A stretch of 64,000 nucleotides of DNA, from contig JBFWUP010000001.1 of the NCBI GenBank assembly GCA_050247195.1, positions 853,725-917,724 of the forward strand. The letters run 5' to 3'. Shown here one piece after another: positions 1-64,000 of the stretch. The translations under genes and the position numbers were made by a program. The stretch is from Candidatus Melainabacteria bacterium (GTDB lineage: Bacteria > Cyanobacteriota > Vampirovibrionia > Vampirovibrionales > Vampirovibrionaceae). Positions within the stretch are counted from its first letter, which is position 1; the number at the start of each line of letters is the position of its first letter. The notes beneath the pieces were generated by a model, which ran no database searches, was not told where the DNA came from, and saw only the letters and a program-made list of their open reading frames with translations.

Positions 1-1022
1 CGGCGCCCAATATTGCGCCCGGAGATGCAACTGCTGACACCGCCGCTCTCAGCAACGCCCCGCCGGCTCAGGTGGCGATGGATCCGCCGGCAGGCGGACG
101 AACGGTTCCCTCTTACATGATGCCGCTGACCGATGATCCGCAGGTCAAGCCTCGGACGCCGGCCATGCCGGTGAAAGCGCCAGACAGTGAAACAGGGTTG
201 GATAAAACCACACCGGTGGGTGATCCGGCGGCCTGGACATCGCCGCCCCCAACCGGGCTGGACATGGTGCTGACGGCGACCAGGCTGAAACCCTCAACCC
301 TGGAACGTGGCGCGTTCTTTATCGATCCGGTCAATGCGGAAGCCCGCCAGTTTCTGCTGAAGCTGATTGATGAAATGGCGACACGCTATGACATTGATGG
401 CATGCAACTCGATTACATCCGCTATCCCGCCAGCTTTCCGCCGGACCGCTACAGTTACCATGCAACCACCTGGGGTTACACGCCCACAGCCCGCCTGGAT
501 TTCTACAAGGAGTACGGCGTGGATCCGGTAACGCTGAATGAAAAGCAGAACCCGCTGCTGTGGCAGACCTGGGAAAATTACAAAGCGAGTTTTGTCAGTG
601 GGTTTGTGCGCGATGTGCACACCGTGCTGCAGGAAAAAGAGCAACAGAACGGCCGTAAAATTCTTCTGTCGGCGGTTGTTTTTCCCAAAGCGGAAGTGGC
701 CCGCCAGACCAAACACCAGGACTGGAAAACCTGGCTGGATAACCAGTGGCTTGATTTCCTGGCGCCCATTACGCTGACCAGTTCCATCAGCATTATTAAA
801 AGCGATACGGAAGCCTCTGTGAAAGCCGGTGGGGATACCACACCGGTCGCAACCGGCGTTTTCGGGCCATTCAACAACAACTCGGCGGAAGACCTGCTCG
901 CCCAGATAGAGGCGGCCCGTCAGGGCGGCGCCGCCGGGTTTGCCATTTTTGATACGGCCCACCTGTCAGGCCGCATGGCTGAAGCGCTGCAGGCCTCCGA
1001 GGCGCCACGGGTGAAGCCGTAA
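1..1022 (+). CDS. Glycoside-hydrolase-like family 10 (GHL10/DUF4015) TIM-barrel protein; 5' end truncated by window edge
   Basis: Frame is open from nt 3 to the TAA at 1020-1022 with no upstream stop. Motif ...IDGMQLDYIRYP... with conserved aromatic residues is typical of GHL10 proteins (established family knowledge). Confidence 0.5.
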   Translation, partial: APNIAPGDATADTAALSNAPPAQVAMDPPAGGRTVPSYMMPLTDDPQVKPRTPAMPVKAPDSETGLDKTTPVGDPAAWTSPPPTGLDMVLTATRLKPSTLERGAFFIDPVNAEARQFLLKLIDEMATRYDIDGMQLDYIRYPASFPPDRYSYHATTWGYTPTARLDFYKEYGVDPVTLNEKQNPLLWQTWENYKASFVSGFVRDVHTVLQEKEQQNGRKILLSAVVFPKAEVARQTKHQDWKTWLDNQWLDFLAPITLTSSISIIKSDTEASVKAGGDTTPVATGVFGPFNNNSAEDLLAQIEAARQGGAAGFAIFDTAHLSGRMAEALQASEAPRVKP

Positions 1023-1038
1023 GAACCCTGCACCCTCA

Positions 1039-1064
1039 GCCCCTCTCCCCACGGGGAGAGGGGC
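1039..1064. repeat. GC-rich palindromic hairpin GCCCCTCTCCCC / GGGGAGAGGGGC (REP-like element, copy 1)
   Basis: Perfect 12-nt inverted arms seen directly in sequence 17 nt after the stop of the upstream CDS; no U-tract follows. Confidence 0.6.
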
Positions 1065-1251
1065 CTAAGAACGACTTCGTGTAAACAAACATTTCAATTG
1101 GAGCGATGGTGACGGCCAACGCTTGAGTTGCGGGATCACCGCGCCTATAATACAGAGGGATGAAGCAACAGGCTGAGGAATCACTTGTTTGTTGCGTAGT
1201 TCCAAAGGCATTCAAAGGCGCAAACGATAGAGAGTGATTGAAGGGGATACG

Positions 1252-1560
1252 ATGAACGCCAGAAGTTATCAGATGGGGCGCTGGTATGACGCCTATCCAC
1301 AGCTGGCGTTTGCTATCAAGGTGCTGCAATGGTCGCCTGTCACGTTACAGCAGGAGGCCGTGGACGCCCTTGATGCGTTGTTTGTCACCACACTGGGTGT
1401 GGATGATGTTGCGGACAACCCGGACTTGCGGGGACTGCGCTGGTACGATCACACGGCCAATGGTTGGCGTGTGGCGATGCTACAGCATTTACCGGTGAGT
1501 CTGAAAAAGCAGGCCGCTGAAACTCTGATGCGAGTGCTCAATCAGTCCAGCGCAGCCTGA
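1252..1560 (+). CDS. Hypothetical protein (about 102 aa)
   Basis: ATG at 1252 is preceded by GAAGGGGAT (SD-like) 5 nt upstream. The ORF track's longer version starts at 1234. No recognisable domain. Confidence 0.4.
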   Translation: MNARSYQMGRWYDAYPQLAFAIKVLQWSPVTLQQEAVDALDALFVTTLGVDDVADNPDLRGLRWYDHTANGWRVAMLQHLPVSLKKQAAETLMRVLNQSSAA

Positions 1561-1585
1561 ATTCTGGTTTGAATTGAAACGCCAT

Positions 1586-1611
1586 GCATTATGTAAAAAT
1601 TTATACATAAT
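1586..1611. other. 26-bp AT-only near-perfect palindrome CATTATGTAAAAATTTATACATAATG inside an AT-rich island (about 1561-1700)
   Basis: Reverse complement differs at only one symmetric base pair. It lies between convergent 3' ends (hypothetical 1252-1560 and lysS). Confidence 0.5.
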
Positions 1612-1842
1612 GTAGTAATTTCACGTGACAAACCTTCCGATCGTGACGGACAATACTGTCCAAACTCTAACTCTCTATCCTTTGTGCCTTTCGCCTTTGT
1701 GCGAGGCATTTTTTTTGGGAATTTTTTCAGCTCTCACGAACCGGTCATTGCGAAGAATTCCGAAGGGACGACGCGGCGAACGCATGGCCTTTAACCCCGA
1801 GATGGCCACGTCCTCTGCGAGGTTTGGCAATGACGGGAGAAC

Positions 1843-3375
1843 TTATCCCCGGGGTTTCAGCGTGGGAAAGGCGATGACATCGCGGATGTTCGTGGCGTTG
1901 GTCAGCAGCATCACCAGCCGGTCGATGCCCACCCCCAGACCGCCAGCCGGCGGCATGCCGTATTCCAGCGCCGTCACATAATCTTCATCCATGCCGTGCG
2001 CTTCCTCGTCGCCGCCATCACGCTGCGCCAGCTGATCCTCGAAACGCTGCCGCTGATCGATCGGGTCGCTGAGCTCCGAGAAGGCGTTGGCCACCTCCCA
2101 GCCGTTAATGCGGGTTTCAAATCGTTCCACCAGGCGCGGGTCATCCCGGTGCGCCTTGGCCAGGGGGGAAATTTCACGCGGGTAATCCGTAATATGGATG
2201 GGCTGAATCAGTGTGTCTTCAATTTTGACTTCAAACACCTGCTCCAATACCGAGCCCCAGCGTTCGCTGTCATCCACTTTCACGCCCAGCGCGCGGGCGG
2301 CATGACGCGCATCCTCATCGGTGGTGATGGTCAAAAAGTCCACGCCGGTGGCTTCCAGCACGGCCTGATTCATCGATTTTCTGGGCCAGGGTGGGGTGAG
2401 ATCCAGCGTGTGTTCCCCGTAAGCGACTTTGGTGGTGCCCAGTACAGCCTTGGCCACGGTGGCCACCATCGTTTCAAACAGGGTCATCATGTCGTTGTAA
2501 TCCGCGTAGGCCTGGTAGGCTTCCAGCATGGTGAATTCCGGGTTGTGCCGCGGCGAGATGCCTTCATTGCGGAAGTTGCGGTTCAGTTCAAACACTTTTT
2601 CCGAGAGACCGCCCACAATCAGGCGCTTCAGATACAGCTCCGGCGCAATGCGGAGCACCATATCCATATCCAGGGTGTTGTGGTGGGTGTGGAAGGGTTT
2701 GGCGGCCGCCCCGCTGGCCATGGGTTGCAGCATGGGGGTTTCCACTTCCAGAAAGCCCTGGTTGAGGAAAAACTTGCGGATTTCCGAGATGATCAGACTG
2801 CGACGCACCAGCGTTTCGCGGCTGTCCGTGTTCATAATCAGATCGAGATAACGCTGGCGGTAGCGCGTTTCCACGTCGGTCAGGCCATGGAATTTTTCCG
2901 GCAGCGGGAGCAGGGATTTGCCGAGCAGTTCAAAATGGCTTACCTTCACGCTGAGTTCCCCGCGCGGGGTGCGGCGCGGGGTGCCGGTGGCGCCGATGAA
3001 ATCGCCGATATCCAGCAGTTTCAGCTGCGCCATCAGCTCGGGGCTGAGGTGTTCCTTGTGGCAGAACAGCTGCACCTTGCCGGTGGGGTCCTGCAGGTCA
3101 ATAAACAACCCGCTGTTGCGGATGGCCATAATCCGCCCGGCGGCGCTCACCACATCATCGGACTCCTCGCCGGGCTGCAGGGGATCGTAGTCAATCTGCA
3201 GCCGGCCGTTGCTGTGGGTTTTTTCAAATCGGTAGGGGTAGGGGTTCACGCCCTGGGTCACCCAGGTGTTCAGGGTGTTCAGTCGATCCTGGCGGATGCG
3301 CGAGTGATCGGCGTGGGCGTCGGTGGCGGGGGTGTCGGCGTTGGTCATATCGGCAGGCGTCGTTGCGGCAGTCAT
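1843..3375 (-). CDS. lysS: Lysine--tRNA ligase, class II
   Basis: 510-aa ORF with N-terminal OB-fold anticodon-binding region and class II motifs (...[14 protein letters not shown]...), closely matching LysS. Confidence 0.9.
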
Positions 3376-3457
3376 CGGGCTTTCTTTGGCGGGTTGGGGG
3401 TGGGGCGTTGTTTCGCCAATGTAACATAAGACCGGTTCCGGGGGTAGTTTGTCGGGG

Positions 3458-3507
3458 CGTCCGGGCCGTCAATCCACTGTTTGGGCGTTTAAAACTAGGC
3501 CCGGACG
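3458..3507. other. 10-bp perfect inverted repeat CGTCCGGGCC...GGCCCGGACG with 30-nt spacer in the lysS 5' region
   Basis: Seen directly in sequence. Could be a leader stem-loop or operator. No T-box or tRNA features found. Confidence 0.4.
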
Positions 3508-3625
3508 GGTATCATACGAATAGCATCCATGGAAGTCGTCGGTCCGGTGGTCTTTGGTGTGTTGTGGGGTTCAGCCGGCTTGGCATGGTTGTATTGGGGG
3601 AACAAATGAAGATTGGAGCCAGGCA

Positions 3626-4857
<1,232 letters not shown>

Positions 4858-4888
4858 TCACAGTCGTTGCCTGAGCGGCAGGCCTGTT

Positions 4889-6469
4889 TCAGCGGGCGGT
4901 CTGCTGCAGCTGGAGTCTGATTTCGCGGATCTGCTGGACGAGAACCGGGTGGTTGTCCAGCAGGGCTTTGAGTTTCTCGTAGGCGTACAGAATGGTGGTG
5001 TGTTTGCGCCCGCCCAGAAGTTCCCCGATCTTGGGAAAGCTCGCTTCGGTGAGTTCACGCACCAAGTAAATGGCCACCTGTCGCGCGTGAGAGACATCCT
5101 TGCTGCGCAGCTGGCTTTTGAGGTCCGAGGCCTGCAGGTGGTAATAGCGGGCCACGGTCTCCACAATGGTTTCCTTGCTCAGCCGGGCCGGGTCCACCGT
5201 GGCGCCCAGCAGGTTTTTGGTGGTGGCCACATCCATGGGGGACTTGGTCAGCAGTGCGTAAGCCACCACTTTGTTCAGGGCGCCTTCCAGCTCGCGGATG
5301 TTCTGCGGACGCAGTTCAGCGACGGTGGCCATCACGTCACCGGGAATATGCACGGCGCCGTGCGGGCCGTCGGCCGGGTAATCGCGCGCGGCCTTGCGCT
5401 GCAGAATGGCCATGCGGGTTTCAAAATCCGGCGGCTGAATGTCGGCGATCAGCCCCCACTCAAAGCGGCTGCGCAGCCGGTCTTCCAGCCGTGAGAGGTG
5501 ACTGGGCGGCCGGTCGCTGGAGAGGATGATTTGTTTGCCGGCCCCGTGCAGGGTGTTGAAGGTGTGGAAGACTTCCTCCTGCGTGCGGGTTTTGCCTTCC
5601 AGAAACTGCACGTCATCAATAATGAGCACATCAATGTGGCGGTATCGGTTCTGGAAGGCCGTCATGCCCTGTTTGGCGCCGAGGGTGTGAATCAGGTCAT
5701 TGGTGAACTGTTCGGCCGTCACATAGCGCACCACGAGATCCGGATGGTGCTGCAGCACAAAATGCCCGATGGCCTGAATGAGGTGGGTTTTACCCAGCCC
5801 CACGCCGCCATGGATAAAAAACGGGTTGTACTGGCAGGCGGGGCTTTCGGCCACGGCCATGGCGGCGGCAAAACAGAACCGGCTCTGTTCGCCCACCACA
5901 AAGTGATCAAACGTGTAGCGCGGGTTGAGGTTACCCGCGTTGCTGCGCGGTGTCCAGGGGCGCCAGGGCAGTTCCGCCGGTTGTGTGCCGGCCAGCGGCT
6001 GGTTCGCGCCGGAGGAGGGTGCGGCGACCGCCGGACGGGCGACAGGCGAGCGTTCTTGTGTGGCGGCTTCCGGCTGAGGCGCCGGGTCTCCGACAGTCAC
6101 CGTGATCGTCAGGGGGCGACCGGTCACGCCGGGCGCCACGTTCTCCAGCGCGGGTTTGTAATGCTTCATCACCCAGTCGCGATGAAACGCGCTGGGGGCT
6201 GTGATTTCCAGCTGATCGCCAGAAAGGCCGGTGGCTCTCAGCGGGGCCAGCCAGGTTTCATAGCCCGGTCCGCCAATATCCGGCTTCAGGGTGTCACGCA
6301 GCTGGCGCCACAGCGCGTCCCATTCCGCCGGCGCTGCGCCGGCAGCGGGCTGTCTTGAGCGGCCGGCCAGCGTCCCGCTCAGGCTGTGCGCCATTGGTTT
6401 GCGTTCGCCCTCGGCACCGGATTCAGTCAGGGGGGAACCAGCCAGTGGGAGCGAGGTGGGCACAATCAC
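4889..6469 (-). CDS. dnaA: Chromosomal replication initiator DnaA
   Basis: AAA+ Walker A GVGLGKTHL, DnaA domain I-like N-terminus and C-terminal DNA-binding domain (...VAIYLVRELT...). The track start is a GTG at 6469; an alternative ATG is at 6394. Confidence 0.9.
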   Translation of the reverse strand: MIVPTSLPLAGSPLTESGAEGERKPMAHSLSGTLAGRSRQPAAGAAPAEWDALWRQLRDTLKPDIGGPGYETWLAPLRATGLSGDQLEITAPSAFHRDWVMKHYKPALENVAPGVTGRPLTITVTVGDPAPQPEAATQERSPVARPAVAAPSSGANQPLAGTQPAELPWRPWTPRSNAGNLNPRYTFDHFVVGEQSRFCFAAAMAVAESPACQYNPFFIHGGVGLGKTHLIQAIGHFVLQHHPDLVVRYVTAEQFTNDLIHTLGAKQGMTAFQNRYRHIDVLIIDDVQFLEGKTRTQEEVFHTFNTLHGAGKQIILSSDRPPSHLSRLEDRLRSRFEWGLIADIQPPDFETRMAILQRKAARDYPADGPHGAVHIPGDVMATVAELRPQNIRELEGALNKVVAYALLTKSPMDVATTKNLLGATVDPARLSKETIVETVARYYHLQASDLKSQLRSKDVSHARQVAIYLVRELTEASFPKIGELLGGRKHTTILYAYEKLKALLDNHPVLVQQIREIRLQLQQTAR

Positions 6470-6917
6470 AATCCGTTCAGCATCAGGACATCACAGCAGA
6501 GCTCACCGGGACACCGGGGATGTCTAACCACATCTCAGGCACACGGATCCGGTCTAACTCTCAAACCACCGTATCGGCGGCTTTTCCCCTCCGAAACGGG
6601 ATATTTAATTTAGCATAAGCCGCCAGCGGATCGATCGGCGCGTAACCACACTTTTACATTCAGAATACATTCCGGTTCTATTCTGTCTGCATTTCGCCAT
6701 AAGACCGGCCAGGCTCTGATTTCAGCGCTTAAAACGGCCCTGCTGACGCCGCAGAAAGGCGGAAGAGAACCGGTGTTTTGCCAAAGACTGTGTCTGTGGT
6801 AAAACATTGCTTCCGGCCCGTTAACAGGTGCCGGGTGGTCTTACTGAAGGCGGCATTTCCCGCCTGCCTCACCGGATCGCCTGCGATCCCCTCCCCTCAA
6901 CCTCTGGAGATTGAACG
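6470..6917. promoter_or_regulatory. dnaA/rpmH divergent intergenic region; candidate oriC and divergent promoters
   Basis: Conserved dnaA<->rpmH synteny (established). Moderately AT-rich. Contains three TWACCACA-like motifs (6524, 6643, and reverse complement at 6793), each matching only 7 of 9 positions of the TTATCCACA DnaA box. No perfect box. Confidence 0.4.
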
Positions 6918-7052
6918 ATGAAACGTACACTGGAAGGCACTCAGCGTAAACGTCGCCGGGTCAGTGGTTTCCGTACCCGCATGCAGACAGCTGCCGGTCG
7001 CCGCGTGCTCAGCCGCCGTCGCGCCAAGGGTCGGCACAAAATAGCCCTGTAA
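6918..7052 (+). CDS. rpmH: 50S ribosomal protein L34
   Basis: 44-aa [47 protein letters not shown]. It is below the ORF-track size cut-off and was found by reading the sequence. The GAGATTGAACG region is upstream. Confidence 0.85.
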
Positions 7053-7063
7053 GCTGTTGGCCG

Positions 7064-7477
7064 TTGGCCATGCTTGCCAAGCCCAACCGTCTGAAATCCC
7101 CCCGCCTCTTTGAGCGTTTGCTGCGTGGTGGCCGTCAGACGGCCGATCGGGGGGCTGTGGTTTGCCTGGGGAAAAACAACCTTTTTGTGGTTTACGCCCT
7201 GCGGCATGACCCGCAGTTTACCGGCGTGCTGGCGCCCACGCAGTTCGGGCTGATTGTGAGCAAAAAGATTGATAAGCGCGCCGTGGTGCGCAACCGCATC
7301 AAGCGCCGCCTGCGGGATCTGATCCGCAGACAGGTGCTGCCGCTCCTGGCCCGGCAGGCCAGCCTGCCTTTCCGGGCCGTGGTGATTATTGCCCGCGACG
7401 GCCTGAAGGACGCGCCTTTCCGTCTGATTGACGAACGGCTGTCGGCCTGTTTTCAACCGCCGCAGGGGGCGTCATGA
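7064..7477 (+). CDS. rnpA: Ribonuclease P protein component
   Basis: Small basic protein with ...[11 protein letters not shown]... RnpA signature, immediately downstream of rpmH (conserved operon). Confidence 0.8.
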
Positions 7478-7779
7478 CACACCTGAACGCCATGCTGCAG
7501 GCATTGCTGCTGGTGGCGGTGCGCGCCTACCGGGCGCTGCGTCGTTACACCCGCTGGCTGGCGCCGGGCACGTGCCGGTTTCACCCCAGCTGTTCGCGTT
7601 ATGCCCTGGAGGCCATTACCGCTTACGGCGCCTGGCGCGGCGGCTGGCTGACCCTGAAGCGGATTGCCCGGTGTCATCCGTATCATCCGGGTGGCGTGGA
7701 TCCGCTACCCCCGCCTGAAACACCCGTCCGGCCCGCGTTTCATCGCCGGCCTTTTATTGCCGGTGTGCGCGGTTTATGA
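7474..7779 (+). CDS. yidD: Membrane protein insertion efficiency factor YidD
   Basis: Motif [15 protein letters not shown] typical of YidD. Overlaps the rnpA stop by 4 nt. Located upstream of yidC. Confidence 0.8.
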
Positions 7780-7829
7780 TGGGCGGAGACTTTTTCCGTT
7801 TTTTGGTTCTCATATGGAGCGCATGACCT

Positions 7830-8918
7830 GTGGATTTAATTAATAACGCGATCTTTTTTCTGATCAACGCCATCCATGATGTGGTGGGCAGTTACGGCTG
7901 GTCCGTTGTTATCATTACGGTGCTGATCCGCGTGCTGCTGTGGCCCACCAATACGGCCCAGACCAAATCCATGCGCAAAATGCAGGAACTGCAGCCCAAG
8001 CTGAAAGAACTTCAGGCCCGCCACAAGGACAACCCGCAGAAACTGCAGGAAGCCATGATGAAGTTCTATGCCGAAAACAAATTCAACCCCATGGCCGGCT
8101 GCCTGCCCATGATCATCCAGCTGCCGATTTTTATCGGTCTGTTCGGCGCGCTCAACAGCCCGCAGTTTCTGGCCGAATCCGTTCACGAAAACTTCTTTTT
8201 TGTGGATAAGCTCTACAACACCCTGCACAGCCATGCCGGCGAGCCGCTGGATGGTCAGTTCAGCGTGGAGGACAAGGACACCTTTATGACCGGCAAAACC
8301 GCCACGCTGGTGATGAAGGATGGCCAGACCCGCGAGATGCCGGTCAAGGATATCCACAAAATCATTACCATCTCGCCCAAACCCCTTTTCCCCGGCAGTC
8401 CCATGCAGGTCACCCTCAATCTGGATCAGCTGGGGATTGAAGATGTGGGCTATTATGCCGACCGGCTGGCCTCAGCCAAAACCTATCTCATCAACAACCA
8501 GACCCGCGAGCTGGAGGACGTAACCTTTGAAAACACAAAGGGCAAACTGGTCGCCACCCTGAAAACCCTGCCCGGCCAGACCCGCTGGCACTGGGACGTC
8601 CTGGTGCTGATTGGGTTGTACGCCATTATGACCCTGCTGTACCAGCGGGTGATGAACCCGGCCAAACCCGCCGCCGCCGCCGCTCCGGCTGGCGATGATC
8701 AGGCGGCCATGCAGCAGAAAATGATGAAGATGATGCCCCTGATGTTTGTGGTGATTCTGTTCTTCATCCCCATTCCCGCCGGTGTGATGATCTACCTGGT
8801 GGTCACCACGGCCCTGATGTTCATTCAGACGGCCTGGGTGAACTGGTCTGAACAGAAGGCCGCTGCGGACACGGTTCCCACGCCCTCGCGACAGATTGTG
8901 GATGTGAAGGCGGATTAA
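7830..8918 (+). CDS. yidC: Membrane protein insertase YidC (short, Oxa1-like form)
   Basis: 362 aa with several transmembrane segments and the conserved ...PMIIQLPIFIGLF... core. Follows rnpA-yidD. Confidence 0.85.
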   Translation: MDLINNAIFFLINAIHDVVGSYGWSVVIITVLIRVLLWPTNTAQTKSMRKMQELQPKLKELQARHKDNPQKLQEAMMKFYAENKFNPMAGCLPMIIQLPIFIGLFGALNSPQFLAESVHENFFFVDKLYNTLHSHAGEPLDGQFSVEDKDTFMTGKTATLVMKDGQTREMPVKDIHKIITISPKPLFPGSPMQVTLNLDQLGIEDVGYYADRLASAKTYLINNQTRELEDVTFENTKGKLVATLKTLPGQTRWHWDVLVLIGLYAIMTLLYQRVMNPAKPAAAAAPAGDDQAAMQQKMMKMMPLMFVVILFFIPIPAGVMIYLVVTTALMFIQTAWVNWSEQKAAADTVPTPSRQIVDVKAD

Positions 8919-8987
8919 TCCGTTAAAGCGCGCACCATTTTACCGGGTTTGGGTTTTCTGTGCTCAGCAGACCGTAAAGGAACGGAA

Positions 8988-9530
8988 ATGACCCGGATTG
9001 CTCCCATGCATCCTGTGCCGCCAGTGCACCCAGATCCCCGGCAGCCAGCCTTTGGCGGCCGGCCACAGGGTCCGGCCATACTGGACGCCAATGAAAAACC
9101 CATCCGTTTTCACCGCCTGACCCCCGAGGAACAGCAACTGGCGCTGACCTATGCCGAAGCGGCGGGTGACGGCGTGATTATGTCCCTGGTCCGTCAGATG
9201 AAGCCTCCGGAAAAAGTCGCTTATCTGCATACCAAACCCTGGCAGGAGCATTCCAGGACGGTTCTGGACGCCATACTGCCCCTGATGACCCCCCGGCAGC
9301 GCGATGAGTACCTGCACGGCAAGCGTCTGCAGGATGCTTTTGCCCGGTTCACCGGCCCGATGGTCCGCCTGGCGGACATGCTTGATACGCGGGTCTGGCG
9401 GGCGCGTCTCCGGCATCATGTGGCTCTGAAAAGCCAGGAGAAAAACATTCTGCCCTATCAACAGGTTGAGGAACTGGCCGATGGCATCCGGCAGGCCTCC
9501 GATGCCTGGTTTATGCTTAAGAGCAGCTAG
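8988..9530 (+). CDS. Hypothetical protein occupying the position usually held by jag/khpB
   Basis: ORF 8949-9530 in the track; ATG at 8988 gives MTRIAPMHP... No KH or R3H motifs seen. Confidence 0.4.
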   Translation: MTRIAPMHPVPPVHPDPRQPAFGGRPQGPAILDANEKPIRFHRLTPEEQQLALTYAEAAGDGVIMSLVRQMKPPEKVAYLHTKPWQEHSRTVLDAILPLMTPRQRDEYLHGKRLQDAFARFTGPMVRLADMLDTRVWRARLRHHVALKSQEKNILPYQQVEELADGIRQASDAWFMLKSS

Positions 9531-9531
9531 A

Positions 9532-10884
9532 TTAGTCCGCCCGGCGGGTCAGTACCGCCAGGTAAAACCCGTCTCCGTGGGCGCTGAGCGGCAGGCCCGA
9601 TTCCCGGTTCAGACTGAACTGCGGGTGGGCCGCAAGGTACCGGTCAATGAGTTCCTCATTTTCTGCCGGGTGAACGCTGCAGGTGCTGTATACCAGCGTC
9701 CCACCCTCTCGGACCAGGCTTCCCGCCGTTTGCAGCAGTTCCCATTGTTTGGCGGTGAAAGCCGGCATGGCCGCCGGTGAGCACTGAAGCAGAATCTCGG
9801 GATGCTGACGCACTGTTCCCAGTCCAGAGCATGGGGCATCCACCAGGACGGCGTCAAACCCGCCCTCCGGCAGATCGGTGGCTGTGGCGGCATAGTCCGC
9901 CAGGGACTGCCCGTGAATGGTGACGCCCTGGGCGCCCAGCCGGCTGCAGTTTTCCTGAAGTTGTCCGGCGCGCTCAGGCATGGGCTCAAGCGCTGTAATA
10001 CGGGCCTGGTTGGCGCTGAGGGCCGCCATATGGGTGGTTTTGGAGCCCGGGGCGGCGCAGGCGTCCAGAATACGCATGCCGGCCCGGGGGGCCACGGCAT
10101 AGGCCACCGCGGCCGAATGGGGATCCTGGAGATAGATCTGGCCTTCGGCAAAGCCGGGCAGTGTGGCCGGGTTGCCCTGCCAGCCGGGCAGAACCAGCAG
10201 TTCCGGGTGGTCACTGGCCAGGGGCAGCCAGGCAATGTCCGCGGCTTCCAGTGTTTGCTGGTAGGCCTGTGGCGTTACCTGGAGGGTATTGACGCGTAGG
10301 GTGAGCGCTTTGGGGGTCTGGATGCGGGCGATGAGATCGACTTCCGGCGTGCCGGGCTGCCGGGAGGCCAGTAAGTCCAGAAACCACCGGGGAATGCCCT
10401 GTACCTGCTGATCGGAGGCCCGGGGCAGGTCACCCGCATCTCGCCGCCGCTGAATGCCGCGCAGCATGCCGTTGAGAAAGCCGATGGCCCGGGTGGGGGT
10501 TTTCAGCGCGCGCGCCAGACGGATGGTTTCGTCAATGGCGGCATAGTCCGGGACCTGATCCATGGCGCTCAGCTGAACCATGCCCAGCCGCAGGAGGCTG
10601 CGGCTGAGGGGTGGAATATCCTTCAGCCGCCGGGCGCCGCTTTGCAGCAGCATCCATTCATTGTGCATCGGCCAGTGTCGCAGGGCGGTCATCATAAGCT
10701 GCCGGGCCAGGGCCCGGTCTGCACCGGACAGTTCGGGTCTGCAGCGGCCCAGCTGTTCACCCAGCAGTTGATCGGCTTTGAGGCGCAACGGCTGGGGGCG
10801 GCTCAGATTCTGCTCAAAGGCGGAAAGCACGGCGAGACAGACGCCGCGCGCCGTGGGGGGAAACCGTTTGCTCGGCGTGCTCAT
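9532..10884 (-). CDS. rsmB: 16S rRNA (cytosine-C5)-methyltransferase RsmB/Sun
   Basis: NusB-like N-terminal domain plus SAM methyltransferase motifs (...LDACAAPGSKT...) and catalytic Cys motif TLVYSTCS. Last gene of the def-fmt-rsmB operon. Confidence 0.8.
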   Translation of the reverse strand: MSTPSKRFPPTARGVCLAVLSAFEQNLSRPQPLRLKADQLLGEQLGRCRPELSGADRALARQLMMTALRHWPMHNEWMLLQSGARRLKDIPPLSRSLLRLGMVQLSAMDQVPDYAAIDETIRLARALKTPTRAIGFLNGMLRGIQRRRDAGDLPRASDQQVQGIPRWFLDLLASRQPGTPEVDLIARIQTPKALTLRVNTLQVTPQAYQQTLEAADIAWLPLASDHPELLVLPGWQGNPATLPGFAEGQIYLQDPHSAAVAYAVAPRAGMRILDACAAPGSKTTHMAALSANQARITALEPMPERAGQLQENCSRLGAQGVTIHGQSLADYAATATDLPEGGFDAVLVDAPCSGLGTVRQHPEILLQCSPAAMPAFTAKQWELLQTAGSLVREGGTLVYSTCSVHPAENEELIDRYLAAHPQFSLNRESGLPLSAHGDGFYLAVLTRRAD

Positions 10885-11909
10885 GAGACCGGGGCGGAAC
10901 CACAGCCGGTGGTCATGGGTTCAAACCTCAGGGACGCTTGGCCCAGGCGGGAGCGGATGCCGTTGAACCAGGCCCGCGCTTCCATGGTGGCTTTCCCGGG
11001 CGGCTGCAGGGTCAGGATCTCGATGGGGCCCGAGCCGGTCTGGACCCAGAGGCCGTTGGCGCTGGCGCCCAGGATTGCGCCGGGTTGGCCGGACGGCAGA
11101 CTGGCCGGCGCGGGGGCCCCGGGCGGGGTGCTGCGGATGATTTTGAGGGTCTCCTCACCCAGGCGGGTTTGCGTGGCCGGCCAGGGCTGAAACGCGCGAA
11201 TACGGTTATGCAGGGCGTCCGCCGGTTGGGTCCAGTCCAGCCAGCCATCCTCCCGGGTGCATTTGCCGGCGTGGGTGGCTTGGGCGCCATCCTGGGGCGT
11301 GCTGGCCAGAGAGCCGTCGGCGCGTTGCAGCAGGGTGGCCACCAGCAACGGGCCACCGGCGGCGGCCATTTTTTCGGTCAGGCTGGCGGTGGTGTCTTCC
11401 GCCGTAATGGGCACCACACGCTTAAGCAGAATGTCGCCCGTGTCCACGCCGATATCGGTCAGCATGGTGGTAATGCCGGTTTGAGGGAGGCCCTGCAGAA
11501 TGGCGTGCTGAATGGGGTTGGCGCCGCGAAATGCCGGCAGCAGCGAGGCGTGCACATTCACTGTGCCGTGGCTGGGAATGTCGAGCACGGCCTGGCTGAG
11601 GATCTGGCCGAAGGCGGCGGTGACAAAAAAGTGGGGGTTCAGGGAACTGAGCGTGGCCTGCAGGGCGTCATCCTTGCGGATACTGGCGGTCTGATGCACC
11701 GGCAGCCCCAGAGATTGCGCGGTCTCTTTGACCGGCGGGGCGGTGAGCTTTTTGCCGCGCCCGGCCGGTTTATCCGGCGGGGTGACCACGGCGCACACGG
11801 TGATGCGCGGCTCCGACTGCAGCGCCTGCAGCGTGGGCACGGAAAAAGCGGGGGTGCCCAGAAACACCACGCGGATCGGCTCGTCAGCGGGGATAGGTGA
11901 GGTTGTCAT
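10881..11909 (-). CDS. fmt: Methionyl-tRNA formyltransferase
   Basis: N-terminal ...IRVVFLGTPAFSVPTLQAL... formyltransferase core. Start at ATG 11909 (MTTSP). The track's longer ORF overlaps def. The 4-nt ATGA overlap with rsmB suggests coupling. Confidence 0.85.
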   Translation of the reverse strand: MTTSPIPADEPIRVVFLGTPAFSVPTLQALQSEPRITVCAVVTPPDKPAGRGKKLTAPPVKETAQSLGLPVHQTASIRKDDALQATLSSLNPHFFVTAAFGQILSQAVLDIPSHGTVNVHASLLPAFRGANPIQHAILQGLPQTGITTMLTDIGVDTGDILLKRVVPITAEDTTASLTEKMAAAGGPLLVATLLQRADGSLASTPQDGAQATHAGKCTREDGWLDWTQPADALHNRIRAFQPWPATQTRLGEETLKIIRSTPPGAPAPASLPSGQPGAILGASANGLWVQTGSGPIEILTLQPPGKATMEARAWFNGIRSRLGQASLRFEPMTTGCGSAPVS

Positions 11910-11949
11910 GGCCTCATCATACCCAAAGCAGGCTGTCCGGTCATGAGCG

Positions 11950-12507
11950 TCAGGCCAGAAGCGACTCAATCTCCGGCTCATCCAGCAGCCGTTCGGGATC
12001 GATGGGAGGCAGCTTGTTTTCCTGGAGCTGCTGTTCGGCGGTAAAGCGGTCAATCACATGATCCACAAACAGCACGCCGTTGAGGTGATCCAGTTCATGC
12101 TGAATGGCGCGGGCCAGCAGGGTGCCGCCGCCCACATCCAGCTGACGCTGTTTGCCCTTGATATCCATAAACCGCACGGTAATGTCGGCGTAGCGGCGCA
12201 CATCGGTATACACGCCGGGGAAACTCAGGCAACCTTCAAAACTCTGGCAGGCGCCGGTTTTACGGACGATCACCGGATTAATAAAAATCATCTGGCCCAG
12301 GCTGGGGTCCTCGGGTGAACAATCCAGCACAAAAAGCTGTTTCATCACCCCGACCTGCGGTGCGGCCAGGCCCACCCCGTTGTGGGCGTACATGGTGTCA
12401 AACATGTCCTCAATGAGGGTATGGATTTTGGCGGAGACCTTGGTGATTTTTTCTGTCTGGCCCCGCAGCAATTCATCGCCGTATTCAATAACCTTGAGAA
12501 CCGCCAT
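11950..12507 (-). CDS. def: Peptide deformylase
   Basis: All three PDF motifs present: GVGLAAPQ, EGCLS and HELDH. Confidence 0.9.
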   Translation of the reverse strand: MAVLKVIEYGDELLRGQTEKITKVSAKIHTLIEDMFDTMYAHNGVGLAAPQVGVMKQLFVLDCSPEDPSLGQMIFINPVIVRKTGACQSFEGCLSFPGVYTDVRRYADITVRFMDIKGKQRQLDVGGGTLLARAIQHELDHLNGVLFVDHVIDRFTAEQQLQENKLPPIDPERLLDEPEIESLLA

Positions 12508-12530
12508 ATGGCATCGTTTCCTTTCCGGTG

Positions 12531-12605
12531 CAGGCCGCTTTCTGAGACAGGCCTGCTGTTTTCACCGTGTCATGCACCATTATAGGGCAAAGCGCCCTGT
12601 TTTTT
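12531..12605 (+). promoter_or_regulatory. Two tandem terminator-like hairpins with U-tracts in the pyrK leader (candidate attenuator)
   Basis: CAGGCC-N13-GGCCTG followed by CTGTTTTC, and AGGGC-AAAGC-GCCCT followed by TTTTTT, both plus-strand, lying between the divergent def and pyrK starts. Confidence 0.4.
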
Positions 12606-12683
12606 GAACCATCTCCGGTAAAATCCGCTGAGTGCCCGAGTTCTCCGCAGCGTGTGCGGAGCAGTTGGCCGGAGCGGCTGGCT

Positions 12684-13625
12684 ATGCTACAACAGGATAG
12701 ACCTCACCGTGGGGTCACCCTTACAGAGAGAAAGCTGACTGCCCGCGTGTCTTCCCTGTCCCCAGCCGATCACCGCTGCACGGTGGAATCCAATACCCCG
12801 TGCGATTCCCGCCCGGGAAACCCGGCGTGCTTATACGTCATCCGTTTCCGGACGGAATGCCCGGATTTTAACGCCGAACCGGGTCAGTTTGTGATGATCG
12901 ATCTGCCGGAATCGGCGTTTTTCTTCCGCCGGCCGATGAGCATTCTTGCTGTGCCGGAACCCGGCGTGTTTGAGGTTTTTTACAAGGTGATGGGGCGCGG
13001 CACGCGGCGCATGGCCGAAATTCGCCCCGGAGACATCATCCGGGTGTTGGCGCCGCTGGGCAATGCTTTTGCGCCACCCGCTGCCGGCGAGAAACTCCTG
13101 CTGGTGGGCGGTGGTATTGGTATGGCTCCCCTGTATTGCTGGGCCGGCCGTCATGCGGCTTCAGCCGGTGGGGTTTATGGCGTGTATGGCGCCCGCAGCG
13201 TGGCGGATCTCGGACCCACCGTCCGGATCGAATCCGTGTTTCATCCTGACCGGTTCCGCTTCACCACCGATGACGGATCGCTGGGCTTTACCGGCAACGT
13301 CTGTCAGTTTCTGGAATCCGCCCCGGACTGGGTGACCGGCGTGCAGCGGGTGCTGGTGTGTGGCCCCACACCGATGATGCGCGCAACCGTAGCGCTGGTG
13401 AAACGTCTGAATCCGGCCTGTCGCGTGGAGGTTTCCCTGGAGGAGCATATGCCCTGTGGCACCGGCGCCTGCACCGGGTGTGTGGTGCGCCGGGCGGATC
13501 AGCTGCTGCCCAGCAAGGTCTGTGTTGAAGGCCCGGTGTTTGAGGCGTCTCAGCTGGTGTGGGAGGATGCCTGGGCGGACGTGATGCCGTCACAACCCTG
13601 TGCGGCGAAGGAGGTCTGCCGGTGA
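12684..13625 (+). CDS. pyrK: Dihydroorotate dehydrogenase (class 1B) electron-transfer subunit
   Basis: FAD/NAD-binding ferredoxin-reductase fold with C-terminal Cys cluster (CGTGACTGC) for a 2Fe-2S centre. First ATG at 12684; the track's upstream TTG/GTG extension looks non-coding. Confidence 0.8.
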   Translation: MLQQDRPHRGVTLTERKLTARVSSLSPADHRCTVESNTPCDSRPGNPACLYVIRFRTECPDFNAEPGQFVMIDLPESAFFFRRPMSILAVPEPGVFEVFYKVMGRGTRRMAEIRPGDIIRVLAPLGNAFAPPAAGEKLLLVGGGIGMAPLYCWAGRHAASAGGVYGVYGARSVADLGPTVRIESVFHPDRFRFTTDDGSLGFTGNVCQFLESAPDWVTGVQRVLVCGPTPMMRATVALVKRLNPACRVEVSLEEHMPCGTGACTGCVVRRADQLLPSKVCVEGPVFEASQLVWEDAWADVMPSQPCAAKEVCR

Positions 13626-14566
13626 GTGCGCTGACAAGCCACGCGCTGAAAAGTCATCTGGCCGGGCTGACACTCGCCAGCCCCCTGCTGAACGCATCCG
13701 GTGCGTTCAACCCGCCGATGTTTAACCGGCTTTTCCCGCTTCAGGGAACCCTGGGCGCCATTGTCACCAAGACGGTGACGGCCCAGCCGCGCGTGGGCAA
13801 CGCCCAGTACCGCACTGTGGAGTTGCCGGGCATGGGGATGCTCAACAGCATCGGCATACAGAACGCCGGTCTGGCGCATTTTCTGGAGACCGAGGGCCCC
13901 GGTTTTGCGGCGTTGGGCGTGCCGGTTATTCTCAGCATTTCAGCGGAATCCTCCGAGGCGTTTGGCGCCATGGCCCATGCCTGCCGCGAGCATGCCAACG
14001 GGTCGGTCGTGGCGGCCATTGAACTGAACCTGTCCTGCCCCAATATCCATGCCGGCGGGGTGGAATTCGGCAGCTCGCCGGTGATGGTGCGCGAAGCGGT
14101 TGCCGCCGTCAAATCCGTTTTTGATCGGCCGGTTTTCGCCAAACTGACGCCCAATGTGGGGGACATGGTGCCCATTGCCGCCGGCGCTTTGGAGGGCGGG
14201 GCCGATGGTCTGACCGCCATCAATACGTTGTTAGGCACTCACATTGACGTGAAAACGCGCCGCCCCGTGCTTCCCCGGGTATCCGGCGGGTACAGCGGAC
14301 CGGGTGTGCGGCCGGTGGCCTTACACCATGTTTACCGCCTGTATCAGCATTTCCCCGGCACGCCCATTCTGGGGGTGGGCGGTATTGCCACCAGTGAGGA
14401 CGTGCTGGCCTTTATGATGGCCGGCGCCTCGGTCGTGCAGGTGGGAACAGCCTGTTTCCGGGACCCGATGGTCTTTGCGCATGTTCACGAGGAACTGCGC
14501 GCCTGGTGCGCGCGGGAAGGCGTGGCGCATTTGCAGGATCTGGTGGGTTGCGCGCAGGCGCACTGA
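13622..14566 (+). CDS. pyrD: Dihydroorotate dehydrogenase catalytic subunit (class 1B)
   Basis: ...NASGAF..., ...IGIQNAGL... and FMN-binding TIM-barrel motifs. GTG start at 13622 overlaps the pyrK stop (GTGA). The track's earlier start at 13559 overlaps the pyrK coding sequence. Confidence 0.8.
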   Translation: MSALTSHALKSHLAGLTLASPLLNASGAFNPPMFNRLFPLQGTLGAIVTKTVTAQPRVGNAQYRTVELPGMGMLNSIGIQNAGLAHFLETEGPGFAALGVPVILSISAESSEAFGAMAHACREHANGSVVAAIELNLSCPNIHAGGVEFGSSPVMVREAVAAVKSVFDRPVFAKLTPNVGDMVPIAAGALEGGADGLTAINTLLGTHIDVKTRRPVLPRVSGGYSGPGVRPVALHHVYRLYQHFPGTPILGVGGIATSEDVLAFMMAGASVVQVGTACFRDPMVFAHVHEELRAWCAREGVAHLQDLVGCAQAH

Positions 14567-14683
14567 CCATTCGGTCTCGTTTGCGTGGTGGGTTTTACCG
14601 GCGGCCGCGACAGGACGACCGCCCGTTTTTGTTACAATGGGCTCAGACGTTGCGTGTTGCCGATACTGAGAGTTGATCGTTTG

Positions 14684-15283
14684 ATGCAAGATATCGCCAC
14701 CCAAGGTAGGGTTAACCGGTCATCCTGGCCGGGGATGGGGCTGATGCTGGCCGTGGCTGCCTTTCTGGGTTTAACGGCGATGGGCTGCTCCGGTGAAGGC
14801 GGCATGGCCATGGGCGGCGAGACCAAGGAAGAGGGACCGCCCCCGCTGGAGATCACCGTACCCCAGGTGGACCAGATGACCCGTCTTGGCCGCACAACGG
14901 CCGACGGCCAGTACGTGGTGATCCGCGCTGTGTTTGCCAACGTCAGCAACAAGGCCATTACCATTTCGCCACCGGAGCTGGTGCTGCAAAACATTACGGA
15001 TAATGAGAAGGAACGGTTTTCGTTTCCGCCCGAACGCTTTCTGGGCAGCGATTTTCGCTATCAGTACGGCCGGGACAAACAGGACCGCCTCATTGAAAAA
15101 CAGGATCTGACCGTGAATCCCCAGATACGCGCGGAGCGCTACGTGATTTATCAGCTGCCACTGAACGGGGATGTGGCGGATTATCAGTTGTATTATGGTC
15201 CCTACAAAGTATCGGCGCCGGTCATTACGCCCGATACCGAACAGACGGACCGAAGGGAGTACCGTGACTTTGACAGCCGCTGA
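14684..15283 (+). CDS. Lipoprotein, hypothetical
   Basis: Signal peptide with lipobox LTAMGC after MQDIATQ... No other motif recognised. Confidence 0.5.
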   Translation: MQDIATQGRVNRSSWPGMGLMLAVAAFLGLTAMGCSGEGGMAMGGETKEEGPPPLEITVPQVDQMTRLGRTTADGQYVVIRAVFANVSNKAITISPPELVLQNITDNEKERFSFPPERFLGSDFRYQYGRDKQDRLIEKQDLTVNPQIRAERYVIYQLPLNGDVADYQLYYGPYKVSAPVITPDTEQTDRREYRDFDSR

Positions 15284-15317
15284 GTCCAGCGAACCGGGCG
15301 CCCTGCTGCACACCCCG

Positions 15318-16799
15318 GTGACACTGGCCGATAAAAACCGCACCAAAATTGTGGCCACACTGGGCCCAGCCTCCACATCACCCCAGGTGATGGAAAAGTT
15401 GCTTCTGGCCGGGGTGGCCGTCTTCCGCCTCAATTTTTCCCATGGCTCTCACGAAGAGCATGCCGCCAATATCGCCAATATCCGTCAGGTTTCCGCCCGG
15501 CTGGATACCCACGTTGCCATTCTGGGTGACCTGCAGGGGCCCAAGTTTCGCACCGGCATGCTGGAGAATGACATGCCTGTTGAGCTCGAGAATGGTCAGA
15601 CGGTTCGCTTTACCGCCCAGCAGCAGATTACCGGTGTGGCCGCCGATGGCGTGACGGTGATCGGGTGTAATTATCCGCAGCTGGTGGAAGCGGTGAAACC
15701 CGGCGATACGGTGCTGATGGCCGATGGCACCATCCGGCTGACGGTGCTGAACAAGCCGGAGTCGTTGCTGGCCGAGTGCCGTGTGGTGGATGGCGGTCCG
15801 CTGGGTTCCCGCAAAGGCATTAACCTGCCGGATTCCCATATCCAGGTGCCGGCGCTGACCGAAAAAGATCTGGCCGATGCCCTGTTTGGGGTGAAAGCCG
15901 GGGTGGATTATCTCGCGCTGTCGTTTGTTCAGCAGGCTGACGATGTGGTGGCCCTGAGAAAATATGTAACGGAAGCCGGTCTGACCTGCCCGCCGATTAT
16001 CGCGAAAATTGAACGCCCGCACGCCGTGGAGCATATCCCCGAAATTCTGGAAGTCTCCGACGGCCTGATGGTGGCGCGCGGGGATCTCGGTGTGGAACTG
16101 CCGCCTGAGCGCGTGCCGATTATTCAGAAACAACTGGTGGAGATTGCCAACCACTATGGCATTCCCGTCATCATCGCCACGCAGATGCTGGAGTCCATGG
16201 TTGATTCCCTGCAACCGGCGCGCTCGGACGTGAGTGACATTGCCAATGCCGTGCTGGACCGGGCCGACGCGCTGATGCTCTCCGGTGAGACGGCGATGGG
16301 TGAGTACCCGGTGGAATGCGTGACGATGATGCGCAAGATTATTCAGGAAGTGGAGGCCAGCCATCTGGCCAAGCGCTACCGTCCGCATGAGTCCAGCGCG
16401 ATGATCTCGCCGCACGATCAGCACACCATTGCGCATGCCGCCAGTTACGCGGCGACCAAATCCAACGTCAACGCGCTGGTGGTGCTCTCCAACTCGGGCA
16501 GCATGGCCCGGCGGATTTCCAAACTGAAGCCTTACCGGGCGATGATTGCCGTGACGCCGCACCATGCCGTGGCCAACAAAATGTGCCTCCTGTGGGGCGT
16601 CACGCCGGTGGAGTCGCCCATTACCGGCAGTTCGGATGAGACGATGGAGATGGCCGAAAACCTGATTCTGGAAAAGGGCCTGCTGCAGCATGGCGATCGG
16701 ATTGTGTTCTGCGCCGGTAAAACCCCTTTAAAATGGCTGGCCGATGTTGTGAAAATCTATCGCATTGGCGACGTGGATCACACACAGGATCTGGGCTAG
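15318..16799 (+). CDS. pyk: Pyruvate kinase
   Basis: ...KTKIVATLGPAS..., FRLNFSHG and MVARGDLGVE signatures. GTG at 15318 gives a family-typical N-terminus (alternative GTG at 15264). Has a C-terminal extension beyond the canonical PK core. Confidence 0.85.
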   Translation: MTLADKNRTKIVATLGPASTSPQVMEKLLLAGVAVFRLNFSHGSHEEHAANIANIRQVSARLDTHVAILGDLQGPKFRTGMLENDMPVELENGQTVRFTAQQQITGVAADGVTVIGCNYPQLVEAVKPGDTVLMADGTIRLTVLNKPESLLAECRVVDGGPLGSRKGINLPDSHIQVPALTEKDLADALFGVKAGVDYLALSFVQQADDVVALRKYVTEAGLTCPPIIAKIERPHAVEHIPEILEVSDGLMVARGDLGVELPPERVPIIQKQLVEIANHYGIPVIIATQMLESMVDSLQPARSDVSDIANAVLDRADALMLSGETAMGEYPVECVTMMRKIIQEVEASHLAKRYRPHESSAMISPHDQHTIAHAASYAATKSNVNALVVLSNSGSMARRISKLKPYRAMIAVTPHHAVANKMCLLWGVTPVESPITGSSDETMEMAENLILEKGLLQHGDRIVFCAGKTPLKWLADVVKIYRIGDVDHTQDLG

Positions 16800-16823
16800 C
16801 AGCTGTTTCCCCGTGAGCGCTGG

Positions 16824-16868
16824 CCTCTCCCGGCCCCTTCGGGGCCACCCGCTCCTGCAAGGAGAGGG
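16824..16868. repeat. GC-rich palindromic element (REP-like, copy 2) 3' of pyk
   Basis: Inner perfect hairpin GGCCCC-TTC-GGGGCC (16832-16846) nested within CCTCTCCC ... GGAGAGGG arms. Confidence 0.5.
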
Positions 16869-16870
16869 TT

Positions 16871-17308
16871 TCAGGTATCGACTGCCTCGGCCTGGACATC
16901 CACCACGGTGCTGCCGGGTTGCATGACGGGCGGTTCGCCGTAGAGGGTGTAGGCCTCTTCCAGAATGCGCACGTTGCGCGTGTTGGCGCGCCAGAAGGCG
17001 TCGCTGACATCGCCCAGCAGGGGAATGCTGCCGATGAGGATATCAATCAGAATATTGGCGGCCAGGCGGGCGTGAACATGACCCGGAAAGCCGAGTTCAT
17101 ACGCCACCCACACCGGGTAGAGTGAAAGCAGCGCAGCAACCACCTCGCCGCCCACCGGCAGAACGCCCAGCAACGGGTCCAGGCCGATGCGTTGTTTGGT
17201 GAACGGGATTTCAATGGCCCGGTCCATCAGGCGGGCCAGCGTTTTGGCGCGGCGTATGCCGGGATGTGGGTGGTGGTCCGGGTGGGTTTCCTTCGGGAGT
17301 GGGGCCAT
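16871..17308 (-). CDS. DUF4112 family membrane protein
   Basis: ...IPFTKQRIGLDPLLGVLPVGGEV... matches the DUF4112 core. ATG at 17308 is preceded by GAGAGGA SD. The track's extension to 17371 lacks an SD. Confidence 0.6.
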   Translation of the reverse strand: MAPLPKETHPDHHPHPGIRRAKTLARLMDRAIEIPFTKQRIGLDPLLGVLPVGGEVVAALLSLYPVWVAYELGFPGHVHARLAANILIDILIGSIPLLGDVSDAFWRANTRNVRILEEAYTLYGEPPVMQPGSTVVDVQAEAVDT

Positions 17309-17401
17309 TCGGGGTCCTCTCATGGGCGGGCGCCGGGTGCAATTTTTGCATTTCAGGCGTCTTGTATTCATACTGTCCCGGTGGAACGACGGACCGCGCC
17401 G

Positions 17402-17950
17402 ATGTTTGTTCAGCCTGTCACCTCATCATACCCGCTGGGTGTTGCCCGGCAAACCCCGCCGGGTGATGTCCAGTTTGGCATGGCGGTTGGCTATGATGCC
17501 GAAGATCTGCCACCCGAGGAAGGCCCGGCCGTTCCTGTCTGGATTGATTCCGCGCGGGCGCAGACACAGGGGCATCTGCCGGTTTCGGGTGGTTATATTT
17601 ATGCCAACGGCGAGGATGCCCGGAAAATTCTGAACATCCGGCAACTGCGGGCGCAGCTCAGAGGCAGTCTGGTTCAGGCTGAAACCCCGGTCGGGATCCG
17701 GAAGCAGCCTCTAAAGGCAGAGGATGACCTGGCCTGGCTGCACCGGCTGGCGCAGGCGCCGGTTCTCGTCCCGCGGACCCTCACTCCCCGTGAGGCGGAT
17801 GTTGTGCGCGAAGTGAAACACCAGCTGGATGTGTTGGAACGCCGGGCGGTCGATCGTGCTGTTGCCATGCTCCCCGCGGAACGTCCGGACAAGAATGCCC
17901 GCCGCCGTGCCCGCCGCGCCCGCCGGAAGGTGGGAACACAGTCCCGCTGA
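17402..17950 (+). CDS. Hypothetical protein with Arg/Lys-rich C-terminal tail
   Basis: ORF after trimming the track's antisense-overlapping N-terminal extension. No domain recognised. Confidence 0.35.
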   Translation: MFVQPVTSSYPLGVARQTPPGDVQFGMAVGYDAEDLPPEEGPAVPVWIDSARAQTQGHLPVSGGYIYANGEDARKILNIRQLRAQLRGSLVQAETPVGIRKQPLKAEDDLAWLHRLAQAPVLVPRTLTPREADVVREVKHQLDVLERRAVDRAVAMLPAERPDKNARRRARRARRKVGTQSR

Positions 17951-18040
17951 ACAGCCATCCGGTGGCGGTATGATACACTCAGTGAGGTGGGTTGTTGCGC
18001 ATTGTGATTGCCCTGCCGCCGGGACAAAACGGGGGAGAGG

Positions 18041-18514
18041 ATGATGAACGGTTTTTTTTCTGTGACGATGCCTGAGACGACGCCACTCCAGTTTGCCGGC
18101 GAGCGGAGCCGCAAACGCCGTGCGGCCGGGCTGGGTTTCACGGTTTTGAGTGCGGCTGGCGTGGCGCATGGTTTGTACAATTATGGGGCGCACAGCGCAT
18201 TCGGAGATACAGGCGCTTATGTGGCGGCGGAAAGCCCTGACACCCAACGCCCTTACGGGCAGACGCAAACCCGGGCTTATCAGGAGATATTTACCGGTGT
18301 GCCTTCTCAGTCGGATGTGGATGTGCTGACGCGCTACCACGAAGACCTGGGCAAGACGGACGCCTATGCCTCGGTGAGCGCGTGGTCTGAGGATCAGCAG
18401 CCGGATACCTGGCTGAAAGTGGACGCTGCGGCAACGGGTGTGGGGGTGCTGGGCCGGCTGGGCGTTTGGCTGGGTCTGCCATGGCGCCGCCGGCGCCAAC
18501 AGAAAGCCAACTGA
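18041..18514 (+). CDS. Hypothetical membrane-anchored protein
   Basis: ATG pair at 18041/18044 directly after GGGGGAGAGG. C-terminal hydrophobic segment GVGVLGRLGVWLGLPW. Confidence 0.4.
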   Translation: MMNGFFSVTMPETTPLQFAGERSRKRRAAGLGFTVLSAAGVAHGLYNYGAHSAFGDTGAYVAAESPDTQRPYGQTQTRAYQEIFTGVPSQSDVDVLTRYHEDLGKTDAYASVSAWSEDQQPDTWLKVDAAATGVGVLGRLGVWLGLPWRRRRQQKAN

Positions 18515-18598
18515 TTCTGTCATATGCCGTGTTGCCGGGTTTCACCGGGTGCGTTTCTGCGCTTCAATAACGCCTTACTGACTGTGGGACCCCAATCA

Positions 18599-19102
18599 AT
18601 GAAAATCTGCAATCCGCCAGCGTTGTCACCCGGGTTTGCCGGCTCCCTGAAGAAAAAACCATGGCCCCATTATGCTTTTTTGGCTGGCAGCATTGTGACA
18701 ACAGGGTTTGCTGCAAGCTCTGGCTGGCATTACTTTCAATCAGGCACTCAGGAGACCAAAGTAAACGGTCTGATCGCACAGAAGGCAGAGCTACCCTTGG
18801 TCAGCCCCCGGCAGCAGGACATTCTGACGCGCTCGGGCACGGAACCCCTGCCCTTTGATGATCAGCAGTGGCTGGTAAGTTACCTCGAGGATACGGCCGG
18901 CCGGCAGCGGCACAATCTTGCGCTGGAGCCCCGGATACTGGCGGCTGAACTCGCGCTGGGGCGGGAGCAGGACGCCACACGGGAAAGCCTGAGTGATTCG
19001 GCTCACATGGCTGAAATTACTGCCATGGCGGGCTTTCTGGGCTATAAAATGCGCGCCGGTGACTGGACAATTCCAGAAGATTGGTTGAAGTCCGAAACCT
19101 AG
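18599..19102 (+). CDS. Hypothetical protein with N-terminal transmembrane segment
   Basis: ATG at 18599 (MKICNPP...). Hydrophobic stretch AFLAGSIVTTGFAASSGW. No SD. Confidence 0.35.
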   Translation: MKICNPPALSPGFAGSLKKKPWPHYAFLAGSIVTTGFAASSGWHYFQSGTQETKVNGLIAQKAELPLVSPRQQDILTRSGTEPLPFDDQQWLVSYLEDTAGRQRHNLALEPRILAAELALGREQDATRESLSDSAHMAEITAMAGFLGYKMRAGDWTIPEDWLKSET

Positions 19103-19105
19103 AGA

Positions 19106-19399
19106 CTACTGCCAGCTTTCGGCGCGGCGGGGTTTTTTCATTGCCTGGCCACGCTTGTTGGTGCGCTGCTGCAAGCGTTCAATCGCCTCGTGCGCCTCGG
19201 CCAGAAACACCTTGCCTTCGCCTTCCTCCAGGTCCTGCAGCACCAGCTCATCCCAGTCTTCGTCATCCTCGTCCCAGAGGTCTTTGTCTTCCTCGTCCCA
19301 GTCGGGCGTCTCGTTGGATCCCTCATCTTCAGTGATTGCGTCCAGAAACAAACCGTCCTGCAGGCCAGTATCCGCCTGCGAGAGAAATTCCCCGTTCAT
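19106..19399 (-). CDS. Hypothetical highly acidic small protein with basic C-terminal tail
   Basis: D/E-rich ORF (...DWDEEDKDLWDEDDEDWDEL...). AAGGAG lies 13 nt upstream of the ATG. Convergent with the three preceding genes. Confidence 0.4.
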   Translation of the reverse strand: MNGEFLSQADTGLQDGLFLDAITEDEGSNETPDWDEEDKDLWDEDDEDWDELVLQDLEEGEGKVFLAEAHEAIERLQQRTNKRGQAMKKPRRAESWQ

Positions 19400-19519
19400 T
19401 GGTCATCGTTCTCCTTGCACTCAAAAAATCGCAAAGGGGGCGGTAGGCAGCCACTCCCGCTGCGTGCAGTCAGTATCGTTCCCCCGGCAGAAAACTTGAG
19501 GCCAGGTTAAGCTTGATTG

Positions 19520-19546
19520 CCCCCTTTCCCCTTGAGGGGGATGCTC
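19520..19546. repeat. Short GC palindrome TCCCC-TTGA-GGGGA embedded in a CCCCCTTTCCCC tract (REP-like, copy 3; weaker)
   Basis: Seen in the intergenic region between the convergent 3' ends of the acidic-protein gene and the ABC ATPase gene. Confidence 0.35.
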
Positions 19547-19583
19547 AGCCGTTACGGATGAGATGTCCGAGGGGGGATGCGGG

Positions 19584-20615
19584 TTATGCTTCCAGGCCGC
19601 TCAGTTCCGCGGCGCGGTGGCACCAGGCGATATGGCCGGGCAGGTATTCCCGCGCTGCGGGGACTTCCGTGCGGCACTGCTCAACCACGTACGGGCACCG
19701 TGTATGAAAACGGCAGCCTCTGGGCGGGTTGGACGGGCTGGGCAGGTCGCCTTCAAGCAGCAGGCGTTCTTTATGCCGCTGGCTGGGGTCCGGGAGCGGT
19801 ATGGCGGACATCAGCGCCTGCGTGTAGGGGTGCAGCGGCCTGCTGTAAAGGGATGCCGCCGGGGCAAGCTCCACAATCCGCCCCAGGTACATCACGGCAA
19901 CACGGTCACTGATGTACTCCACCACGCTGAGGTTGTGGGCGATGAACAGGTAGGTCAGCCCCAGTTCGTGCTTTAAATCATCCAGCAGGTTCAGAATCTG
20001 GGCCTGAATCGAGACATCCAGCGCGCTGACGGGTTCATCGGCCACAATGAATTTGGGGTTGAGCGCCAGAGCCCGGGCAATGCCCACCCGCTGGCGCTGC
20101 CCGCCGGAAAACTCGTGCGGATAGCGCTGGGCGGCGTCCTTTGGCAGGCCAACCCGGTCCAGCAGCTCGGCCACCCGGGCCGTCAGGGCAGTCCCCTTCA
20201 GTATACGGTGCACCTGCAGGGGTTCGGCAATGGCGTCCCCAATGCTCATGCGGGGGTTCAGGCTGGCGTAGGGATTCTGAAAAACAATCTGCATATGGCG
20301 CCGCAGGGGGCGCAGGGCGCCGGGGCTCAGGTGGGTCAGTTCGGCGCCTTCCAGGTACACCTGGCCTTGCGACGGGGGGATGAGCTGGAGAATGCAACGG
20401 CCCAGGGTGGACTTGCCGCAGCCGCTTTCACCCACCACGCCCAGGGTCTCTCCGGCCAGAATATCCAGTGAGACATCCGTGACGGCCTGCACCTGACCGA
20501 CCTGGCGGCTGAAAAACCCCTTGCGGATGGGAAAATCCTTGCTCAGATGTTCAATGCGCACCAGCGGCGTGGTGTCGCTTGACTGTGGTGTGGTTTGGCT
20601 GGGGACAGTGCTCAC
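19584..20615 (-). CDS. Oligopeptide/dipeptide-type ABC transporter ATP-binding protein (OppF/DppF family)
   Basis: Walker [13 protein letters not shown] signature LSGGQRQR and Walker B. C-terminal oligopeptide-family extension with CRFHTRCPY motif. Confidence 0.8.
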
Positions 20616-20654
20616 ATCAACATTGTAACCCGAGGAGTCGCTTTTCTGGTGTCG

Positions 20655-20693
20655 CGCCCCCTCTCCCCCTGAGGTGGAGGGGGTGGGGGAGGG
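20655..20693. repeat. GC-rich imperfect palindrome CGCCCCCTCTCCCCCT ... AGGGGGTGGGGGAGGG (REP-like, copy 4)
   Basis: Seen in the region just upstream of the ABC ATPase gene start. Confidence 0.45.
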
Positions 20694-20825
20694 TAAATTG
20701 GATATTCGATTCCAAATTTTTTGTTAAAGTTGCCCACAACCGGCGCGTCATCGGTTAGTCTGAAGATCCGGTGAGACGATCACCTGTGGGAAAGCGAGTA
20801 CTGCCAAGCAAAAGAGGGAAAAACG

Positions 20826-21239
20826 ATGTTGCCCGTTGGCCTGCCCCTGAATCCGGATGCCGAGCAGCAGCGCGCTTTTCAGGCATGGCTCCGGCAGGCC
20901 CGCAGCGAAAGCCACAACGAAGTCTACACGCACGAAGCAGCCCACGCGGCGGCGGCCGGCGCATACGCCGGGCCGATCAATATCCTCACCAACAGCATGG
21001 GCATCGCCACGGGCGGGTTCGTTCAGATCGCCATGCCGGGACTGAACCCCGCAGACCCGGCGGGCAGCCTAGCGGCATATAAGCAGATTGCCGCGGCCGC
21101 ACAGGCGCCGGGTGCGGATATGTCCGGTGCGGACAAGTCCGTGGCGGCCCAGGCATTCGCCATGATGGGCATGGCGCAGGTGATGATGGACCAGCAGCGG
21201 CAGGGCAGACAACCCCACGCAGGTGGCGCGGGTTTATGA
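20826..21239 (+). CDS. Hypothetical protein (Ala/Gly/Met-rich)
   Basis: Good RBS AAGAGGGAAAAACG directly precedes the ATG. No domain recognised. Confidence 0.45.
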   Translation: MLPVGLPLNPDAEQQRAFQAWLRQARSESHNEVYTHEAAHAAAAGAYAGPINILTNSMGIATGGFVQIAMPGLNPADPAGSLAAYKQIAAAAQAPGADMSGADKSVAAQAFAMMGMAQVMMDQQRQGRQPHAGGAGL

Positions 21240-21540
21240 GCCGGGTTTGTAAATAATTGATTCATATCGCCCACAACTGACCGGTCATTTCGTATGATAT
21301 ATCTCAGTAAGGGAAATGGCTCATTCTCTCAGCAAACTGACCCTGAAGATGACCACGGCCGCCACCATTCCGGCGCCGACAACCAAACCACCGGCTGCCT
21401 GATTCGGGCAGACAGGGCCCCCACTGCATACATTTGCGGCGCCACCCGTTGAAAGCGATCTCCGGTGGATCAGCAGTAAGACCAACTGCTGCCTGAGCAC
21501 AGGTATTTTCCCAGCCAATATTGAAGCAGGAGATAGTGCA

Positions 21541-21960
21541 ATGCATGGTTTAACGCTGGCTTTACCCGTGTCCCAATTTAAGACCCTCCGTCAGCAACCC
21601 GCTCGGGAGCGAATGCCGGAACCGGCGTTTGGGATGACCATGGCCCAGCCAATGGCCCCTTCACTCTATCCAAGGCAGGGGTACACAGCCTTGAACGGCA
21701 CGGTGATGCCTCCGATGGGATTCCGGGTGTTTGTCTACAGCCCGGCCACTGGTGGTGGTCCGCAGACGATTCATCCCGGCGCCGTTGAGCCCGGATCGGC
21801 GATGGCCCGTGGCAAAGCGTTTGCCGGGCATGTTGTGGACACCTTGCTGAAGCCCTTCCGCTGGGTGGGCGAAACAGCGGCCAATATTGTGCGCCGCATG
21901 CGCCGTCAGGATCAGAGCGAATCAGCCAGGACCTACCGGTACCGTCCCTACCACCGATAA
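21541..21960 (+). CDS. Hypothetical protein
   Basis: AGGAGA lies 8 nt upstream of the ATG. No domain recognised. Confidence 0.45.
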   Translation: MHGLTLALPVSQFKTLRQQPARERMPEPAFGMTMAQPMAPSLYPRQGYTALNGTVMPPMGFRVFVYSPATGGGPQTIHPGAVEPGSAMARGKAFAGHVVDTLLKPFRWVGETAANIVRRMRRQDQSESARTYRYRPYHR

Positions 21961-21971
21961 GCCATGCGTCG

Positions 21972-22000
21972 TTGAAAATTCTCATAGTGTGTGCTATACT
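21972..22000 (+). promoter_or_regulatory. Near-consensus sigma70 promoter TTGAAA-17 bp-TATACT
   Basis: Hexamers and spacing read directly from sequence. Predicted transcription start near 22007. Confidence 0.5.
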
Positions 22001-22181
22001 CGAACCTCCAGTGAGGTTGACCCCATAACCTGGCGTGGCCGCAGGCATCCCGCAACCGGGTAATTGGCCGTAAGAGGCGCGTACCGCTCTGGGAATAAAC
22101 AGTGAGGCTTTGCAACAAAGCCTGCTCAGACAAGAAAGAAACAGGCACGTTTTATCGTGCAGCTTTATAGGAATTCAAACG

Positions 22182-22466
22182 ATGTTCAGTATTTTGCACG
22201 ATCTGGCCGGTGTGGTCAGAGGCGGTATCCGCGACGACCTTTGCGATAAATCGGAAGGGTGTTCTCACCTGCCGTATCCCGCCTACAGGCAGCTGCATGC
22301 GCCTGCGGGTGACAGCTTTACGGTGTCTGACGCCTTGCACGCTGCGGCCCACCATGGCATGCGCGAACGCAATGGCCATGTTATGCAGGCCTTCAACGGC
22401 CAGCGTTCCCCGGTGTTTAACACGGCCGGCGGCGGCGCGCAGCCACGCCTGTTTGTGGTGGTGTAG
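22182..22466 (+). CDS. Hypothetical small protein (about 94 aa), doubtful
   Basis: First ATG of track ORF 22110-22466. Weak RBS. No recognisable features. Confidence 0.25.
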   Translation: MFSILHDLAGVVRGGIRDDLCDKSEGCSHLPYPAYRQLHAPAGDSFTVSDALHAAAHHGMRERNGHVMQAFNGQRSPVFNTAGGGAQPRLFVVV

Positions 22467-22566
22467 GCCCCGCTTTCGTTTCTGTCTCCCCCGCCCGGCG
22501 CATGACCGCTTTGCGCTGCGGGGTGTATAATGGCCATTCATCAGATTGTGGTTTTTGTGAGAGGGA

Positions 22567-24342
<1,776 letters not shown>

Positions 24343-24345
24343 GCG

Positions 24346-24915
24346 ATGCGAACTCTGACAGCCCGTCTGCTCTTACTGGGTCTTCTGTTTCTGTCGCCCA
24401 TCGTTCAGGCCGAAAGCCGGGATGCGTATGTCCGGGACACCCTGCTGCATGCCAAGCAGGCCTGCGATAAAGCCTATGTGGACAGCAATGCCTGGTTTAC
24501 CGCCAGTATGGTGGCGGAGGCGGACCGGTATACGACGTGTGTGAAAAATCTGGTTCTGGAAGCGGCGCCGCGTCTCTATAAAAAAGAGGATCTGGCGGCC
24601 ATTGATTTTGCGGCCACGCTGGATGCCGCGCAGAAAAATCTTGGCGCTGTTTACAGTCTGGTCCACGGCCAGGCCATGTACTGCGATGACGATGGCCAGT
24701 GTGATTATTCAGGTGGGACCATGTTTGCCGGCGCCCCCACCCTGGCGCTGGGCGCTTGGTATGCCGACCTGCTGTTGCGCATGTGCCTGATGAGTGAGGC
24801 CGGTCTGCCGGATGCCTGGGTGAAAGCCTACAAACAGTATGAATGGCAGGCGGATCTGAACGACAACCCGGATGATTCCGACGCGGCTGAAGAGACCCCG
24901 GCCCCCCCCAATTAG
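24346..24915 (+). CDS. Secreted Cys-containing hypothetical protein (possibly DUF1311/LprI-like)
   Basis: Signal peptide LLLLGLLFLSPIVQA. Starts 4 nt after the acs stop. The spaced Cys/AW/RY pattern is only loosely DUF1311-like. Confidence 0.45.
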   Translation: MRTLTARLLLLGLLFLSPIVQAESRDAYVRDTLLHAKQACDKAYVDSNAWFTASMVAEADRYTTCVKNLVLEAAPRLYKKEDLAAIDFAATLDAAQKNLGAVYSLVHGQAMYCDDDGQCDYSGGTMFAGAPTLALGAWYADLLLRMCLMSEAGLPDAWVKAYKQYEWQADLNDNPDDSDAAEETPAPPN

Positions 24916-25799
24916 GCGCAGCGGAGCGTGAGCACGGCGATTTCCGGGTGGGTGTTAAAGCGGAATCGCGGAAAACCAAAAGGCTGGTTGGGGTCCTTGA
25001 AGTAGAAGGCGGCTGAACCGAGACCACTGGTGACGTAGAGCTGTGTCTTCTCCCGCTCATACAGCCCGTAGCGGTACTTCATATTAAAAATGTGGCGGTG
25101 GATGGGCATCAGCCAGGGAATAAACACATGGCCGGCATGGGTGTGGCCACTCAGCAGGAGATCGACCGGCCGCCCGTGATGCTGCGTGAAGCGCACCACC
25201 GGGTCAAACAGCAGCGGGTTGTGGCCCAGCATCAGCGTAAACCGTTGCGGGTCACTGCCGGCCAGTGAGGCGTCAATGTCCGGGTAACCGCACCACAGGT
25301 CATCCAGCCCGGCAATGGTGATGGTTTCACCCCGCAGCGTCACGGGGGTATGCCGGTTAATCAGCACGTCATAGCCGCAGCTTTCCAGCATGGCGGTGGT
25401 GCGGGCGCCCTGGGCATGATCGGCGTAATCGTGGTTGCCCAGGATGGCGAACCGGGGTGCGTGCGGGTGAATGGTCTGCAGTTGCCCCAGGTACGAAGCG
25501 GCCAGGGGCAGAAACCGGACGCCATGGTGAATGATATCCCCGGTGAGCACCACGCAGTCCACACTGAGTGCGGCCACCGCATCCATCACGCGCTGATAGT
25601 AGTCTTTGTCCGTGCGTTCGTAAAAGTGAGTGTCGGAGAGCTGTAGAATCCTCAGCCCGTCCAGTGCGCGCGGCAGCCTCGCCAGCGTGACGGGTGTTTC
25701 GTTAATCTGCAGGGCATTGTGGGTGAGGACAGGCATCCGGGTATCCGGCCAATGGGTGGGGGTGGACTCGGGGACAGGTCCGTCATTATACCCCGTCAC
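24912..25799 (-). CDS. Calcineurin-like metallophosphoesterase
   Basis: Motifs DTH, GDIIHHG, GNHD and GHTHAG. The true start may be ATG at 25737. Confidence 0.7.
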   Translation of the reverse strand: MTGYNDGPVPESTPTHWPDTRMPVLTHNALQINETPVTLARLPRALDGLRILQLSDTHFYERTDKDYYQRVMDAVAALSVDCVVLTGDIIHHGVRFLPLAASYLGQLQTIHPHAPRFAILGNHDYADHAQGARTTAMLESCGYDVLINRHTPVTLRGETITIAGLDDLWCGYPDIDASLAGSDPQRFTLMLGHNPLLFDPVVRFTQHHGRPVDLLLSGHTHAGHVFIPWLMPIHRHIFNMKYRYGLYEREKTQLYVTSGLGSAAFYFKDPNQPFGFPRFRFNTHPEIAVLTLRCA

Positions 25800-25838
25800 G
25801 CCGGGGGACTCCAGCCGGTTTTGCGGGTCTGAGCCCGG

Positions 25839-26822
25839 CTATTTGGCCAGGAACGTGTCCATGGCGGTCAGCACGGTGGGCCCCATCAGCACGATAAAAA
25901 TCGGCGGAAAAATAAAGAATACCAGCGGAATGGTCATTTTGACGCTCGCCTTGCTGGCGAGCTCCTCGGCTTTCTGTTTGCGGCGCACGCGCATGTCATC
26001 GGCGCAGACGCGCAGGGTATCGGCAATGCTGGTGCCCAGCTTGTCGCTCTGCACAATCAGGGAGCAGAGGGTTTTCAGTTCTTCCACACCGGACCGCGAG
26101 CCCAGGTTGTGAAAGGCTTCCTGCCGCTTGATGCCGGCGTTCAGCTCCAGGTTGAGCCGGGAGAATTCCCCGGCCAGTTCCGGGGAGATGTGTTTCATTT
26201 CCTCAGCCACCCGGAAAATCGTGGAATCCAGACCCAGGCCGGATTCCACGCAGATGACCATCAGATCCAGCGCATCGGGCAGGCGGTACTGAATTTCTTT
26301 TTTCCGTTTGCCGGCCAGGCCCCGCAGTTTCATCTGAGGCATCATGCTGCCGCCCAGCATACCCACAATGGCCCCACCCAGGGCCATGGTCATGGTTTTG
26401 CCCAGAATGAGCCCCAGGGGCAGCCCTATCACACCACAGATCAGCCCCACGGCCACGCGATGGGTGATGAATTTCCAGACGTGCTGATCGCTGTCCGGCC
26501 GGCCGGCTTCGGTCAGAAGCGTTTTAATTTCCTGCTGGAACTTGGTGTTGTTACCATACAGTTTGTGAGAAATGGGCTCCGAGAAGGTATTCACTTCGCG
26601 GAACATATCGTCAAACAACCCTTTTTCCACAGGCGGGCCCTGCTGCGCTGTCGGTTCGCCGGCATCTTTCATGGCCAGCAGCCGTTCTTTCAGCAGGTTC
26701 TCCTTGTACGTGGCGCTGGAAATAGCCAGCAGGGTGAAAATAAACACTGCAATGGCTGCAATCACGCCGGCTATGCCGAGCGTGAGAATCATGGTGAAAT
26801 CAAGTTGCGGAAAATGAAACAT
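25839..26822 (-). CDS. tadC: Tad pilus assembly inner-membrane protein TadC (GspF-like)
   Basis: Polytopic membrane protein with T2SSF-like domain. Position in the tad operon. Confidence 0.75.
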   Translation of the reverse strand: MFHFPQLDFTMILTLGIAGVIAAIAVFIFTLLAISSATYKENLLKERLLAMKDAGEPTAQQGPPVEKGLFDDMFREVNTFSEPISHKLYGNNTKFQQEIKTLLTEAGRPDSDQHVWKFITHRVAVGLICGVIGLPLGLILGKTMTMALGGAIVGMLGGSMMPQMKLRGLAGKRKKEIQYRLPDALDLMVICVESGLGLDSTIFRVAEEMKHISPELAGEFSRLNLELNAGIKRQEAFHNLGSRSGVEELKTLCSLIVQSDKLGTSIADTLRVCADDMRVRRKQKAEELASKASVKMTIPLVFFIFPPIFIVLMGPTVLTAMDTFLAK

Positions 26823-26825
26823 CGG

Positions 26826-27821
26826 TTACACGCGGATATCGACAATTTTACTGATGATGAAGCCGCCGATACACTGCATCAGCACCGCCACGCCCAGGGC
26901 GAGGTTACCCAGCGGTTTCTGGAGCAGGGGGTCCATGTAGCCCGGCATAAAGAGAGACAGGCCAAAAAAGAGCAGAATCGGCGCGGCGCCCAGTACATAG
27001 CCTGTCAGGCGGGACTGCCCGGTGAGCGCGGCGACCTGCCCTTTGAGTTTAAAGCGTTCCCGGATGGTATAGCTTAGTTTGTTGAGCAGTTCGGCAAGGT
27101 TGCCGCCGGTTTCCCGCTGAATCATCACGGCGGTGGCGAACATCCGGATGTCGGGGGACTCATCGAGGGTTTCCGTCATCCGGTACAGCGCCTCCTTAAC
27201 GGGCACGCCCAGGTTAATGTCACTGACCAGGGCGGAGAATTCAACCCCGATTGGCGCCGACATTTCCGTGGAGACCACAGTGAGTGCCGACTGAAAGGAG
27301 TGCCCCGCCTTGAGGGCGCTGGTAATCAGGTTAAGCGCTTCGGGAAACTGCACGGTGAATTTTTGCAGGCGCTGATTCTTTTTAAAGGTGACAAACAGGT
27401 TGACCAGAACCGGCACGACCAGACCGCCCAGCATCATGACCATATTTTTTACCACCAGGCCCAGCAGAAGGAGGATCATCATGGGCATGAGGATGTATTT
27501 GACGGCCAGTTCGTCGGACTTCAGCTGAAGGTCCGTCTGGCGGACCGTGTTTTTGAAATGGCGGAACAGGGCAATTTTTTCCAGGGCCTGGCCGGTCTGC
27601 GGATTCCTGTAATCGGATTTCTTGATATACCGTTCAATGGAAACGGTTTCCTGCAGATCGGCGCCCGTGCGGATGGTGGATTGGGTGGTTTTCAGCGTGG
27701 TCAGGCGCTCTTCAATCAGGCTGGGTTCCGGGTTGAAGTAGCGCTGCATAAAAAACACGCTGAAACCCAGAGCGATGGCCACGAGGGCGAACAGCGCGAT
27801 AATGCTGACAAGTTCCAGCAC
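26826..27821 (-). CDS. tadB: Tad pilus assembly inner-membrane protein TadB (GspF-like)
   Basis: T2SSF-like membrane protein paralogous to TadC, adjacent to cpaF. Confidence 0.75.
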   Translation of the reverse strand: MLELVSIIALFALVAIALGFSVFFMQRYFNPEPSLIEERLTTLKTTQSTIRTGADLQETVSIERYIKKSDYRNPQTGQALEKIALFRHFKNTVRQTDLQLKSDELAVKYILMPMMILLLLGLVVKNMVMMLGGLVVPVLVNLFVTFKKNQRLQKFTVQFPEALNLITSALKAGHSFQSALTVVSTEMSAPIGVEFSALVSDINLGVPVKEALYRMTETLDESPDIRMFATAVMIQRETGGNLAELLNKLSYTIRERFKLKGQVAALTGQSRLTGYVLGAAPILLFFGLSLFMPGYMDPLLQKPLGNLALGVAVLMQCIGGFIISKIVDIRV

Positions 27822-27833
27822 GTCACACTCCTC

Positions 27834-29312
27834 CTATTCCACCGGTCGGGCAAATATGTGCTCGGGGATCTGAATGCCTTTGGCCTTGGCGATTTCCAGA
27901 AAGCGGGGACGGATACCGGTGGCGACATGGCGCCCGATGACCCGGCCCTCTTCATCCAGGCCCTGCTGTTCGTATTTAAAAATTTCCTGCATGGTGACCT
28001 TCTCGCCTTCCATGCCGGTCAGTTCCGCAATGCTGGTGGTTTTCCGCTGGCCGTCCATCAGCCGGCTGACCTGCACAATGATGTGGACGGCTGAGGAAAT
28101 CTGCTGGTTAATGGTTTTTTCCGGCAGAGGGTTGTCGTTCATCATGCACATGGTCACAATCCGAGAGAGTGCGTCGCGCGGAGTGTTGGCGTGCAGCGTG
28201 GTCAGCGATCCATCGTGACCCGTGTTCATGGCCTGCAGCATTTCCAGGGTTTCACCGCCCCGGCACTCCCCAATCACAATCCGGTCCGGGCGCATCCGCA
28301 GAGAGTTGATGAGCAGCTGGCGGGCCGTAATCTGGCCTTCGCCCTCAATGTTGGGCGGGCGGGTCTCCAGTCGCACCACATGATCCTGCTGAAGCTGCAG
28401 TTCCGCAGAGTCTTCGATGGTGACGATCCGCTCGTTGTGGCTGATGAGCGAGGACAGGCTGTTGAGCAGGGTGGTTTTACCGGAGCCCGTTCCTCCAGAG
28501 ATGACGATGTTGAGGTGACATTTGACCGCCGCATCCAGCAGCATGGCCATATCCGGCGTCATGGAGCCCCAGTTGATCAGTTTCTCCAGGGTGCCGGCAT
28601 CCTGTTTGAATCGGCGGATGGAGACCGAGGGCCCGTCCAGCGCCAGTGGCGGAATGATGGCGTTAAAACGCGATCCGTCCTTCAGGCGGGCGTCCACCAT
28701 CGGGTTTTTCTCATCCACGCGTCGGCCCACAGCCGAAACGATGCGTTCAATAATGTGCATCAGGTGCGCATCGTTGCGAAAACGCACCATGGTGCGTTCC
28801 AGTTTTCCGTTGCGCTCCACATAGATTTTCTGTGAGCCGTTGATCATGATTTCTGAAATCAGGGGGTCGCGCAGCAGGGTTTCCAGCGGACCCAGGCCGA
28901 TAATTTCTTCAACAAGCTCCTGAACCAGGGCATTCCGCTCGGACTGCCCCATGGGTATTTTTTCCTTCACCAGGTATTGTTCCAGGAACTGCTGGGCAGC
29001 CACATGGACTTCCTCGGGGCGGAGCTGTTCGGAGGAGGCAATGTTGAGGTTGTCCACCAGCAGGCTGTGGACTTTCATTTTAAGTTCTTCAAACCGTTCG
29101 CCGCGGTTACTCAGCGGAATATCATGAATGGCGGACTGGCTCTGCGTTTGTGCCGGAGCGGCAGTCTGGGCCGGCGCCTGATAGGTGTTCTGCGGGGGTT
29201 GCGCTGAAGCCGGTGCGGGCGCAGGCTGGCTGTAAGAGCCGCCCGGCGCAGGCGCGCCAAAGGACTGGGGCGCTTTGGGGCTGGGTTTATTCAGGCGGTC
29301 GCGTAAAGACAT
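27834..29312 (-). CDS. cpaF: Tad pilus secretion ATPase CpaF/TadA
   Basis: Walker [10 protein letters not shown], Asp box, Walker B and His box of VirB11/GspE-family ATPases. Low-complexity Pro/Ala/Gln-rich N-terminus. Confidence 0.85.
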
Positions 29313-29339
29313 AAAACCTATGGGGTGTTACTGAACCGG

Positions 29340-30566
29340 TTAATGCTTGCCGAACAGATTGCCCAGCAGACGGGTGGGTTTCAGGGTGTTTTCCAGCGTG
29401 GTTTCACCGGCCTCATCCCCGCTGACTTTGCCGCACAGCTTGTAGGCAAAGTCCATATAGTTCTGGACAATCTGCCTGCTGCCATCCACCTTGTCGATGG
29501 GGATTCCCCGGTTGATGGCCGTCATGATGACGTGGTAGGCGTTGGGAAACTGCCAGAAGACAGGGTGCTCCAGCGTGTCCTCCACGTCGTCAATGGTGAT
29601 TTCATCATCGTTGACGTAACGGTTCACCACCAGTTTGATCTTGTGCTTGTCATATCCCAGGCGCTCAAACAAGCCGAGCAGACGCTGGCTGCTGCGGATG
29701 CTGGGCAGATTGACAATGGAGACCAGCAGAATATCGTCCGCCAGGTCCAGGGCGGTCAGGGTTTTGGAGTCAAAGGAGGTGGTCGTGTCAATCACCACAT
29801 ACTCAAAGCTGGCGCGCAGAACGGTCAGCACCGCGTTAATCTGTTCCGCCGTCAGGTCCTCGGCCTCTTCAACGTTCATCGGGTCGGCCAGAATATAGAC
29901 CTGAGCCTGGCCGTCGTTGAATTCGGCCAGGGAGCTTTCCAGATAGCTTTTATCCACCCGGCCGATGTTGCGCGCAATGTCAACAATGGTCTGCTTGGGT
30001 TCAATGTCCAGAAAAGTCGTGATGTCACCCAGCTGCAGGTTCAGATCGACAATAACCACGGGTTTGTGAATGGCCTTGGACAGGGCGAGCGCCGTATTGA
30101 CGGCAATGGTGGTTTTGCCCAGCCCACCCTTGTTGCTGAAAACGGTGACAATGCGGCCGGAGTTGTCGCCCATGCCGTGATCGATGTTGAGGGACATCTG
30201 GTATTTGTCGATGACCCTCTGCACGTCTTCCGGCTGGAAGGGACGGCGGATGAATTCCCGTGCGCCGGCCTGCATCAGGGCCATAACCAGGTCCATGGAA
30301 ACGGTTTCACCCGAGACAATGATGACGCTTTCCCTGAAGTAGGTTGAAATCCGGTTGATCAGTTCAATGGATTTCTGCGGGTCTTTTCTCAGATCCACAA
30401 ACACCATGTTGGGCCGGTTGTGTCGGATGACTTCGTAGCCGTAAACCAGACTGTCCGTCTCAGCCAGCACTTCGCCGTTTTCATAGGCGCCTTCCACCGT
30501 GCTGCGGATAACGCCGCGTGCGGCCTCGTCTTCGTCGATGATGACTATGCGGATGGGATTGGACAT
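29340..30566 (-). CDS. cpaE: CpaE/TadZ-like pilus assembly protein: N-terminal receiver-like domain fused to MinD/ParA-type ATPase
   Basis: N-terminal CheY-like fold (RIVIIDEDE...) plus deviant Walker A KGGLGKTT. Confidence 0.75.
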   Translation of the reverse strand: MSNPIRIVIIDEDEAARGVIRSTVEGAYENGEVLAETDSLVYGYEVIRHNRPNMVFVDLRKDPQKSIELINRISTYFRESVIIVSGETVSMDLVMALMQAGAREFIRRPFQPEDVQRVIDKYQMSLNIDHGMGDNSGRIVTVFSNKGGLGKTTIAVNTALALSKAIHKPVVIVDLNLQLGDITTFLDIEPKQTIVDIARNIGRVDKSYLESSLAEFNDGQAQVYILADPMNVEEAEDLTAEQINAVLTVLRASFEYVVIDTTTSFDSKTLTALDLADDILLVSIVNLPSIRSSQRLLGLFERLGYDKHKIKLVVNRYVNDDEITIDDVEDTLEHPVFWQFPNAYHVIMTAINRGIPIDKVDGSRQIVQNYMDFAYKLCGKVSGDEAGETTLENTLKPTRLLGNLFGKH

Positions 30567-30595
30567 GGGGATTTGATTCGCCTTTAAGGTGGGGA

Positions 30596-31975
30596 CTACT
30601 TCAGGGCCTGTTTATCACGGCCCAGAATATGGCCGTAATCGCCCTGTTTCACAATGCGGGGCGTTACAACCACGATGAGTTCTTTATCCACTTTGGTGTT
30701 GTCCGTGTTGCGGAAGAGACCGCCGAGGATGGGCAGGTCGCCGGCAAAGGGCACTTTGGACATGGTGTTGCGCTCCTCGCGGGTGAGGATGCCGGAAATC
30801 ATCAGGCTCTCGCCATCTTCCAGCTCCACGGTGGTGGAGGTGGTGCGTTTCAGCAGGCCGCACACCTGGGTGCCGCCCGCGCCGGTGACGCAGCTGGAGG
30901 TATCCAGGCTGCTGACTTCCGGTTCCACCTTCACTTCAATCCGCTTGGATCGGATGGCGATCCACGGGGTGAAGTTCAGCTTTACGCCAAAGTCCTTGAA
31001 CTGGATAATGGGACTGCCGTTCTGGTCCGTTGAGGCCACAAAGGGGAATTCGCCGCCTGCCAGGAAACTGGCGGTCCGGCCGTGGGTGCAGACCAGGGTG
31101 GGTTCCGCCAGAACAGTAATTTTGCCTTCGGTTTCCAGCAGGTCCCAGGCGGCCTGGAAATTCTCACCGAACGGCGAGAATGCGCCCGTAATGCCGCCGG
31201 CGTTGGTACCGGCCTGGTTCAGGCGGATGGGCCTGAGAGGCACCAGGCCCTGGGTGGTGCGGCCCACAGCGGTCAGCACCGTGTCGTCAATCGCCTGGCC
31301 CAGGCGGGTCAGCGAGAGCGAATTGCCGGAATCCGTGGAGAAGGAGGTTTTGATTTGCCGCGCGGTTGATTTGTTGGTTTCGGCGATTTTCACTTCCAGG
31401 TACACCTGCGGCACGGGGGATTCGGTCAGGTCAATAAAGTTTTTGTCGCGGTAACCATAAGCGGCGGCCGTGCGGCGGATTTCATCGAGAATGACGGAGT
31501 TGGAGACCTGGCCGGACAGGATAAAGGAGTCATCGGTGACGCGCGCCTGGATTTTTTCGTTGGGAGCCACCATGCCAATGGCTTTCAGCAGTTCCGAGGT
31601 GTCATTTTCAACATACAGATCAAAAATGCCTTCCTGCCCGTTTTCATCCCAGACAATAAAACTGGTGACGCCCCGCGCCTTGCCGTGAATCATGATCTCG
31701 TCCGGTCCGAGAGGCACCACTTCGGCCAGCGCCGGGTCGGCGATGGAAACACGGGGAATGGGCTGGGCGAACTTGATGATCTGTGAACGCCCCTTGGTAA
31801 CCCGCAGGCTGGTCACGCCACCCTGAAGGGTGGTGGTTTCTTCAGGTGGCGTTGTCTGCGCGTAGGTGCGCGCGCCGCGCCACAGGCTGCAGCCGGCAAG
31901 CAGCAGGGCCACCAGCAGAAAAGCGATCATCCGCCGCGGCATGAACCGCAGGGTGCGTATCCGTTGTGACGGCAT
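30596..31975 (-). CDS. cpaC: Tad secretin CpaC/RcpA
   Basis: BON/secretin N-domains and C-terminal secretin core (...GGLFRNTDNTKVDKELIVVVTPRIV...). Start chosen at MPSQRIRTLRFMPRRMIAFLLV (signal peptide with lipobox-like LAGC). The track's longer ORF overlaps cpaB. Confidence 0.75.
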   Translation of the reverse strand: MPSQRIRTLRFMPRRMIAFLLVALLLAGCSLWRGARTYAQTTPPEETTTLQGGVTSLRVTKGRSQIIKFAQPIPRVSIADPALAEVVPLGPDEIMIHGKARGVTSFIVWDENGQEGIFDLYVENDTSELLKAIGMVAPNEKIQARVTDDSFILSGQVSNSVILDEIRRTAAAYGYRDKNFIDLTESPVPQVYLEVKIAETNKSTARQIKTSFSTDSGNSLSLTRLGQAIDDTVLTAVGRTTQGLVPLRPIRLNQAGTNAGGITGAFSPFGENFQAAWDLLETEGKITVLAEPTLVCTHGRTASFLAGGEFPFVASTDQNGSPIIQFKDFGVKLNFTPWIAIRSKRIEVKVEPEVSSLDTSSCVTGAGGTQVCGLLKRTTSTTVELEDGESLMISGILTREERNTMSKVPFAGDLPILGGLFRNTDNTKVDKELIVVVTPRIVKQGDYGHILGRDKQALK

Positions 31976-31994
31976 GGTCAAAGCCAGAATCCTT

Positions 31995-32996
31995 TCAGGG
32001 TTGGTCAAAGTTGTAGGAGTCTTTCCCACTGCCTTTGTAGATCTCCATGGTGAAGCCGCCCTTGCTGCCCATGCCGCTGTCGTCGGTGGGGTTGGGCAGG
32101 TCACTCTGCGTGAGGTTGGCTGGCAGAATATTGCCGCCGGCCGGCAGTTGCATGGCGGGCAGGTTGGCCGGCACCAGCGGCAGCGGCGCCATCCGGCCCG
32201 TAATCAGGTAGTCCAGGTCGGCGCCGGAGACTTTGACTTTCTGATGGTCTTTAAAATTGCGGAGCGTCAGCTGAAACTTGCCGATATTCTGTGCCAGGGT
32301 GAGTAGCTCGGCCTGCTGCGGGGTTACGGCCACCGTCACTGCGCCGCTGGTAGGGGCCATGGCGGCTGCACCGGGTGTGGGCGCTGCCAAGGCGCTGCCC
32401 ATGCTGATGACCTGGATACCCTGCAGAAGGGTTTTACTGAAAGTCTGGTTGTTCTGGCTGATGGTGGTCAGAATATCGACCAGCGAGCCGGGCATGAGCG
32501 CTCCGCCCACACTGCCGATGTTGTCCACCGGAATCGTCACGGCCCGCATGCCTTCATCCACCTGCAGCATGTTGTCATACTTGCGGACTTTGTCCCGCGT
32601 GAGGGTTTCCCCGGCCAGCAGGCGACCCACGGCGTATTTGCCCACGGCATCCGAGGTGCGTTTGAGCACGACGGCCGGCGGCGGGTTTTCCACTTTCACG
32701 GCTTCCACCATGGCTTTGGTAATCACTTCACCGGGGTCAATATCGCGAATGGCCTGAACTTCCATGTAGTTTTCAACGGCTTTTTTCTCGGTGGTTTCCT
32801 TCATCAGCCGTTCATTCTCGGCTTTCAGCTTTTTGGCGATCGCCTCGGTTTCCTCGGTTTTTTTGTTGGCCGCCGTGGTGGCGTTGCTGATGACCATAAA
32901 CGTGAGGGCAATGGCGCCGATACCGATAATGACCGCCAGAACGCCGGCCAGCACAAACTGGATCAGAACTTTTTTGGGGCGTCTGCGGACAACCAT
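31995..32996 (-). CDS. cpaB: Flp pilus assembly protein CpaB/RcpC (SAF domain)
   Basis: N-terminal transmembrane anchor plus SAF/CpaB domain. ATG at 32996 is preceded by AAAGAGG SD. Confidence 0.7.
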   Translation of the reverse strand: MVVRRRPKKVLIQFVLAGVLAVIIGIGAIALTFMVISNATTAANKKTEETEAIAKKLKAENERLMKETTEKKAVENYMEVQAIRDIDPGEVITKAMVEAVKVENPPPAVVLKRTSDAVGKYAVGRLLAGETLTRDKVRKYDNMLQVDEGMRAVTIPVDNIGSVGGALMPGSLVDILTTISQNNQTFSKTLLQGIQVISMGSALAAPTPGAAAMAPTSGAVTVAVTPQQAELLTLAQNIGKFQLTLRNFKDHQKVKVSGADLDYLITGRMAPLPLVPANLPAMQLPAGGNILPANLTQSDLPNPTDDSGMGSKGGFTMEIYKGSGKDSYNFDQP

Positions 32997-33284
32997 GGTG
33001 CCTCTTTCCGGACTGGAGACGGCTTCACCCAAACGGGGCGCCGTGGATACCTACCTTGTGTTCTCCCGGTGGCCTGCGGCCGGCCCGGTGTCAGTCCCTT
33101 CGTATCTGTATGATAACAACGCTTCAGGGGATCCCTGATCCACTATCTGCCGGATATTCAGTCGTTCCGGTTTATCAGCGATTCCGGAAAATACACTGCC
33201 TGTTGGAGAGGACACAGGAAACCGGCGCTGCAGAAATCCACCCGGCGCAGGAGCCCCGGATGGATTTGGAAATCAAAAAAGGGT

Positions 33285-34823
33285 CTAGTCGTCGATCTGG
33301 GCGCGCTGCAGTTGATCGCTGTGATCGACGTACAGCGTTTTCCACTCGCAGAAAATATCGAGACCCGTGGTGCCGGCCTCGCGGTGCCCGTTACCGGTGC
33401 CTTTCACGCCGCCAAACGGCAGGTGGACTTCGGCGCCGATGGTGGGGGCGTTGACGTAGGTGATGCCGGATTCCAGATCCCGCATGGCCTGGAAGGCCCG
33501 GTTGACGTTGCGGGTATAGATGGCGGTGGACAGGCCGAATTCAATGCCGTTGGCCACCTGAATGGCTTCCTCCAGGCTGCTGACGGGCATCAGGGCCGTC
33601 ACCGGTCCGAAGATTTCTTCCTGGGCGATGCGCATCCCGGATTTGACGTTGTCAAAAAGCGTGGGTTGAATAAACCAGCCGGGCCCGGCGGCGGTGTCGC
33701 GCTGCCCGCCGGTCAGCAGGGTGGCGCCGTCCTGTTTGCCGATTTCCACGTATTCAAGAATCCGTTTCATCGCGGCTTCATTGACCACCGGGCCAATCTG
33801 TACGCCATCTTCCAGGCCAAAGCCCAGTTTCAGCGTGTTGATTTTCCTGACCAGCCGCTCGCGCAGCTCGGCGTGAATGTCCTTGTGGACAATAATGCGG
33901 CTGGCGGCCGTGCAGCGCTGGCCCGAAGTGCCGAACGCGGCCCAGATAATGCCTTCGGCGGCGAGATCCAGGTTGGCGTCTTCCATCACAATGATGGCGT
34001 TTTTGCCGCCCAGCTCCAGGGAGACATGCTTGAGGGTGGGGGCGCAGAGTGTGCTGACGTGCCTGCCAACCTCATTGGAGCCGGTGAATGAGATGAGTTT
34101 CACATCGGGATGGTTGATGAGCGGTTCGCCCACGGCGGTGCCGCCGCCATGCACAATGTTAATCACGCCATCGGGCACGCCGGCTTCGGCAAGGATCTCA
34201 ATCAGCCGGTGCGCCAGCAGCGGGGTGTCCGTTGCCGGTTTAATCACCAGGGCATTCCCGCAGATGAGGGCATGCATGGCTTTCCAGCTGGGAATGGCCA
34301 TGGGGAAGTTCCAGGGGGTGATGAGGCCAACCACGCCCAGCGGCACGCGCACGGACATGGCGAATTTGTTTTTGAGTTCAGAGGGCGTTGTCTGGCCGTA
34401 AAGGCGGCGTCCCTCGCCAGCAGCGTAATAGGTGAAATCAATGGCTTCCTGAACGTCACCACGGGCCTCAGCCAGCACCTTGCCCATTTCGCGGGTCATT
34501 TCGCGCGCCAGCTGCTCTTTGCGCGCCACGAGAATTTCAGCGGCGCGGTAGAGAATTTCTCCGCGTTTGGGCGCGGGTGTCAGGCGCCAGATTTCAAAGC
34601 CTTTTTTGGCGGCTTCCACGGCAGCCAGCACATCTTCCTTTGCGGAAGAAGGAAAGGTCCCAATCACCTCATCCGGTTTGGCCGGGTTAAAACTCTGGAA
34701 AGTTTTGCCGCTGGCGGCGGGTCGCCACTGACCGCCAATCAGATTGAGAAATTCGCTCTGGCTGCTGCTGGGCAGCGGGCTGATCTCGGTGCAGGTGCTT
34801 GAATTAACGTGTGTGGCGCCCAT
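33285..34823 (-). CDS. NAD(P)+-dependent aldehyde dehydrogenase
   Basis: ALDH Glu and Cys active-site motifs (ELGGKNA..., ...GQRCTA...). Confidence 0.85.
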   Translation of the reverse strand: MGATHVNSSTCTEISPLPSSSQSEFLNLIGGQWRPAASGKTFQSFNPAKPDEVIGTFPSSAKEDVLAAVEAAKKGFEIWRLTPAPKRGEILYRAAEILVARKEQLAREMTREMGKVLAEARGDVQEAIDFTYYAAGEGRRLYGQTTPSELKNKFAMSVRVPLGVVGLITPWNFPMAIPSWKAMHALICGNALVIKPATDTPLLAHRLIEILAEAGVPDGVINIVHGGGTAVGEPLINHPDVKLISFTGSNEVGRHVSTLCAPTLKHVSLELGGKNAIIVMEDANLDLAAEGIIWAAFGTSGQRCTAASRIIVHKDIHAELRERLVRKINTLKLGFGLEDGVQIGPVVNEAAMKRILEYVEIGKQDGATLLTGGQRDTAAGPGWFIQPTLFDNVKSGMRIAQEEIFGPVTALMPVSSLEEAIQVANGIEFGLSTAIYTRNVNRAFQAMRDLESGITYVNAPTIGAEVHLPFGGVKGTGNGHREAGTTGLDIFCEWKTLYVDHSDQLQRAQIDD

Positions 34824-35078
34824 AGCAGTACTCCCTCAGTGTTAACGCGTTTCAGAATTCAGACTCTGGATCGATCCCCTCTATTATAGCGAATGAGCCG
34901 GCGCCCTGGTCGACCATCGGGAGGAGAAGACCGGCCCGGTCTGAAATTTCATCCCCCCAAGGGGGATTCTGCCAGCGGCTCAGCAGAATCCGGCGACATC
35001 GCCTATAATGGTAGGTACCCGTCGGCATACAGGGCTTGCACCCATGGCCGGCCGCCCGTGAGAAATAAGGAACCCCCC

Positions 35079-36419
35079 ATGCGTGCTTTCTGGTTGTTTC
35101 TGGTCGCTATCGGCCTGGGTACCAAGCGGCACTGGCATATTCTGATCGCCATTATTGCGGGCATTGTGCTGGGCCTGTTTCTGCCCATAGACCGGGGTCT
35201 GTCGCCGGATGATTTTCCGCTGATCCACAAAGTGTTTGAAGTGGTCGGCCAGGTGTTCATCCGCCTGATTACCATGATTGTGATCCCCCTGGTGGTCAGT
35301 TCCCTGGTGGTGGGCGTCACGTCTCTGGGAGACTCCCGACAGCTGGGCCGGATGGGCGCCAAGGTGCTGATGTACTTCCTGCTGTTTATGCTGGTGGCAG
35401 CCGTTCTGGGCAGTGTTCTGGCCATCACTATGGCGCCGGGAGAACAGATTCGCAGCAGCATTGATACGATGGGTCTGGTGGATCACACGGCCATTGCCAA
35501 ACTGGCGGCCAGCACACCCAGTCTGAAAGAGCTGTTCTTTAATATGATTCCCGCCAACCCCATCGGCGCTCTGGCCAACGGAGATCTGGTGCCGGTAATC
35601 ATCTTCACCATGTTCTTTGCGGTGGCCATTGCCAGTATCGGGGATGCCGGCAAACCCATTACCGCGTTTTTTGAAGGCCTGTTTACGGCCACCATGCGCC
35701 TGACCGACTGGATTATGGTTCTGGCCGTACCCGGGGTGTTCTCGCTGGCGTTTGTGACGGTGGCCAAAGCGGGCCCCGAAATCTTTATTAAGCTGTACCC
35801 TTACATGACGATTATCCTTGGCGGGTTGCTGATTCAGCTGCTGGTGGTGTTTCCGCTGGCCCTGAAACTGTTTGCCCGTATCAGCGTCATGAACCTTTAC
35901 CGCGCCGTATCGGAAGCCATTATGGTGGCCTTCGGCACCGCCAGCAGCTCGGCGACCCTGCCCATCACCATCGCCTGCTGCGAGCGCCGGGCCGGCATCT
36001 CCAACCGGATCGCCAGCTTTGTTCTGCCCACCGGCGCCACCATTAACAAAACCGGAACCACCATGTTTGAAGCCATTGCCGTCATCTTTCTGGCCCAGGC
36101 CTATGGTATCCAGCTCACACCGTACCATCTGGGCATGATCATTATCTTTTCGATCATCGCCTCGATTGGGGCGGCCGGGGTGCCGAGCGCCGGTCTGATC
36201 ACCATCGCCATCGTTTTCAAGAGCATCGGGATCACCGACCCGCTTGTGTTTGCCGGTGGACTGGCTATGATCTGGTCCATTGACCGTGTTCTGGACATGT
36301 GCCGTACCGTTGTGAATGTGTTGAGCAGCTGTTCTGTCGCCGCCATTGTGGCTGCGGGTGAGGGCGAACTCAACCGGGATATTCTGAATCAGCATGAAAA
36401 ATGGACTGACATTGTTTAA
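35079..36419 (+). CDS. Dicarboxylate/amino acid:cation symporter (DAACS, GltP/DctA family)
   Basis: Start at MRAFWLF... The track's N-terminal extension looks non-coding. Multi-transmembrane protein with conserved SSSATLP-type motif (ASSSATLPIT). Confidence 0.8.
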   Translation: MRAFWLFLVAIGLGTKRHWHILIAIIAGIVLGLFLPIDRGLSPDDFPLIHKVFEVVGQVFIRLITMIVIPLVVSSLVVGVTSLGDSRQLGRMGAKVLMYFLLFMLVAAVLGSVLAITMAPGEQIRSSIDTMGLVDHTAIAKLAASTPSLKELFFNMIPANPIGALANGDLVPVIIFTMFFAVAIASIGDAGKPITAFFEGLFTATMRLTDWIMVLAVPGVFSLAFVTVAKAGPEIFIKLYPYMTIILGGLLIQLLVVFPLALKLFARISVMNLYRAVSEAIMVAFGTASSSATLPITIACCERRAGISNRIASFVLPTGATINKTGTTMFEAIAVIFLAQAYGIQLTPYHLGMIIIFSIIASIGAAGVPSAGLITIAIVFKSIGITDPLVFAGGLAMIWSIDRVLDMCRTVVNVLSSCSVAAIVAAGEGELNRDILNQHEKWTDIV

Positions 36420-37308
36420 CGTCCCCGTGACCCTGACCCGTTCCTGCCTTTCCGCCCGCTGCCTGCCTGCACTGTTGGCTGTCCTGCTGCTGGTTTTACT
36501 GCCCGCCAGCGCCCCGGCGCAGGATGACGCCGTGATCGGGCCGGATCCGGGCGGGCAGACCGCCGGCATCGGGCCGGAATCCCCGGCGGGGGAGCACAAT
36601 GCAAAAGCGCTTGATTTTTATCATCAGGGGCTCAGCCATTTCGGCAACGCCAAGTTTCATGAGTCCAAAGGCAATGTGGCTGCCCGCAAGCGCCTGCTGA
36701 AGGCCAGCGTGCAGGCTTTTGAGGATGCCCTGAAAGAAGAGCCCGCCCTGGTGGAAGCGCAGAGCAACATCGGTTTTGTGTACCTGACCGAGAACAACTA
36801 CGGCAAGGCCGTTAAAGCCTTCCAGAAGGCGCTGGCCATGAATCCAAACCACCTCAACACCCTCAACGGGCTGGCCACGGCCTATGCGTTTGAAGATGAC
36901 ATTGCTGGTGCCATCCGAACATTTGATCAGTTAACGACGCTGGATCCTGCAAATACCCAGTTTTACTTTAACAAGGGCGCCGTTCTGCAGAAGGCCGGTC
37001 GTTTTGAGGAGGCACAGGGGGCGTATCAGCAGGCCCTCAATATCAACCCTGAGGATCAGCGCACCCTGTTTAACCTGGGCACCCTGAAAGAAAATCAGGG
37101 GCAGTTGCAGGAAGCCCTGAGCTACTATCAACAGGCCAAGGGCGCTGAGGTGGGCAATACCATTGGCCTGGAAGCCATTAACCGGGTGCAGGCCATTGAG
37201 GCGGAGCTGGCGCGCCGCGAGGGGGAGGACGCCACGGGGACGGGCGGCTCTGAGGCAGCTCAGGCGCCGGAGAAAGCCAGAAAGTCCCGCAAAGGGATTT
37301 TCAAATAA
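36394..37308 (+). CDS. Secreted TPR-repeat protein
   Basis: Signal peptide plus several 34-residue TPR units (...AVKAFQKALAMNPNH... etc.). Overlaps the symporter stop by about 26 nt. Confidence 0.65.
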   Translation: MKNGLTLFNVPVTLTRSCLSARCLPALLAVLLLVLLPASAPAQDDAVIGPDPGGQTAGIGPESPAGEHNAKALDFYHQGLSHFGNAKFHESKGNVAARKRLLKASVQAFEDALKEEPALVEAQSNIGFVYLTENNYGKAVKAFQKALAMNPNHLNTLNGLATAYAFEDDIAGAIRTFDQLTTLDPANTQFYFNKGAVLQKAGRFEEAQGAYQQALNINPEDQRTLFNLGTLKENQGQLQEALSYYQQAKGAEVGNTIGLEAINRVQAIEAELARREGEDATGTGGSEAAQAPEKARKSRKGIFK

Positions 37309-37376
37309 GTACTTTAATATGAATCTGATTTCATCGCCGGATCGACATCCGTGGGGCGTTTGGGGATAATGGGGCG

Positions 37377-38501
37377 ATGAATGAACTGCATCTCAAACAG
37401 GGGTTCCGCCTGAACCGGGCCGTGGCGGCAGCCGCCATGTTTTACCTGGTGGTGGGGCTCTTTCAGGTGCCGGTGGACTGGCAGCATATTCTCGGGCCGG
37501 TGCTGTTTGGCGTCGCCCTGCTGGCGGTCATCGCACTCGTTGTTGGCAATGAGCTGGTCTATGCCTCCGTTCAGCGCTTCCGTAAGCTGGATCCCGTGCT
37601 GGCTGACAAAATGGGACTGGTGCTCCCCATGGTGATGCAGGGGGGGCTGGTGGCCGTCTACCTGGCGACCGGTCAGGCCGGGCTCCTGCTGTTACAGGCA
37701 TTCGGCGTGATGCTGGCCCAGTTGTTCGGTCATCGCCGTCTCGCCTGGACGCTGACTCTGGTCAGTCTGCTGGTGGCCCTGGCCACCATGCCGCTGGGGT
37801 ATCCGCGCAGTATCGGGCTGGCCAGCGCCTTTGGCCATGCCATGCCCTGGGCGGTTGCTGTGGCCATTCTGGCGCCCTTTGTACTGACCCTGTTTTTCTA
37901 CAACAGCCTGTCGGCCTATCTGGTGAATCACACCATGGACCGGGCGAGTAAATTGCAGTCCCTGGCGGCCACCGATGGCCTGACCGGCTTAATCAACCGC
38001 CGGCAGTTCAACCACCAGCTCCATTCGGAAATTGCGCGCGCCCGCCGGGCAAACACCCCGCTGACGCTGGCCCTGTTTGATATTGATGATTTCAAGAAGC
38101 TGAACGATTTTTACGGCCATCCCATGGGCGATCGGATTCTGAAGGAACTGTGCGCCCTGGTGAAAGGCAATGTGAGGGAATCTGATATTCCTGCCCGCTA
38201 CGGTGGTGAGGAATTCGCCCTGATTCTGCCGGAGACCCGTCAGCTGGAAGCCTATGACATTCTGGAACGGCTGCGCGCCATGATTGAGCAGACCGTCTTC
38301 TGTCTGCCGGATAACCCGATCACGCTGAGCGTCAGCGTGGGGCTGGTGCAGATGGATCCTGAGCGCATGACCGCTTTTGAACTGGTGGAGCAGGCGGATG
38401 CCTGCCTGTACGAAGCGAAGAACCAGGGTAAGAACCGGGTGGTGTATGGCGTGGTGCCCACGCCCAAGCTGGATTACATCCAGGGCCGGCCGGTGGCCTG
38501 A
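37377..38501 (+). CDS. Membrane-anchored diguanylate cyclase (GGDEF)
   Basis: Five to six N-terminal transmembrane helices followed by a GGDEF domain with GGEEF active site and RxxD I-site. Confidence 0.8.
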   Translation: MNELHLKQGFRLNRAVAAAAMFYLVVGLFQVPVDWQHILGPVLFGVALLAVIALVVGNELVYASVQRFRKLDPVLADKMGLVLPMVMQGGLVAVYLATGQAGLLLLQAFGVMLAQLFGHRRLAWTLTLVSLLVALATMPLGYPRSIGLASAFGHAMPWAVAVAILAPFVLTLFFYNSLSAYLVNHTMDRASKLQSLAATDGLTGLINRRQFNHQLHSEIARARRANTPLTLALFDIDDFKKLNDFYGHPMGDRILKELCALVKGNVRESDIPARYGGEEFALILPETRQLEAYDILERLRAMIEQTVFCLPDNPITLSVSVGLVQMDPERMTAFELVEQADACLYEAKNQGKNRVVYGVVPTPKLDYIQGRPVA

Positions 38502-38502
38502 G

Positions 38503-39276
38503 GTGCATGGCGTGGCCGAGGAAGCAGCCCTGAGCGCACTGGCCGGCGTGGTGCCGCGGGCGGAGGATCAGAACACCCGCAAGGATGTTCAGGTGCAGGC
38601 GATGTTTGACCGGATTGCCCGCCGTTATGATTTGCTGAACGATGTCATTTCCATGGGCATGCACCGGGGCTGGAAACAGGAAGCCTGCGGCTTGCTGAAA
38701 CTGAAACCCGGCAGCCACGTGCTGGACGTGTGTACCGGCACGGGGGATTTGTGCCGGTGGCTGTTGTCCGCCGTTGGAGAAGCCGGTCAGGTGACCGGGC
38801 TGGACTTTTCAGCCGACATGCTCGCTGTGGCGCGTCACCGTTTTGGCGGGCGCGGCAATGTCCGTTTTGATCAGGGCGACGCCATGCAGCTGCCGTATGA
38901 GGATCACTGTTTTGACGGGGCGATCATCAGTTTTGGGTTGCGCAATGTGCTGGACGTGCCGCGCGCCATTGCTGAAATGACCCGGGTGGTGAAGCCGGGC
39001 GGCTGGGTGGTGAATCTGGATACCTGCCCCGAGCCGGGAATGCCCGGTTACTGGCTGTATTTTTCGCTGGTGATGCCCACCCTGGGCCGCTGGATCTCAG
39101 GCGATCCTTCAGCATATGCTTACCTGTCGCGATCCACGCGCGCATTTTTACCCCCGGCCGAGTTAGAGCGGGTGTTTGAAGAGGCCGGTCTCAGCGAGGT
39201 GCAGACGCAGTTGCGCAGCATGCGCTCTGTGGCCATGCAGGCCGGGCGCAAACCTGCCGGGCTCATTCCCGGGTGA
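38503..39276 (+). CDS. ubiE: Demethylmenaquinone/ubiquinone C-methyltransferase
   Basis: ...VQAMFDRIARRYDLLNDVISMGMH... and SAM-binding motif VLDVCTGTGD. A GTG start at 38503 is assumed; the ATG at 38614 is an alternative. Confidence 0.75.
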   Translation: MHGVAEEAALSALAGVVPRAEDQNTRKDVQVQAMFDRIARRYDLLNDVISMGMHRGWKQEACGLLKLKPGSHVLDVCTGTGDLCRWLLSAVGEAGQVTGLDFSADMLAVARHRFGGRGNVRFDQGDAMQLPYEDHCFDGAIISFGLRNVLDVPRAIAEMTRVVKPGGWVVNLDTCPEPGMPGYWLYFSLVMPTLGRWISGDPSAYAYLSRSTRAFLPPAELERVFEEAGLSEVQTQLRSMRSVAMQAGRKPAGLIPG

Positions 39277-39283
39277 ATGACGC

Positions 39284-39555
39284 TCAGGCCAGATAGCCAC
39301 GCCGTGGCAGGCGTTGCTCCTGTGGTTTTTTCTGTGGCTGCCCCTGCTGATGCTGACCACCATGCTGTTGCTGCCGGCGGCTTTCTTCCTCGCGTCGGGT
39401 GACTTTCTCCTGGCTGGTTTTGGCCTGTTCGGTTTCGGCCACCCGCCCCTGAATGAACCGTGCGTTCTCCACCGCCTCCTGTTTGTCGGCGGTTTCTCTG
39501 GCTTTATAGTAGGCACCCGCTGCGGCGGCTGCCACGTTGGTGGGTGAAATAAACA
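39284..39555 (-). CDS. Hypothetical small Gln/Glu/Arg-rich protein (about 90 aa)
   Basis: GTG start with AAGAGGAAAA 6-8 nt upstream, found by reading the sequence. The track's longer ORF (to 39664) has no RBS. Low complexity. Confidence 0.3.
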
Positions 39556-39784
39556 CGGTTGTTTTCCTCTTCTCGCGGACATGACATGAATCAAAATCAT
39601 ATCCTATAAATATAAAAACATTTTTTAATGAAGATTTGCGACTTTCCGGGGTAAGTGTTACCAAATTGTTACAAAATTTTCAGGGTCTGATGCGCGCCAA
39701 ATTCACGCCCTGAGCGGGTTTGAAAATTTCAAGAGGGGCGCGATCAGAAAATGCAGGCAATTTTTTACCGGGTACCGCGCTGTT

Positions 39785-41182
39785 TTGCGTGAACGCTGGT
39801 GGTCGCGTTTGCGGTTTTCACCGGGGAAGTCGTCAAGCGCCTTACCCGCACAAAAATGGGAAAAACCGTTTTTATGCCAGTGGGGGAAGTCTGATCCGGT
39901 CACACCCGGCACCCTGCACCCTTCGATCCAGGGGTGGGCGATATCTGAAAGCAGTATCAGCGTTCCGCACCTGGCGCAGGCAGCGTCACCGGACTATTCA
40001 CCTGCGGATACAGCGAGAGGCAGCGTTTTTTTGAGCACCATCGGCAGCACAACCCACTTTACCGGCCTACCGTCTATTTTCGGGGGTCCGGCCAACCAGA
40101 CAACTGCTCCGTCACGTTCGGTCGGGGTGAGCGCACCGGGTCACCCCGGTGAGGCTTCCCTGGCCGGACTGGCGGCCCCTTCCCCAGCCACATCCACCAC
40201 TTTCGCCCGGGCCGGGATCACCCCGGGCAGTGGTCAGCCACCGTCCGCCTTGGTTTCAGGAATTTCTCCGTTTGCCTTTACCGGGGGCACCCGCAGCGTG
40301 GCCGAAGAGACCGCCCTGCTGCGTCGTTCGCCGGTCATCGATCTGTCCGGCCGCCGGGCGGCCGACCGCACCTTTGGGGATGTTTTTACCCACAAGGCCG
40401 GCATCTGGGCCTCGCGCATGGGCGCCGGCGAGCTCTTTGATCACGCGTTTGAATCCATGGGCAAACGCGGCTTTGATCCAGTACTGAATACATCTATGGA
40501 AAATACCTTACTACTGGGTAAGCCAGATTTAACAAAGAGCATTTCTAAAACCTACCCATATGGTTATGAGGGCTTATTCTCACTACGTGGTGCTCAGGAT
40601 GTTACACCTGCATATCTGCGTAGCCCGAAAGCTTATAAAGACCTGTTGCATTACAACTTTAAGCCTCACTTGGAATTCTATCGTCCGTCTAATCTGCGTC
40701 ATCAGATGGCACAAGGTGAAGGTCTTTTTAAATTCGGCCTAAAGGATTACTTCACCAAAACCCTGTGGGGTCGCAATATCGATCCCATTCGCCCGGCCAA
40801 CCTGATCAAAGCCGAGGCGTCAGGTCTTGGAAAAATCTCCGGCGCTGGTGTGGCGCAGGCGCTCGGATTGGGCCTGTTTGGCTGGGATATCGCCAAAACA
40901 ACGAAGACCGCTTACGACAACGCCCGCCACGAAGATGGGGCCGCCACGGTTTCCATTGCTGCCGAGACCGGCAAAGAGTTCGCCAAGCAAGCTACCAAAA
41001 GCCTCATTACTTGGGAAATAGCTGGCGCGGGCCTTGCCGTTGGGCGCAAAGTTTTGCCAGGGGTTAATATTGGCAACCATCACATCCCACTGGGTGGCAT
41101 GGTGGTTGGCGCATTACTGGCAACCGGAATGAACCAAGTTTTGGAGCGAGTCGCACCAAAACCAAAAAAGCACCTGAATTAA
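39785..41182 (+). CDS. Modular hypothetical protein: Ser/Thr/Pro/Gly/Ala-rich N-terminal half, lower-GC foreign-codon C-terminal half ending in a glycine-zipper hydrophobic hairpin; candidate polymorphic toxin or bacteriocin-like effector
   Basis: Track ORF with TTG start; no in-frame ATG until about 40420, so the true N-terminus is uncertain. From about 40480 onward the composition is about 40-50% GC with cgt/ctg/aaa codon preference, unlike neighbouring genes. C-terminus is ...KSLITWEIAGAGLAVGRKVLPGVNIGNHHIPLGGMVVGALLATG... Confidence 0.5.
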   Translation: MRERWWSRLRFSPGKSSSALPAQKWEKPFLCQWGKSDPVTPGTLHPSIQGWAISESSISVPHLAQAASPDYSPADTARGSVFLSTIGSTTHFTGLPSIFGGPANQTTAPSRSVGVSAPGHPGEASLAGLAAPSPATSTTFARAGITPGSGQPPSALVSGISPFAFTGGTRSVAEETALLRRSPVIDLSGRRAADRTFGDVFTHKAGIWASRMGAGELFDHAFESMGKRGFDPVLNTSMENTLLLGKPDLTKSISKTYPYGYEGLFSLRGAQDVTPAYLRSPKAYKDLLHYNFKPHLEFYRPSNLRHQMAQGEGLFKFGLKDYFTKTLWGRNIDPIRPANLIKAEASGLGKISGAGVAQALGLGLFGWDIAKTTKTAYDNARHEDGAATVSIAAETGKEFAKQATKSLITWEIAGAGLAVGRKVLPGVNIGNHHIPLGGMVVGALLATGMNQVLERVAPKPKKHLN

Positions 41183-41446
41183 CTTATTCATTTGGAGGAG
41201 GAGGGGGAGGAGGAGGCGTGTTGGGTCGGGAACCCTCAAGGGGTCCACCTGCAAAAGTTGCAGGTCTGTAATTATGCAAAACAGGTCGGTTTACTTGCCG
41301 ACCTTGAAACCGAAGCGGGGACGCGGCGGAAAAGTGACCCATAGAGACATTCATGATTGTTTACCTTACGGGGTTATGGGGAAACACACGTTGAATCAAC
41401 CCCCAACATACCGCCAGATCGCTTGAAAAGGCAGCGATGTAAATAA

Positions 41447-41686
41447 AGGTAAACCAATATAAGCTATTCAGCCAATAAAGTCGGCAAGCAGTTCACCAAG
41501 TCCCTGATCACCTGGGAAGTGGCAGGCGCAGGTCTGGCCATTGGCCGTAAAGTATTACCCGGTTTTAATATTGGCAGTCATCACCTGCCACTGGGCGGCA
41601 TGGTCGTTGGTGCCGTTGCAGCCACAGCCGCCAACAAGCTACTGGAAAAAATCGCCCCTAAAGTAAAAACCAGAAACCAAGCCTAA
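41447..41686 (+). pseudogene. Start-less orphan copy of the C-terminal approximately 75 codons of the upstream gene (silent cassette or decayed paralogue)
   Basis: In-frame TAA at 41444-41446, then TNISYSANKVGKQFTKSLITWEVAGAGLAIGRKVLPGFNIGSHHLPLGGMVVGAVAATAANKLLEKIAPKVKTRNQA*. Manual alignment gives 43 of 62 aligned residues identical to the main gene's C-terminus, with many synonymous nucleotide differences. No ATG, GTG or TTG start downstream of the stop. Confidence 0.5.
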
Positions 41687-41700
41687 GCAAATTTAGGCTT
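41679..41700 (+). terminator. Hairpin AAGCCTAA-GCAAAT-TTAGGCTT followed by a T-rich run (TTTTCATCATCTTCTTC; the U-tract proper is only TTTT, positions 41699-41702); candidate bidirectional intrinsic terminator
   Basis: 8-bp perfect stem overlapping the orphan cassette's stop codon. The U-rich stretch reads on the plus strand. Confidence 0.5.
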
Positions 41701-42047
41701 TTCATCATCTTCTTCACGTTCGAATTCTCTGGGGCCGCGTTTCCCAAAGCTAACCGCATCCTGCGAGCACCCGAAGAGAACCATCCCTTCCTTGGCTTTG
41801 GCGCTGAAGGCATTCTGTGCGCGGTTGGTGCACATCGCACCGGGGGACGAACCAAACATCACGTTCATGGCGGGGAAACTCCACATCATTCATTAGCGGG
41901 GGAACACTGGAGAAAGAGGCGGCTCTAGGCCGACAGCTTCTATTAAAAAGAATCGACGGCCCCAGCGGGCCATTTATGAATGAATTGTTACAACCCAGGG
42001 CCGCCCACCCCGCCAGGTTGGGTGTGAAAATCGGGCTGGCTTACACT

Positions 42048-42896
42048 CTAGTAGGCCAGGTAGCTGCCGTAGGCGAGGATGCCGTAGATGGATTGCAGCG
42101 CGCGGTACAGGGCTTCAAAATCGTCGGTCTGCCAGGCCACAGTCCGGCCATCGATGCGGCTCAGCCAGGGCATCAGCATGGCCACATCCGCCTGAACGCT
42201 GGTGGTCAGGGTGACTTCCAGCCGGTAGGGCCCTTTCAGGGCAAGACGGTTTTGCGGCCAGCGGTCACGATTCTGCATCAGCGCGCCCATGACATGGGTG
42301 AATTCGCTGAGGACGGTGTCGACAGGCTTACAGACGGCCGCTGTGGTGGAGAGACTTTCCTTGGTGCAGACGGTACTGAGACCTGGCAGGAGTCCGGTGA
42401 TCTCCCGGCAGAAGGTGTCATCCCCGCTGGCGAGGATAACCGGCACCTGATGAACCAGGCTGGCGTACAGGGCGTTGATACCCCCCTCGCCATAGGAAAC
42501 GCCGTTCACGCGTAAATCAAAGATGGCGCTGTGAAAGGAGTGGTTGAGTATGCCGCGCTCACTGCCTGCTTTGGCGTGGTAACCAAGGTAGATGGCGCCG
42601 TCAAATTCAGAGGTCAGCCCCGCAGCCATCGCGCATGGTTTGGGTTTGCCGCTCACCAGGGTCACGCCGTCGCGCAGCATGTCCTGGCGCAGGTTGGTCA
42701 TGCCGTAATGGGAATCATTGACCGTGATTGCCGTGGCGCCGGCCTGGCGGGCGGCATCCACCACTGTGTTGACTTCCAGCGCCAGCTGAGCCACGGCCAG
42801 GGTGTAGGCCTCGCGGTCGCGGGCAGGGTCGCATTGCTGCGGCGCCGTGACGCCACACACGCCTTCCAGATCTGCGGAGATATAAAGTCGGGTCAT
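42048..42896 (-). CDS. dppA: M55 family D-aminopeptidase (DppA-like)
   Basis: N-terminal MTRLYISADLEGVCGV... hallmark of peptidase M55. ATG at 42896 has TGAGG upstream. Confidence 0.75.
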   Translation of the reverse strand: MTRLYISADLEGVCGVTAPQQCDPARDREAYTLAVAQLALEVNTVVDAARQAGATAITVNDSHYGMTNLRQDMLRDGVTLVSGKPKPCAMAAGLTSEFDGAIYLGYHAKAGSERGILNHSFHSAIFDLRVNGVSYGEGGINALYASLVHQVPVILASGDDTFCREITGLLPGLSTVCTKESLSTTAAVCKPVDTVLSEFTHVMGALMQNRDRWPQNRLALKGPYRLEVTLTTSVQADVAMLMPWLSRIDGRTVAWQTDDFEALYRALQSIYGILAYGSYLAY

Positions 42897-42967
42897 ACGC
42901 CTCATTACCGTCCGATGGCATGGTTTCATTATAACCAACAAGCCCGCCGCAACCGATGCGTAAAACC

Positions 42968-42999
42968 AAAGGCCCTCCCCTGGATGGGGGAGAGCCTTT
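42968..42999. repeat. GC-rich imperfect palindrome AAAGGCCCTCCCC-TGGAT-GGGGGAGAGCCTTT (REP-like, copy 5)
   Basis: Seen between the dppA start and the YtxH gene end. Confidence 0.4.
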
Positions 43000-43024
43000 G
43001 AAAGCGGGTGTCAGCGCTTTTGCG

Positions 43025-43375
43025 CTACAGCGGGGTGGCGTCGGCCGGTTTCAGGGCGCCGGTGCCGCCATTGCCGTTGGCGTTGTCAAAGCGCTCCATG
43101 GTTTTTCGGCCCACGGATTCCAGCTCCGAAGAAATTTCCCGGGCTTTGTCGGAGAGGGTGGCCACTTTGGACTTCACGTCCGTGGTGACTTTCTGGGCCA
43201 CATCCTGGGCGGTGTGGGACACTTTCTCCTTGGAGGCGGCCACACGCTGGGCGAGATCTTCGCGGATCAGGCGGCGGGTTTCTTCACCTTTGCGGGGCGC
43301 CAGCAGCATGCCCACCACGGCGCCCACGCCGATGCCCATCAGAGAGCCCATGACGAATTTTTCGAATGACGACAT
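43025..43375 (-). CDS. YtxH-domain general-stress-type protein
   Basis: N-terminal ...GSLMGIGVGAVVGMLLAPRKGEETRR... matches the YtxH consensus (membrane helix plus APKSG-E-R). Confidence 0.6.
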   Translation of the reverse strand: MSSFEKFVMGSLMGIGVGAVVGMLLAPRKGEETRRLIREDLAQRVAASKEKVSHTAQDVAQKVTTDVKSKVATLSDKAREISSELESVGRKTMERFDNANGNGGTGALKPADATPL

Positions 43376-43432
43376 TGTCTTCCTCCTTCTTTCTGCTTAT
43401 TCGGTTGTCTGTAAAAACAGGGGGGTAAAGCG

Positions 43433-43831
43433 TTATGCCTTGCGGCGGGTGAATGACTGGAGCAGCCCGTTAAACAGGGCCCCGCCAACGGCCGATACGC
43501 CCATTTTGAGTCCGCTGGACACAGCTTTTAAGCCTTCGGCGCCTTTGCTGAAAGTGGGTCTGGTGGCTTCCACCCCCCGCTCAATGGCATTCACGCTCTG
43601 CACGGCCTTGGCGCTCAGGGTTTCCAGGTGGCTGACGGTCAGCCGGGTTTCCTGCAGCAGGGGTGAGAGTTCGTACTGGGCCACGGTCATAAACTCATTC
43701 ACCCGGTGCAGCAGCATGACCAGTTTGTACAGCAGCACCGCCAGCAGCAGCGCCACAGGCACAAAAAGGATGAGGTTGAGCTGGATGAGTTGGGAAATAC
43801 CGTTGTCCATGGGAGACTCCCGGGTGATCAA
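43433..43831 (-). CDS. DUF948 family membrane protein
   Basis: Single N-terminal transmembrane helix followed by coiled-coil-like region. Start may be the internal ATG at 43810. Confidence 0.55.
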   Translation of the reverse strand: MITRESPMDNGISQLIQLNLILFVPVALLLAVLLYKLVMLLHRVNEFMTVAQYELSPLLQETRLTVSHLETLSAKAVQSVNAIERGVEATRPTFSKGAEGLKAVSSGLKMGVSAVGGALFNGLLQSFTRRKA

Positions 43832-43842
43832 TGAGTGGGGGG

Positions 43843-44157
43843 CTACATGTCGTAGCCGCTGGCCATTTCTTCGGCCTGCTTGGCGCGGGCCAGTTTTTCG
43901 GCGCGACGATCCCGCTTCACTTTTTCAACCTGGTTCTCAATGCCGTAGCGGGTGCGGTCAAAAATTTCGCGGGTTTTGGGGTCGCTGATTTCATCAGACA
44001 GTTTTTCAGGCAGATCCTTGACGAAATCCTCAACATCGCTGCGGATTTCGTTGCCGGATTTGGGCGCGTACAGCACACCCAGAATGGTGCCGCCAACCAG
44101 TCCGGCCAGCATGCCCAGAACAAAGGAACCAATACTGCTGCGATCATCGTTTGCCAT
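43843..44157 (-). CDS. YtxH-domain protein (second paralogue)
   Basis: ...GMLAGLVGGTILGVLYAPKSGNEIR... YtxH signature. Confidence 0.6.
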   Translation of the reverse strand: MANDDRSSIGSFVLGMLAGLVGGTILGVLYAPKSGNEIRSDVEDFVKDLPEKLSDEISDPKTREIFDRTRYGIENQVEKVKRDRRAEKLARAKQAEEMASGYDM

Positions 44158-44255
44158 GAGGTGCCATTCCTTCTTGCTGAATGTCCCTTTCAGGACTCTA
44201 CCAGTCTAGGAGACGTCTCCCTGCCCGTCAAGTCTGACCGGGCTAGGTAATCTGG

Positions 44256-44549
44256 CTAAGCATGCCGGGCCGTGCGGGCCAGTGCCTGCCGCCAGAGAAA
44301 CCAGAGTATTTTGAGTTTGGGTGATTTGGGCCTGAACTGCCAGATTTCCGCCTCGTGGGCCATCACGCCCAGTTTGCGCCGGCTGTCGCGCATGGCGTGC
44401 CGCACCTGAATAATCTGGGCCAGCCAGTGACGCCGACGCGTCTTCCACTGATGGCTCCAGCCGGTGACCTGCGGCAGGGCGTAAGCCAGCATGACCAGAA
44501 TGATGATCTGGAGCAATGCCAGCAGTATCCATCCCAGTCCGGTCATCAC
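44256..44549 (-). CDS. Hypothetical small membrane protein
   Basis: N-terminal hydrophobic helix GWILLALLQIIILVMLAYAL. Stop overlaps the upstream gene's start region. Confidence 0.35.
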   Translation of the reverse strand: MMTGLGWILLALLQIIILVMLAYALPQVTGWSHQWKTRRRHWLAQIIQVRHAMRDSRRKLGVMAHEAEIWQFRPKSPKLKILWFLWRQALARTARHA

Positions 44550-44953
44550 GGATTTGTCTCCCCGTTTTGCGGTGCAGCGGGGGTTGCCTCGTCCCCGTCA
44601 TCCAGTTTCTCCAGCGAGGGGTTGGGAATATTGACGTGCTTCAGGTAGTCGTACTCGCGGGTGTACACGCCTTTTTTACAGCGGCGGTGACGGGCAATCC
44701 ACAATTCGCGCTGAGGAATGTAGAGGCCGCGGATCCAGGCCGGCTTGTCATAAATGTCCTGCACCCGCTGCCGGATGGGTTCGCAGCGTGTTGAAAAATC
44801 ATCGGGCGGGAGGGGTTCGTAGTTTTCAATACCGGGTTCCTCGGCATGCTTTCCGGGCCAGATTTTCAGAGCGCTGGCTTCTGGTGCGAGAAACGCCGGG
44901 CTGATGAGCAGACCCGCCAGGAGCAGCATGGGAATCAGTCGTTTCAAAGTCAT
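44546..44953 (-). CDS. Secreted hypothetical protein
   Basis: Signal peptide MTLKRLIPMLLLAGLLISPAFLA. The track's longer N-terminus would overlap the GH38 gene. Confidence 0.4.
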   Translation of the reverse strand: MTLKRLIPMLLLAGLLISPAFLAPEASALKIWPGKHAEEPGIENYEPLPPDDFSTRCEPIRQRVQDIYDKPAWIRGLYIPQRELWIARHRRCKKGVYTREYDYLKHVNIPNPSLEKLDDGDEATPAAPQNGETNP

Positions 44954-44981
44954 GTCAGGCCATTCCGTTTGCAAACCGTTT

Positions 44982-47570
44982 CTATTGTACCGAAAAGACA
45001 AGGGTCCGCACCGACAGCGGTGGGAATGTGAACGCGAGGACACCCTCCCTGCCGGAAATGGCGGCATCGGGGAGGGGTTCTCCCAGGGCATTGGTCGGCA
45101 GGGCGTTCTGCAGTTGCAGGCTTGTGGAGAGTGTGACGGGTACAGTCTGGTCAGTGGTATTGATCAGTCGCAGGATAATCTGGTTGTTTTCCCGGTACAA
45201 AGCGCTCATGATCACTTCCGGGGCATCCCAGGAAAAAACGCTGTGCCCGGCGGGTGTCTCGCTGGTGGGTGAGGCAGGCAGGTAGGCTGTGGGGGAGACC
45301 GTGAAACAGTCGCCGTAAAAGTGATCGGCTTCCGTGTAAAGCCGGTGGGTTTCTTCCGGCTGGGGCAGCCAGGCATAGCGGGCTTCCATGGGTGATTCGG
45401 GATACTGGGCTTCGGGCGTGGGCAGTGGGGGGCCGGCCTGCGCGCCGCGCACCCCGGTTTCATTGCTGGAGAGCAGCCCGAACGCGCGCATCAGCGTGAT
45501 GTGGAAGTCCGCGCCCATTACTTCATATTCACACAGGCCTTCGGTAATCCACGCCTGATCGTTGGCGGCTGCAAAGCGCTGAACCGGGCCTGTGCTGGTT
45601 TTCAGTTCTTTCCACGGCGCCACCGGCATGGCCTCGGCCATCCGGTAATCCGGGTTGTAAGTGCGTGTCACCGTGCCGAAATGGCCTTCGGCCAGCACAC
45701 AGGTCATGGGTCCTTTGGTCGGGAAGACCACCTGAAGCGTATGGCCGGGGTCGTGGTTAATCCAGCGGCTGTGGGCGGTGATTCGGGGGCTGCCGGCAGT
45801 CACGGTCAGTGTGGTGTGCAGCAGGTGGTGGCCCGTGGCCTTGCCGGTGCGCGAGTAGGTGAGTTCAACTTCGGCCACCAGGGGACCGGTCTGTGTCAGC
45901 CGGGCGTCACACAACCGGTATGCTGTGGGGTGGCTGCCGGGCACCGGCGCACGATTGTAGGAGTCTCCCTGATCGGGATAATCCAGAATGCGGTGGGTGT
46001 GTTCATAACGCAGGTTACGCCGGCAGTCCGTCAAAGTAACCGTTCCACCGGTGGCGGCGTTTTTTCCGGTGGGCAGATGGATTTCAGCAGCCACCAGACC
46101 ATTTTCAAGGCGGATGGTTTTCTGCCGGACCGTACCCGACTGGATGGACACCACAGGCTGCGATACAGGCTTTCGAGACGATGAGAGCGGCGCTGCCGAT
46201 AAGGGCGGTACGTTCTCCACCCACACCCAGCCGTTGCGAACAGTGGTGGTGCGGTGGGCAAGCGGAACAATCTGGTGGCTGGTGCGATCGTGCCGGATTA
46301 AAGTGGTTTCAGTTGCACCGGTCTGATCGAAATCAGCGGCGTTGTCGTCGCCATAAAACTGTACAGGAACAGCACCGGTAAAAGGCATACTGCCCGTATT
46401 GACGAGGACAGGCTCTCCCGTGGCGGCCGTGAGACGGTGCAGCGCACGATGCTGCAGGCCGGCGGCGATGTCCCGGATTTCATCGTAGCGGGCCATATTG
46501 GCCCGGTGAACGGAATCCACGCTGCAGCCGCAGATGCTGTCGTGCGGGGTGTTCAGCAGCAGCAGCTCCCAGGCCGTTTCCAGCGCCATCACTTCGGCGT
46601 CATTTTCAGGCGGGCTGATGACCATGAGAGGTTCAATCACACGCGTCAGTTGGTGCTCCAGCTGGCGCTGCGCCTGTTTAAGCGGTATGCGCGCACTGTA
46701 TACGCCCGGCAGCAGAAACTGGGCGCTGCAGTCGGTGAGTTCTCCGGGAACGGTTTCCAGTGTGCCGGTGGGTTGCTGCTGCCAGTGGGTCTGCATGGCC
46801 TGCATAAAACGATCCGGGGTGGTGGTTTGCATGCCGGGCAGCCAGGCCGCCAGGCTGGTAAGCGCGTCGGGAGTGAGGGGCCCGAGGTGGTCTCCGCCCA
46901 GGGGTAGCAGAAAACCCGGCTGACCCGCCGGGGTGGCGGCGACCAGCTTATCGCGCAGGGCGTCCAGCGCGCGCCGGCGCGCGTCGTCCTCAGACAAATC
47001 GGGATCCTGAAAAGGCCACTGGAAATAGCCCTCGCTCAGGTGCGCGGTGAGGACACGGCTGCCGTCGGGGCTCTGCCACCAGAACATGTTCTGCCCGGGG
47101 TTTACCCCGCGCCAGACGATGGCTGAGCGGATGCCGCACATATTCAACATCAGCGGCATGTGAGCGCTGTGGCCAAAGGTATCCGGCAGATACCCCGTGA
47201 AGTCATGACAGCCCCAGCTGCGGGCGGTGCGGATTCCCCGGATCAGATTCCGCAGTAGCGCTTCGCCGCTGATCAGCAGTTCATCCGGCATCACAAACCA
47301 GGGGCCGATGGTGAGTCTGCCCTGCTGAACCGCCCCGAGCAGACGATCCGTCTGATCGGGCCGCAGGGCCAGATAGTCAGACAGCAGCACCGTCTGGCCG
47401 TCCAGGGCAAAGCAGTCCATCTGCCCGGCATCCAGCCGTTCGAGAATGGCGTCAATCACCTCAGCCAGACGCAACTGGTAGGTCCGGAAGGGTTCATACC
47501 ATTCCCGGTCCCAGTGGGTGTGAAAAAACACCCATGGGGTTGGTTTCAGTGCCACGGCAGTGTCGCTCAT
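44982..47570 (-). CDS. Glycoside hydrolase family 38 alpha-mannosidase (mannosylglycerate-hydrolase-like)
   Basis: N-terminal ...HTHWDREWY... GH38 catalytic motif and the remaining 862-aa architecture. Confidence 0.8.
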   Translation of the reverse strand: MSDTAVALKPTPWVFFHTHWDREWYEPFRTYQLRLAEVIDAILERLDAGQMDCFALDGQTVLLSDYLALRPDQTDRLLGAVQQGRLTIGPWFVMPDELLISGEALLRNLIRGIRTARSWGCHDFTGYLPDTFGHSAHMPLMLNMCGIRSAIVWRGVNPGQNMFWWQSPDGSRVLTAHLSEGYFQWPFQDPDLSEDDARRRALDALRDKLVAATPAGQPGFLLPLGGDHLGPLTPDALTSLAAWLPGMQTTTPDRFMQAMQTHWQQQPTGTLETVPGELTDCSAQFLLPGVYSARIPLKQAQRQLEHQLTRVIEPLMVISPPENDAEVMALETAWELLLLNTPHDSICGCSVDSVHRANMARYDEIRDIAAGLQHRALHRLTAATGEPVLVNTGSMPFTGAVPVQFYGDDNAADFDQTGATETTLIRHDRTSHQIVPLAHRTTTVRNGWVWVENVPPLSAAPLSSSRKPVSQPVVSIQSGTVRQKTIRLENGLVAAEIHLPTGKNAATGGTVTLTDCRRNLRYEHTHRILDYPDQGDSYNRAPVPGSHPTAYRLCDARLTQTGPLVAEVELTYSRTGKATGHHLLHTTLTVTAGSPRITAHSRWINHDPGHTLQVVFPTKGPMTCVLAEGHFGTVTRTYNPDYRMAEAMPVAPWKELKTSTGPVQRFAAANDQAWITEGLCEYEVMGADFHITLMRAFGLLSSNETGVRGAQAGPPLPTPEAQYPESPMEARYAWLPQPEETHRLYTEADHFYGDCFTVSPTAYLPASPTSETPAGHSVFSWDAPEVIMSALYRENNQIILRLINTTDQTVPVTLSTSLQLQNALPTNALGEPLPDAAISGREGVLAFTFPPLSVRTLVFSVQ

Positions 47571-47633
47571 ACCCCACAGTTTACCAGCTTCTCACCGGCG
47601 GGGCGGCGTCTGAAAAAACGCTGACGGCATCAA

Positions 47634-48473
47634 TTACTGGATCAACCGCAGGGCTTCTTCCAGCAGGTTTTTGTTGGTGGAAATCAGTTTTGAGGTGAAA
47701 TCCATCTGCAGCTTGGCCTGCTGCAGTAGCGCCACGCTGCCGCGGATATCCACGTTGGATTTTTCCAGCAGGCCTTCCCGGATTTCACCTGTGCCGGCCA
47801 CCGGCTCGCCGGAGAGGGCTGTGGTCTGGAACATCTGATCTTCTGTTTCCGCAAGGCCACCGGGGTTCACAAAGTTGACGAGAGCCACTTTGTACAGCGG
47901 GGTGACCACACGGCCCTGTTCGGCAATGCCCACGAGGGTGCCGTCGGAACGGGTTTTGAATTCATCATACTTGCCCAGGAACTTGCCGTTGGCGGGGTCC
48001 ACCCACAGGTTAATGCCCACGGTGGGGGTGTGTCCCGGTCCGCCCTGGCTGTGGCTGGGGTTATTGGCCGTGCCGCCCGGGTTGGTGGCGCCGCCCGTAC
48101 TCACCGGATTGCCGTCATCGCCCAGCATGTAGCCCTGCAGGGCATAACCCTTGCTGTTGACCAGATTGCCTTCAGCATTGAAGCGAAAGTCGCCCAGGCG
48201 GGTGAAGAAAAGCCCGCCATCGGGCTTGCGCACGGCAAACATGCCGTTGCCCTCAATAAACATGTTGGTGGGCGCGGTGCCGGGTATGGCTTTGCCCTGT
48301 TCCGTACTGCGCGGGGTCTCACTCAGCCGCACGCCGTTCACATAATCCGAGAACGTGGAGGTGACCTCCCGGTAGCCCGGTGTGTACATATTGGAGAGAT
48401 TCTGGCTCAGGGTGCCAATCCAGCCCTGGGCGGCCTTCTGGGAGTTCAGCGCTGTAATGAAGGGGTCAAACAT
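47634..48473 (-). CDS. Flagellar hook/basal-body rod family protein (FlgE/FlgF/FlgG-like, short)
   Basis: Conserved rod/hook N-terminus (...MYTPGYRE...) and C-terminus (...SNVDI...LLQQAKLQMDFTSKLISTNKNLLEEALRL). Confidence 0.6.
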   Translation of the reverse strand: MFDPFITALNSQKAAQGWIGTLSQNLSNMYTPGYREVTSTFSDYVNGVRLSETPRSTEQGKAIPGTAPTNMFIEGNGMFAVRKPDGGLFFTRLGDFRFNAEGNLVNSKGYALQGYMLGDDGNPVSTGGATNPGGTANNPSHSQGGPGHTPTVGINLWVDPANGKFLGKYDEFKTRSDGTLVGIAEQGRVVTPLYKVALVNFVNPGGLAETEDQMFQTTALSGEPVAGTGEIREGLLEKSNVDIRGSVALLQQAKLQMDFTSKLISTNKNLLEEALRLIQ

Positions 48474-48515
48474 GCCGGGTTACTCCTGGTTGCGCCAAAC
48501 ACGGCGTTGGCGTCG

Positions 48516-49295
48516 TTATTCCAAATCCCACGGTGATGACTGCTGACGACGGGGATGGCCGTCCTGTTCCGGTGACTGATCCTGGTATTCCAGCGTGCCG
48601 ACAGGCAGATTGCGGGCAATCATGCGCTGGCGCAGGTCATCCAGTTGCTGCTTGATGTAGAAGGCGCCGGCGCGGTCGGCTGAGACGAAGCTGGCGGACA
48701 CCTGCCCGTTGACGATGCGCAGAATCAGCGAAGAGTCCTTGTCCATATCGATACGGATGGCCTGTCCGGTTTTATAGCCTTTTTCAATCAGGCGGGTCAT
48801 ATTGTCGGAGAGCGTGTACCCGCCGAAATCCAGCTGGCCGCTGCCCGTGGTTTTAAATACGGTGTCCAGCGGTACGCTGCCCATCACAATGGGCAGGGCG
48901 GGTATCACAACCTGCTTCAGGTAACTCAGGTCATCGGGGCCCAGCTGGTGCATCAGCAGGGTGAGATCCTGCGGGGAGAGATCCTGATCATCGGCGCCCG
49001 TCCTGCGTTGAACCGGGCCAGGATTATCGGCGTCAGTCACCGCCGGCTGAACGACCGGCGCGGGGGTGGTTTCTCTCTGCGCGTTTGCAGCCGGTTTCTC
49101 GGCGGCAGGGGGTTCGGCCGTGCGGCTGGTGGCGCCGGGCTGGGGAAGACCGGCTTCCTGGACGCTGCCCAGTAAATCCAGAAACGCCAGATCCAGTGCG
49201 TCCAGGCCACTCTGGGCCGTGCTGCCCTGGACACGCTGCACGCGTCCGCCGTATTGCAGGGCATAGGCTTTCAGTTGGGCGTTCTGAATGTCCAT
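48516..49295 (-). CDS. fliK: Flagellar hook-length control protein FliK-like
   Basis: C-terminal region (...SLILRIVNGQVSASFVSADRAGAFYIKQQLDDLRQRM...NLPVGTLEYQDQ) fits the FliK C-terminal (Flg_hook) pattern. Pro/Ala-rich central linker. Position between fliJ and the hook-like gene. Confidence 0.5.
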   Translation of the reverse strand: MDIQNAQLKAYALQYGGRVQRVQGSTAQSGLDALDLAFLDLLGSVQEAGLPQPGATSRTAEPPAAEKPAANAQRETTPAPVVQPAVTDADNPGPVQRRTGADDQDLSPQDLTLLMHQLGPDDLSYLKQVVIPALPIVMGSVPLDTVFKTTGSGQLDFGGYTLSDNMTRLIEKGYKTGQAIRIDMDKDSSLILRIVNGQVSASFVSADRAGAFYIKQQLDDLRQRMIARNLPVGTLEYQDQSPEQDGHPRRQQSSPWDLE

Positions 49296-49329
49296 TCCGG
49301 GTTCCTTCTGTCGTACCTGACGGAAAAGA

Positions 49330-49815
49330 TTATTCCAGGGAGTTGAGCAGGTTATTCAGGTCTTCTGTCTCTTCATCCAGGGCCGCCTGCTGTGCCCTGA
49401 AAAAGCGCTGGGAGGCCACTTCATCCAGTTGCTTCATCTCAATGCGCTTCTGTTCTTCCTGCCATTCTTCGAGGGCTTTATCCTTGTGTTTCAGCAGGGC
49501 TTCCACGTCGGCCTGGGCTTTCTGTAACATCTGTTGTTCGTAGGCCAGTTGCTGTTTGGCGGCGTCCAGGTCCTGGTAGAGCTTATCCAGCTCCTGGTTC
49601 AGCACGTACAGGTACTCGTCGTGGCTGGCCATCATGGTGTGCGGGGATTTCAGCATATGGTCGCGGACGCTGCGGATCTCATCTTTTTTCTGCTGGATCG
49701 CTTGTTCCACCTCGCGGACATGGCGTCTTGCCTGGATCACCCGCTGTTCCTGCTCTTTTTTCTTACGCTCGCGCAGTTCAAAAACCTGTTGCAGTCGGTA
49801 TTGAAAAGCGGCCAT
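49330..49815 (-). CDS. fliJ: Flagellar export protein FliJ-like coiled-coil protein
   Basis: About 160-aa all-coiled-coil protein, MAAFQYRLQQVFELRERK... like FliJ. Adjacent to fliK. Confidence 0.5.
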   Translation of the reverse strand: MAAFQYRLQQVFELRERKKKEQEQRVIQARRHVREVEQAIQQKKDEIRSVRDHMLKSPHTMMASHDEYLYVLNQELDKLYQDLDAAKQQLAYEQQMLQKAQADVEALLKHKDKALEEWQEEQKRIEMKQLDEVASQRFFRAQQAALDEETEDLNNLLNSLE

Positions 49816-50011
49816 AAGAGAGCAGTTTCACGCCGGTTGATGTCGGAGGGGGTGTGCGGACGGGCGGATGCCTGTTCTCACACTAACCAGATATCGGCAG
49901 TTCGCAAGAAAATCGAGGGCGCCGGTGCGTTTTTCCCCTGAATGAAGGATATCATACGACGTTCGTAGCCGTCCAGGGAGCCGGCATCCCGGGGCGGTGT
50001 TTCGGAACGTT

Positions 50012-51475
50012 TCAGTGGTCAGTGAGGTCACTGTCCAGCATGGCGGGCGCCAGAATGGCATCCTGCATGCCGTGAATGATTTTTTTGTCGGCCGGACAGG
50101 CCGTGGCCAGGATGCCGCCCAGTTTCACCGCGTCTGCGCTGACCAGGTAATACGGGCAGAGGCGTGTGCGGACGCGCAGTTCCTGCTGCCTCCCAGTGTC
50201 CGGGTTCAGGCTGCGGATGGTTTGTACGGCTGTGTTTTCAAAGGGCTGCAGCACATACGGTGTGCTGGGAAAGGCCTTCAGCGCGGTGTCAATGGCATCA
50301 GCCCAGTCTCCCTGGGCCATATCATGCCCAATGGCCACCCCCCGGCTGCCCCAGGCCAGCGGGGAAAAACCGGAGGGCTTGATAACCAGCCGACGTCCTT
50401 TTTGCCCCAGGGTTTTCAGCGCCTCAAAACTTTGTATGGCGTTGCCCTCCGGGTTCAGGCCGGGGATCACGCCGGCGCCGGACAGGGGGGTGGGATCCAT
50501 AACCCAGGTGGGTGGGACGAGGCGCTTCAGCCAGTCAAAATCTTCGCCAAGCCGGCCCTGCCAGAAGGCTGCCAGCATGGGGTGATGCAGCAGCGCAAGG
50601 TTGAGTTTTTCCTCATGCACGGGCTTGTACGGGGGCGTGAGGGCAACCCAGCCTTTTTTCACGGCAAACTGTATCAGCTCCGCATTGGGAATGTTGGGCA
50701 GGTCAAAGAGTTCGAAAAACCGGTAGATTAAATCGATGGTCTGCGTGGTCCCTTCCGGCGTCCGCCACACGAGGGCTTCGCCCTGCAGCTGGAGTTCCCG
50801 AGGATGAACCACGGCGATACCGGGGTATTCTGCCTGAACGGCCTGGGTAAACCAGCGCCACTCGGGGCGGTAATCGCCCGCTTCGTCGGAAATCACCACA
50901 GCGATAAACGGTTGTCCGGTACGGGACTGTTTCTGGGCGGCATACCAGTTCAGCAGGCTGTCCAGCCACAGCCGGGGCAGGGGGTGAGGGCCTTCCAGCA
51001 CCGCAAACCCGCTTTCGCGGTAGGTGTGGTTGAGCATGGCCGTGAATCCCAGACCACCGGGTACGCTGTCAATTTCCGTCAGGGCGAAACCCGACTCGGT
51101 GATCAGCAGATCCGGCCGGAGGAGCATTGGCATGACGGGTTTTAAGCGTTTCATGGCGGCAAACTGCCGCAGGGCTTCCGGCTTACCGGCATCCAGCCAG
51201 GCGCTCACCCAGTCCGGCGCCCTGCCGGCCAGGCTATCTCGGTACAGGGTTTCCACCCCGCTGATAAACTGAACGAGCACGCCACCCAGGCGGTTCAGCG
51301 TCTGATGCTGGGTTCTGCTCAGGGTAAAGGGCTGTGCGGCCAGCACCCAGCCGGGCTGACCATTCTCTGCAGCGCCATACAGCGCCTGGTTTGGCAGCAG
51401 GGCCGGGTTCAGCGTCAGGCCGGTGGATCCGGCAGAAATGGGCGGGGTCGGGCAGGTCATCGTGCCCGGCATCAT
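50012..51475 (-). CDS. Circularly permuted ATP-grasp / glutathionylspermidine-synthase-like protein
   Basis: Start at MMPGTM (ATG 51475). The track's Arg-rich 185-aa N-terminal extension looks non-coding. Family assignment by overall resemblance only. Confidence 0.45.
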   Translation of the reverse strand: MMPGTMTCPTPPISAGSTGLTLNPALLPNQALYGAAENGQPGWVLAAQPFTLSRTQHQTLNRLGGVLVQFISGVETLYRDSLAGRAPDWVSAWLDAGKPEALRQFAAMKRLKPVMPMLLRPDLLITESGFALTEIDSVPGGLGFTAMLNHTYRESGFAVLEGPHPLPRLWLDSLLNWYAAQKQSRTGQPFIAVVISDEAGDYRPEWRWFTQAVQAEYPGIAVVHPRELQLQGEALVWRTPEGTTQTIDLIYRFFELFDLPNIPNAELIQFAVKKGWVALTPPYKPVHEEKLNLALLHHPMLAAFWQGRLGEDFDWLKRLVPPTWVMDPTPLSGAGVIPGLNPEGNAIQSFEALKTLGQKGRRLVIKPSGFSPLAWGSRGVAIGHDMAQGDWADAIDTALKAFPSTPYVLQPFENTAVQTIRSLNPDTGRQQELRVRTRLCPYYLVSADAVKLGGILATACPADKKIIHGMQDAILAPAMLDSDLTDH

Positions 51476-51631
51476 ACGGCAGAGACAACCGTCTGACCAG
51501 CGGGGCCGCCTGCTGCGGCGAGCGCTTCTCCTCCGGATGGACGGCATCGGGTGCCGGGCTGATGCTTTCAGACCTGCCGTTTTGCTATAATTGATCCGCA
51601 GCAGATCGGCGAAATCAGGGAAAAGACGGGC

Positions 51632-53512
51632 ATGTTCGGTCAGTCCAAAAACAAAGACAACGACCCTTCGGGCTCTCAGGGCATGGCTCCCGGTGGATCC
51701 CGCAGTCTGTTTGCCTCGGAGCTGAATATTGCGGCTGCCCCGGTTCGTTTCGGATTTGAACGGCAGGCGGCGGGTGCGCCGGCTTCCGTTGCGGACCCGT
51801 TGCCCGTTACAACGCCGGATGAAGAAGATTATCTGCCGGAGACCCTGCCTTACCTGCCGGATGATTTCAGCCCGACCGAAGCGGCAGAGCCCCGGTGGCA
51901 GGAAGACATGAATGCAGCGGGTTACGGCGATCTGCTGCAGGAAACCGCCGTTCAGTTTCCGCAGGAAGCGGCGCCTGAGGATGACCTGGAAGCATTGTTC
52001 TCGCCCACGGCCGAACCCCTGCCGCCGCACCTTAAAATGGCGCCCACCGTCTCAGAGCCGACGGTTCCGGATGTTCCACTCAGCCAGACAGTTACGCCGT
52101 ATGAGGTGGAAGACGCCCTGCACGAGGAAAACGGGGAAGAGGACTGGGGGCTGACAGGGGCGCAACCCATATCCCATCTGCCGCCCATGGCATCGCCGGT
52201 GGCCGAGCTGGAACTGATGCCGCCGCCTGCCGAGGATTTTCCGGCGGCGCTTTCCCCCGCGCCTGTTCAGCCGGTGCTGCAGCCGGATCCGGTCAGGGAA
52301 TCCGCCCCAGCCGAGCCTGTGAGTGACCCCTTTGCAGTGGATGCCGCCGGGGCATGGGAGGAAGATTTTTCAGCCGGTGATGCCGGTGATGCGTTTGGCG
52401 CGTTGCTGGAGACGGGCGCGCACAGCGATGGTCTGTCGGATTTTCTGAACGCGCCCGGTGCTGACGATACGTTTGCCACCGCCGCGTTTTCTGCTGCGGA
52501 TGAGGGTGTGTACTCCCTGCGCGACGACTTTGGCGTTGAGGACGATGACACGTTTGCACCCACGGGGGGTGCAGCCGCCGGGCCTTTTCAGACCAATGCT
52601 CAGACCAGTGCCGTGGGTGAAGGCGGCGGCGCTTTTCTCGACGGGGTGGAATCGGCGTATTACCCGGATGATTTCTCCCTGCTGAATGAGGATGTTCTGG
52701 CCGAAACCGAGACGGCGCTGGATGAAGCCGCCACGCTGCTGCTGCCGGATAACGAAGCCTTTGGCTTTGAAGAAACAACCCCTGAGATCTCATCGCCTGG
52801 CCTGTCGGTGGAAATGGCCGGGCTGCTGCCGGCGCCCGAGGAAGTGATTCCTGAGGTGATGCCGCCCCCGCCGGCGCCACTGGAGAATGACGCCGATGAT
52901 TTTGATTTTTATGAGCCGCTGGAGCCGGATGACTCCCTGCTGATTGATGTGACGAATCAGTCTGAGGACGACGTACCGCGCGCGCCGGGTTTTGATGACC
53001 TGGGCTGGGGAACTCCCGACCCGGCAGTTGACCCGTTTACCCCCACAGGCGCTGCGGCAGACATACCGAACGCTTTGTCTGAACTGTCTGAAGCGCCTGC
53101 CGCCCGGCCTGCCAGTCAGCCTGCGGTGCCGCCGCCCATGCCTCAACCGTCGGCAGCCGGTTTTGCCGGCCTGAGTGCTGACCTGTGCGCCGACCCGGAA
53201 CAGCTGCGGGTATTAAACGTGTGTGAACTGAGCCATGATAAACGGCTGCTTCTGGTGGAGACGGCCACGGACGCCGCCGGCCCGCCCCGTTTTGCCCTGA
53301 TGGCCCAATCCGGCGCCATGAGCAATCCCGAGATCGCCGTGCTCAAGATATTCGATCAGTCCCCCCTGATGCCTTCCGGCACTGAATTTAGCGCCATGCG
53401 CGAAGGGACGGCGGGCGACAAGGACATGTACATCACCCGTGTGGGCTCCTGGCAGGGCATCATCAGCAGTGATGAGGATGCCGTCATCCTGCATGCCGAA
53501 CTGAGCCGCTAG
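51632..53512 (+). CDS. Extremely acidic, Pro/Ala/Asp/Glu-rich low-complexity protein (626 aa) with about 110-aa C-terminal globular domain
   Basis: Continuous ORF with RBS-like GGGAAAAGACGGGC before the ATG. The C-terminal domain (...RLLLVETATDAAGPPRFALMAQSGAMSNPEIAVLKIFDQ...) is of unknown family. Confidence 0.55.
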   Translation: MFGQSKNKDNDPSGSQGMAPGGSRSLFASELNIAAAPVRFGFERQAAGAPASVADPLPVTTPDEEDYLPETLPYLPDDFSPTEAAEPRWQEDMNAAGYGDLLQETAVQFPQEAAPEDDLEALFSPTAEPLPPHLKMAPTVSEPTVPDVPLSQTVTPYEVEDALHEENGEEDWGLTGAQPISHLPPMASPVAELELMPPPAEDFPAALSPAPVQPVLQPDPVRESAPAEPVSDPFAVDAAGAWEEDFSAGDAGDAFGALLETGAHSDGLSDFLNAPGADDTFATAAFSAADEGVYSLRDDFGVEDDDTFAPTGGAAAGPFQTNAQTSAVGEGGGAFLDGVESAYYPDDFSLLNEDVLAETETALDEAATLLLPDNEAFGFEETTPEISSPGLSVEMAGLLPAPEEVIPEVMPPPPAPLENDADDFDFYEPLEPDDSLLIDVTNQSEDDVPRAPGFDDLGWGTPDPAVDPFTPTGAAADIPNALSELSEAPAARPASQPAVPPPMPQPSAAGFAGLSADLCADPEQLRVLNVCELSHDKRLLLVETATDAAGPPRFALMAQSGAMSNPEIAVLKIFDQSPLMPSGTEFSAMREGTAGDKDMYITRVGSWQGIISSDEDAVILHAELSR

Positions 53513-53548
53513 CCCGACGCCGGCGCTGTCTTGTGGTAAAGTGGTCCG

Positions 53549-54082
53549 ATGACCAGCAAGGATCATTTGTCGCTTGTGAACCCGGCGGAAAACCCCGCCA
53601 GGACCCTCGCCGGACATCTGACAGAACCCGCTTCCCCGCCGCGTTCGCTGGCGCAGTTTATTCAGCAGCGCCGGGAAGCCCGTGACCTGACGCAGCGTCA
53701 GCTTGCAGCCAGAACCCACCTGAGCGTGGAACAGATCCACGACATTGAAACCGGTATTGAACCGTTTCTGTCGCCTCTGGTGCGCTCGCGTCTGGCGCGT
53801 GTGCTGCGCGTAAAATCCTCGGAGATTCAGGCTTTTGAAGTGGTGCCGGCGCTCTCCGAATGGTCCGGCGACCCGTCGGAAGGAACACTGGCGACCCGCC
53901 GCCGTTGGGCGGCCAACCTGCTGGCGGCCATGGCGCGCGATCCCGGCGCGCTTCAGTCGTGCCCTTTGTGTCAGAGTCCGCTTTCCGTGCAGCAGTATGA
54001 ACGGCGCGATCTCAACAACGAGGTTCTGGATGTGCTGAAAGCGCACTGCACCCAGTGCCTCTTTCGTTTCACGTCGGACTGA
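53549..54082 (+). CDS. XRE-family HTH transcriptional regulator with C-terminal zinc-ribbon
   Basis: Cro/C1-type HTH (...LAQFIQQRREARDLTQRQLAARTHLSVEQIHDIETG...). Paired Cys-x-x-Cys motifs are CPLCQ...CTQC. Confidence 0.65.
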   Translation: MTSKDHLSLVNPAENPARTLAGHLTEPASPPRSLAQFIQQRREARDLTQRQLAARTHLSVEQIHDIETGIEPFLSPLVRSRLARVLRVKSSEIQAFEVVPALSEWSGDPSEGTLATRRRWAANLLAAMARDPGALQSCPLCQSPLSVQQYERRDLNNEVLDVLKAHCTQCLFRFTSD

Positions 54083-54098
54083 GACAGTTGAGGCCCGG

Positions 54099-54698
54099 TC
54101 AGCTGCCGAAAATCTGAATGATGTTTTTCATAAACCCGGCGGTCCAGGCGATAAACACGCCAAACATCAGGAAAGGCATGACCAGGACCGAGAGGGTTTG
54201 CTCCACATTCAGCGCGTAGGTGCGCGCCACGGCCATGCCAAACAAAATGGCGGACCAGGCCCACAGGCCCATGCTCAGGCAGATGCCGAGAAAACTGCCG
54301 GTGGCCCCCAGACTGTTTTCAATCAGCAGGGCAGGCGCCAGTAAAATCCACGGCAGGGTGGCCAGGCTGGAGAGCAGGAGAAACGGCTTGAAGCGGCCGT
54401 GGCCGCGGAAAGCAAACGCCATCAGGGCAATCACGGAAGCCATCAGCACCCAGCCCAGCAAACCAAGGAACCCATGCAACGGCATAATCAGCAGCAGGTT
54501 GTCATCCGTGGCGCCGCTCTGCATGGTATGCAGCGGCGGGGCGATGGCGGAAATCAGGAAGACAAGGATGAGGCCGTAAAGCAGATTGCGACCGGGCTCT
54601 TCCGTTTCAGCCATTTTTTCATAGGTGGTTTGCGGGTGGAACAGGCCATTGTAGACCAGTGTCAGAAAGCCATTCATCGCTGCTACTCCAGAATCCAC
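54099..54698 (-). CDS. Yip1-domain integral membrane protein
   Basis: Five transmembrane helices with Yip1-like topology. Start possibly ATG 54677. Confidence 0.5.
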   Translation of the reverse strand: MDSGVAAMNGFLTLVYNGLFHPQTTYEKMAETEEPGRNLLYGLILVFLISAIAPPLHTMQSGATDDNLLLIMPLHGFLGLLGWVLMASVIALMAFAFRGHGRFKPFLLLSSLATLPWILLAPALLIENSLGATGSFLGICLSMGLWAWSAILFGMAVARTYALNVEQTLSVLVMPFLMFGVFIAWTAGFMKNIIQIFGS

Positions 54699-55777
54699 AG
54701 CGGCTGGTTGGGATAGCGCACACTGAAGGGCAGCATGCCGCCCAGAACTTCGGCGCTCGCCATATCAGCGCCGCTGGCGCTGCGTGGCGCCGGCAGGTGC
54801 TGCATCAGGGTGGGCAGTCCCAGCATTTCCAGCAGGGTGGCGTGCTCTTCAAAAGGCACCAGTGGCAGCTGTTTGTCGCCGGAGAGGTGATGACGCTCTT
54901 TCGCCATTTTATTGGTCAGCTCGTATGCGGCTTTCAGATCGCCCAGTTCATCGGCCAGGCCGGCTGCAATGGCCTGACGGCCGCTGACAACCCGGCCATC
55001 GGCAATGGCCTTGATTTTGGCCGTGAGCGCCGCTTTCTTGACGGGGTCTTTGACAAAGCGGGTGCGGCCTTCAAGCACTGTGCTGAGAAAATCAGCATAG
55101 CTGTCGTCAATAATGCCCTGGATCAGCTTCTTGTCGTCCTCGGTGGGTTGGCGGTAGGGTGAGAGAATGTCCTTAAACTTGCCGCTTTTAATGGTGACCG
55201 GCTGCAGACCCAGTTTGTCCTCAAACAGGCGCTGCATGTTAATGGTGCTGATGATGACACCGATAGAGGCGGTCAGGGTGCCTGGGTTGGTGACAATTTT
55301 GTCGGCCGCGCAGGCGGTGTAGTAACCCCCGCTGGCGGCGGTATCGCCAAAGCTGGCCACCACCGGCTTTTTAAGGCTGACACGTCTGACGGCCGCATTC
55401 AGTTCCTGGCTCATACCCACCGTACCGCCCGGTGAGTTGACGCGCAGCAGTACGGCTTTGACCCTGGGTTCTTTTTCCGCCTTGTTCAGGGCTTTCAGGG
55501 CTTTCATGGCGTTGGTGTCGGAATCAAACAGGCCGCTGGAATCGCCCGGGGCGTCCATGGTGATAGGGCCGGAGAGATCGACCAGCATGATCTGGTCGCC
55601 TTTTTTTTCAAACAGGGAAGAGACCGAGCCGTCGAGTTCTTCGGCGTTGCTGGGCGGCGGCGCTTTGGTGCGCACCGCGTTAAATACACCCAGGCCCAGC
55701 GCCAGCAGACACACCACGAGAATGGACAGAGCCACTTTATTGGGGGAATTCAGAAAATCGTTGTCCTCAACGCTCAC
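54683..55777 (-). CDS. sppA: Signal peptide peptidase SppA (36K type)
   Basis: ClpP/crotonase fold with Ser-Lys dyad region (...GDTAASGGYY...). GTG at 55777 is preceded by a strong AAGGAGG 7 nt upstream. The track's extension to 55885 has no SD. Confidence 0.8.
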   Translation of the reverse strand: MSVEDNDFLNSPNKVALSILVVCLLALGLGVFNAVRTKAPPPSNAEELDGSVSSLFEKKGDQIMLVDLSGPITMDAPGDSSGLFDSDTNAMKALKALNKAEKEPRVKAVLLRVNSPGGTVGMSQELNAAVRRVSLKKPVVASFGDTAASGGYYTACAADKIVTNPGTLTASIGVIISTINMQRLFEDKLGLQPVTIKSGKFKDILSPYRQPTEDDKKLIQGIIDDSYADFLSTVLEGRTRFVKDPVKKAALTAKIKAIADGRVVSGRQAIAAGLADELGDLKAAYELTNKMAKERHHLSGDKQLPLVPFEEHATLLEMLGLPTLMQHLPAPRSASGADMASAEVLGGMLPFSVRYPNQPLWILE

Positions 55778-55959
55778 GGGGATGCCTCCTTTGCCCGGCC
55801 CGGGCAGAACCTGCACCGTATCATTGTAGCGTATGTTTGCCACTTGCTGGCTTGGGCAGCATCTAAAAAAACCGAGTATAGACACCTATACAAGACAAAA
55901 ATCAAACGATACCCTGATGACATCAAATGAATTTTCGATATGTGATCAGGAGAACAGAG

Positions 55960-57606
55960 ATGGTTGCCAAGGTGTTTACAGGGTGTCTCAGCGGGCTGGA
56001 TGCCCACCCGGTGACGGTGGAGGTGGATCTCAACAACGGTATTCCCGGCCTGACGATTGTGGGCCTGCCGGATACCGGAGTGAATGAATCCAGGGAACGT
56101 GTGAAGTCCGCCGTAAAAAACAGCGGGTTCGCCTTTCCGCTGAAAAAAATCATCATTAACCTCGCGCCCGCCGCCCTGCGCAAAGAGGGGACCGGTTTTG
56201 ATCTGCCGCTGTGTGTGGCGATACTGCTGGCCGGTGAGTTGCTTGCGCCCACCGAGTTTCTGGATCAGACCTGTTTTGTGGGGGAGGTCTCGCTGGAGGG
56301 CAGCATCCGTCCGGTCAGCGGTGCGCTCTCCATGGCGCTGATGGCCCGGGCAGAAGGGTTCCGCTACCTGGTGGTGCCGGCTGAAAATGTACGGGAAGCA
56401 TCCCTGGTGGAGGGCATTGAGGTGTTCGGCCTCCGGCATCTCAGTGAACTCCCCGTTTTCTTCCTGCACCCACATTCCTATGCCGAACCGGTGGATCATC
56501 AGGCCGTGCTGACCGAGGCGCGCGAGGGCCAGTGCCGCGCCCAGATTGATTTTGCCGATGTGAAAGGACAAACGGCCTGTAAACGCGCCCTGGAAATCGC
56601 CGCCGCCGGCGGTCACAACCTGCTGATGATGGGACCGCCGGGCAGCGGAAAATCCATGCTGGCTAAGGCGTTTGCCGGTATTCTGCCGCCCATGACGTTT
56701 GATGAAACCCTGGCGGTCAGCCGCATCTACTCGGTGGCCAATCTGTTGCCAGCCGGCCAGAGCCTGATTGTGAACCGCCCTTTCCGCTCGCCGCACCACG
56801 GGGCCTCCAAGGCGGGGCTGACCGGTGGCGGCAGCCAGCCCAAACCCGGAGAAATCACCCTGGCGCACCACGGCGTGCTGTTTCTGGATGAGTTTGTAGA
56901 ATTTCCCCGCTCCGTGCTGGAGGTGCTGCGCCAGCCGATTGAAGACGGCACCGTGACCATCAGCCGCGCGCAGCAGAGCATGACGTATCCGGCGCAGTTT
57001 CAGCTGGTTGCCGCCATGAATCCCTGCCCCTGCGGTTATTTCGGGGATTCCGGCAAGGGGTGCACATGCCCCGAACTTCAGATATTCCGCTATCTGCACC
57101 GTATTTCAGGCCCGCTTCTGGACCGGATAGATATTCACCTGGAGGTGCCCCGTCTGCAGGAGAATGAGCTGCTCAGCCCGGCATCGCAACTGGGTTCGGT
57201 GGAATCGTCTGAAACGGTCAGGGAGCGGGTGATTGCCGCCCGCCAGATTCAGCTGGCGCGCTTTGCCGGAACCGGCCGGTTCACCAATGCCACCATGACA
57301 AGCCGCGAAATTCAGACGCACTGTGCTCTGGATGATACCTCCCGGCAGTTGCTGAAGCGCGCTGTGCAGAAGATGAATCTCTCCGCCCGCGCTTTTGACC
57401 GGATACTGAGGCTGGCGCGAACCATTGCGGACCTGGGCGCCGCAGAGCGTATCAGCAGCGCCCATGTGGCCGAAGCGCTGCAGTACCGCGCCGTGGACAA
57501 GCTCTTTCAGCAGCAGCGCCTCCGCCAGTTACAGAAAAAACCCGCCGACACGCCTGCTGAGTCCGATCCCCGCCTCAGCGGGGACTCCGTCCTGGTTGCT
57601 GTTTAG
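55960..57606 (+). CDS. yifB: Mg-chelatase-like AAA+ ATPase YifB/ComM
   Basis: Lon-like N-terminal domain, Walker A GPPGSGKS and ChlI-type C-terminus. Start at MVAKVFTG. Confidence 0.85.
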   Translation: MVAKVFTGCLSGLDAHPVTVEVDLNNGIPGLTIVGLPDTGVNESRERVKSAVKNSGFAFPLKKIIINLAPAALRKEGTGFDLPLCVAILLAGELLAPTEFLDQTCFVGEVSLEGSIRPVSGALSMALMARAEGFRYLVVPAENVREASLVEGIEVFGLRHLSELPVFFLHPHSYAEPVDHQAVLTEAREGQCRAQIDFADVKGQTACKRALEIAAAGGHNLLMMGPPGSGKSMLAKAFAGILPPMTFDETLAVSRIYSVANLLPAGQSLIVNRPFRSPHHGASKAGLTGGGSQPKPGEITLAHHGVLFLDEFVEFPRSVLEVLRQPIEDGTVTISRAQQSMTYPAQFQLVAAMNPCPCGYFGDSGKGCTCPELQIFRYLHRISGPLLDRIDIHLEVPRLQENELLSPASQLGSVESSETVRERVIAARQIQLARFAGTGRFTNATMTSREIQTHCALDDTSRQLLKRAVQKMNLSARAFDRILRLARTIADLGAAERISSAHVAEALQYRAVDKLFQQQRLRQLQKKPADTPAESDPRLSGDSVLVAV

Positions 57607-57661
57607 GTCCTGTTTTCCTACAATGGTCCTACTTGCTGCCCTCACCTGGATTTTTCTTTGC

Positions 57662-59635
57662 ATGACCGGCCTCCCTGATTCCGCTGCACATTGCGGCCTG
57701 CCACTTACCGGTACGGCTGAAAGCGTTGATGTGATTGTGATTGGCGCTGGCCATGCGGGCATTGAAGCGGCGGTGGCCGCTGCCCGGCTGGGCTGTAAAA
57801 CCCTCCTGATGACCATGAATCTGGACACGATCGGCCAGATGAGTTGTAACCCTGCCATCGGCGGTCCGGCCAAAAGCCAGCTGGTTAAAGAGGTGGATGC
57901 CCTGGGTGGGGTGATGGGACTCTGCGCGGATGCGACCTACCTGCAGATGAAAACCCTGAACGCCAGCAAGGGCCCGGCGGTGCGCGCGCTGCGCGCCCAG
58001 TCGGACAAAGCCGAGTACCGGGCTTATGCCCGCATGCTGGTGGAGGCCGAACCCAATCTGTCTGTTCGTCAGACGATGATTACCCGCATTCTGACCGAAC
58101 CCAGTACACAACGCTTTCTGGGCGTGGAGGACAATCTCGGCATTGTTTACCAGGCTGCAGCGCTGGTGGTCACCACCGGAACGTTTCTGAACGGCCGGCT
58201 GTGGGTGGGTGAGAAAAGCGTGGGCGGCGGCCGCCCGGGCGAGGGGCCTGCCGGTGGTTTAACAGCCAGTCTGGCGGCTCTCGGGCTGACCACGGGCCGC
58301 CTGAAAACCGGAACCCCGCCGCGGCTGGATGGCCGCACAATTGACTACCAGGGCCTGGAAGTACACCCGGGCGATACCGATGTCCGCCATTTTTCGTTTC
58401 TGCCCGATCGCCCTGTGCTGCCCCAGATGCCCTGTCATCTCACGCGCACCAGCGAGGCCACCCACCGTCTGATTGACGCCAACCTGCACCGCTCGCCGAT
58501 GATGGCAGGCTTGATGGAAGCGGATACGGGGCCCCGGTATTGTCCCTCGATTGAGGACAAGGTGACGCGCTTCCGCGACAAGGACAGCCATCATCTGTTT
58601 ATTGAGCCCGAGGGCCGGCAGACCTACGAAGTATACCTGCAGGGTTTTTCCACCTGCCTGCCCTATGATGTGCAGGTGGCCATGGTGAACACCCTGCCCG
58701 GGCTGGAGGCCGCCAGAATTATCCGGCCCGCCTGCGCGGTGGAATATGATTATTTCCCCGCCTACCAGCTGTATCCGTCGCTGATGGCCAAAGCGGCGCC
58801 CGGCATCTTTCTGGCTGGTCAGATTAATGGCACCAGCGGGTATGAAGAGGCGGCTGCCCAGGGTCTTGTGGCCGGCATTAACGCTGCCCGGTATGCCGGC
58901 GATCAGGAACCCCTCGTGCTGAGCCGCGACTCTTCTTATATGGGTACGCTGATCGATGATCTGGTGACCAAGGAAATCCGAGAGCCCTACCGGATGTTGA
59001 CTTCGCGCAGCGAGTATCGCCTGCTGCTCCGCCAGGATAATGCCGATCAGCGGCTGACGCCCATCGGACGCGGAATAGGTCTGGTGGATGCTCACCGCTG
59101 GGAGGTTTTTGAACGGAAGGGTACGGCGATTGAGAATACCCGTGAACTCCTCAGGAGGACAAAAGTGCTGCCCTCGCCCACCAATAACCAGCGCCTGAAC
59201 GGGCTGGCTGGTGAGAGTGTGGAAGAGAAAACGTCGGTCTTCCAGTTGCTCAAACGCCCTTCTCTCAACCTCGGGATTCTGACACAGCTTGAATGCGAGG
59301 GTGATGCGACGTCACTCAGAGCCATACCGGCGGATGTGGCGGAATACGTCACGACGGAAATTCAGTATGAAGGCTACATTCAGCGCCAGACGCGCACCAT
59401 CGCCAAACAGAGTGACGCGCAGCGTATGACGCTGCCGGCGGAGCTCGATTACCAGGGGATTGCCCAGTTATCCAACGAGGCCCGAGAAAAGCTGGGACGG
59501 CTGAGGCCGGTCACCCTGGGGCAGGCGGCGGCGATTCCGGGCATCACGCCGGCCGATATCGGCGTGCTGCAGGTGATGCTTTCCCGGTCAAAAAAAGAAC
59601 CTCTGTCCACGTTGCCGCCGCTGGCCGTCGTCTGA
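57662..59635 (+). CDS. mnmG: tRNA uridine 5-carboxymethylaminomethyl modification enzyme MnmG (GidA)
   Basis: FAD-binding motif DVIVIGAGHAGIEAA and conserved MnmG core and C-terminus. ATG at 57662 chosen; the track's upstream extension overlaps yifB. Confidence 0.85.
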   Translation: MTGLPDSAAHCGLPLTGTAESVDVIVIGAGHAGIEAAVAAARLGCKTLLMTMNLDTIGQMSCNPAIGGPAKSQLVKEVDALGGVMGLCADATYLQMKTLNASKGPAVRALRAQSDKAEYRAYARMLVEAEPNLSVRQTMITRILTEPSTQRFLGVEDNLGIVYQAAALVVTTGTFLNGRLWVGEKSVGGGRPGEGPAGGLTASLAALGLTTGRLKTGTPPRLDGRTIDYQGLEVHPGDTDVRHFSFLPDRPVLPQMPCHLTRTSEATHRLIDANLHRSPMMAGLMEADTGPRYCPSIEDKVTRFRDKDSHHLFIEPEGRQTYEVYLQGFSTCLPYDVQVAMVNTLPGLEAARIIRPACAVEYDYFPAYQLYPSLMAKAAPGIFLAGQINGTSGYEEAAAQGLVAGINAARYAGDQEPLVLSRDSSYMGTLIDDLVTKEIREPYRMLTSRSEYRLLLRQDNADQRLTPIGRGIGLVDAHRWEVFERKGTAIENTRELLRRTKVLPSPTNNQRLNGLAGESVEEKTSVFQLLKRPSLNLGILTQLECEGDATSLRAIPADVAEYVTTEIQYEGYIQRQTRTIAKQSDAQRMTLPAELDYQGIAQLSNEAREKLGRLRPVTLGQAAAIPGITPADIGVLQVMLSRSKKEPLSTLPPLAVV

Positions 59636-62600
59636 TCACTTTTTGATTTTTTCCTGAAACGCTTTGTCCACGAGTTTTTTAAGTTCCCTGAAGAACTTCA
59701 TCAGAAAATCAATCTGATCCTCACCCGTCATGCCCAGTTGTTTAATCAGCAGGGTTGGCATGCTGCCCTGTGAGGTGTTGACGGCAGGCACCCAGCGGGC
59801 TTTTTTGCCGAGGTCGCCCTTCATGTTGCGTTGCAGATAAAGCCACTCCTGCAGCGTGTAGGGAATGGAAACGCGGATATGTTCGTCATCCGAGCGCACC
59901 AGCGGTATGCCCAGTGCCGTGGCGCTGAGCTTCAGGCGGACAAGATCCACAAGCCGGAGGGTCTCTTTGGGGATGTCGCCAAAGCGATCCTTCCACTCGG
60001 CCTGAATGATCTCCAGGGCCAGATCGGTATCGATGGCGGCCAGACGTTTGTATTCCATCATCTTCACGTCGCGGTCGCCCACCCACTTGTCGGGCATAAA
60101 CGCAGTCACGTTGAGATCGATAATGGACTGTTCTTTTTCTTCGACCGGTTCGCCCTGCTGAATCTCGGTAATGGTCTCTTCCAGCATCTGGCAGTAAAGA
60201 TCGAAGCCGACAGCCACCATGTGGCCGTGCTGCTCAGAGCCCAGAATATTTCCCACGCCGCGGATTTCGAGATCCCGCAGCGCAATCTGGTATCCACTGC
60301 CCAGTGTGGTGAATTCACGGATGGCGCGGAGCCGATCCTGGGCATCCTTGGTGAGCTGGCGTTCGGGGTCGTAATAGCAATAGGCGTAAGCCTGCACCTC
60401 ACTGCGGCCCACCCGGCCACGAATCTGGTAGAGCTGCGCCAGGCCAAACCGGTCAGCGCGATCCACGATAATCGTGTTGACGTTGGGAATGTCCAGACCA
60501 CTCTCAATGATGGTGGTGCACACCAGCACGTCGAACTGCTGCTGCTCAAAATCCAGCATCACGTTTTCCAGCTGATTCTCATTCATCTGCCCGTGGCCAA
60601 CCCCGAAGCGCACTTCGGGAATCAGCTGCTGCAGTTCGCTGAGTTTTTCGTAAATCGTTTTCACGCGGTTGTGCACAAAGTACACCTGCCCGCCGCGATC
60701 AATTTCCTGAAGAATCGCCATCCGGATTTGCGCCGGGTTGTAGGGCCCCACGAATGTTTTAATGGGCGCCCGGTTGGTGGGCGGCGTATTGATAAGGCTC
60801 ATTTCCCGGATACCGGAAAGGGCCATATACAGCGTTCTGGGGATGGGTGTGGCAGAGAGGGTCAGCACATCCACTTCCATCCGCAATTGTTTGAGTTTTT
60901 CCTTATGGGTCACCCCAAAGCGCTGCTCTTCATCAATCACCACCAGGCCCAGATTCTTGAACCGCACGTCTTTCTGCAGCAGCCGGTGCGTCCCCACCAC
61001 CACGTCACATTCGCCTTCGCTGATGCGGGAAGCGACTTCCTTCTGCTCTTTGGGCGAGCGAAAACGCGAAAGCAGTCCCATGCGGACCGGATAGGGCTGA
61101 AACCGCTCGGACAGGGTGTTGAAATGCTGCTGGGCCAGAATGGTGGTGGGCACCAGGACGGCAGCCTGCCGGCCAGAGAGAACACACTTGAAAACGGCGC
61201 GCAGGGCCACCTCCGTTTTACCAAAGCCCACATCGCCGCACACCAGGCGATCCATTGGTTTGTCGGATTCCATGTCGCCTTTCGTGTCCAGGATCGCCTG
61301 CCACTGATCTGGTGTTTCCGTATAGGGAAAGGCTTCCTCCATCTCCACCTGCCATGGCGAGTCCGGTTCAAACATGACGCCGCGCGCCTTGGCCCGCGCC
61401 GCATACAATGCCTGCAGATCCTTGGCGATGACCTGAATGGATTTTTTGACTTTGGATTTGACCTTGCTCCACTCAATGCCGCCCATTTTGCTGAGCTTGG
61501 GAGCCGCCTCGCCTGCGCCGCGATACCGCGACAGGAGGTTGACCTGATCAATGGGAACGTGGAGTTTGTCGTTGCCGGCGTACTGAACCGTCAGGTACTC
61601 ACGCACTTCGCCATCAATGGTGATTTTGACCAGATCCACGAACTGGCCGATACCGTGCTTGACATGTACCACGTAATCGCCCTGGCGCAGATCGTGGATG
61701 GAGTTGATAACCTCCATGTCGTCGCGGTGTTTTTGTTCGGTCGCGTCAAGATAGCGTTTTTTCTGCTTGCGGCCAAACAGCTCGGCATCCGTAAAATGGG
61801 CAATGGCCTGTTCAGGCAGCTGAAAGCCCTGCAGGGGGCCGGTTTTTGAAATCAGAATATCTAGGTCGGTATGCGCCGGCGTTTTGGCGGCCCCGCTCTC
61901 ATCGGCCAGGTATTGCGCCGGTACATCCCATTCCTTGCAGGCATCCAGCACGCGCTGGGGGTGGCTTGTGGTGATGAGGATCTGCATGTGCCGGCGACGC
62001 AGGTCCAGAAAATGTTCGCAGGCCTGCCGCATGTTGGCCTTAAAACCCTCCACACCCTGCACGTCAATCTGCAGGACAGGGATGACGGCAGTCTGCGGCA
62101 GCTGGGCATCTGCATTTAATGGCAGCGTGTCCAGGAAGATTCGTTTCGGCATGGCCTGGCCCAGACGGCCCAGCGCTTCCTCGGCGGAGAGATGATAGGA
62201 AAAATCCAGATCCAGCAGTCGCCCCTTCTGGATGCCCTCCTGATGTTGACGCGTTAACCGGTCGCTGAGGCCGCCTAGGTTGTTTTCCAGCACATGCCAG
62301 TCATCCACCACGCACAGGCCGTTGTCCGGCAGGTAGTCCAGCAGGGAGGCGTAAGCCGACTCCGTGTGCAGCAGGGGGCCGTAATAATCAATGCCGTCCG
62401 GCAGAAAAGTCTGCTCCAGCGCCTGCAGCTGGTTATCAATTGTGGCCTGCAGGCCTTCCAGTTCCAGTTCACTGAGGTATTTGCCCTGCTGTTTCAGCCG
62501 TAACTGCAGCGCATCTTTCAGGCGCTCGCGGTTGGCGGCATCCAGCACAATGCCGCTCCTGGGTATGGCTGTGATCTGCGTCACGTTTTCAACCGAACGC

Positions 62601-63310
62601 TGATTATCAATGTCGATGATGCGGATGCTGTCGATGGTGTCGCCAAAGAATTCAATCCGCACCGGGCGACCCTGCACGGGGTATAAATCAAAAATATCAC
62701 CACGGCTGCTGAATTCACCGGGATCCTGAATCAGGCTGGTGCGCAGATAGCCCAGCGCCAGACATTGCTGGGTCAGCGCGTCTGGAGAAATCTCCATCCC
62801 TTTTTTCAGCGTAATCTGCAGAGACTCCAGGGTATTCAGCGAAAAATGCTTGAGCAGCAGGTTTTTGGCTGAGACCAGATAAATACCGGCTTCTCCGGCT
62901 TTCAGCCGCTTGAGCAGATCATACTGAAGCCGTAATGCCTGAACGGGAAATTCCGAAAGATCATAGGGAGAAAATTCCTCGGCAGGATACAGGTGGATGT
63001 CATGCGGATCAAAAAACTGGGTGAGTTCAAAATGGTATTTTCGCGCCGTGCTGGGATCCGGGCAGATGACGATCTGAGGCGTGGCCGGTTGCTGCCGGTA
63101 CAGTGCCGCCATTAGCAGGACCTTGACCGAAGGGTTGGCGAGGTTTTCAATGTGGCATTCGCTGGCGGAACGTCCGGGCTGCCATTGCGCCATCTGTCTG
63201 CCGAGCTGCTCAAACCAGTCGCTCTGGCTGAACCGTTGCAGAATGAGATCCGGGCCGGGGTGGGCGGCCGATGGTGGCATGGATGAGGAGGTACGGGAAT
63301 TGGTCTGCAT
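59636..63310 (-). CDS. mfd: Transcription-repair coupling factor Mfd
   Basis: 1224 aa with UvrB-homology N-terminus, RNAP-interacting domain, superfamily-2 helicase motifs (DEEQRFG, ...) and TRG motif. Confidence 0.9.
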   Translation of the reverse strand: MQTNSRTSSSMPPSAAHPGPDLILQRFSQSDWFEQLGRQMAQWQPGRSASECHIENLANPSVKVLLMAALYRQQPATPQIVICPDPSTARKYHFELTQFFDPHDIHLYPAEEFSPYDLSEFPVQALRLQYDLLKRLKAGEAGIYLVSAKNLLLKHFSLNTLESLQITLKKGMEISPDALTQQCLALGYLRTSLIQDPGEFSSRGDIFDLYPVQGRPVRIEFFGDTIDSIRIIDIDNQRSVENVTQITAIPRSGIVLDAANRERLKDALQLRLKQQGKYLSELELEGLQATIDNQLQALEQTFLPDGIDYYGPLLHTESAYASLLDYLPDNGLCVVDDWHVLENNLGGLSDRLTRQHQEGIQKGRLLDLDFSYHLSAEEALGRLGQAMPKRIFLDTLPLNADAQLPQTAVIPVLQIDVQGVEGFKANMRQACEHFLDLRRRHMQILITTSHPQRVLDACKEWDVPAQYLADESGAAKTPAHTDLDILISKTGPLQGFQLPEQAIAHFTDAELFGRKQKKRYLDATEQKHRDDMEVINSIHDLRQGDYVVHVKHGIGQFVDLVKITIDGEVREYLTVQYAGNDKLHVPIDQVNLLSRYRGAGEAAPKLSKMGGIEWSKVKSKVKKSIQVIAKDLQALYAARAKARGVMFEPDSPWQVEMEEAFPYTETPDQWQAILDTKGDMESDKPMDRLVCGDVGFGKTEVALRAVFKCVLSGRQAAVLVPTTILAQQHFNTLSERFQPYPVRMGLLSRFRSPKEQKEVASRISEGECDVVVGTHRLLQKDVRFKNLGLVVIDEEQRFGVTHKEKLKQLRMEVDVLTLSATPIPRTLYMALSGIREMSLINTPPTNRAPIKTFVGPYNPAQIRMAILQEIDRGGQVYFVHNRVKTIYEKLSELQQLIPEVRFGVGHGQMNENQLENVMLDFEQQQFDVLVCTTIIESGLDIPNVNTIIVDRADRFGLAQLYQIRGRVGRSEVQAYAYCYYDPERQLTKDAQDRLRAIREFTTLGSGYQIALRDLEIRGVGNILGSEQHGHMVAVGFDLYCQMLEETITEIQQGEPVEEKEQSIIDLNVTAFMPDKWVGDRDVKMMEYKRLAAIDTDLALEIIQAEWKDRFGDIPKETLRLVDLVRLKLSATALGIPLVRSDDEHIRVSIPYTLQEWLYLQRNMKGDLGKKARWVPAVNTSQGSMPTLLIKQLGMTGEDQIDFLMKFFRELKKLVDKAFQEKIKK

Positions 63311-63969
63311 CAGTCGGGTGTGGGCGCCTGTCGGGTTGGCTTTTTCATCCCTTTTTTCATCAGGGTGGCAGCGGGGTATTCCAGGGGGAGTATGGCGACC
63401 GGCGTGTCGGTCTCAATGCCGTAACGCGACGCCGAGCCGCCGGCCAGTTCAACCACCATGTCCACCGGGTATCGCGAGGAGAAGGTGGGACAGGGATCGG
63501 CGGTGCATGGCTGGGCGTTCTCCTGAATATGCACCACGCGGTAGTTGCGGATAAAAATCATATCCAGCGGGATCAGGGTGTTCTTCATCCAGAAACTAAC
63601 TTTGCGCTCGACAATCAGCGGAAAGAGCATACCGGTCTGCCGGGCCAGTTTTTTCCGGTGCATCAGGCCCTGCATCATTTCCTCCGGGGTGCGGGCCACC
63701 TCCAGATGAAAGCGTTCCACACCGATCAGCATGTCGGTTTTGCCCGGCAACAGTGCGGGATCCAGGACCATGGTGGGTGGTTCATGCGGCGTTGCTTTGG
63801 GCTGTTTTTCCGCATGGCCAGGAAAACCGGTAAAAAGCAACAGGCAGAATGCCGAAAGGCAGGCCAGCAAACCTTTCACACATTGTTGGTAGTGGGCAGA
63901 GCCTTTTGAATCGGGTGAATGCATCCCCCCATTGTAAGCAATTTTCCCCCGGTATGCACCCCCGGCCAA
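63310..63969 (-). CDS. DUF192 domain protein (secreted)
   Basis: ...MLFPLIVERKVSFWMKNTLIPLDMIFI... DUF192 core. Its stop overlaps the mfd start (TGATG). The true start may be ATG 63924 ahead of the signal peptide. Confidence 0.55.
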   Translation of the reverse strand: MAGGAYRGKIAYNGGMHSPDSKGSAHYQQCVKGLLACLSAFCLLLFTGFPGHAEKQPKATPHEPPTMVLDPALLPGKTDMLIGVERFHLEVARTPEEMMQGLMHRKKLARQTGMLFPLIVERKVSFWMKNTLIPLDMIFIRNYRVVHIQENAQPCTADPCPTFSSRYPVDMVVELAGGSASRYGIETDTPVAILPLEYPAATLMKKGMKKPTRQAPTPD

Positions 63970-64000
63970 ATTAATCCTCCCGGGTCACCCTGGCCAGAAC

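Follow-up and report, generated by a model that had tools for sequence, protein, structure and literature searches.

The dnaA-rpmH spacer of a melainabacterial genome is probably a divergent promoter region and not the replication origin

In the window, by which we mean the whole stretch of 64,000 nucleotides (64 kb) analysed here, a minus-strand group of lysS (1843-3375), mdh (3874-4839) and dnaA diverges from a plus-strand operon that starts with rpmH (6918-7052; ribosomal protein L34, Pfam Ribosomal_L34, E = 7e-17) and continues with rnpA (7064-7477), yidD (7474-7779) and a short yidC (7830-8918). The Pfam assignments thus confirm the divergent layout reported in a preliminary description of this DNA, which was also correct in stating that dnaA is followed by mdh and not by dnaN-recF-gyrB. 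The longest dnaA reading frame starts on the minus strand from a GTG at 6469 (4889-6469) and encodes an intact DnaA with all four domains (Pfam DnaA_N, Bac_DnaA and Bac_DnaA_C); the product annotated in the assembly has 524 aa. The likely coding sequence, however, is 4889-6394, starting from ATG 6394 and not from GTG 6469, since DnaA_N begins only at residue 52 of the longest frame and the N-termini of the relatives are short; homology to the relatives starts approximately 27 residues past M26. With the GTG start the dnaA-rpmH spacer covers 6470-6917, and with the ATG start 6395-6917, or 523 bp. Its G+C content is 0.56, as compared with 0.60 for the window, and a search for Rfam families in the spacer gave no match (best E-value 0.34). 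At approximately 50 kb from dnaA lies mnmG, within a plus-strand reading frame at 57425-59635 (Pfam); the assembly annotates a 657-aa product, which after coordinate conversion lies at about 57662-59635. A gap of some 55 bp separates mnmG from the gene before it, and at its other end it directly adjoins mfd, in agreement with the earlier remark that this gene, 50 kb off, has no origin-like spacer. For analyses that needed more sequence, flanks were added from contig JBFXCH010000001.1 of the metagenome-assembled genome GCA_050182425.1, giving 81.5 kb in total. By coordinate conversion, the window corresponds to about 18.4-82.4 kb of that contig, reversed, and the spacer lies at about 76 kb. No dnaN was present among the approximately 50 larger reading frames of the window, the gene calls of the added flanks include none either, and the window contains neither parS sites nor tRNA genes that could serve as origin-proximal markers.

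The closest DnaA proteins among 185,579 species genomes belong to Vampirovibrionales and are merely 52-60% identical to the one studied here, and the rpmH|dnaA layout is kept in 13 Vampirovibrionales relatives. The lack of an adjacent dnaN is common to all 16 melainabacterial dnaA loci with identified flanking genes; two more distant loci and three melainabacterial loci fetched via DnaA homologues (32-46% G+C) likewise have no dnaN next to dnaA. Downstream of dnaA, the scanned relatives have a convergent gene of the methionine-gamma-lyase family and then an M23 peptidase gene. The situation resembles that in the Cyanobacteria, members of the same superphylum, where dnaA also stands away from dnaN and the origin has no fixed association with dnaA. 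Namely, oriC was predicted or tested to lie beside dnaN in 55 of 68 cyanobacterial species, with boxes of the form TTTTCCACA (PMC4674748), a difference being that no cluster of TTTTCCACA exists anywhere in the 81.5 kb here. In the literature searched, we found no description of a melainabacterial origin. The results suggest that the cyanobacterial separation of dnaA from both dnaN and the origin extends to the non-photosynthetic sister class.

Aligned with the spacers of the 13 relatives, the spacer (6395-6917) has the appearance of a divergent promoter region with both 5' leaders. The only well-conserved stretch of the alignment is a block of approximately 75 bp (6605-6690) with 17 invariant columns, in which the rpmH and dnaA promoters would stand back to back, with long 5' leaders on either side. 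Across the 14 spacers, the consensus of the block is GCAAAAAATCTTTATGTAAAAGCTTTGATACGC, about 20 nt and CTATGCTAGACT. It is conserved across the order Vampirovibrionales and is kept even in the locus L087, whose DnaA is 49% identical. Towards rpmH, the block reads TTTACA, 16 nt, and then TATATT, TATGAT or TATAGT, and in three of the relatives (L006, L002 and L005) a promoter scan calls TTTACA-16-TATATT or TTTACA-16-TATGAT at the aligned site, matching 10 of 12 positions. In the window, the same scan returned no full rpmH promoter: the -35 hexamer TTTACA is kept at 6653-6658 on the plus strand, and the -10 element is degenerate beyond recognition. Towards dnaA, the element TGCTAAATT (6607-6615, minus strand), for which the relatives have TGCTAGACT, is probably an extended -10 promoter of dnaA, judging from its conservation; C/TTATGCTAGACT at this element is kept in 14 of 14 spacers. 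The consensus scan requires a -35 element as well and made no call at this putative promoter. A small upstream reading frame from ATGGTTAG in the dnaA leader was also considered and was rejected, its frame not being conserved.

Three words related to TWACCACA flank or overlap this block. The preliminary description had listed three such motifs with 7 of 9 matches to the DnaA box, and they are real. Box 1 is CTAACCACA at 6524-6532 and box 2 is GTAACCACA at 6642-6650, both on the plus strand, while box 3, TTTACCACA, lies on the minus strand at 6795-6803, in the rpmH-proximal part of the spacer. Each is a 7/9 match to the canonical box, and box 3 is in addition the sole spacer site within one mismatch of TTWTNCACA (8/9); generic tests for enrichment do not reach significance. 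On the plus strand at 6563-6570 there is a fourth and weaker word, AAACCACC, which came from a repeat search and is a candidate only; it is adjoined by GTCTAACT (6552-6559), a second copy resembling the leader motif discussed below. Within the 81.5 kb, TWACCACA occurs five times, and three of these occurrences are in the spacer. In the 13 relatives, it is found three times in 7 kb of dnaA-rpmH spacers, namely in those of L004, L007 and L010, as against four times in 150 kb outside them, an enrichment that is inflated by shared ancestry, with L002, L003 and L011 being mutually close. It should be noted that in an unbiased repeat test 523 bp of this GC-rich genome typically hold 8-mer families of 4-10 members, so that three copies of a word are, as a number, unremarkable. 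Boxes 1 and 3 share more than the word itself, forming a 13-nt inverted repeat, ATGTnTWACCACA.

How do these words relate to what is conserved in the relatives? Read on the dnaA sense strand, box 1 becomes TGTGGTTAGAC (6522-6532, minus strand), a copy of a leader motif conserved in the lineage, [GT]GGTTAG[AG][GC], also written GGTTAGAG, which in loci like that of V. chlorellavorus stands 8-20 nt before the dnaA ATG. In 15 spacers, its core GGTTAG is present 15 times, each time in the sense orientation of dnaA, as compared with 39 occurrences on both strands in 252 kb outside, and GTTAG is invariant in the spacer alignment. Box 2 is part of the conserved block, with 2 bp between its end and the rpmH -35 hexamer; at its position the relatives have GTATCAAAG. 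As for box 3, a box-like word of like orientation is found in the relatives at a distance of 44-53 nt from the rpmH ATG, namely TTATCCATG in six loci and TTTACCACA itself in L004. The box 3 of the window is approximately 114 nt from the rpmH ATG, and we consider its orthology to the rpmH-proximal words of the relatives likely, though not certain. Three conserved elements thus coincide with the three words or lie close to them, namely the leader motif GGTTAGRS, the segment just before the rpmH -35 hexamer and the rpmH-proximal box-like site. On the whole, the words probably have a function around the promoters, and because of their placement they may be sites of DnaA autoregulation.

The preliminary description had put the spacer forward as a candidate oriC. 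The spacer does lie in the dnaA/dnaN neighbourhood where an origin is commonly sought, in that it adjoins dnaA. One would further expect an oriC to hold at least 3-5 boxes within one mismatch of the consensus, and the spacer has 3-4 copies of a non-canonical word. The earlier statement that it contains no perfect box can even be strengthened, as no site within one mismatch of TTATCCACA is present. With up to two mismatches, three boxes are found in the spacer versus approximately 1.35 expected from the flanks, and the relaxed consensus TTWTNCACA with up to one mismatch gives one match in the spacer versus approximately 0.7 expected (88 in the 64 kb), so that the relaxed search reveals no box enrichment. 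More generally, sites within one mismatch of TTATCCACA or TTTTCCACA number two or fewer in every 600-bp interval of the 81.5 kb, and no box cluster was seen near dnaA in 15 relatives, the exception being 3-4 scattered matches inside a dnaA coding sequence. An arrangement of boxes that is kept across related genomes, another mark of an oriC, is also absent: the relatives' spacers contain 0-2 box-like words each, differing in sequence, and only the promoter block is conserved. Finally, there is no AT-rich unwinding element in the spacer, where the richest 40 bp reach only 0.675 AT and correspond to the conserved rpmH promoter, while the AT content is higher at several sites elsewhere in the window; nor does the spacer hold a DnaA-trio run, that is, three or more consecutive trio-like triplets.

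The strand composition of the region points in the same direction. In the orientation of the window, the GC skew over 2-kb tiles of the 81.5 kb has a mean of +0.041, with 88% of the tiles positive, and it is positive almost throughout from -8.2 kb to +71.8 kb in window coordinates. The mean is +0.037 over the 14.5 kb to the left of the spacer (6 of 7 tiles positive) and +0.043 over the 66 kb to its right (28 of 32 tiles positive), with no difference between the two flanks (p = 0.71). A cumulative GC-skew minimum, which the candidate origin of the preliminary description should show, is not seen at the spacer; the cumulative skew climbs without reversal between -7.6 kb and +73 kb, and its lowest and highest values are those of the left and the right end of the stretch. 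This outcome and the missing box enrichment are two that the preliminary description had named as refuting its candidate. A dip to -0.022 at 5.8-9.8 kb is local; an origin in the spacer would predict a negative left flank. At third codon positions, the skew of the plus strand is positive for both gene orientations (+0.040 and +0.096), which means that the bias tracks the strand and not the direction of transcription. Likewise, in 10 of 13 Vampirovibrionales relatives the skew keeps its sign from one flank of the spacer to the other, and this sign varies between genomes, from which it follows that the dnaA locus lies inside a replichore, in either orientation. We infer from this that replication forks would traverse the dnaA-rpmH locus one way, left to right in window coordinates, and such one-way passage would place the origin past the left end of the 81.5 kb, above approximately 90.5 kb of JBFXCH010000001.1. 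That said, this evidence covers 81.5 kb of a genome of several Mb and assumes that skew in this genome is driven by replication, and some Cyanobacteria are known to have little or no GC skew (PMC7111523). With this scope in mind, strand composition argues for a replication origin outside the 81 kb examined, plausibly beside dnaN by analogy with the Cyanobacteria. The suggestion of the preliminary description that the origin may be elsewhere is thus supported by the skew as well as by the comparison with relatives, and fits the cyanobacterial pattern (PMC4674748).

All searches for boxes depend on the assumption that the protein reads the usual sequence. In E. coli DnaA, base-specific contacts are made by R399, P423, D433, H434, T435 and H439 (PMC2533591, PMC7561715). 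Aligned with the E. coli helix GGRDHTTVLHA, the DnaA of the window reads GGRKHTTILYA, so that Lys replaces Asp433 and Tyr replaces His439, two changes among the six contact residues, while Arg399, Pro423, His434 and Thr435 are retained. This change is common to 13 of 13 Vampirovibrionales loci, with Gly or Ser in two outliers, and at position 433 it sets melainabacterial DnaA apart from most other bacterial DnaA: Asp is present there in approximately 55 of the 62 DnaA proteins that came from other phyla. In the photosynthetic Cyanobacteria, too, DnaA would have Asp at this position. None of the best 120 homologues of the DnaA studied here (44-100% identity) has Asp at 433; a first pattern match on these gave Lys in 88, Arg in 16 and Thr in 2, and on inspection the majority of the others turned out to have Lys as well. 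Among the best 150 cluster representatives, by comparison, Asp is found in 118 of 142 parsed and Lys in 11, concentrated among the closest relatives. The named members of the Lys clusters include Candidatus Adamsella, which NCBI taxonomy places in the Cyanobacteriota/Melainabacteria group, Candidatus Obscuribacterales and Candidatus Melainabacteria. On these alignments, the change of Asp433 looks class-wide and could shift the specificity of the box, and because the DNA-reading helix is altered in the class, scans with canonical consensus sequences could miss real boxes. At the same time, a large shift in specificity is disfavoured, because a relative of 32% G+C with the Lys form of DnaA keeps near-canonical single boxes around dnaA, namely one ATATCCACA, one TTATCCACA and one TTTTCCACA. 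As regards the suggestion of the preliminary description that this lineage may use a divergent box, the altered helix thus speaks for it and these near-canonical boxes speak against it. One may still entertain the idea that DnaA of the Melainabacteria/Vampirovibrionia, with Asp433 changed to Lys or Arg and His439 to Tyr, reads a variant box, perhaps TWACCAC or TTATCCAT-like, in place of TTATCCACA, that an origin away from dnaA is built of such boxes, and that the three words of the spacer are their first examples. We put this forward tentatively, as a proposal with the odds well against it.

Taken together, we believe that the spacer is a control region shared by the divergent dnaA and rpmH-rnpA-yidD-yidC units and not a chromosomal origin, a reading to which we assign a probability of roughly 0.72. 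The case against an origin is one by exclusion, within 81.5 kb. In terms of mechanism, some or all of the words would be low-copy binding sites for DnaA, from which it would repress the dnaA promoter and perhaps that of rpmH too; autoregulation by DnaA appears to be the most economical reading of the words. The opposite possibility is that the spacer is an origin after all, one with few lineage-specific boxes (TWACCACA or TTATCCAT-like) read by a DnaA with Lys433 and Tyr439, and with the promoter block, modest as its AT content is, serving as the site of unwinding. In many bacteria, the origin has its ancestral place between rpmH and dnaA, the spacer studied here gathers 3-4 copies of a word with few occurrences elsewhere, canonical scans may be blind to the real boxes if the Asp433 contact has been lost class-wide, and the local skew dip falls on this very region. 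An origin is, however, hard to reconcile with a skew sign that stays constant over 14.5 kb on the left and 66 kb on the right, and with the missing switch in 10 of 13 relatives. The relatives' spacers carry at most one or two box-like words each, with differing sequences, neither an unwinding element nor a trio run is present, and box 1 coincides with a leader motif that in relatives adjoins the dnaA start codon. What is more, dnaA would by its skew be on the lagging strand, which is unusual for a dnaA next to an origin. We therefore consider an origin in the spacer quite improbable.

More weight, though still not much, can be given to the possibility that the spacer is a promoter and leader region only, in which the TWACCACA words have nothing to do with DnaA and are due to chance, are sites of another factor or act as elements at the RNA level. 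The generic tests for boxes fall short of significance and this genome has many repeated 8-mers, the relatives' sequences at the three positions are dissimilar (GGTTAGRG, GTATCAAAG and TTATCCATG), and the leader motif, in one orientation and within approximately 20 nt of the dnaA start in V. chlorellavorus-like loci, would suit a translation or RNA element. These points have to be set against the presence of a rare word three times in one spacer, each time at or near a conserved element, its reappearance in the spacers of three relatives, the inverted repeat common to boxes 1 and 3, and the fact that autoregulation of DnaA via boxes at its own promoter is widespread. On balance, we regard words without any relation to DnaA as unlikely. 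It is, finally, conceivable that there is no single fixed DnaA-dependent origin at all, as is reported for some polyploid Cyanobacteria, in which case no locus would be a classical oriC. The organism does belong to the Cyanobacteriota/Melainabacteria group, GC skew is slight or absent in some Cyanobacteria (PMC7111523), and a box cluster is absent from all melainabacterial loci examined. Yet the steady skew of about +0.04 over 81.5 kb, across genes on both strands, argues for a defined origin, and DnaA is intact in all four of its domains, which makes a genome of this kind extremely improbable here.

A shared control region of this sort has a close counterpart in E. coli, where dnaA is transcribed from dnaAp1 and dnaAp2, which have DnaA boxes and are divergent from rpmH, and where oriC is approximately 42 kb away beside gidA/mnmG. 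The likeness extends to the divergent rpmH-rnpA-yidD-yidC | dnaA layout, to the few box-like sites around the promoters, which are putative here, in place of a dense cluster, to a spacer that here, too, is probably not the origin, and to mnmG lying tens of kb away on the same stretch. The two differ in that dnaA of E. coli is followed by dnaN-recF-gyrB and here by mdh and lysS, in that the boxes of E. coli are canonical and here they read TWACCACA, and in that the E. coli origin is beside mnmG, which here has neither a spacer nor a skew switch. In Bacillus subtilis, Pseudomonas and others, by contrast, the origin occupies the rpmH-dnaA spacer. Origins of this B. subtilis type are marked by clusters of near-consensus boxes, by an AT-rich unwinding element with DnaA-trios and by a GC-skew switch; the spacer studied here shares their position, from rpmH to dnaA, and none of these three features was found in it. 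With regard to the altered helix, a precedent for the combination of changed domain IV contacts and a changed box is Thermotoga maritima. Its non-canonical 12-mer box is AAACCTACCACC, which contains TACCACC and so resembles the TWACCAC found here. In the DnaA of T. maritima contact residues have been lost (PMC7561715); the difference is that here two of six are changed.

As a divergent dnaA/rpmH control region, the spacer would be an ordinary one, and the altered DnaA helix is the more interesting of the two subjects. For the annotation of Melainabacteria, the practical meaning of our results is that the dnaA-rpmH spacer should not be assumed to be oriC. If the origin is indeed elsewhere, genome start coordinates and peak-to-trough estimates of growth rate that are anchored on dnaA would be wrong in this group. 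The apparently class-wide replacement of Asp433 by Lys or Arg, in turn, poses the question whether the sequence specificity of the initiator has shifted in a whole bacterial class.

Several other places were considered as origins and rejected. In the relatives, the spacer of 600-1000 bp on the 3' side of dnaA, between the methionine-gamma-lyase and M23 peptidase genes, has conserved words and no box-like repeats. The neighbourhood of mnmG shows no skew switch and, as described above, has no spacer. Canonical boxes inside yidC, at 8201 and 8350, are not conserved at the aligned codons in the 13 relatives. Two patches rich in AT, at 39.6 kb and 41.4 kb, and the gap that spans 1.0-1.8 kb were inspected by eye, and they present no convincing origin architecture and no skew switch. 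Within this gap, the stretch 1293-1609 does contain five matches to the relaxed consensus, two of them in a predicted reading frame and two in a palindrome at a convergent gene end.

The DNA-reading helix of DnaA is altered in the window genome and its kin. In E. coli DnaA, Asp433 and His439 make base-specific contacts (PMC2533591, PMC7561715). In Melainabacteria-type DnaA, as sampled in the window, in the rpmH-dnaA loci of 13 Vampirovibrionales relatives (L001-L013) and in the 120 best DnaA homologues (P0001-P0120), the position equivalent to Asp433 carries Lys, sometimes Arg or Thr, and His439 is replaced by Tyr, the window protein (dnaA, 4889-6394) reading GGRKHTTILYA; Asp occupies position 433 in the majority of the other bacterial DnaA proteins sampled. 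The clusters with the changed residue include sources named Vampirovibrionales, Candidatus Adamsella and Candidatus Obscuribacterales.

Box-like words are more frequent than expected across the window as a whole. With up to one mismatch, the relaxed DnaA-box consensus TTWTNCACA is matched 88 times, compared with 61 +/- 8 in shuffled sequences, a count reached by none of 100 shuffles, and TTATCCACA, at the same tolerance, occurs 15 times as against 7.1. This excess is diffuse, without clustering, and could reflect oligonucleotide bias or dispersed DnaA sites. Within the yidC coding sequence, a perfect TTATCCACA (8201-8209, minus strand) and an ATATCCACA (8350-8358, plus strand) are oppositely oriented and separated by 140 bp. 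They consist of codons that are AT-rich by the standards of this genome, and they are probably there by chance, since the aligned codons of the 13 relatives show no conservation of either word. Another group, at 1293-1630, comprises five relaxed-consensus matches inside 320 bp, among them CTATCCACA at 1293 and, at 1398, a TCATCCACA that faces the word TCACCACA, and is followed by the AT-rich palindrome CATTATGTAAAAATTTATACATAATG. A GHL10 gene and lysS converge on this stretch from its two sides; it overlaps a hypothetical ORF of 102 amino acids and shows no switch in GC skew of the kind expected at a replication origin.

All along the window and its flanks (-8157 to 73310), GC skew marks the plus strand as the leading strand. 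Transcription of dnaA, which is on the minus strand, would thus run head-on into replication in this genome. In the V. chlorellavorus-like relatives, skew and dnaA are co-oriented.

Where does dnaA itself begin? The start is ambiguous within 6394-6469: the longest ORF opens with a GTG at 6469 and encodes 526 amino acids, the public annotation gives a product of 524, and a repeat, CACAATCACAATC (6462-6474), lies at the annotated start. Judging from domain position and from the N-termini of the relatives, we favour the ATG at 6394, which would give a protein of 501 amino acids. The 5' leader of dnaA contains a motif, [GT]GGTTAG[AG][GC], conserved in the window, in L001-L013 and in the more distant locus L087, and present in the 15 spacers 15 times in the sense orientation and never in antisense. 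The window copies lie on the minus strand at 6522-6532 and 6552-6559. In V. chlorellavorus-like loci, the motif stands 8-20 nt 5' of the dnaA ATG (e.g., AAGAAGGGTTAGGGTTCCGCGATT|ATG), and no ordinary Shine-Dalgarno sequence was seen at that site; the motif could serve in translation initiation or in regulation.

Elsewhere, AT content in the window peaks at 39576-39650 (up to 0.88 over 40 bp), upstream of a 465-amino-acid ORF (39785-41182), which has no Pfam match and a low third-position G+C (0.58 versus about 0.73), and which may have been acquired horizontally. In relatives L002-L008, L011 and L012, a spacer of 600-1000 bp lies 1-3 kb downstream of dnaA, flanked by Met-gamma-lyase-family and M23 peptidase genes (e.g., L012, 8610-9284). 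It contains the conserved words ACGCTGACCAG, GCCAAGGCC and TACCATTATA and, in these loci, no box-like repeats; for the peptidase gene, this spacer may act as a leader or riboswitch. Finally, the window carries a Tad/Flp-type pilus cluster (two T2SSF genes, a T2SSE ATPase, a response-regulator/ParA-like protein and a secretin) and flagellar hook genes (25839-32104 and 47634-49295). Pilus and flagellar genes of this kind have been reported for predatory Vampirovibrio, and in L087 the same kind of pilus genes adjoin rpmH-dnaA.

Follow-up and report, generated by a model that had tools for sequence, protein, structure and literature searches.

The window, a 64,000-nucleotide stretch of a Candidatus Melainabacteria genome, carries a plus-strand gene that is followed in the same orientation by a start-less copy of its own 3' end. 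The gene, the fragment and the surrounding features are collected in Table 1. The 465-aa ORF on which the sequence-only reading was built is present (39785-41182, plus strand, TTG start), although the true start is probably the TTG at 40031, from which a protein opening with MSTIGSTTHF would be read. This start is favoured because the homolog P0001 is annotated there and another homolog, P0002, opens similarly with MSSVSTT. Residues 1-109 of the main protein are predicted to be disordered and are rich in Pro, Ser, Gly, Thr and Ala; residues 110-375 are predicted by AlphaFold to be all-helical and to terminate in a helix, a beta-turn and a second helix with glycine-zipper motifs. A first structure model, built from 3 sequences, reached a pLDDT of only 31.8 and was not usable. 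The C-terminal hairpin had been described as hydrophobic; the sequence given for it is correct, but its hydropathy is moderate, with a top Kyte-Doolittle 19-residue mean of 1.32. Neither the main protein nor the fragment has a Pfam match at E <= 1, and the build of the family suggests a membrane-associated protein.

Table 1. Features of the locus, in positions of the window.
Feature	Position	Strand	Basis
AT-rich intergenic region, outside the duplicated block	39557-39847	.	composition, gene calls
2.15-kb block, present twice in one genome (second copy L001 9818-11997, on another contig)	39848-42006	+	blastn
30-nt palindromic element GCACAAAAA-N12-TTTTTATGC, left block end	39848-39877	+	conserved
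Leader, frame open back to 39785	39878-40030	+	
Main gene, 383 aa	40031-41182	+	
Repeat copy 1, expressed 3' end, type A distal helix ALLATGMNQVLE	40976-41182	+	
Spacer with purine tract GGAGGAGGAGGGGGAGGAGGAGG (41194-41216)	41183-41482	.	
Spacer ORF, 56 aa, poly-Pro tail	41184-41354	-	
Spacer ORF, 50 aa	41274-41426	+	
Repeat copy 2, start-less 3' fragment, type B distal helix AVAATAANKLLE as in paralog P0002	41483-41686	+	
Inverted repeat AAGCCTAA...TTAGGCTT overlapping the fragment stop	41679-41700	.	
Convergent small ORF, putative, 68 aa (61 aa from MNV at 41868)	41683-41889	-	

The block is preceded by the AT-rich DNA that had been pointed out earlier, with a GC content of 42.5% at 39500-39799 against 59.7% across the window. 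This region separates the block from a divergent 90-aa gene on the minus strand (39284-39556). The palindrome at the left block end has a single occurrence in the window, and 0 of 100 shuffles contain it. It stands at the identical position and in the identical orientation in L001, and probably serves the family as an operator or promoter. The leader behind it is probably untranslated and shows 2 differences from L001 in 183 nt. A structured RNA was considered for the near-identical non-coding stretches and rejected. They have no Rfam match, their single-sequence folding z-scores are 0.14 and -0.96, and neither the leader nor the spacer folds significantly; a recent common origin is thus the better explanation of their near-identity.

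The copy of the gene tail is recovered at both the nucleotide and the protein level. Positions 40980-41112 match 41481-41613 at 76% over the best 133 nt, and tblastn aligns residues 398-461 of the main ORF with 41477-41668 at 71.9% identity over 64 aa (E = 4e-20); the same search across the whole 64 kb gave no further copy. The repeat of the sequence-only reading is therefore real, although its homology is detectable across ~66 codons and not the 75 proposed. The further claim that the two differ mostly at synonymous positions holds: 35 of their 61 mismatches lie at third codon positions, dS is saturated at ~2.1 and dN is 0.21, giving a dN/dS of 0.10 in frame, against >1.4 in either of the other frames. 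The fragment was also said to begin after a TAA and to possess no start codon. Its frame does open behind an in-frame TAA (41450-41452) and has no ATG, but an in-frame GTG exists at 41519. The fragment starts in the middle of the predicted helix 306-341, away from a domain boundary of the AlphaFold model. In a 52-residue comparison it agrees with the P0002 tail at 47 positions and with the adjacent gene at 39, its distal 18 residues being identical to P0002.

Comparison of the window fragment with its counterpart in L001 (88% identical) reveals 16 synonymous and 3 non-synonymous differences, a dN/dS of 0.05 (binomial P = 3e-7). The residues LAIGRK and GSHH are common to both fragments and were not seen in P0002. 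Thirteen of the 23 differences are crowded into a single 31-nt patch flanked by long stretches without any difference, the mark of a conversion tract; no donor for this patch was found. Outside the patch, 5 synonymous differences and 1 non-synonymous difference are left (P ~0.007-0.04, depending on the assumed transition bias). This residual synonymous excess may reflect selection on the frame, or else more, unseen conversion tracts. Within one locus, gene and fragment are identical over no more than 12 consecutive nt in the window and 14 in L001, and in the local conversion comparison of the gene with its own fragment concordant and discordant sites are about equally frequent.

Read in the main gene's frame, the spacer contains five stops, and readthrough from the main stop into the fragment was rejected on this ground even though the two frames coincide. 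Against L001, the first 115 nt of the spacer are barely alignable and the remainder is ~99% identical. Selection at the protein level is not evident in the spacer, and homologs of it are absent from all fetched loci. Both the 68-aa and the 50-aa ORF named by the sequence-only reading exist, but the role of possible partners given to them is not supported, as the small ORFs show a dN/dS of 0.9-1.2 between the block copies and have no homologs. The N-terminal 30 aa of the convergent ORF are identical in L001, as are ~110 nt upstream of it, while its overall dN/dS is 0.92; it has no family match in Pfam, NCBIfam, PADLOC or PHROGs and no homolog at other loci. A tandem duplication unit including this ORF was considered and is not supported, the sequences behind the two 3' ends being no closer than shuffled ones. 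We also note that both minus-strand small ORFs start with MNV. The hairpin terminator proposed behind the fragment corresponds to the inverted repeat, which is present and possibly acts as a terminator, but it is not conserved in L001.

The whole arrangement recurs as the block in L001, to which the window copy aligns by blastn at 82% over 2200 nt, with sharp ends and unrelated flanks; nothing similar was found by blastn between the window and L001 beyond the block. The identity is distributed unevenly. The two copies are 96-100% identical in 39859-40058, 40209-40308, 41297-41546 and 41832-41931, and only ~45-85% identical in 40409-41296 and 41647-41830. The fragment is retained intact in both, and the locus is present in only two assemblies. 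An 11-nt direct repeat, AATTGTTACAA (39664, 41983), was examined as the possible ends of an element and discarded, since chance can account for it (7 of 100 shuffles) and L001 lacks it upstream.

The Melainabacteria MAG GCA_050182425.1, to which the contigs of both block copies belong, has at least five paralogs of the main gene. P0001, P0123 and P0125 are located on its contigs 3, 4 and 8, and P0002 carries the same locus-tag prefix. DppA, encoded next to the window locus, is 100% identical to a protein on contig 1 of this MAG. The family comprises ~70 clusters and is so far known only from genomes of the Melainabacteria/Vampirovibrionia type and from metagenome contigs; protein-pattern scans of GTDB genomes and JGI metagenomes returned zero relatives, and the third, profile-run word-indexed protein search returned 3 proteins only. 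None of 52 members scanned has a Pfam match at E <= 0.01, and the glycine-zipper families of Pfam (Gly-zipper_Omp, _YMGG, _OmpA, Rick_17kDa_Anti) match neither the main protein, the fragment nor any of the 52. No structural relatives of the confidently predicted helical domain were found. The neighbours at family loci are housekeeping genes, different at each locus, and the fragment is absent downstream of P0123, P0125 and P0129. It had been considered earlier that the downstream segment could be a 3' remnant missing from relatives and the gene an ordinary housekeeping one; a 3' remnant absent from most relatives is what the segment looks like, but the gene is not an ordinary housekeeping gene.

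Recombination within the family is borne out by mosaic genes, and the fragment is conserved at the second locus. The window protein is composed of P0001-like and P0002-like runs, 17 in all over 79 informative sites, a mosaicism that 0 of 100,000 shuffles match or beat (P < 1e-5). The protein is P0002-like through GGMVVGA and P0001-like thereafter, with breakpoints within the hairpin region. Such significant mosaicism of full-length paralogs points to gene conversion. In the mosaic full-length paralogs that were compared, no tract could be traced to the fragment. The proteins constitute a newly defined, lineage-restricted and multi-copy family of non-photosynthetic cyanobacterial relatives, and recombination within the genome drives its evolution.

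We favour, with about even confidence, the view that the fragment is a displaced 3' end, a recent fossil of recombination between two paralogs that had diverged. A gene with a type B 3' end would have received a type A 3' end and the DNA behind it in place of its own, so that the last ~66 type B codons were left start-less and ~300 bp downstream. The whole unit (operator-like palindrome, leader, gene, spacer, fragment and ~300 bp downstream) may then have been duplicated to a second site, after which gene conversion among paralogs would have overwritten patches in both block copies. Such patches would explain why ~100%-identical stretches are interspersed with strongly diverged ones. The stranding was most likely recent: dS is saturated while dN is low, so the divergence between types A and B would have built up under purifying selection in full-length genes. 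The open frame and coding-like pattern of the fragment are explained if its divergence from the neighbour mostly predates the stranding and if later changes are conversion tracts from working paralogs. Expression of the fragment need not be assumed in a fossil of this kind; its lack of function and the order of events given above are what we infer. More generally, a gene fragment that is open, start-less and synonymous-biased need not be functional, as it can owe that pattern to its past in an intact gene and to conversion tracts.

The traits of a displaced 3' end or partial paralog are present at the locus, namely several paralogs, a truncated copy devoid of the 5' part, and mosaicism at P < 1e-5. 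Ordinary multigene families formed by segmental duplication and ectopic gene conversion likewise have dispersed paralogs, sharp-ended blocks, patchwork identity, mosaicism and start-less partial copies. What is unusual here in comparison with them is the near-identity of the disordered N-terminal part and of the non-coding flanks, whereas the part encoding the folded domain has a dS > 1. In CDI loci, displaced 3' ends have been treated as a 'fossil record' (PMC4927057). The orphan cdiA-CT/cdiI and rhs-CT/rhsI modules (PMC4927057) resemble the fragment in that a co-oriented, start-less 3' end lies downstream, plausibly displaced by a recombined 3' end, and in that the displaced end keeps some homology to the upstream gene. 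Orphan modules, however, carry different toxins (PMC4927057). Here the displaced and the resident tail share one domain, there is neither a toxin domain nor a co-oriented immunity gene, transposase and integrase genes are absent, and the carrier is a 383-aa protein devoid of secretion domains. The main protein contains no VENN- or PxxxxDPxGL-like pre-toxin motif. In the search for a co-oriented immunity gene only the 50-aa plus-strand ORF and the two convergent minus-strand ORFs were encountered, all with a dN/dS of 0.9-1.2 between the block copies and none matching a known family.

Alternatively, the fragment may be a silent donor cassette, an alternative C-terminal hairpin that is copied by gene conversion into the adjacent gene or into dispersed paralogs and thereby diversifies a membrane or surface protein. 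Antigenic variation by gene conversion with silent cassettes operates in Neisseria pilE/pilS, Borrelia vlsE and Anaplasma msp2. The locus is similar to these in having a partial copy without promoter or start beside an expressed gene (one fragment per locus, at two loci), a mosaic family, and conserved segments around a diverged one; the near-identical block flanks about the diverged coding centre resemble homology arms. The breakpoints inside the hairpin region, the presence of exactly the fragment's distal helix in P0002, the in-frame and open state of the fragment with mainly synonymous differences from its sister copy, and its retention in both block copies all agree with a cassette. We nevertheless regard this function as unlikely. 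There is a single cassette per locus and no array, and it differs from the expressed tails by few and conservative residues, so that the amino-acid diversity on offer is very small. Tracts identical to the expression site, as in the pilE/pilS type, are missing (runs <=14 nt, dS ~2); the 12-nt longest identity and the saturated dS indicate no recent exchange with the neighbouring gene and make swapping unlikely today. The P0002-like patch of the window gene agrees with P0002, not with the fragment, at diagnostic residues. Switching is not evident, and each full-length locus has its own upstream element, so both look expressed, unlike in the pilE/pilS type. Furthermore, three other family loci are without cassettes, no recombinase is found among the neighbouring genes, the G-rich tract behind the main stop (41194-41216) is weak, and the locus is confined to two assemblies. 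A start-less copy of a gene's 3' end a few hundred bp downstream is also seen with diversity-generating retroelements; this class was rejected since adenine is not favoured at the mismatched sites of the fragment (15 A, 15 G, 12 T, 19 C) and the identity is only 68-76%. No reverse transcriptase was detected in the Pfam scan of genes within ~5 kb on either side.

It is rather improbable that the fragment is an independent hairpin peptide of ~55 aa, started from the GTG at 41519 or from a non-canonical codon, which would pair with the full-length proteins in the membrane or counteract them there. A public gene call does use the 55-aa ORF (41519-41686), which is the cluster representative P0127, and its substitutions follow a coding-like pattern. 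Co-transcription is probable, as the plus strand has no terminator-like site from the main stop to the fragment, and the predicted helix, turn and helix might stand alone. On the other hand, L001 has GCG in place of the GTG and no canonical start ahead of an internal ATG that gives only 25 aa, and the GTG lacks a Shine-Dalgarno-like sequence at a usable distance. The last codons differ between the two fragment copies (KTRNQA-stop vs EKN-stop), because a recombination breakpoint falls there, and other family members are not accompanied by hairpin-only genes.

A more elaborate scheme, which we consider very doubtful, would treat the block copies as sites of expression in a system peculiar to the Vampirovibrionia. 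Its proteins, each with a disordered N-terminus and a glycine zipper, would have the palindrome as dedicated operator and would be diversified by programmed gene conversion. The homology arms would be the two near-identical parts, the 5' one made up of operator, leader and disordered N-terminus and the 3' one of spacer and fragment, with the fragment as the retained donor or acceptor of C-terminal hairpin variants.

The polymorphic-toxin or bacteriocin locus of the sequence-only reading, in which an orphan C-terminal module would supply the toxin and a partner the immunity, is scarcely credible: an expressed gene followed by a co-oriented start-less 3' module is a superficially similar layout, small ORFs adjoin both 3' ends and some pore-forming effectors contain glycine-zipper helices, but Pfam, NCBIfam, PADLOC and PHROGs reveal no toxin, immunity, RHS, PAAR, LXG, TPS or MafB domain, the two tails are one domain at 72% identity, the small ORFs are convergent rather than co-oriented and have neither protein-level constraint nor homologs, and the at least five dispersed paralogs reside in housekeeping contexts with no secretion genes alongside. 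Delivery domains (TPS/FHA, RHS/YD repeats, PAAR, LXG, MafB-N) are likewise absent by Pfam and NCBIfam from the main protein and the 52 members. As neither a cassette nor a toxin system holds up, the direct importance of the locus is low.

The palindrome is of wider interest. It is found upstream of distant family genes in two further loci (L008 and L004), and it ties the family to other glycine-zipper genes of the Vampirovibrionales as a candidate regulon in a poorly studied and partly predatory group. A metagenome scan for the palindrome gave no match, and a match in Spirochaetia, inside a recombinase gene in AT-rich DNA, was taken as chance. The element also precedes unrelated glycine-zipper ORFs in Vampirovibrio chlorellavorus and in a Vampirovibrionales MAG.

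The downstream repeat of the gene's 3' end, proposed in the sequence-only reading, is confirmed with small corrections. Nucleotides 41481-41613 match 40980-41112 at 76% identity, and tblastn aligns residues 398-461 with 41477-41668 (71.9% over 64 aa, E = 4e-20), with no further copy of the gene tail in the 64-kb window. The copy, termed here the fragment, is in the frame of the gene, from which it is separated by five in-frame stops. It had been described as start-less and as following an in-frame TAA; the TAA (41450-41452) is the last of the five stops and is followed by no ATG start, but an in-frame GTG at 41519 opens a 55-aa ORF. The reported synonymous bias also stands: third codon positions hold 35 of the 61 mismatches between the copies, and dN/dS between gene tail and fragment is 0.10 in frame and >1.4 in both other frames.

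The 465-aa ORF and the AT-rich island ahead of it (GC 42.5% at 39500-39799 vs 59.7% window-wide) are present as described. Since the two closest homologs, P0001 (N-terminus MSTIGSTTHF) and P0002 (MSSVSTT), both begin at the equivalent of TTG 40031, the gene most likely encodes 383 aa, and the preceding 82 codons would be an untranslated leader. N-termini are probably over-extended in public gene calls, the call for the window gene starting at a TTG that the duplicated block discussed below does not include (39785-40030).

P0001 (80%) and P0002 (69%) are the only close homologs among 5.8 billion proteins, and both come from one Melainabacteria MAG, GCA_050182425.1, in which a protein on contig 1 is 100% identical to the product of the adjacent DppA gene; the locus encoding it proved to be the window. 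P0001 lies on contig 3 of this same assembly and is therefore a paralog, not an ortholog; with P0123 (37% identity to the window protein) and P0125 (31%) on contigs 4 and 8, the genome therefore holds at least five paralogs. Searching 1.84 billion cluster representatives with a profile gave 70 clusters at E <= 1e-3, P0123 and P0125 among them, and 29 at E <= 1e-10. No member matches a Pfam family, searches of NCBIfam, PADLOC and PHROGs gave no matches, and the gene neighbourhoods are housekeeping and different at each family locus. The AlphaFold model, built with a 52-sequence alignment, is confident (mean pLDDT 71.8, >90 over about 190-380); residues 1-109 are predicted to be disordered and 110-375 all-helical, with a long helix at 306-341, then a beta-turn and the final helix at 354-374. 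The glycine-rich helices are moderately hydrophobic (maximum 1.32) and may therefore plausibly insert into a membrane. Disordered N-termini that lack a signal peptide, found across family proteins, make putative export via a type III or flagellar route a possibility.

The gene and the fragment lie in a 2.15-kb block with a second copy on another contig of the same genome (locus L001), at 82% identity over 2200 nt; it is sharply bounded, and no similarity between window and L001 is found outside the block. The L001 fragment follows the same TAA, in frame with the L001 gene. The two copies are strikingly uneven in identity from segment to segment (see table). Between the copies, dS is 0.10 in the first 106 codons of the main gene, which encode the disordered part, and 1.1-1.6 in the folded-domain codons, where dN/dS is 0.08-0.16. 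Near-identity (96-100%) of disordered-part coding, leader and 3' non-coding sequence against diverged folded-domain coding inverts what is usual for disordered and folded regions. The window protein is itself mosaic: among 79 informative sites, those where it sides with P0002 and differs from P0001 are concentrated in columns 131-151, 173-194 and 330-359, giving 17 runs, as few as which occurred in 0 of 100,000 shuffles. We interpret the uneven identity and the mosaic protein as the product of ectopic gene conversion that recurred among paralogs and would overlie a recent segmental duplication.

Coordinates of features in the window and in compared loci
Feature	Coordinates	Remarks
465-aa ORF	39785-41182 (+)	
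Main gene, most likely extent	40031-41182 (+)	383 aa
Block	39848-42006; L001 9818-11997	
Fragment	41483-41686 (+); L001 11453-11650	
Block segments 96-100% identical, window vs L001	39859-40058; 40209-40308; 41297-41546; 41832-41931	first, leader and first codons; third, distal spacer and most of fragment
Block segments ~45-85% identical, window vs L001	40409-41296; 41647-41830	
Palindrome, 30 nt	39848-39877	GCACAAAAA-N12-TTTTTATGC; exact left start of block
Palindrome, other loci	L001 9818-9847; L008 3038-3067; L004 4975-5004; L010 7777-7806 (-); L011 5694-5723	
50-aa ORF	41274-41426	
Convergent ORF	41683-41889	
Minus-strand ORF	41184-41354 (-)	adjoins main stop
Purine-rich tract	41194-41216; L001 about 11160-11185	GGAGGAGGAGGGGGAGGAGGAGG in window; related tract in L001
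11-nt direct repeat	39664-39674; 41983-41993	AATTGTTACAA
YtxH/DUF948-type genes	43025-44157 (-)	
Flagellar rod/hook-type genes	47634-49295 (-)	

The family protein tail occurs in two variants, type A (ALLATG.NQ.LE) in the window gene and P0001, and type B (AVAATAANKLLE) in P0002 and both fragments. The fragment peptide is nearest to the P0002 tail (47 of 52 residues; identity is complete over the distal 18), the adjoining gene sharing just 39 of 52. Synonymous sites between the types are saturated (dS about 2) yet dN is low (0.21), and the divergence therefore arose in translated genes. A type-B piece would have been turned into the fragment recently, prior to the block duplication. The two fragments are 88% identical, and 13 of their 23 differences fall in one 31-nt patch flanked by long identical runs, as expected for a conversion tract. 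Their differences, 16 synonymous and 3 non-synonymous (dN/dS 0.05, P = 3e-7), show a bias expected if the patch derived from a working paralog. The most likely reading, with chances put at about even, is that the fragment is a recent fossil, the displaced 3' end of a gene in a recombining multigene family; an event of known kind, here in an uncharacterised family, is the best description.

That the fragment is a silent donor cassette seems distinctly less probable. As with pilS-type cassettes, a start-less partial copy is accompanied by mosaicism in the family, but cassette arrays and identical tracts held in common are absent here, and no switching was observed. The longest identical run between gene and fragment is 12-14 nt, which argues against present-day swapping with the neighbour, and at the diagnostic residues the P0002-like patch of the window gene agrees with P0002 instead of the fragment. 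Mismatches lack adenine bias, which rules out a diversity-generating retroelement. A small translated protein is unlikely. The main point for some selection on the fragment frame is the synonymous to non-synonymous ratio outside the patch, still 5:1 and weakly significant. Against function, GTG 41519 is GCG in L001, with no other canonical start ahead of an internal ATG; the final codons differ between the copies, because a breakpoint falls there; the fragment begins in the middle of a helix of the AlphaFold model; and no fragment occurs at three other loci of the family. A toxin or bacteriocin locus is very improbable and unsupported: in orphan CDI/Rhs modules, the displaced 3' ends encode different toxins and come with immunity genes and often transposases (PMC4927057), and their "fossil" logic holds for the fragment, but none of the toxin-specific features tested is present.

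The block starts with a palindrome that occurs once in the window (0 of 100 shuffles) and has the consensus GCA[CA][CA]AAAA-N12-TTTTTATGC across sites. At L008 it lies 197 nt upstream of a distant family gene with orientation and 12-nt spacer unchanged; the L004 variant has two 5'-arm mismatches and overlaps the annotated start of the family protein P0124, whose N-terminus is probably over-extended as well (L004 5001-5096), its annotated ATG falling within the element. A GTDB scan (one genome per species) returned three matches. In Vampirovibrio chlorellavorus the palindrome overlaps the start of a 538-aa ORF, and in a Vampirovibrionales MAG it precedes a 150-aa ORF by 54 nt. Both ORFs have a disordered N-terminus, the former together with Ala/Gly-rich helices and the latter with a clear glycine zipper; family membership is detectable for neither. 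The third, inside a recombinase gene of a Spirochaetia MAG, is taken as chance. The invariant 3' arm and the lack of arm co-variation preserving pairing favour a site in DNA, either an operator or an element of a promoter, over a hairpin in RNA. We regard the palindrome as a candidate operator for a regulon specific to the lineage.

The 50-aa and convergent ORFs, suggested earlier as possible partners, are conserved just where the DNA is near-identical overall; dN/dS is about 0.9-1.2 where the block copies diverge, which speaks against that suggestion. The minus-strand ORF is open in both copies, with conservation confined to its first 20 residues and poly-Pro tail. None of the three has a homolog at any retrieved locus. 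The purine-rich tract starts 11 nt past the main stop in the window, its minus strand being the poly-Pro tail; a related tract follows the L001 main stop. The tract might serve in reinitiation, form a structure or be coding. The sequences after the two 3' ends have no significant mutual similarity, and Rfam and folding tests of conserved non-coding stretches were negative. The 11-nt direct repeat that flanks the locus is compatible with chance (at least two matches in 7 of 100 shuffles), and L001 has the right-end copy only. A run of genes for small YtxH/DUF948-type membrane or stress proteins lies just past the DppA gene, and some 6 kb downstream of the locus are flagellar genes of the rod/hook type (FlgE/F/G D1 domain).

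Follow-up and report, generated by a model that had tools for sequence, protein, structure and literature searches.

The locus and its repeated module

The gene under study lies at 40031..41182 on the + strand of the window, by which we mean the whole 64-kb stretch of DNA that was analyzed, and it encodes a 383-aa protein of an uncharacterized family. Its TTG start agrees with that of an annotated paralog, P0001; the open frame begins as far upstream as 39785, and the gene is recorded publicly with a product of 465 aa. The window sequence is identical to contig 1 of the MAG GCA_050182425.1 (Candidatus Melainabacteria), in which at least five paralogs of the gene were found. P0001, P0123 and P0125 are on contigs 3, 4 and 8, respectively, and P0002 carries the locus-tag prefix of P0001.

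The gene is part of a repeated 2.15-kb module (39848..41997) made up of a leader, the gene, a spacer, an orphan 3' cassette and a convergent small ORF. The module is homologous to positions 9818-11988 of L001, the locus of P0001 on contig 3 of the same MAG. The two copies are non-syntenic, with different flanking genes at the window locus and at L001; the flanking genes in the window are ubiE, dppA and one gene with a GGDEF domain. The modules were 82% identical over 2200 nt by blastn, and in their MAFFT alignment the identity switched block by block between 99% and 55-70%. A mobile element was considered and rejected, as the module has no terminal repeats, no tRNA gene was found in 30000-50000 and no further copies were present in the sequence examined. 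Searches of genome contigs, metagenomes, viral contigs, phages and plasmids yielded no more module copies or strain variants. The 9-mer TTGTTACAA is common to 39664 and 41985, which is within chance expectation and outside the homology block.

The 5' leader (39848..40030, + strand) is 99% identical to the leader of P0001 and contains a Shine-Dalgarno-like site, GAGAGG, at 40015-40020; its folding energy was no better than that of shuffled sequences (z = 0.14). Downstream of the gene, the spacer consists of a part that is unalignable between the modules (41183..41300), with a 23-nt polypurine tract, GGAGGAGGAGGGGGAGGAGGAGG, at 41194-41216, and a part that is 97-99% identical between them (41301..41452) and is non-coding as far as visible. 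The spacer contains no conserved forward ORF, and an Rfam search over 39300-42200 detected nothing above noise. The folding z of the whole spacer was -3.2, a value to which the near-identity or non-alignability of the paralogous copy adds no covariation information. An ORF on the antisense strand (41354-41187) has no stop in either module. It was considered weak as a gene, since its first 20 codons are shared between the modules, a polypurine tract produces antisense frames free of stops, and the ORF contains a terminator-like hairpin.

The orphan 3' cassette (41453..41686, + strand) lacks a promoter and repeats only the 3' end of the gene, its last ~68 codons; the homology sets in at about 41480, the 5' part of the gene being missing. 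It forms a direct repeat (D1) with 76% identity to 40980-41112, its type agrees with the C-terminus of P0002, and it covers the conserved C-terminus only, without the variable middle. An in-frame stop precedes the orphan, and in its counterpart at L001 the first start codon is an internal ATG. The two orphans differ by 16 synonymous and 4 non-synonymous changes (P = 7e-7). The orphan evolves like coding sequence though the L001 copy is startless, a pattern that fits templated patches copied from functional genes. A DGR reading of the gene/orphan repeat was rejected because the mismatches are not adenine-specific, with just 13 of 55 at adenines of the orphan and 16 of 55 at adenines of the main gene; no RT-like gene was present among the called neighbors of the locus.

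A palindromic hairpin, AAGCCTAA-N6-TTAGGCTT (41679..41700), overlaps the stop codon of the orphan and is not conserved in the paralogous module at L001. The convergent small ORF (41683..41889, - strand) encodes 61-68 aa (MNVMFGSSPGAMCTNRAQNAFSA...), and the public record annotates it as a 61-aa gene. Its frame is open in both modules despite indels, with the N-terminus in a 99% block and a diverged C-terminus, and it matched no Pfam or NCBIfam entry. A terminator-like hairpin 3' of dppA (41956..41973, - strand) lies within the right-hand 99% block of the module.

An intact helical domain

The AF2 model of the protein has a disordered, Ala/Pro/Ser/Gly-rich N-terminal region (residues 1-104; 40031..40342, + strand) followed by one all-alpha domain (residues 105-383) with pLDDT up to 94. 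The N-terminal region is GC-rich mainly via GC2 (0.6-0.83) and is near-identical to that of P0001 save for replacement of two short patches (40067-40089 and 40346-40360, of which the latter lies just beyond 40342). Three stretches of the domain, all on the + strand, differ in composition. Residues 149-248 (40475..40774) form the main low-GC segment, with GC of 0.42 and GC3 of 0.39, and are the most diverged part between paralogs; they are followed by a GC-normal stretch with the first Gly-rich hydrophobic helix (40775..40984; GC3 0.67) and a second, milder low-GC3 patch that encodes the conserved Gly-zipper C-terminus (40985..41182; GC3 0.49). The main patch directly precedes the hydrophobic Gly-zipper helices, and the protein is probably membrane-associated.

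The locus represents an uncharacterized helical family expanded to at least five copies in one Melainabacteria genome. About 70 family members were found, and the family profile spans residues of about 105-380 in many of them; a word-indexed protein search with the family alignment gave one further usable protein. No match to Pfam, NCBIfam, PDB or a known fold was obtained for the family. Contigs from other organisms carry one relative each, in a conserved neighborhood of NUDIX, WecB-type epimerase and UvrA genes, and family members are present at loci of 43% and 51% GC, where the gene GC3 is 0.38 and 0.54, respectively. The family alignment has conserved motifs and residues on either side of position 40475 (residue 149). 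The gene is therefore conserved as one domain across this position and is not a fusion; the piece that is lineage-specific and outside the family is the disordered N-terminus, not the C-terminus.

A sharp drop in GC within the gene

The earlier note on this DNA reported a shift in GC and codon usage in the middle of the ORF near 40480, and the shift was confirmed. The GC3 falls abruptly at about 40470, from about 0.78 to 0.30-0.47 inside the gene. In windows of 30 codons, GC3 was 0.77-0.80 at starts of 40265-40385, 0.53 at 40415, 0.37 at 40445 and 0.30 at 40475, so the left edge of the patch spans only about 10 codons. The segment 40475-40774 had a GC3 of 0.39 compared to 0.728 +/- 0.055 for the genes of the window (z = -6.1), where the background was 1327 windows of 100 codons from 40 ORFs of the 64 kb, with a minimum of 0.54. 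The sliding GC3 profile, which the note had named as the analysis that could overturn its claim, thus deviated significantly from the background of the 64-kb window. The lowest-GC 300-nt window in the whole 64 kb was 40461-40760 (0.417; mean 0.597, sd 0.041), and the lowest-GC 1220-nt window was 40480-41700 (0.500; sd 0.026). The drop in composition inside the gene is real and far beyond chance.

The codons cited in the note (from ctg cgt agc to tac aac ttt) are in frame at 40617-40661, and the cgt/tta-type preference it described was evident in the low-GC segment. CGT accounted for 80% compared to 12% in the background, GGT for 75% compared to 16%, and TTA/CTA for 40% of Leu codons compared to 3%. 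The genome-rare codons TTA, CTA, CGT, GGT and CCA are all used in the patch. GC1 and GC2 drop along with GC3 in the low-GC patches of the window copy and of P0123. The flanks are compositionally normal, as had been claimed, with GC3 of 0.73 and 0.75 in the ORFs with the ubiE and dppA domains, respectively. The anomaly does not, however, continue unbroken to the terminator, which in the earlier note probably meant the hairpin at 41679-41700. The stretch 40775-40984 is normal (GC about 0.60), and the parts beyond it are just moderately low: the last 65 codons of the gene, the spacer (GC about 0.50) and the orphan (GC3 0.53).

The paralogs differed in this respect. P0001 has the same GC dip at the homologous place, and P0123, which is 37% identical, has an even deeper one (GC3 0.20-0.40) with normal flanks. 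No dip was detected in P0125 of the same genome or in relatives from other organisms, and AT-richness is therefore not necessary to the domain.

Segmental exchange among paralogs

The divergence between the window copy and P0001 varied greatly from segment to segment. The dS was 0.00 in 40151-40333, 0.70 in 40775-40984 (dN/dS 0.066) and saturated in 40475-40774 (dN 0.24 against P0001 at L001; 55-70% nucleotide identity) and in 40964-41113, where the C-terminal patch had a dN/dS of 0.03. The segments of saturated dS coincide with the two low-GC3 patches. The correlation between identity and GC is imperfect, in that 41301-41550, an AT-rich block, has 97-99% identity between the modules.

Informative sites in a three-way comparison of the window copy, P0001 and P0002, made at the protein level with all data from one MAG, were clustered in 33 runs (P < 1e-5), which argues for a gene-conversion mosaic. 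These included nine consecutive sites shared by the window copy and P0002 (P = 6e-5), and P0002-like tracts were detected in the window copy at residues 131-151, 173-194 and 330-359. Within 41018-41107, the main gene was 78% identical to its own orphan and 64% identical to the P0001 gene at L001. The phylogenetic incongruence between parts of the gene for which the note had proposed a test was thus found, in the runs of informative sites and in a dS against P0001 that ranges from 0.00 to saturation. Its suggestion that the segment is exchanged was borne out as to the mosaic history and the swapping of segments; the exchange detected was among paralogs of the same genome and not demonstrably among lineages. 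The low-GC stretch corresponds to the middle of an intact, uncharacterized domain, old and evolving fast, and the several copies of this domain in the genome swap segments by gene conversion.

Origin of the AT-rich middle

We consider it somewhat probable that the whole pattern has one explanation: the gene belongs to a set of at least five paralogs within a single genome, close copies convert segments of one another, and the low-GC stretch is the unhomogenized, least-constrained middle of an intact domain. The family architecture is a disordered N-terminal region and, after it, an all-helical domain of ~280 aa with hydrophobic Gly-zipper helices at its end. The three close paralogs (window copy, P0001 and P0002), located in repeated modules, would swap segments by intragenomic gene conversion, with the truncated 3' cassette participating. 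Such exchange would leave some blocks near-identical (dS about 0) and others long unhomogenized (dS saturated), the low-GC stretch being the old unhomogenized middle of the domain, together with the milder second patch at the C-terminus. Bacterial mutation is AT-biased, and selection or biased conversion keeps genomes GC-rich (PMC2936529, PMC4450053). The patch may locally escape the force that keeps synonymous sites GC-rich, whether GC-biased conversion or recombination-dependent selection, and would then be nearer the AT-biased mutational equilibrium, its weakly constrained amino acids having drifted likewise.

The analysis established the anomaly, the module, the mosaic with its segment-wise dS, the continuity of the domain and the dip in the 37%-identical paralog; for the cause of the lasting AT-richness, escape from a GC-raising force, selection for AT-richness and import are the candidates. 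We infer escape with less assurance. Single-copy genes of the genome reach a GC3 of about 0.73 without any paralog for conversion, and the absence of conversion between paralogs alone therefore cannot explain a value of 0.39. Escape works only if it is assumed in addition that allelic recombination, too, is rare in the patch or that its mutation rate is high, and the abrupt left boundary resembles a recombination breakpoint rather than the gradual change that mutation would leave.

That boundary and the position of dS-saturated patches beside blocks with dS of about 0 are what would be expected if the middle and the C-terminal patch had been replaced, repeatedly, by homologous recombination with alleles of lower-GC relatives, anchored in the conserved flanks, and had kept the un-ameliorated GC of the donors. 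Family members from the 43% and 51% GC loci have a gene GC3 similar to that of the patch. Nonetheless, we regard recurrent import, which corresponds to the exchange among lineages offered in the earlier note, as unlikely. Searches of 5.8 billion clusters and 1.84 billion representatives detected no close relative of the patch outside the genome; the best matches from elsewhere were 21-34% identical in the patch segment and shared no flanks at the DNA level in which to recombine; a donor sufficiently related for recombination should itself be GC-rich; and at least three independent events at one position of the domain would be required (window copy, P0001 and P0123). Phages, plasmids, viral contigs, species-representative genomes and JGI metagenomes yielded no relative of the low-GC part, and the absence from phage, plasmid and viral collections also argues against import, the nearest relatives being paralogs within the same genome rather than a distant or mobile source. 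The primary reading of the earlier note, a single horizontal gain of the C-terminal half plus cassette joined to a native N-terminal half, has next to no likelihood. It draws on the change in composition in the middle of the ORF, but the supposed junction falls within a domain that is conserved as a whole, the N-terminal part belongs to the module and moves together with it, the normal-GC stretch 40775-40984 splits the supposedly foreign region, and neither mobility genes nor tRNA genes nor terminal repeats are present. A chimeric assembly, in which conserved blocks common to both organisms let reads of a lower-GC relative be joined into the gene, is a highly improbable source of the pattern, even though the source is a MAG and the 99%-identical repeats of the family can confuse assemblers. 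The frame is intact, the encoded segment is homologous to the family and under purifying selection, and the dip is present at three separate loci. A further set of contigs, which differ in length, encodes identical products and comes from an assembly that may share reads with the first, and a Logan assembly of SRR27751815, which may also share reads, was 100% identical at the dip-free P0125 locus only and supports the assembly in general.

Two further alternatives assign a function to the low-GC stretch. About 300 bp could be kept AT-rich by selection, for binding of a silencing nucleoid protein, for unstructured mRNA or for slowing by rare codons during synthesis of a membrane-inserting protein. 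The dip at the homologous place in 37%-identical, synonymously saturated paralogs, the use of genome-rare codons and the location of the patch directly before the hydrophobic helices are consistent with this. The lack of a dip in P0125 and in relatives elsewhere is not, nor is the lack of a + strand promoter-like site or an Rfam element in the patch; the patch is the least conserved sequence of the gene, and GC1 and GC2 fall too, as drift predicts, unlike a specific element. We therefore judge selected AT-richness quite unlikely. It is very unlikely that the locus resembles a polymorphic toxin such as CdiA or Rhs, with a conserved N-terminal part, a lower-GC variable C-terminal effector and orphan 3' modules. 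A conserved N-terminal part, a diverged lower-GC part and a promoterless 3' fragment downstream are present, and the Gly-zipper helices are reminiscent of pore-forming effectors. However, a regex search detected no VENN or PxxxxDPxGL motif in the protein; secretion, Rhs and haemagglutinin domains and any Pfam match are absent, the N-terminus being 104 disordered residues; and the variable part is still homologous (66% aa) rather than replaced, with a conserved extreme C-terminus. Furthermore, no immunity-sized ORF was found, the orphan corresponds to the conserved last ~68 codons and not to the variable part, and the foreign relatives, beside their NUDIX, epimerase and UvrA genes, are not multiplied on a contig.

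Significance and comparison with known systems

The favored explanation, conversion among paralogs around an unhomogenized middle, has a consequence for annotation: a sharp GC shift within a gene of a multi-copy family should not be taken as evidence of horizontal transfer or fusion, since here it is the border between homogenized and non-homogenized tracts. The persistence of a 300-bp AT-rich islet at a homologous place in long-diverged paralogs of a 60% GC genome is a puzzle. A speculative and rather improbable extension is that the AT-rich middles are a maintained, functional hypervariable region of a new, Melainabacteria-restricted, membrane-active family that is diversified by cassette-like conversion from at least five paralogs and truncated 3' copies. 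If so, the family would be a new system of antigenic variation or specificity switching in non-photosynthetic relatives of cyanobacteria, and its AT-richness would either be required or follow as a by-product from allelic lineages that have persisted for long without recombining.

The closest parallels are families that undergo segmental gene conversion with truncated donor cassettes, such as pilE/pilS of Neisseria, msp2/p44 of Anaplasma and vlsE of Borrelia. The Melainabacteria locus resembles these in having several paralogs in the same genome, near-identical blocks that flank a strongly diverged center, a promoterless 5'-truncated copy adjoining a full-length gene, and mosaic tracts with statistical support. 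In contrast to those systems, both of the copies compared here are full-length with their own leader, each module has one cassette, which covers the conserved C-terminus and not the variable center, and the product is not a known surface antigen; the data are from one uncultured MAG and give no sign of ongoing directional variation. The CdiA-CT and Rhs-CT systems share with this locus a lower-GC variable part that starts sharply within the ORF and an orphan 3' fragment downstream, but differ by their demarcation motifs, secretion domains and immunity genes, none of which is present here; the variable part of the present gene is homologous between alleles, and its orphan is without the variable part.

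The Lawrence and Ochman model describes horizontally acquired genomic islets and their amelioration, and the GC3 and codon usage of the patch are, as in such islets, atypical for the host genome. The patch differs in being ~300 bp inside a conserved domain, with no mobility signatures and no external donor found. It occurs at the homologous place in synonymously saturated paralogs, and there has therefore been ample time for amelioration. A likeness to GC-biased gene conversion (PMC4450053) acting against AT-biased mutation (PMC2936529) is that homogenized segments are GC-normal and unhomogenized segments AT-richer within one gene. The cited work concerns allelic recombination at the scale of genes and genomes, whereas the scale here is a few hundred bp between paralogs and the causality is a candidate one; the islet could be used to test, in a natural setting, whether bacteria need recombination to be GC-rich.

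Gene copies in the genome

Among 5.8 billion protein clusters, a word-indexed search detected only P0001 (80% identical) and P0002 (65-69% identical, depending on alignment) as relatives of the ORF, both assigned to the same MAG by their locus-tag prefix; the window's own 465-aa product of the public record (39785-41182) was not among the proteins returned. The window's DppA was 100% identical to a protein of 'MAG: Candidatus Melainabacteria bacterium', and the 20.8 kb around that DppA (L002; GCA_050182425.1, contig JBFXCH010000001.1) were the exact reverse complement of part of the window. When 1.84 billion representatives were scanned in full with HMMER, a profile built from the window ORF, P0001 and P0002 detected 70 proteins at E <= 1e-3, including P0123 and P0125 on contigs 4 and 8 of GCA_050182425.1. 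P0001, P0002, P0123, and P0125 all come from the window's genome, which thus contains at least five paralogs, and all evidence on the window locus and its paralogs derives from this single MAG. The public record calls a longer frame (465 aa). We take the gene to be 40031-41182 (+, 383 aa), following P0001: TTG 40031 is at the position equivalent to the P0001 start and GAGAGG lies upstream at 40015-40020.

Composition of the reading frame

The composition of ORF 39785-41182 (+) changed abruptly at about 40470-40480, as the earlier note had proposed. GC3 in 30-codon windows was 0.77-0.80 for starts at 40265-40385, dropped to 0.53, 0.37, and 0.30 for starts at 40415, 40445, and 40475 and remained at 0.30-0.47 up to the start at 40685. 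The 100 codons of 40475-40774 had a GC3 of 0.39 vs. 0.728 +/- 0.055 (minimum, 0.54) for 1327 windows out of 40 other ORFs (z = -6.1), and 40461-40760 had the lowest GC of all 300-nt windows in the 64 kb (0.417; mean 0.597, sd 0.041). The codon choices that had been described were also evident: the example codons lie in frame at 40617-40661, and TTA plus CTA made up 40% of Leu codons in the low-GC segment vs. 3% in the background, CGT 80% vs. 12% of Arg codons and GGT 75% vs. 16% of Gly codons. The adjoining ORFs with UbiE-methyltransferase and Peptidase_M55 (DppA) domains had normal GC3 (0.73 and 0.75), again as described.

The interval 40480-41700 had the lowest GC of all 1220-nt windows in the 64 kb (0.500; sd 0.026). 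The anomaly did not, however, extend unbroken through the orphan, a promoterless, 5'-truncated copy of the gene's 3' end, to the terminator. GC3 was normal at 40775-40984 (0.67) and only moderately low in the last 65 codons of the gene (0.49) and in the orphan (0.53); spacer GC (about 0.50) was likewise only moderately low. Further low-GC 300-nt windows (0.44-0.49) occur at 1461-1760, 55861-56160, and 62781-63080.

Divergence and mosaicism among paralogs

Nei-Gojobori comparison with P0001 by segment gave a dS of 0.00 at 40151-40333, 0.19 for the whole of 40031-40474 (dN/dS 0.59; GC3 0.70), saturation at 40475-40774 (dN 0.24), 0.70 at 40775-40984 (dN/dS 0.066) and saturation again at 40985-41182 (dN/dS 0.03). 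The two saturated patches coincide exactly with the two low-GC3 patches (0.39 and 0.49). Because zero and saturated dS occur within one ORF, a single history is impossible. At the protein level, sites pairing two of the three close paralogs fell into 33 runs among 106 sites (0/1e5 permutations gave as few), nine consecutive sites paired the window with P0002 at residues 131-151 (P = 6e-5), and more P0002-like tracts spanned residues 173-194 and 330-359. The pairing first switches at residues about 129-131 (nt about 40415-40421), ~50 nt before the composition boundary is reached. Gene positions 41018-41107 were 78% identical to the gene's own orphan vs. 64% to the P0001 gene, with the opposite relation in the flanks. 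These sequence comparisons indicate that the locus belongs to a paralog family under gene conversion; its protein family is uncharacterized.

The repeated module and its orphan

The neighbors of P0001 (locus L001, contig 3) are a 5'-nucleotidase-like and a CBS-domain gene, and its locus is therefore not syntenic with the window. DNA homology nonetheless extends from window 39848 to about 41997 (L001 9818-11988). This 2.15-kb module comprises a 183-nt leader, the gene, a spacer, the orphan, which copies the gene's last ~68 codons (41453-41686; L001 11453-11650), a convergent small ORF (41889-41683, -) that is open in both copies, and a terminator-like hairpin. Identity was ~99% at 39848-40066, 40090-40345, 41301-41550, and 41761-41995, 70-76% at 40936-41180 and 55-70% at 40445-40770; 41183-41300 and 41665-41760 were unalignable. 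No terminal repeats, nearby tRNA or extra module copies were detected in the sequence analyzed.

The window and L001 orphans differ by 16 synonymous and four non-synonymous changes (P = 7e-7), and the orphan tail is of the P0002 type (GGMVVGAVAATAANKLLE). The L001 orphan lacks a start codon, having GCG where the window has GTG (41519). The simplest reading of these patterns is that orphans trade templated patches with functional copies, although the orphan could conceivably be translated via some other route.

A 23-nt polypurine tract (GGAGGAGGAGGGGGAGGAGGAGG, 41194-41216) begins 12 nt past the gene's stop codon; in its place, L001 has a different, likewise GA/GT-rich tract (about 11157-11190) within unalignable spacer. 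The tract could act as a motif prone to recombination or to structure formation. The convergent small ORF (41683-41889, -; L001 11662-11880, -) has the sequence MMWSFPAMNVMFGSSPGAMCTNRAQNAFSA...VLFGCSQD.VSF..., is called in the public record as a gene of 61 aa and had no match in Pfam or NCBIfam; its frame survives indels in both modules and its charged tail varies. An antisense spacer ORF (41187-41354, -; L001 11154-11330, -) begins MNVSMGHFSAASPLRFQGRQ in both modules and then diverges, with a terminal poly-Pro run that is the reverse complement of the polypurine tract. A terminator-like hairpin within this ORF (41304-41283) makes it unlikely to be a gene.

Domain continuity across the junction

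The earlier note envisaged that a C-terminal half of foreign origin had been joined to a native N-terminal half. The junction, 40475, corresponds to residue 149, and a family alignment of 46 sequences from the profile scan showed conserved positions before it (the region of FGDVFTHK..IW.SR in the window) and after it (Y179, L185, N209, N249, W328-E329, and the Gly-rich C-terminus). Many profile matches covered positions about 105-380. AlphaFold2, run with the family alignment, predicted residues 1-104 to be disordered (pLDDT < 50) and residues 105-383 to form one all-helical domain (pLDDT 84-94 from residue about 180). A fusion at 40475 was rejected on these grounds. It is the disordered N-terminus, GC-rich mostly via GC2 (Ala/Pro/Ser/Gly), that is particular to the window/P0001 lineage, and the native and foreign ends are thus reversed, if anything. 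The composition change is real but patchy; mosaicism and exchange, as proposed earlier, stand on the clustered sites and segment-wise dS, but the fused foreign half does not.

Origin of the low-GC segment

P0001 shares the dip, with a GC3 of 0.30-0.47 at the equivalent position. In P0123 (37% identical), the dip is deeper (GC3 0.20-0.40, GC 0.26-0.34; L003 6181-6480) and is flanked by normal N- and C-terminal parts; it spans about 300 bp, and its GC is below that of the window's two AT-rich non-coding stretches (0.44). The whole L003 locus is 55% GC, compared with about 60% for the window and L001. The dip is absent from P0125 of the same genome (GC3 0.57-0.83), which at L004 3775-7179 is flanked by two Acetyltransf_6 (FemAB-like) genes, and from relatives in other organisms, P0124 (locus GC 0.59), P0129 (0.43), and P0130 (0.51). 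GC1 and GC2 drop along with GC3 in the dips, and the low-GC segment is the protein's least conserved part in most pairwise comparisons.

Saturated synonymous sites imply ample time for composition to ameliorate, so one old acquisition does not explain the dip. Diverged alleles might instead have been imported recently and repeatedly; however, no donor-like sequence was found in any collection searched, and donors distant enough to supply low GC are 21-34% identical here, without DNA flanks for homologous replacement. Local maintenance of AT-richness is favored for these reasons. AT-biased mutation is opposed by a GC-raising force on synonymous sites (PMC2936529, PMC4450053), and the favored mechanism is that the patch would escape this force. 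Such escape in a simple form is hard to reconcile with the abrupt left boundary and with the lack of a dip in paralog P0125. The AT-rich islet is apparently long-lived.

Protein family and neighborhood

The gene, 45 relatives, the orphan and the small ORFs had no match in Pfam or NCBIfam, the protein had none among PDB sequences, and all family members are named 'hypothetical protein'. Three moderately hydrophobic, Gly-rich helices in the C-terminal third (residues about 266-288, 325-345, and 352-374) suggest that the protein may be membrane-associated. The neighborhood is conserved in other organisms (L006, L008, L009, and the JGI contig of P0149): a NUDIX gene is divergent from the family gene, a small ORF of 115-155 aa is convergent, a WecB-type UDP-GlcNAc 2-epimerase gene adjoins and UvrA is nearby. 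This conservation argues for a role on the chromosome, possibly related to the envelope, and not for a mobile toxin. The small convergent ORFs elsewhere have no obvious mutual similarity.

Divergent from the gene in the window is a small, highly charged protein of about 90 aa (39284-39562, -; weak DUF6690 match, E = 0.02), and the intergenic region common to both genes (39581-39880) has the second-lowest 300-nt GC of the 64 kb (0.44). The vicinity (43025-44157, -; 47634-49295, -) carries genes for a YtxH-like small protein, for flagellar rod/hook (LlgE_F_G_D1) proteins and for FliJ, together with a GH38 alpha-mannosidase-like gene (44982-47570). This gene content suggests that the Melainabacteria lineage is flagellated.

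Comparison with known systems

The locus resembles CdiA and Rhs loci with orphan modules only superficially, and a locus of that type was rejected because all tested features failed (demarcation motif, secretion domains, non-homologous CT, and immunity gene). A DGR was rejected because mismatches between the repeat copies are not specific to adenines, and of the features of a horizontally acquired islet the locus has only the compositional one. Although its cassette, unlike those of pilE/pilS and msp2, carries no variable segment, the closest likeness appears to be to these families, in which segmental gene conversion with truncated cassettes both homogenizes and diversifies the copies.

Follow-up and report, generated by a model that had tools for sequence, protein, structure and literature searches.

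The locus described here raises the question of what a protein does that consists largely of a disordered, highly acidic chain with a small folded domain at its end, and how it is related to the helix-turn-helix (HTH) protein encoded just downstream. Both genes lie in a window, the whole stretch of 64,000 nucleotides that was analysed, from a Candidatus Melainabacteria bacterium of the Vampirovibrionales, which are non-photosynthetic relatives of cyanobacteria. This group includes the algal predator Vampirovibrio chlorellavorus, and to our knowledge very little of its cell biology is known. The gene pair is specific to Vampirovibrio-type bacteria and was previously uncharacterised. Together with a divergently transcribed neighbour, here termed X482, the acidic and the HTH/zinc-ribbon gene form a conserved unit of three genes (Table 1).

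Table 1. Features of the three-gene locus, with their positions in the window
Feature	Positions	Strand	Basis
X482, 482-aa conserved protein, weakly ATP-grasp-like	50012..51460	-	divergent from acidic gene
Extended -10-like promoter element TGCTATAAT	51583..51591	+	consensus match only, upstream of acidic gene
626-aa hyper-acidic, mostly disordered protein	51632..53512	+	ORF list, composition, AlphaFold2, codon-position GC
N-terminal short motif SLFASELNIAAAPVRFGF, aa 25-42	51704..51757	+	family conservation
Mid-protein motif FLDGVESAYYPDDF...ALDEAATLLLPD, aa 335-373	52634..52750	+	family conservation
First half of C-terminal beta domain, FliO-like four-strand sheet, aa 521-578	53192..53365	+	Pfam matches of homologues, hhalign
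Second half of C-terminal beta domain, four strands, aa 579-626	53366..53509	+	family conservation, both AlphaFold2 models
177-aa XRE-type HTH protein with C-terminal zinc ribbon (predicted)	53549..54082	+	Pfam, conserved Cys
HTH, aa 34-94 of the HTH protein	53648-53830	+	Pfam
CPLC, aa 138-141 of the HTH protein	53960-53971	+	invariant in homologues
CTQC, aa 167-170 of the HTH protein	54047-54058	+	invariant in homologues

The acidic protein contains 18.8% Asp plus Glu and 3.2% Lys plus Arg (Ala 14.4, Pro 12.3, Asp 9.6 and Glu 9.3%), with a pI of 4.05 and a net charge of about −98, and its acid residues are evenly spread over all five 100-residue blocks. The preliminary description had claimed a hyper-acidic, disordered protein of 626 residues with about 110 ordered residues at its C-terminus, and was right on both counts: the coordinates were confirmed, AlphaFold2 on the whole protein as a single sequence gave pLDDT values below 50 for 442 of the 626 residues, essentially 1–520, and the ordered part was modelled as an all-beta domain comprising residues 521–626. 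The whole-protein model showed a few low-confidence helices in addition to the beta domain, which it placed at 525–612. The further suggestion of an anti-sigma or surface-associated protein was not borne out. Neither a signal peptide nor an anti-sigma motif was found in the protein, and a Kyte-Doolittle scan of all 626 residues revealed no membrane helix (19-residue maximum 0.78). We infer a cytoplasmic location.

The acidic ORF is a real gene, with a coding-type codon-position GC of 0.72/0.49/0.66, similar to that of the adjacent genes, and with homologues at 20 other loci. Exactly the same protein is recorded as a hypothetical protein in the Candidatus Melainabacteria MAG GCA_050182425.1. 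The gene has a high GC content (63%) and is overlapped by long antisense ORFs. Its tandem DNA repeats are trivial ones only, and no riboswitch or other known RNA was found in its leader.

A Pfam and NCBIfam search with the window protein gave no matches. The word-indexed homologue search was insufficient, the whole protein retrieving itself only and the tail alone nothing, not even itself, and the homologues came from an exhaustive HMMER search. At E ≤ 1e-3 there were 58 library matches to the family, including two spurious repeat proteins; the related clusters number about 55, and each one with a named source belongs to the Vampirovibrionales. Family members are without exception hyper-acidic and 480–1221 aa long, with the folded domain always at the extreme C-terminus and a disordered chain of very variable length (about 400–1100 residues). 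Nearly all of them contain 13–22% Asp plus Glu and 1–4% Lys plus Arg. Judged by 19-residue Kyte-Doolittle means, a convincing membrane helix is absent in every member: the values stay below 1.6 in all but one, and the segment concerned (1.99) is not conserved.

Outside the last ~100 residues the window protein has no BLAST-detectable similarity to its homologues. What the family retains along the chain is the start context MFFKKNKP and two short motifs. The N-terminal motif follows the consensus S-[LV]-F-A-P-x-L-N-x5-6-I-D-F-G-F and was found in 34 of 53 members; these make up the majority of the members whose N-terminus is intact and include the most divergent. The consensus of the mid-protein motif is FLDxVxxxLYPxDPF ... 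AFEEAAxxLFPET; it is present in 35 of the 53 members and coincides with the low-confidence helices 328–343 and 353–368 of the full-length AlphaFold2 model. The family is a clear bacterial case of a long disordered protein that keeps its bulk properties and short motifs, not its length.

Folded alone as a single sequence, the tail (aa 516–626) yielded an AlphaFold2 model with a pLDDT of 73.4, a pTM of 0.68 and eight strands, of which those in the first half span aa 525–532, 537–544, 553–560 and 567–574, followed by four more. In this model (pLDDT 73) the first half forms a small antiparallel sheet of about four strands, as in FliO; the window copy carries an insertion of its own, TATDAAGPPR. 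The Pfam FliO profile (PF04347) matched 20 of 29 homologous tails at E < 1 and 7 of 29 at E < 1e-3, the best at 2e-7, over the first ~58 residues of the tail and profile positions about 20–79 of 91. Three members reached the gathering score of 22 bits, P0056 as a whole protein (24.0) and P0007 and P0009 as tails (22.5 and 23.0, respectively), and none of five reversed-sequence controls matched. With hhalign, family columns 4–54 fell onto E. coli FliO residues 46–93. The window protein did not match the FliO profile, neither whole nor as an isolated tail, and its tail is homologous to the FliO-matching members (E 2.4e-17 to P0007). As judged from these profile comparisons, the first sheet in most homologues is probably related by descent to the cytoplasmic sheet of FliO. 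A FliO-type transmembrane helix before the sheet is absent, the preceding sequence being acidic and proline-rich.

In the second half, G605 is invariant and F586 and W607 are kept in at least 90% of sequences; it ends with ...LHAELSR in the window and with ...LHTELG in the family, and shows no similarity to FliO. An internal duplication giving rise to the two four-strand halves was considered and is unsupported (hhalign E 0.19). The PDB sequence-profile search with the tail gave a best E no lower than 0.2, and Foldseek nothing at E ≤ 1e-3. The view that the C-terminal domain belongs to no recognised family is only partly right: the window copy has no Pfam match, and the first half is of FliO type in most homologues. 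A FliO-type domain points to the type III export gate and not to transcription, which was counted against a regulator reading of the locus.

The gene that follows 36 bp downstream in the window encodes an XRE-type HTH protein with two C-x-x-C pairs, CPLC and CTQC, as had been described. Its HTH region matches HTH_31 (2.2e-10, 41.1 bits, cut-off 27), HTH_3 (1e-7, 32.4 bits, cut-off 23) and also HTH_25, and its nearest solved relatives among PDB profiles are 9xz9, deposited as 'quorum sensing controller protein QseC', and phage 434 Cro (7e-5). The resemblance of the HTH domain to DNA-binding Cro/XRE proteins was counted in favour of the regulator reading. C138, C141, C167 and C170 are invariant in five homologues, as is an ERRDL motif, and the two conserved CxxC knuckles, about 25 residues apart, make up a predicted zinc ribbon. 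The NCBI name of the protein is 'multiprotein-bridging factor 1 family'; its NCBIfam aMBF1 score is 18.8 bits, with a cut-off of 110. An anti-phage defence system was rejected, PADLOC having found nothing except a generic HTH. Every recovered homologue of the HTH/zinc-ribbon protein sits in the acidic-gene module. These proteins are not strongly basic (pI 5.9–9.0), so that attraction to the polyanion simply by charge is not apparent.

The pairing of the two genes proved conserved, the HTH gene coming directly after the acidic gene in 20 of 20 loci. The spacing was 5 bp in L003, 10 bp in L006 and 3 bp in L019, and in L020 the genes overlap by 17 bp. Often the two genes are just 4–10 bp apart or overlap, and this constant, close pairing fits a partner or regulatory relationship. 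X482 (44–54% identity) lies divergently upstream of the acidic gene in all 13 loci with visible upstream sequence, and this arrangement is kept across at least four surroundings: the window type, L003, where MutS lies downstream of the module, V. chlorellavorus, and L019–L021. Yip1, SppA, ComM, MnmG and Mfd are likewise colinear, and gene order in the region is strongly conserved in the Vampirovibrionales; part of the adjacency within the module may therefore be plain inheritance.

A TATAAT-containing 9-mer is present, with one mismatch allowed, in nine of ten divergent intergenic regions, and TATAAT can be seen by eye in all ten sequences, 40–90 nt upstream of the start codon. The promoter scan did not list this putative −10 element because a good −35 is missing. 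According to its consensus match, the element would be of the sigma-70 type and not of the flagellar sigma-28 type. A search of the divergent intergenic regions for a palindrome or operator common to them gave none. The missing operator and the non-basic HTH protein were counted against the regulator reading.

From what was observed of the protein's anatomy and family, of its FliO-type similarity and of the conservation of gene order, we tentatively favour, at somewhat below even chances, a module of three genes, particular to this lineage, that pairs a polyanionic scaffold with a co-translated regulator, and whose mechanism we infer as follows. The acidic protein would be a soluble cytoplasmic polyanion with three conserved features along its disordered chain. 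Translationally coupled neighbours often form complexes, and where an XRE regulator lies beside a divergently transcribed gene, it often controls the intergenic region between the two. Most likely, a single transcript would give rise to both the acidic and the HTH protein, often by coupled translation, and the two would form a complex, with the XRE/zinc-ribbon regulator held by the folded tail or by the motifs. The acidic chain could then serve as a spacer or as a DNA-like competitor, and the pair would control its own promoter and the divergent promoter of X482. In this reading the two proteins would touch each other and act in regulation, possibly with a link to the chemistry of X482.

The alternative that survives best, although we consider it unlikely, is a soluble FliO paralogue at the flagellar or another type III export gate, with the sheet docking on the cytoplasmic face (FliP/FlhB/FlhA) as a bridging domain and the acidic chain recruiting or excluding export factors. 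Besides the Pfam matches among homologues, several precedents argue for it. Overexpression of Salmonella FliO43-125, a fragment that lacks the membrane part, rescues a fliO deletion, and the fragment was put forward as a bridging domain (PMC2947984); FliO homologues without membrane helix are reported from Thermotogota and Acidobacteriota, and others from non-flagellar operons in Chlamydiia and some Rhizobiales (Andrianova et al. 2025, PMC12403147); and V. chlorellavorus has a fliPQR-flhBA set without adjacent fliO (PMC4451040 Table S3). The same organism, however, already possesses one fliO adjoining fliP and one singleton fliO (PMC4451040 Table S3), the window copy lacks any FliO score, and the upstream element is not of the sigma-28 type. 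Flagellar neighbours had been pointed out before, and in the window the module indeed adjoins FliJ, FliK-like and FlgE/G-like genes. This block is not conserved: in V. chlorellavorus it lies apart from the module, and it is missing around L019, L020 and L021, the three most divergent loci with sequenced flanks, and the flanks of the ten most varied loci gave no match to fliM/N/O/P/Q/R.

By analogy with PopZ or HubP, the protein could instead be a polar hub or condensate-forming organiser, in which a client-binding N-terminal motif, an acidic proline-rich linker and a self-associating C-terminal domain would gather partners at one cell site, the HTH protein being a client. A motif at the N-terminus, a disordered acidic chain rich in Pro and Ala and a folded domain at the C-terminus would suit such a role, as would the single polar flagellum of V. 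chlorellavorus (PMC4451040). We regard it as improbable, given that neither sequence nor fold resembles PopZ, HubP or FimV, that the structural model was made from a single sequence and that Foldseek retrieved nothing at the threshold given above.

Very unlikely in our estimate is that X482 acts as an ATP-dependent carboxylate-amine ligase with the acidic protein as substrate or product-binding partner, whose Asp/Glu side chains or C-terminus would be modified as RimK does on ribosomal protein S6 or tubulin glutamylases on acidic tails. The divergent adjacency has persisted through several rearrangements and is consistent with such a relationship. An ATP-grasp neighbour had also been noted in the preliminary description; the conservation of this neighbour is clear, its label is not. 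The Pfam family CP_ATPgrasp_2 matched one of ten X482 orthologues (E 1e-3, 18.5 bits against a cut-off of 32), the PDB sequence search with X482 gave no match, and in hhalign against E. coli YgiC the VxKPSG...G motif alone aligned with the equivalent segment, at a non-significant E of 0.19. The putative ATP-grasp assignment is thus weak. The extreme C-terminus of the family varies (ELG, ELS, ELTA, EID, EM), which argues against a C-terminal tag site, and this version was rejected.

A checkpoint of the FlgM kind built from other parts is a long shot: the XRE/zinc-ribbon regulator would be kept in the cytoplasm by the acidic protein, whose FliO-type sheet would dock on a type III gate (the flagellum or the second Vampirovibrio fliPQR set), and the regulator, set free by assembly state or by secretion, would switch the transcription of genes that include X482. 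Finally, the base composition, the antisense ORFs, the mostly low-complexity sequence and the confined BLAST similarity might suggest an open frame that arose by chance, or an artefact of GC-rich composition, and no functional protein. This reading is already refuted by conservation: codon-position GC is of the coding type, about 55 divergent clusters keep the frame open over 480–1221 codons, and the start, both short motifs, the C-terminal domain and the place between the same two genes are conserved.

The practical weight of the finding is modest; the family is restricted to one order. In PopZ and HubP/FimV, too, short or small modules for interaction sit on either side of a highly acidic disordered chain rich in proline. 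HubP and FimV have a link to polar flagella, and both carry LysM and a membrane helix; PopZ is small with a helical C-terminus. Their likeness to the acidic protein is an architectural analogy only, with no relationship in sequence or fold. The partner presumably resembles MqsA/MBF1-type regulators, which likewise combine a zinc ribbon with an XRE HTH; compared with MqsA, we take its domain order to be reversed (HTH first, zinc ribbon last) and a toxin partner to be missing.

Among the core parts of the flagellar export machine, the least understood is FliO, an assembly factor of the type III export gate that stabilises FliP or FlhB. Its conserved core includes a single transmembrane helix N-terminal to the beta-sheet, and homologues with extra domains or unstructured loops exist, the additions being LysM, AMIN, loops and helices (PMC12403147). 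In the sections of that survey's text and supplements available to us, neither an HTH partner nor a giant disordered extension of acidic character appears, and Cyanobacteria and Vampirovibrio are not mentioned. The likeness to FliO (PF04347) resides in the beginning of the acidic tail, which aligns with the conserved cytoplasmic antiparallel beta-sheet, and in the position of the window gene a few kb from flagellar export genes. The acidic protein differs in having no transmembrane helix, in being 5–10 times longer by virtue of its polyanionic disordered chain and in its second four-strand sheet, which is absent from FliO, and its gene is not beside fliP, where fliO typically lies in a flagellar operon, and is always paired with the HTH gene. 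A FliO-type sheet is thus found here without membrane anchor, fused to a large polyanionic chain and locked to a DNA-binding partner, and this natural separation of function could help to reveal what the FliO sheet binds.

The product of the acidic gene contained 14.4% Ala, 12.3% Pro, 9.6% Asp and 9.3% Glu with 3.2% Lys+Arg, and had a computed pI of 4.05 and a net charge of about −98. The acidic residues were evenly distributed along the first 500 residues, and a hydrophobicity scan of the whole protein revealed no membrane-like segment. GC by codon position resembled that of the neighbouring genes, and no meaningful tandem repeats were found in the gene. Modelled at full length with AlphaFold2 from its sequence alone, the protein had pLDDT values below 50 at 442 of the 626 residues, essentially all before residue 520, where low-confidence helices at 248-299, 328-343 and 353-368 were the exceptions. 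A beta domain was modelled at residues 525-612, and the tail alone (residues 516-626) gave eight strands with a pLDDT of 73.4 and a pTM of 0.68. Composition and pLDDT pattern thus agree with the acidic, mostly disordered protein with an ordered C-terminal end of the preliminary description. Its other observation, an HTH protein with two C-x-x-C pairs closely downstream, was confirmed by an XRE-type helix-turn-helix at residues 34-94 (Pfam HTH_31, 2.2e-10; HTH_3, 1e-7) and by the pairs CPLC and CTQC, spaced 26 residues. Compared with its homologues (148-159 residues), the window HTH protein (177 residues) has about 28 additional residues at its N-terminus; translation may in fact begin at a start codon further downstream, or this may be a lineage-specific extension.

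Positions of the module, its motifs and its neighbours in the window (aa, residues of the acidic protein)
Feature	Position	Strand	Remarks
FliJ, 259-aa protein, 279-aa FlgE/F/G-type protein and adjoining GH38 alpha-mannosidase-like gene	47634-49815 and 44982-47570	-	
X482	50012-51460	-	68% mean column identity across ten orthologues
TATAAT element	51583-51591	+	TGCTATAAT; 40-90 nt upstream of acidic gene across the loci
Acidic gene	51632-53512	+	626-residue ORF
N-terminal motif	aa 25-42	+	SLFASELNIAAAPVRFGF
Mid-chain motif	aa 335-373	+	coincides with modelled helices
HTH gene	53549-54082	+	177-residue ORF, starts 36 bp past acidic gene
Additional N-terminus of HTH protein	53549-53640	+	
Yip1-domain and SppA (peptidase S49) genes	54099-55885	-	

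An exhaustive HMMER search with residues 496-626 against 1.84 billion cluster representatives yielded 58 matches at E ≤ 1e-3, 36 of them at E ≤ 1e-10. Two of the 58 were unrelated repeat proteins; in the remaining family members the domain lies at the extreme C-terminus. The alignment of 29 tails (A4) revealed the conserved pattern L.ILG.C.L...KRLLLV......FALMGQ.G......VLK.F..NP.......F.A..E......MY.VQVG.W..IIS......LHTELG. When each of these members was scanned against Pfam, FliO (PF04347) was the only family matched repeatedly, by 20 members at E < 1 and by seven at E < 1e-3 (best 2e-7). The whole protein P0056 reached 24.0 bits, above the Pfam gathering score of 22 bits, and the tails of P0007 and P0009 alone gave 22.5 and 23.0 bits, all three covering approximately positions 20-79 of the 91 in the profile. 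Four of five forward tails matched, versus none of the five when reversed. With hhalign, columns 4-54 of A4 aligned to residues 46-93 of E. coli FliO, just past its membrane helix, with a pairwise E of 0.008 and a low probability, as expected of a single-sequence template. The tail of the window protein has ten inserted residues (TATDAAGPPR) in its second hairpin, and the FliO model did not score on this protein itself, which is therefore linked to FliO only transitively, via clear homologues such as P0007 (E 2.4e-17 to the window tail, HMMER). By sequence comparison, the first sheet of the tail thus has FliO-type similarity, whereas the second half resembles neither FliO nor the first half. 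The earlier statement that the C-terminal domain belongs to no recognised family is accordingly only partly right. A soluble FliO paralogue acting at a type III export gate, for which this first sheet would speak, appears unlikely.

The chain preceding the tail is far more variable. Family proteins are 480-1221 residues long, fragments excepted, with 13-22% Asp+Glu and 1-4% Lys+Arg in nearly all members (8% in P0060, the most divergent), net charges of −36 to −190 in full-length members and no convincing membrane helices. In tblastn comparisons between loci only the last ~100 residues aligned, the disordered part not being alignable by BLAST. Short motifs nevertheless recur in it: S-[LV]-F-A-P-x-L-N-x5-6-I-D-F-G-F near the N-terminus, usually behind MFFKKNKP (34 of 53 members), and G-x-F-L-D-x-V-x-x-x-L-Y-P-x-D-P-F ... 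A-F-E-E-A-A-x-x-L-F-P-E-T in mid-chain (35 of 53). The window copy lacks a third motif, DFYAT.FTLNE.GELVP, that many family members share. Chain length varies about 2.5-fold while charge, short motifs and terminal domain are kept, as would be expected if the disordered chain functions as a scaffold or spacer. A role as a PopZ/HubP-like organiser, with which such a chain might be compatible, is considered distinctly unlikely. Public records label the family proteins hypothetical, among them the identical copy of the window protein in the Candidatus Melainabacteria metagenome-assembled genome GCA_050182425.1 (contig JBFXCH010000001.1); no Pfam or NCBIfam model covers them, and the family is restricted to one bacterial order. 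In one locus (L005, positions ~5300-8000), whose contig is 99.3% identical to that of L003, the reading frame of the acidic gene is interrupted by an indel close to its 5' end, and the gene is called as 652 instead of 883 residues; either the assembly is at fault or the disordered region truly varies here.

Ten loci were obtained from a scan of the genome collection and seven more from two look-ups of divergent members and a metagenome scan. Nine of the ten scanned loci, among them that of the type strain V. chlorellavorus NCIMB 11383, bear the names Vampirovibrionales, Vampirovibrionaceae, Vampirovibrio or Candidatus Melainabacteria. The contig of the tenth (L011, DATNPJ010000034.1) is labelled 'Coleofasciculaceae cyanobacterium', yet for 20 kb it is colinear with the Vampirovibrionales loci, the proteins being 41-78% identical (GH38, FlgE-like, FliJ, X482, acidic gene, HTH, Yip1, SppA, ComM, MnmG, Mfd) and is probably mis-binned or mislabelled. 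The pairing was retained throughout: the acidic gene is followed by the HTH/zinc-ribbon gene on the same strand in 20 of 20 loci, with gaps down to 3-10 bp and a 17-bp overlap in L020, and HTH homologues (40-44% identity) all lie directly behind a large acidic gene. X482 (480 residues) is divergent upstream of the acidic gene in all 13 loci with upstream sequence. The TATAAT 9-mer was found in nine of ten loci allowing one mismatch, and by eye in each of the ten sequences. The divergent intergenic regions had no palindrome in common, the leader gave no match to a known RNA element, and no terminator was found between the acidic and HTH genes. Yip1-domain and SppA genes lie on the opposite strand behind the module in most loci, with the exception of L003, L016, L019, L021 and L026, and are thus neighbours by synteny that do not belong to the conserved unit.

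The proximity to flagellar and ATP-grasp genes that had been pointed out was only partly conserved. X482 stayed in place, but the flagellar genes did not. In the window, and likewise in six further distinct loci of its type, X482 adjoins FliJ, a FliK-like and an FlgE/G-like gene; these lie beyond mnmG in three Vampirovibrio loci. Flagellar genes are missing around L019, around L020, where RNase E/G and a radical SAM enzyme are the neighbours, and around L021, which is flanked by Obg, an M23 peptidase and type IV pilus genes. None of the ten loci tested, chosen as the most varied, gave a match to FliM, N, O, P, Q or R. Since the flagellar block is moved or absent in several loci while X482, the acidic gene and the HTH gene are invariant, these three genes form the conserved unit, and the flagellar adjacency in the window is a matter of lineage synteny and no defining link. 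The block with GH38 is also seen in L014 (16576-20274), its 259-residue protein showing only a weak FliK (Flg_hook) match, and in L014, L015 and L018 (Vampirovibrio) all four genes are shifted as a whole to behind mnmG. Two sets of fliPQR, fliJ and flgE were described in V. chlorellavorus (Soo et al. 2015), so the block may be part of a second flagellar or type III set that has diverged.

The assignment of X482 itself as ATP-grasp was less clear. CP_ATPgrasp_2 matched one of ten orthologues, below cut-off (E 1e-3, 18.5 versus 32 bits), and no PDB sequence matched; hhalign with the E. coli ATP-grasp enzyme YgiC aligned a VxKPSG...G segment only (E 0.19). X482 is thus an uncharacterised family tied to the acidic/HTH module, with almost no detectable family membership; the protein is of enzyme size and may be an ATP-grasp ligase. 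That the acidic protein is a substrate of X482, as the invariant adjacency might suggest and the doubtful enzyme assignment does not, is rated slightly less likely still than the organiser.

The anatomy of both proteins, the family with its narrow taxonomic range, the FliO-type similarity of the first sheet, the invariant HTH pairing and the invariant divergent X482 are sound and reproducible observations of moderate interest. To account for them we tentatively put forward a regulatory-partner model, which as a whole falls somewhat short of an even chance: the acidic and HTH proteins would be co-translated and bind each other, the pair would regulate the shared intergenic region, and the polyanionic chain could serve as spacer or DNA-like competitor, or else provide a platform for whatever partners the two short motifs have. 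This model and its alternatives are not mutually exclusive. Their most interesting combination, a FlgM-like checkpoint in which docking at the gate releases the regulator, is the least probable.

Finally, the FliO core consists of a single transmembrane helix and, in the cytoplasm, a small antiparallel beta-sheet, and FliO is difficult to detect at default thresholds; rare helix-less forms and homologues in non-flagellar operons are on record (Andrianova et al. 2025, PMC12403147). Neither Cyanobacteria nor Vampirovibrio is named in that study's text or in the supplements examined. Overexpression of membrane-less FliO43-125, with four predicted strands, rescues a fliO deletion, and this fragment was proposed to be a bridging domain (Barker et al. 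2010, PMC2947984). V. chlorellavorus has a fliO adjoining fliP, a singleton fliO and two fliPQR sets (Soo et al. 2015, PMC4451040, Table S3); the acidic protein is therefore not the sole FliO-like gene product of that organism. Unlike FliO, it has neither the membrane helix nor the fliP neighbourhood, and we therefore describe it as carrying a FliO-type sheet and not as FliO. New in this case is such a sheet without an anchor, joined to a giant acidic disordered chain and a second sheet, in a new genomic partnership.
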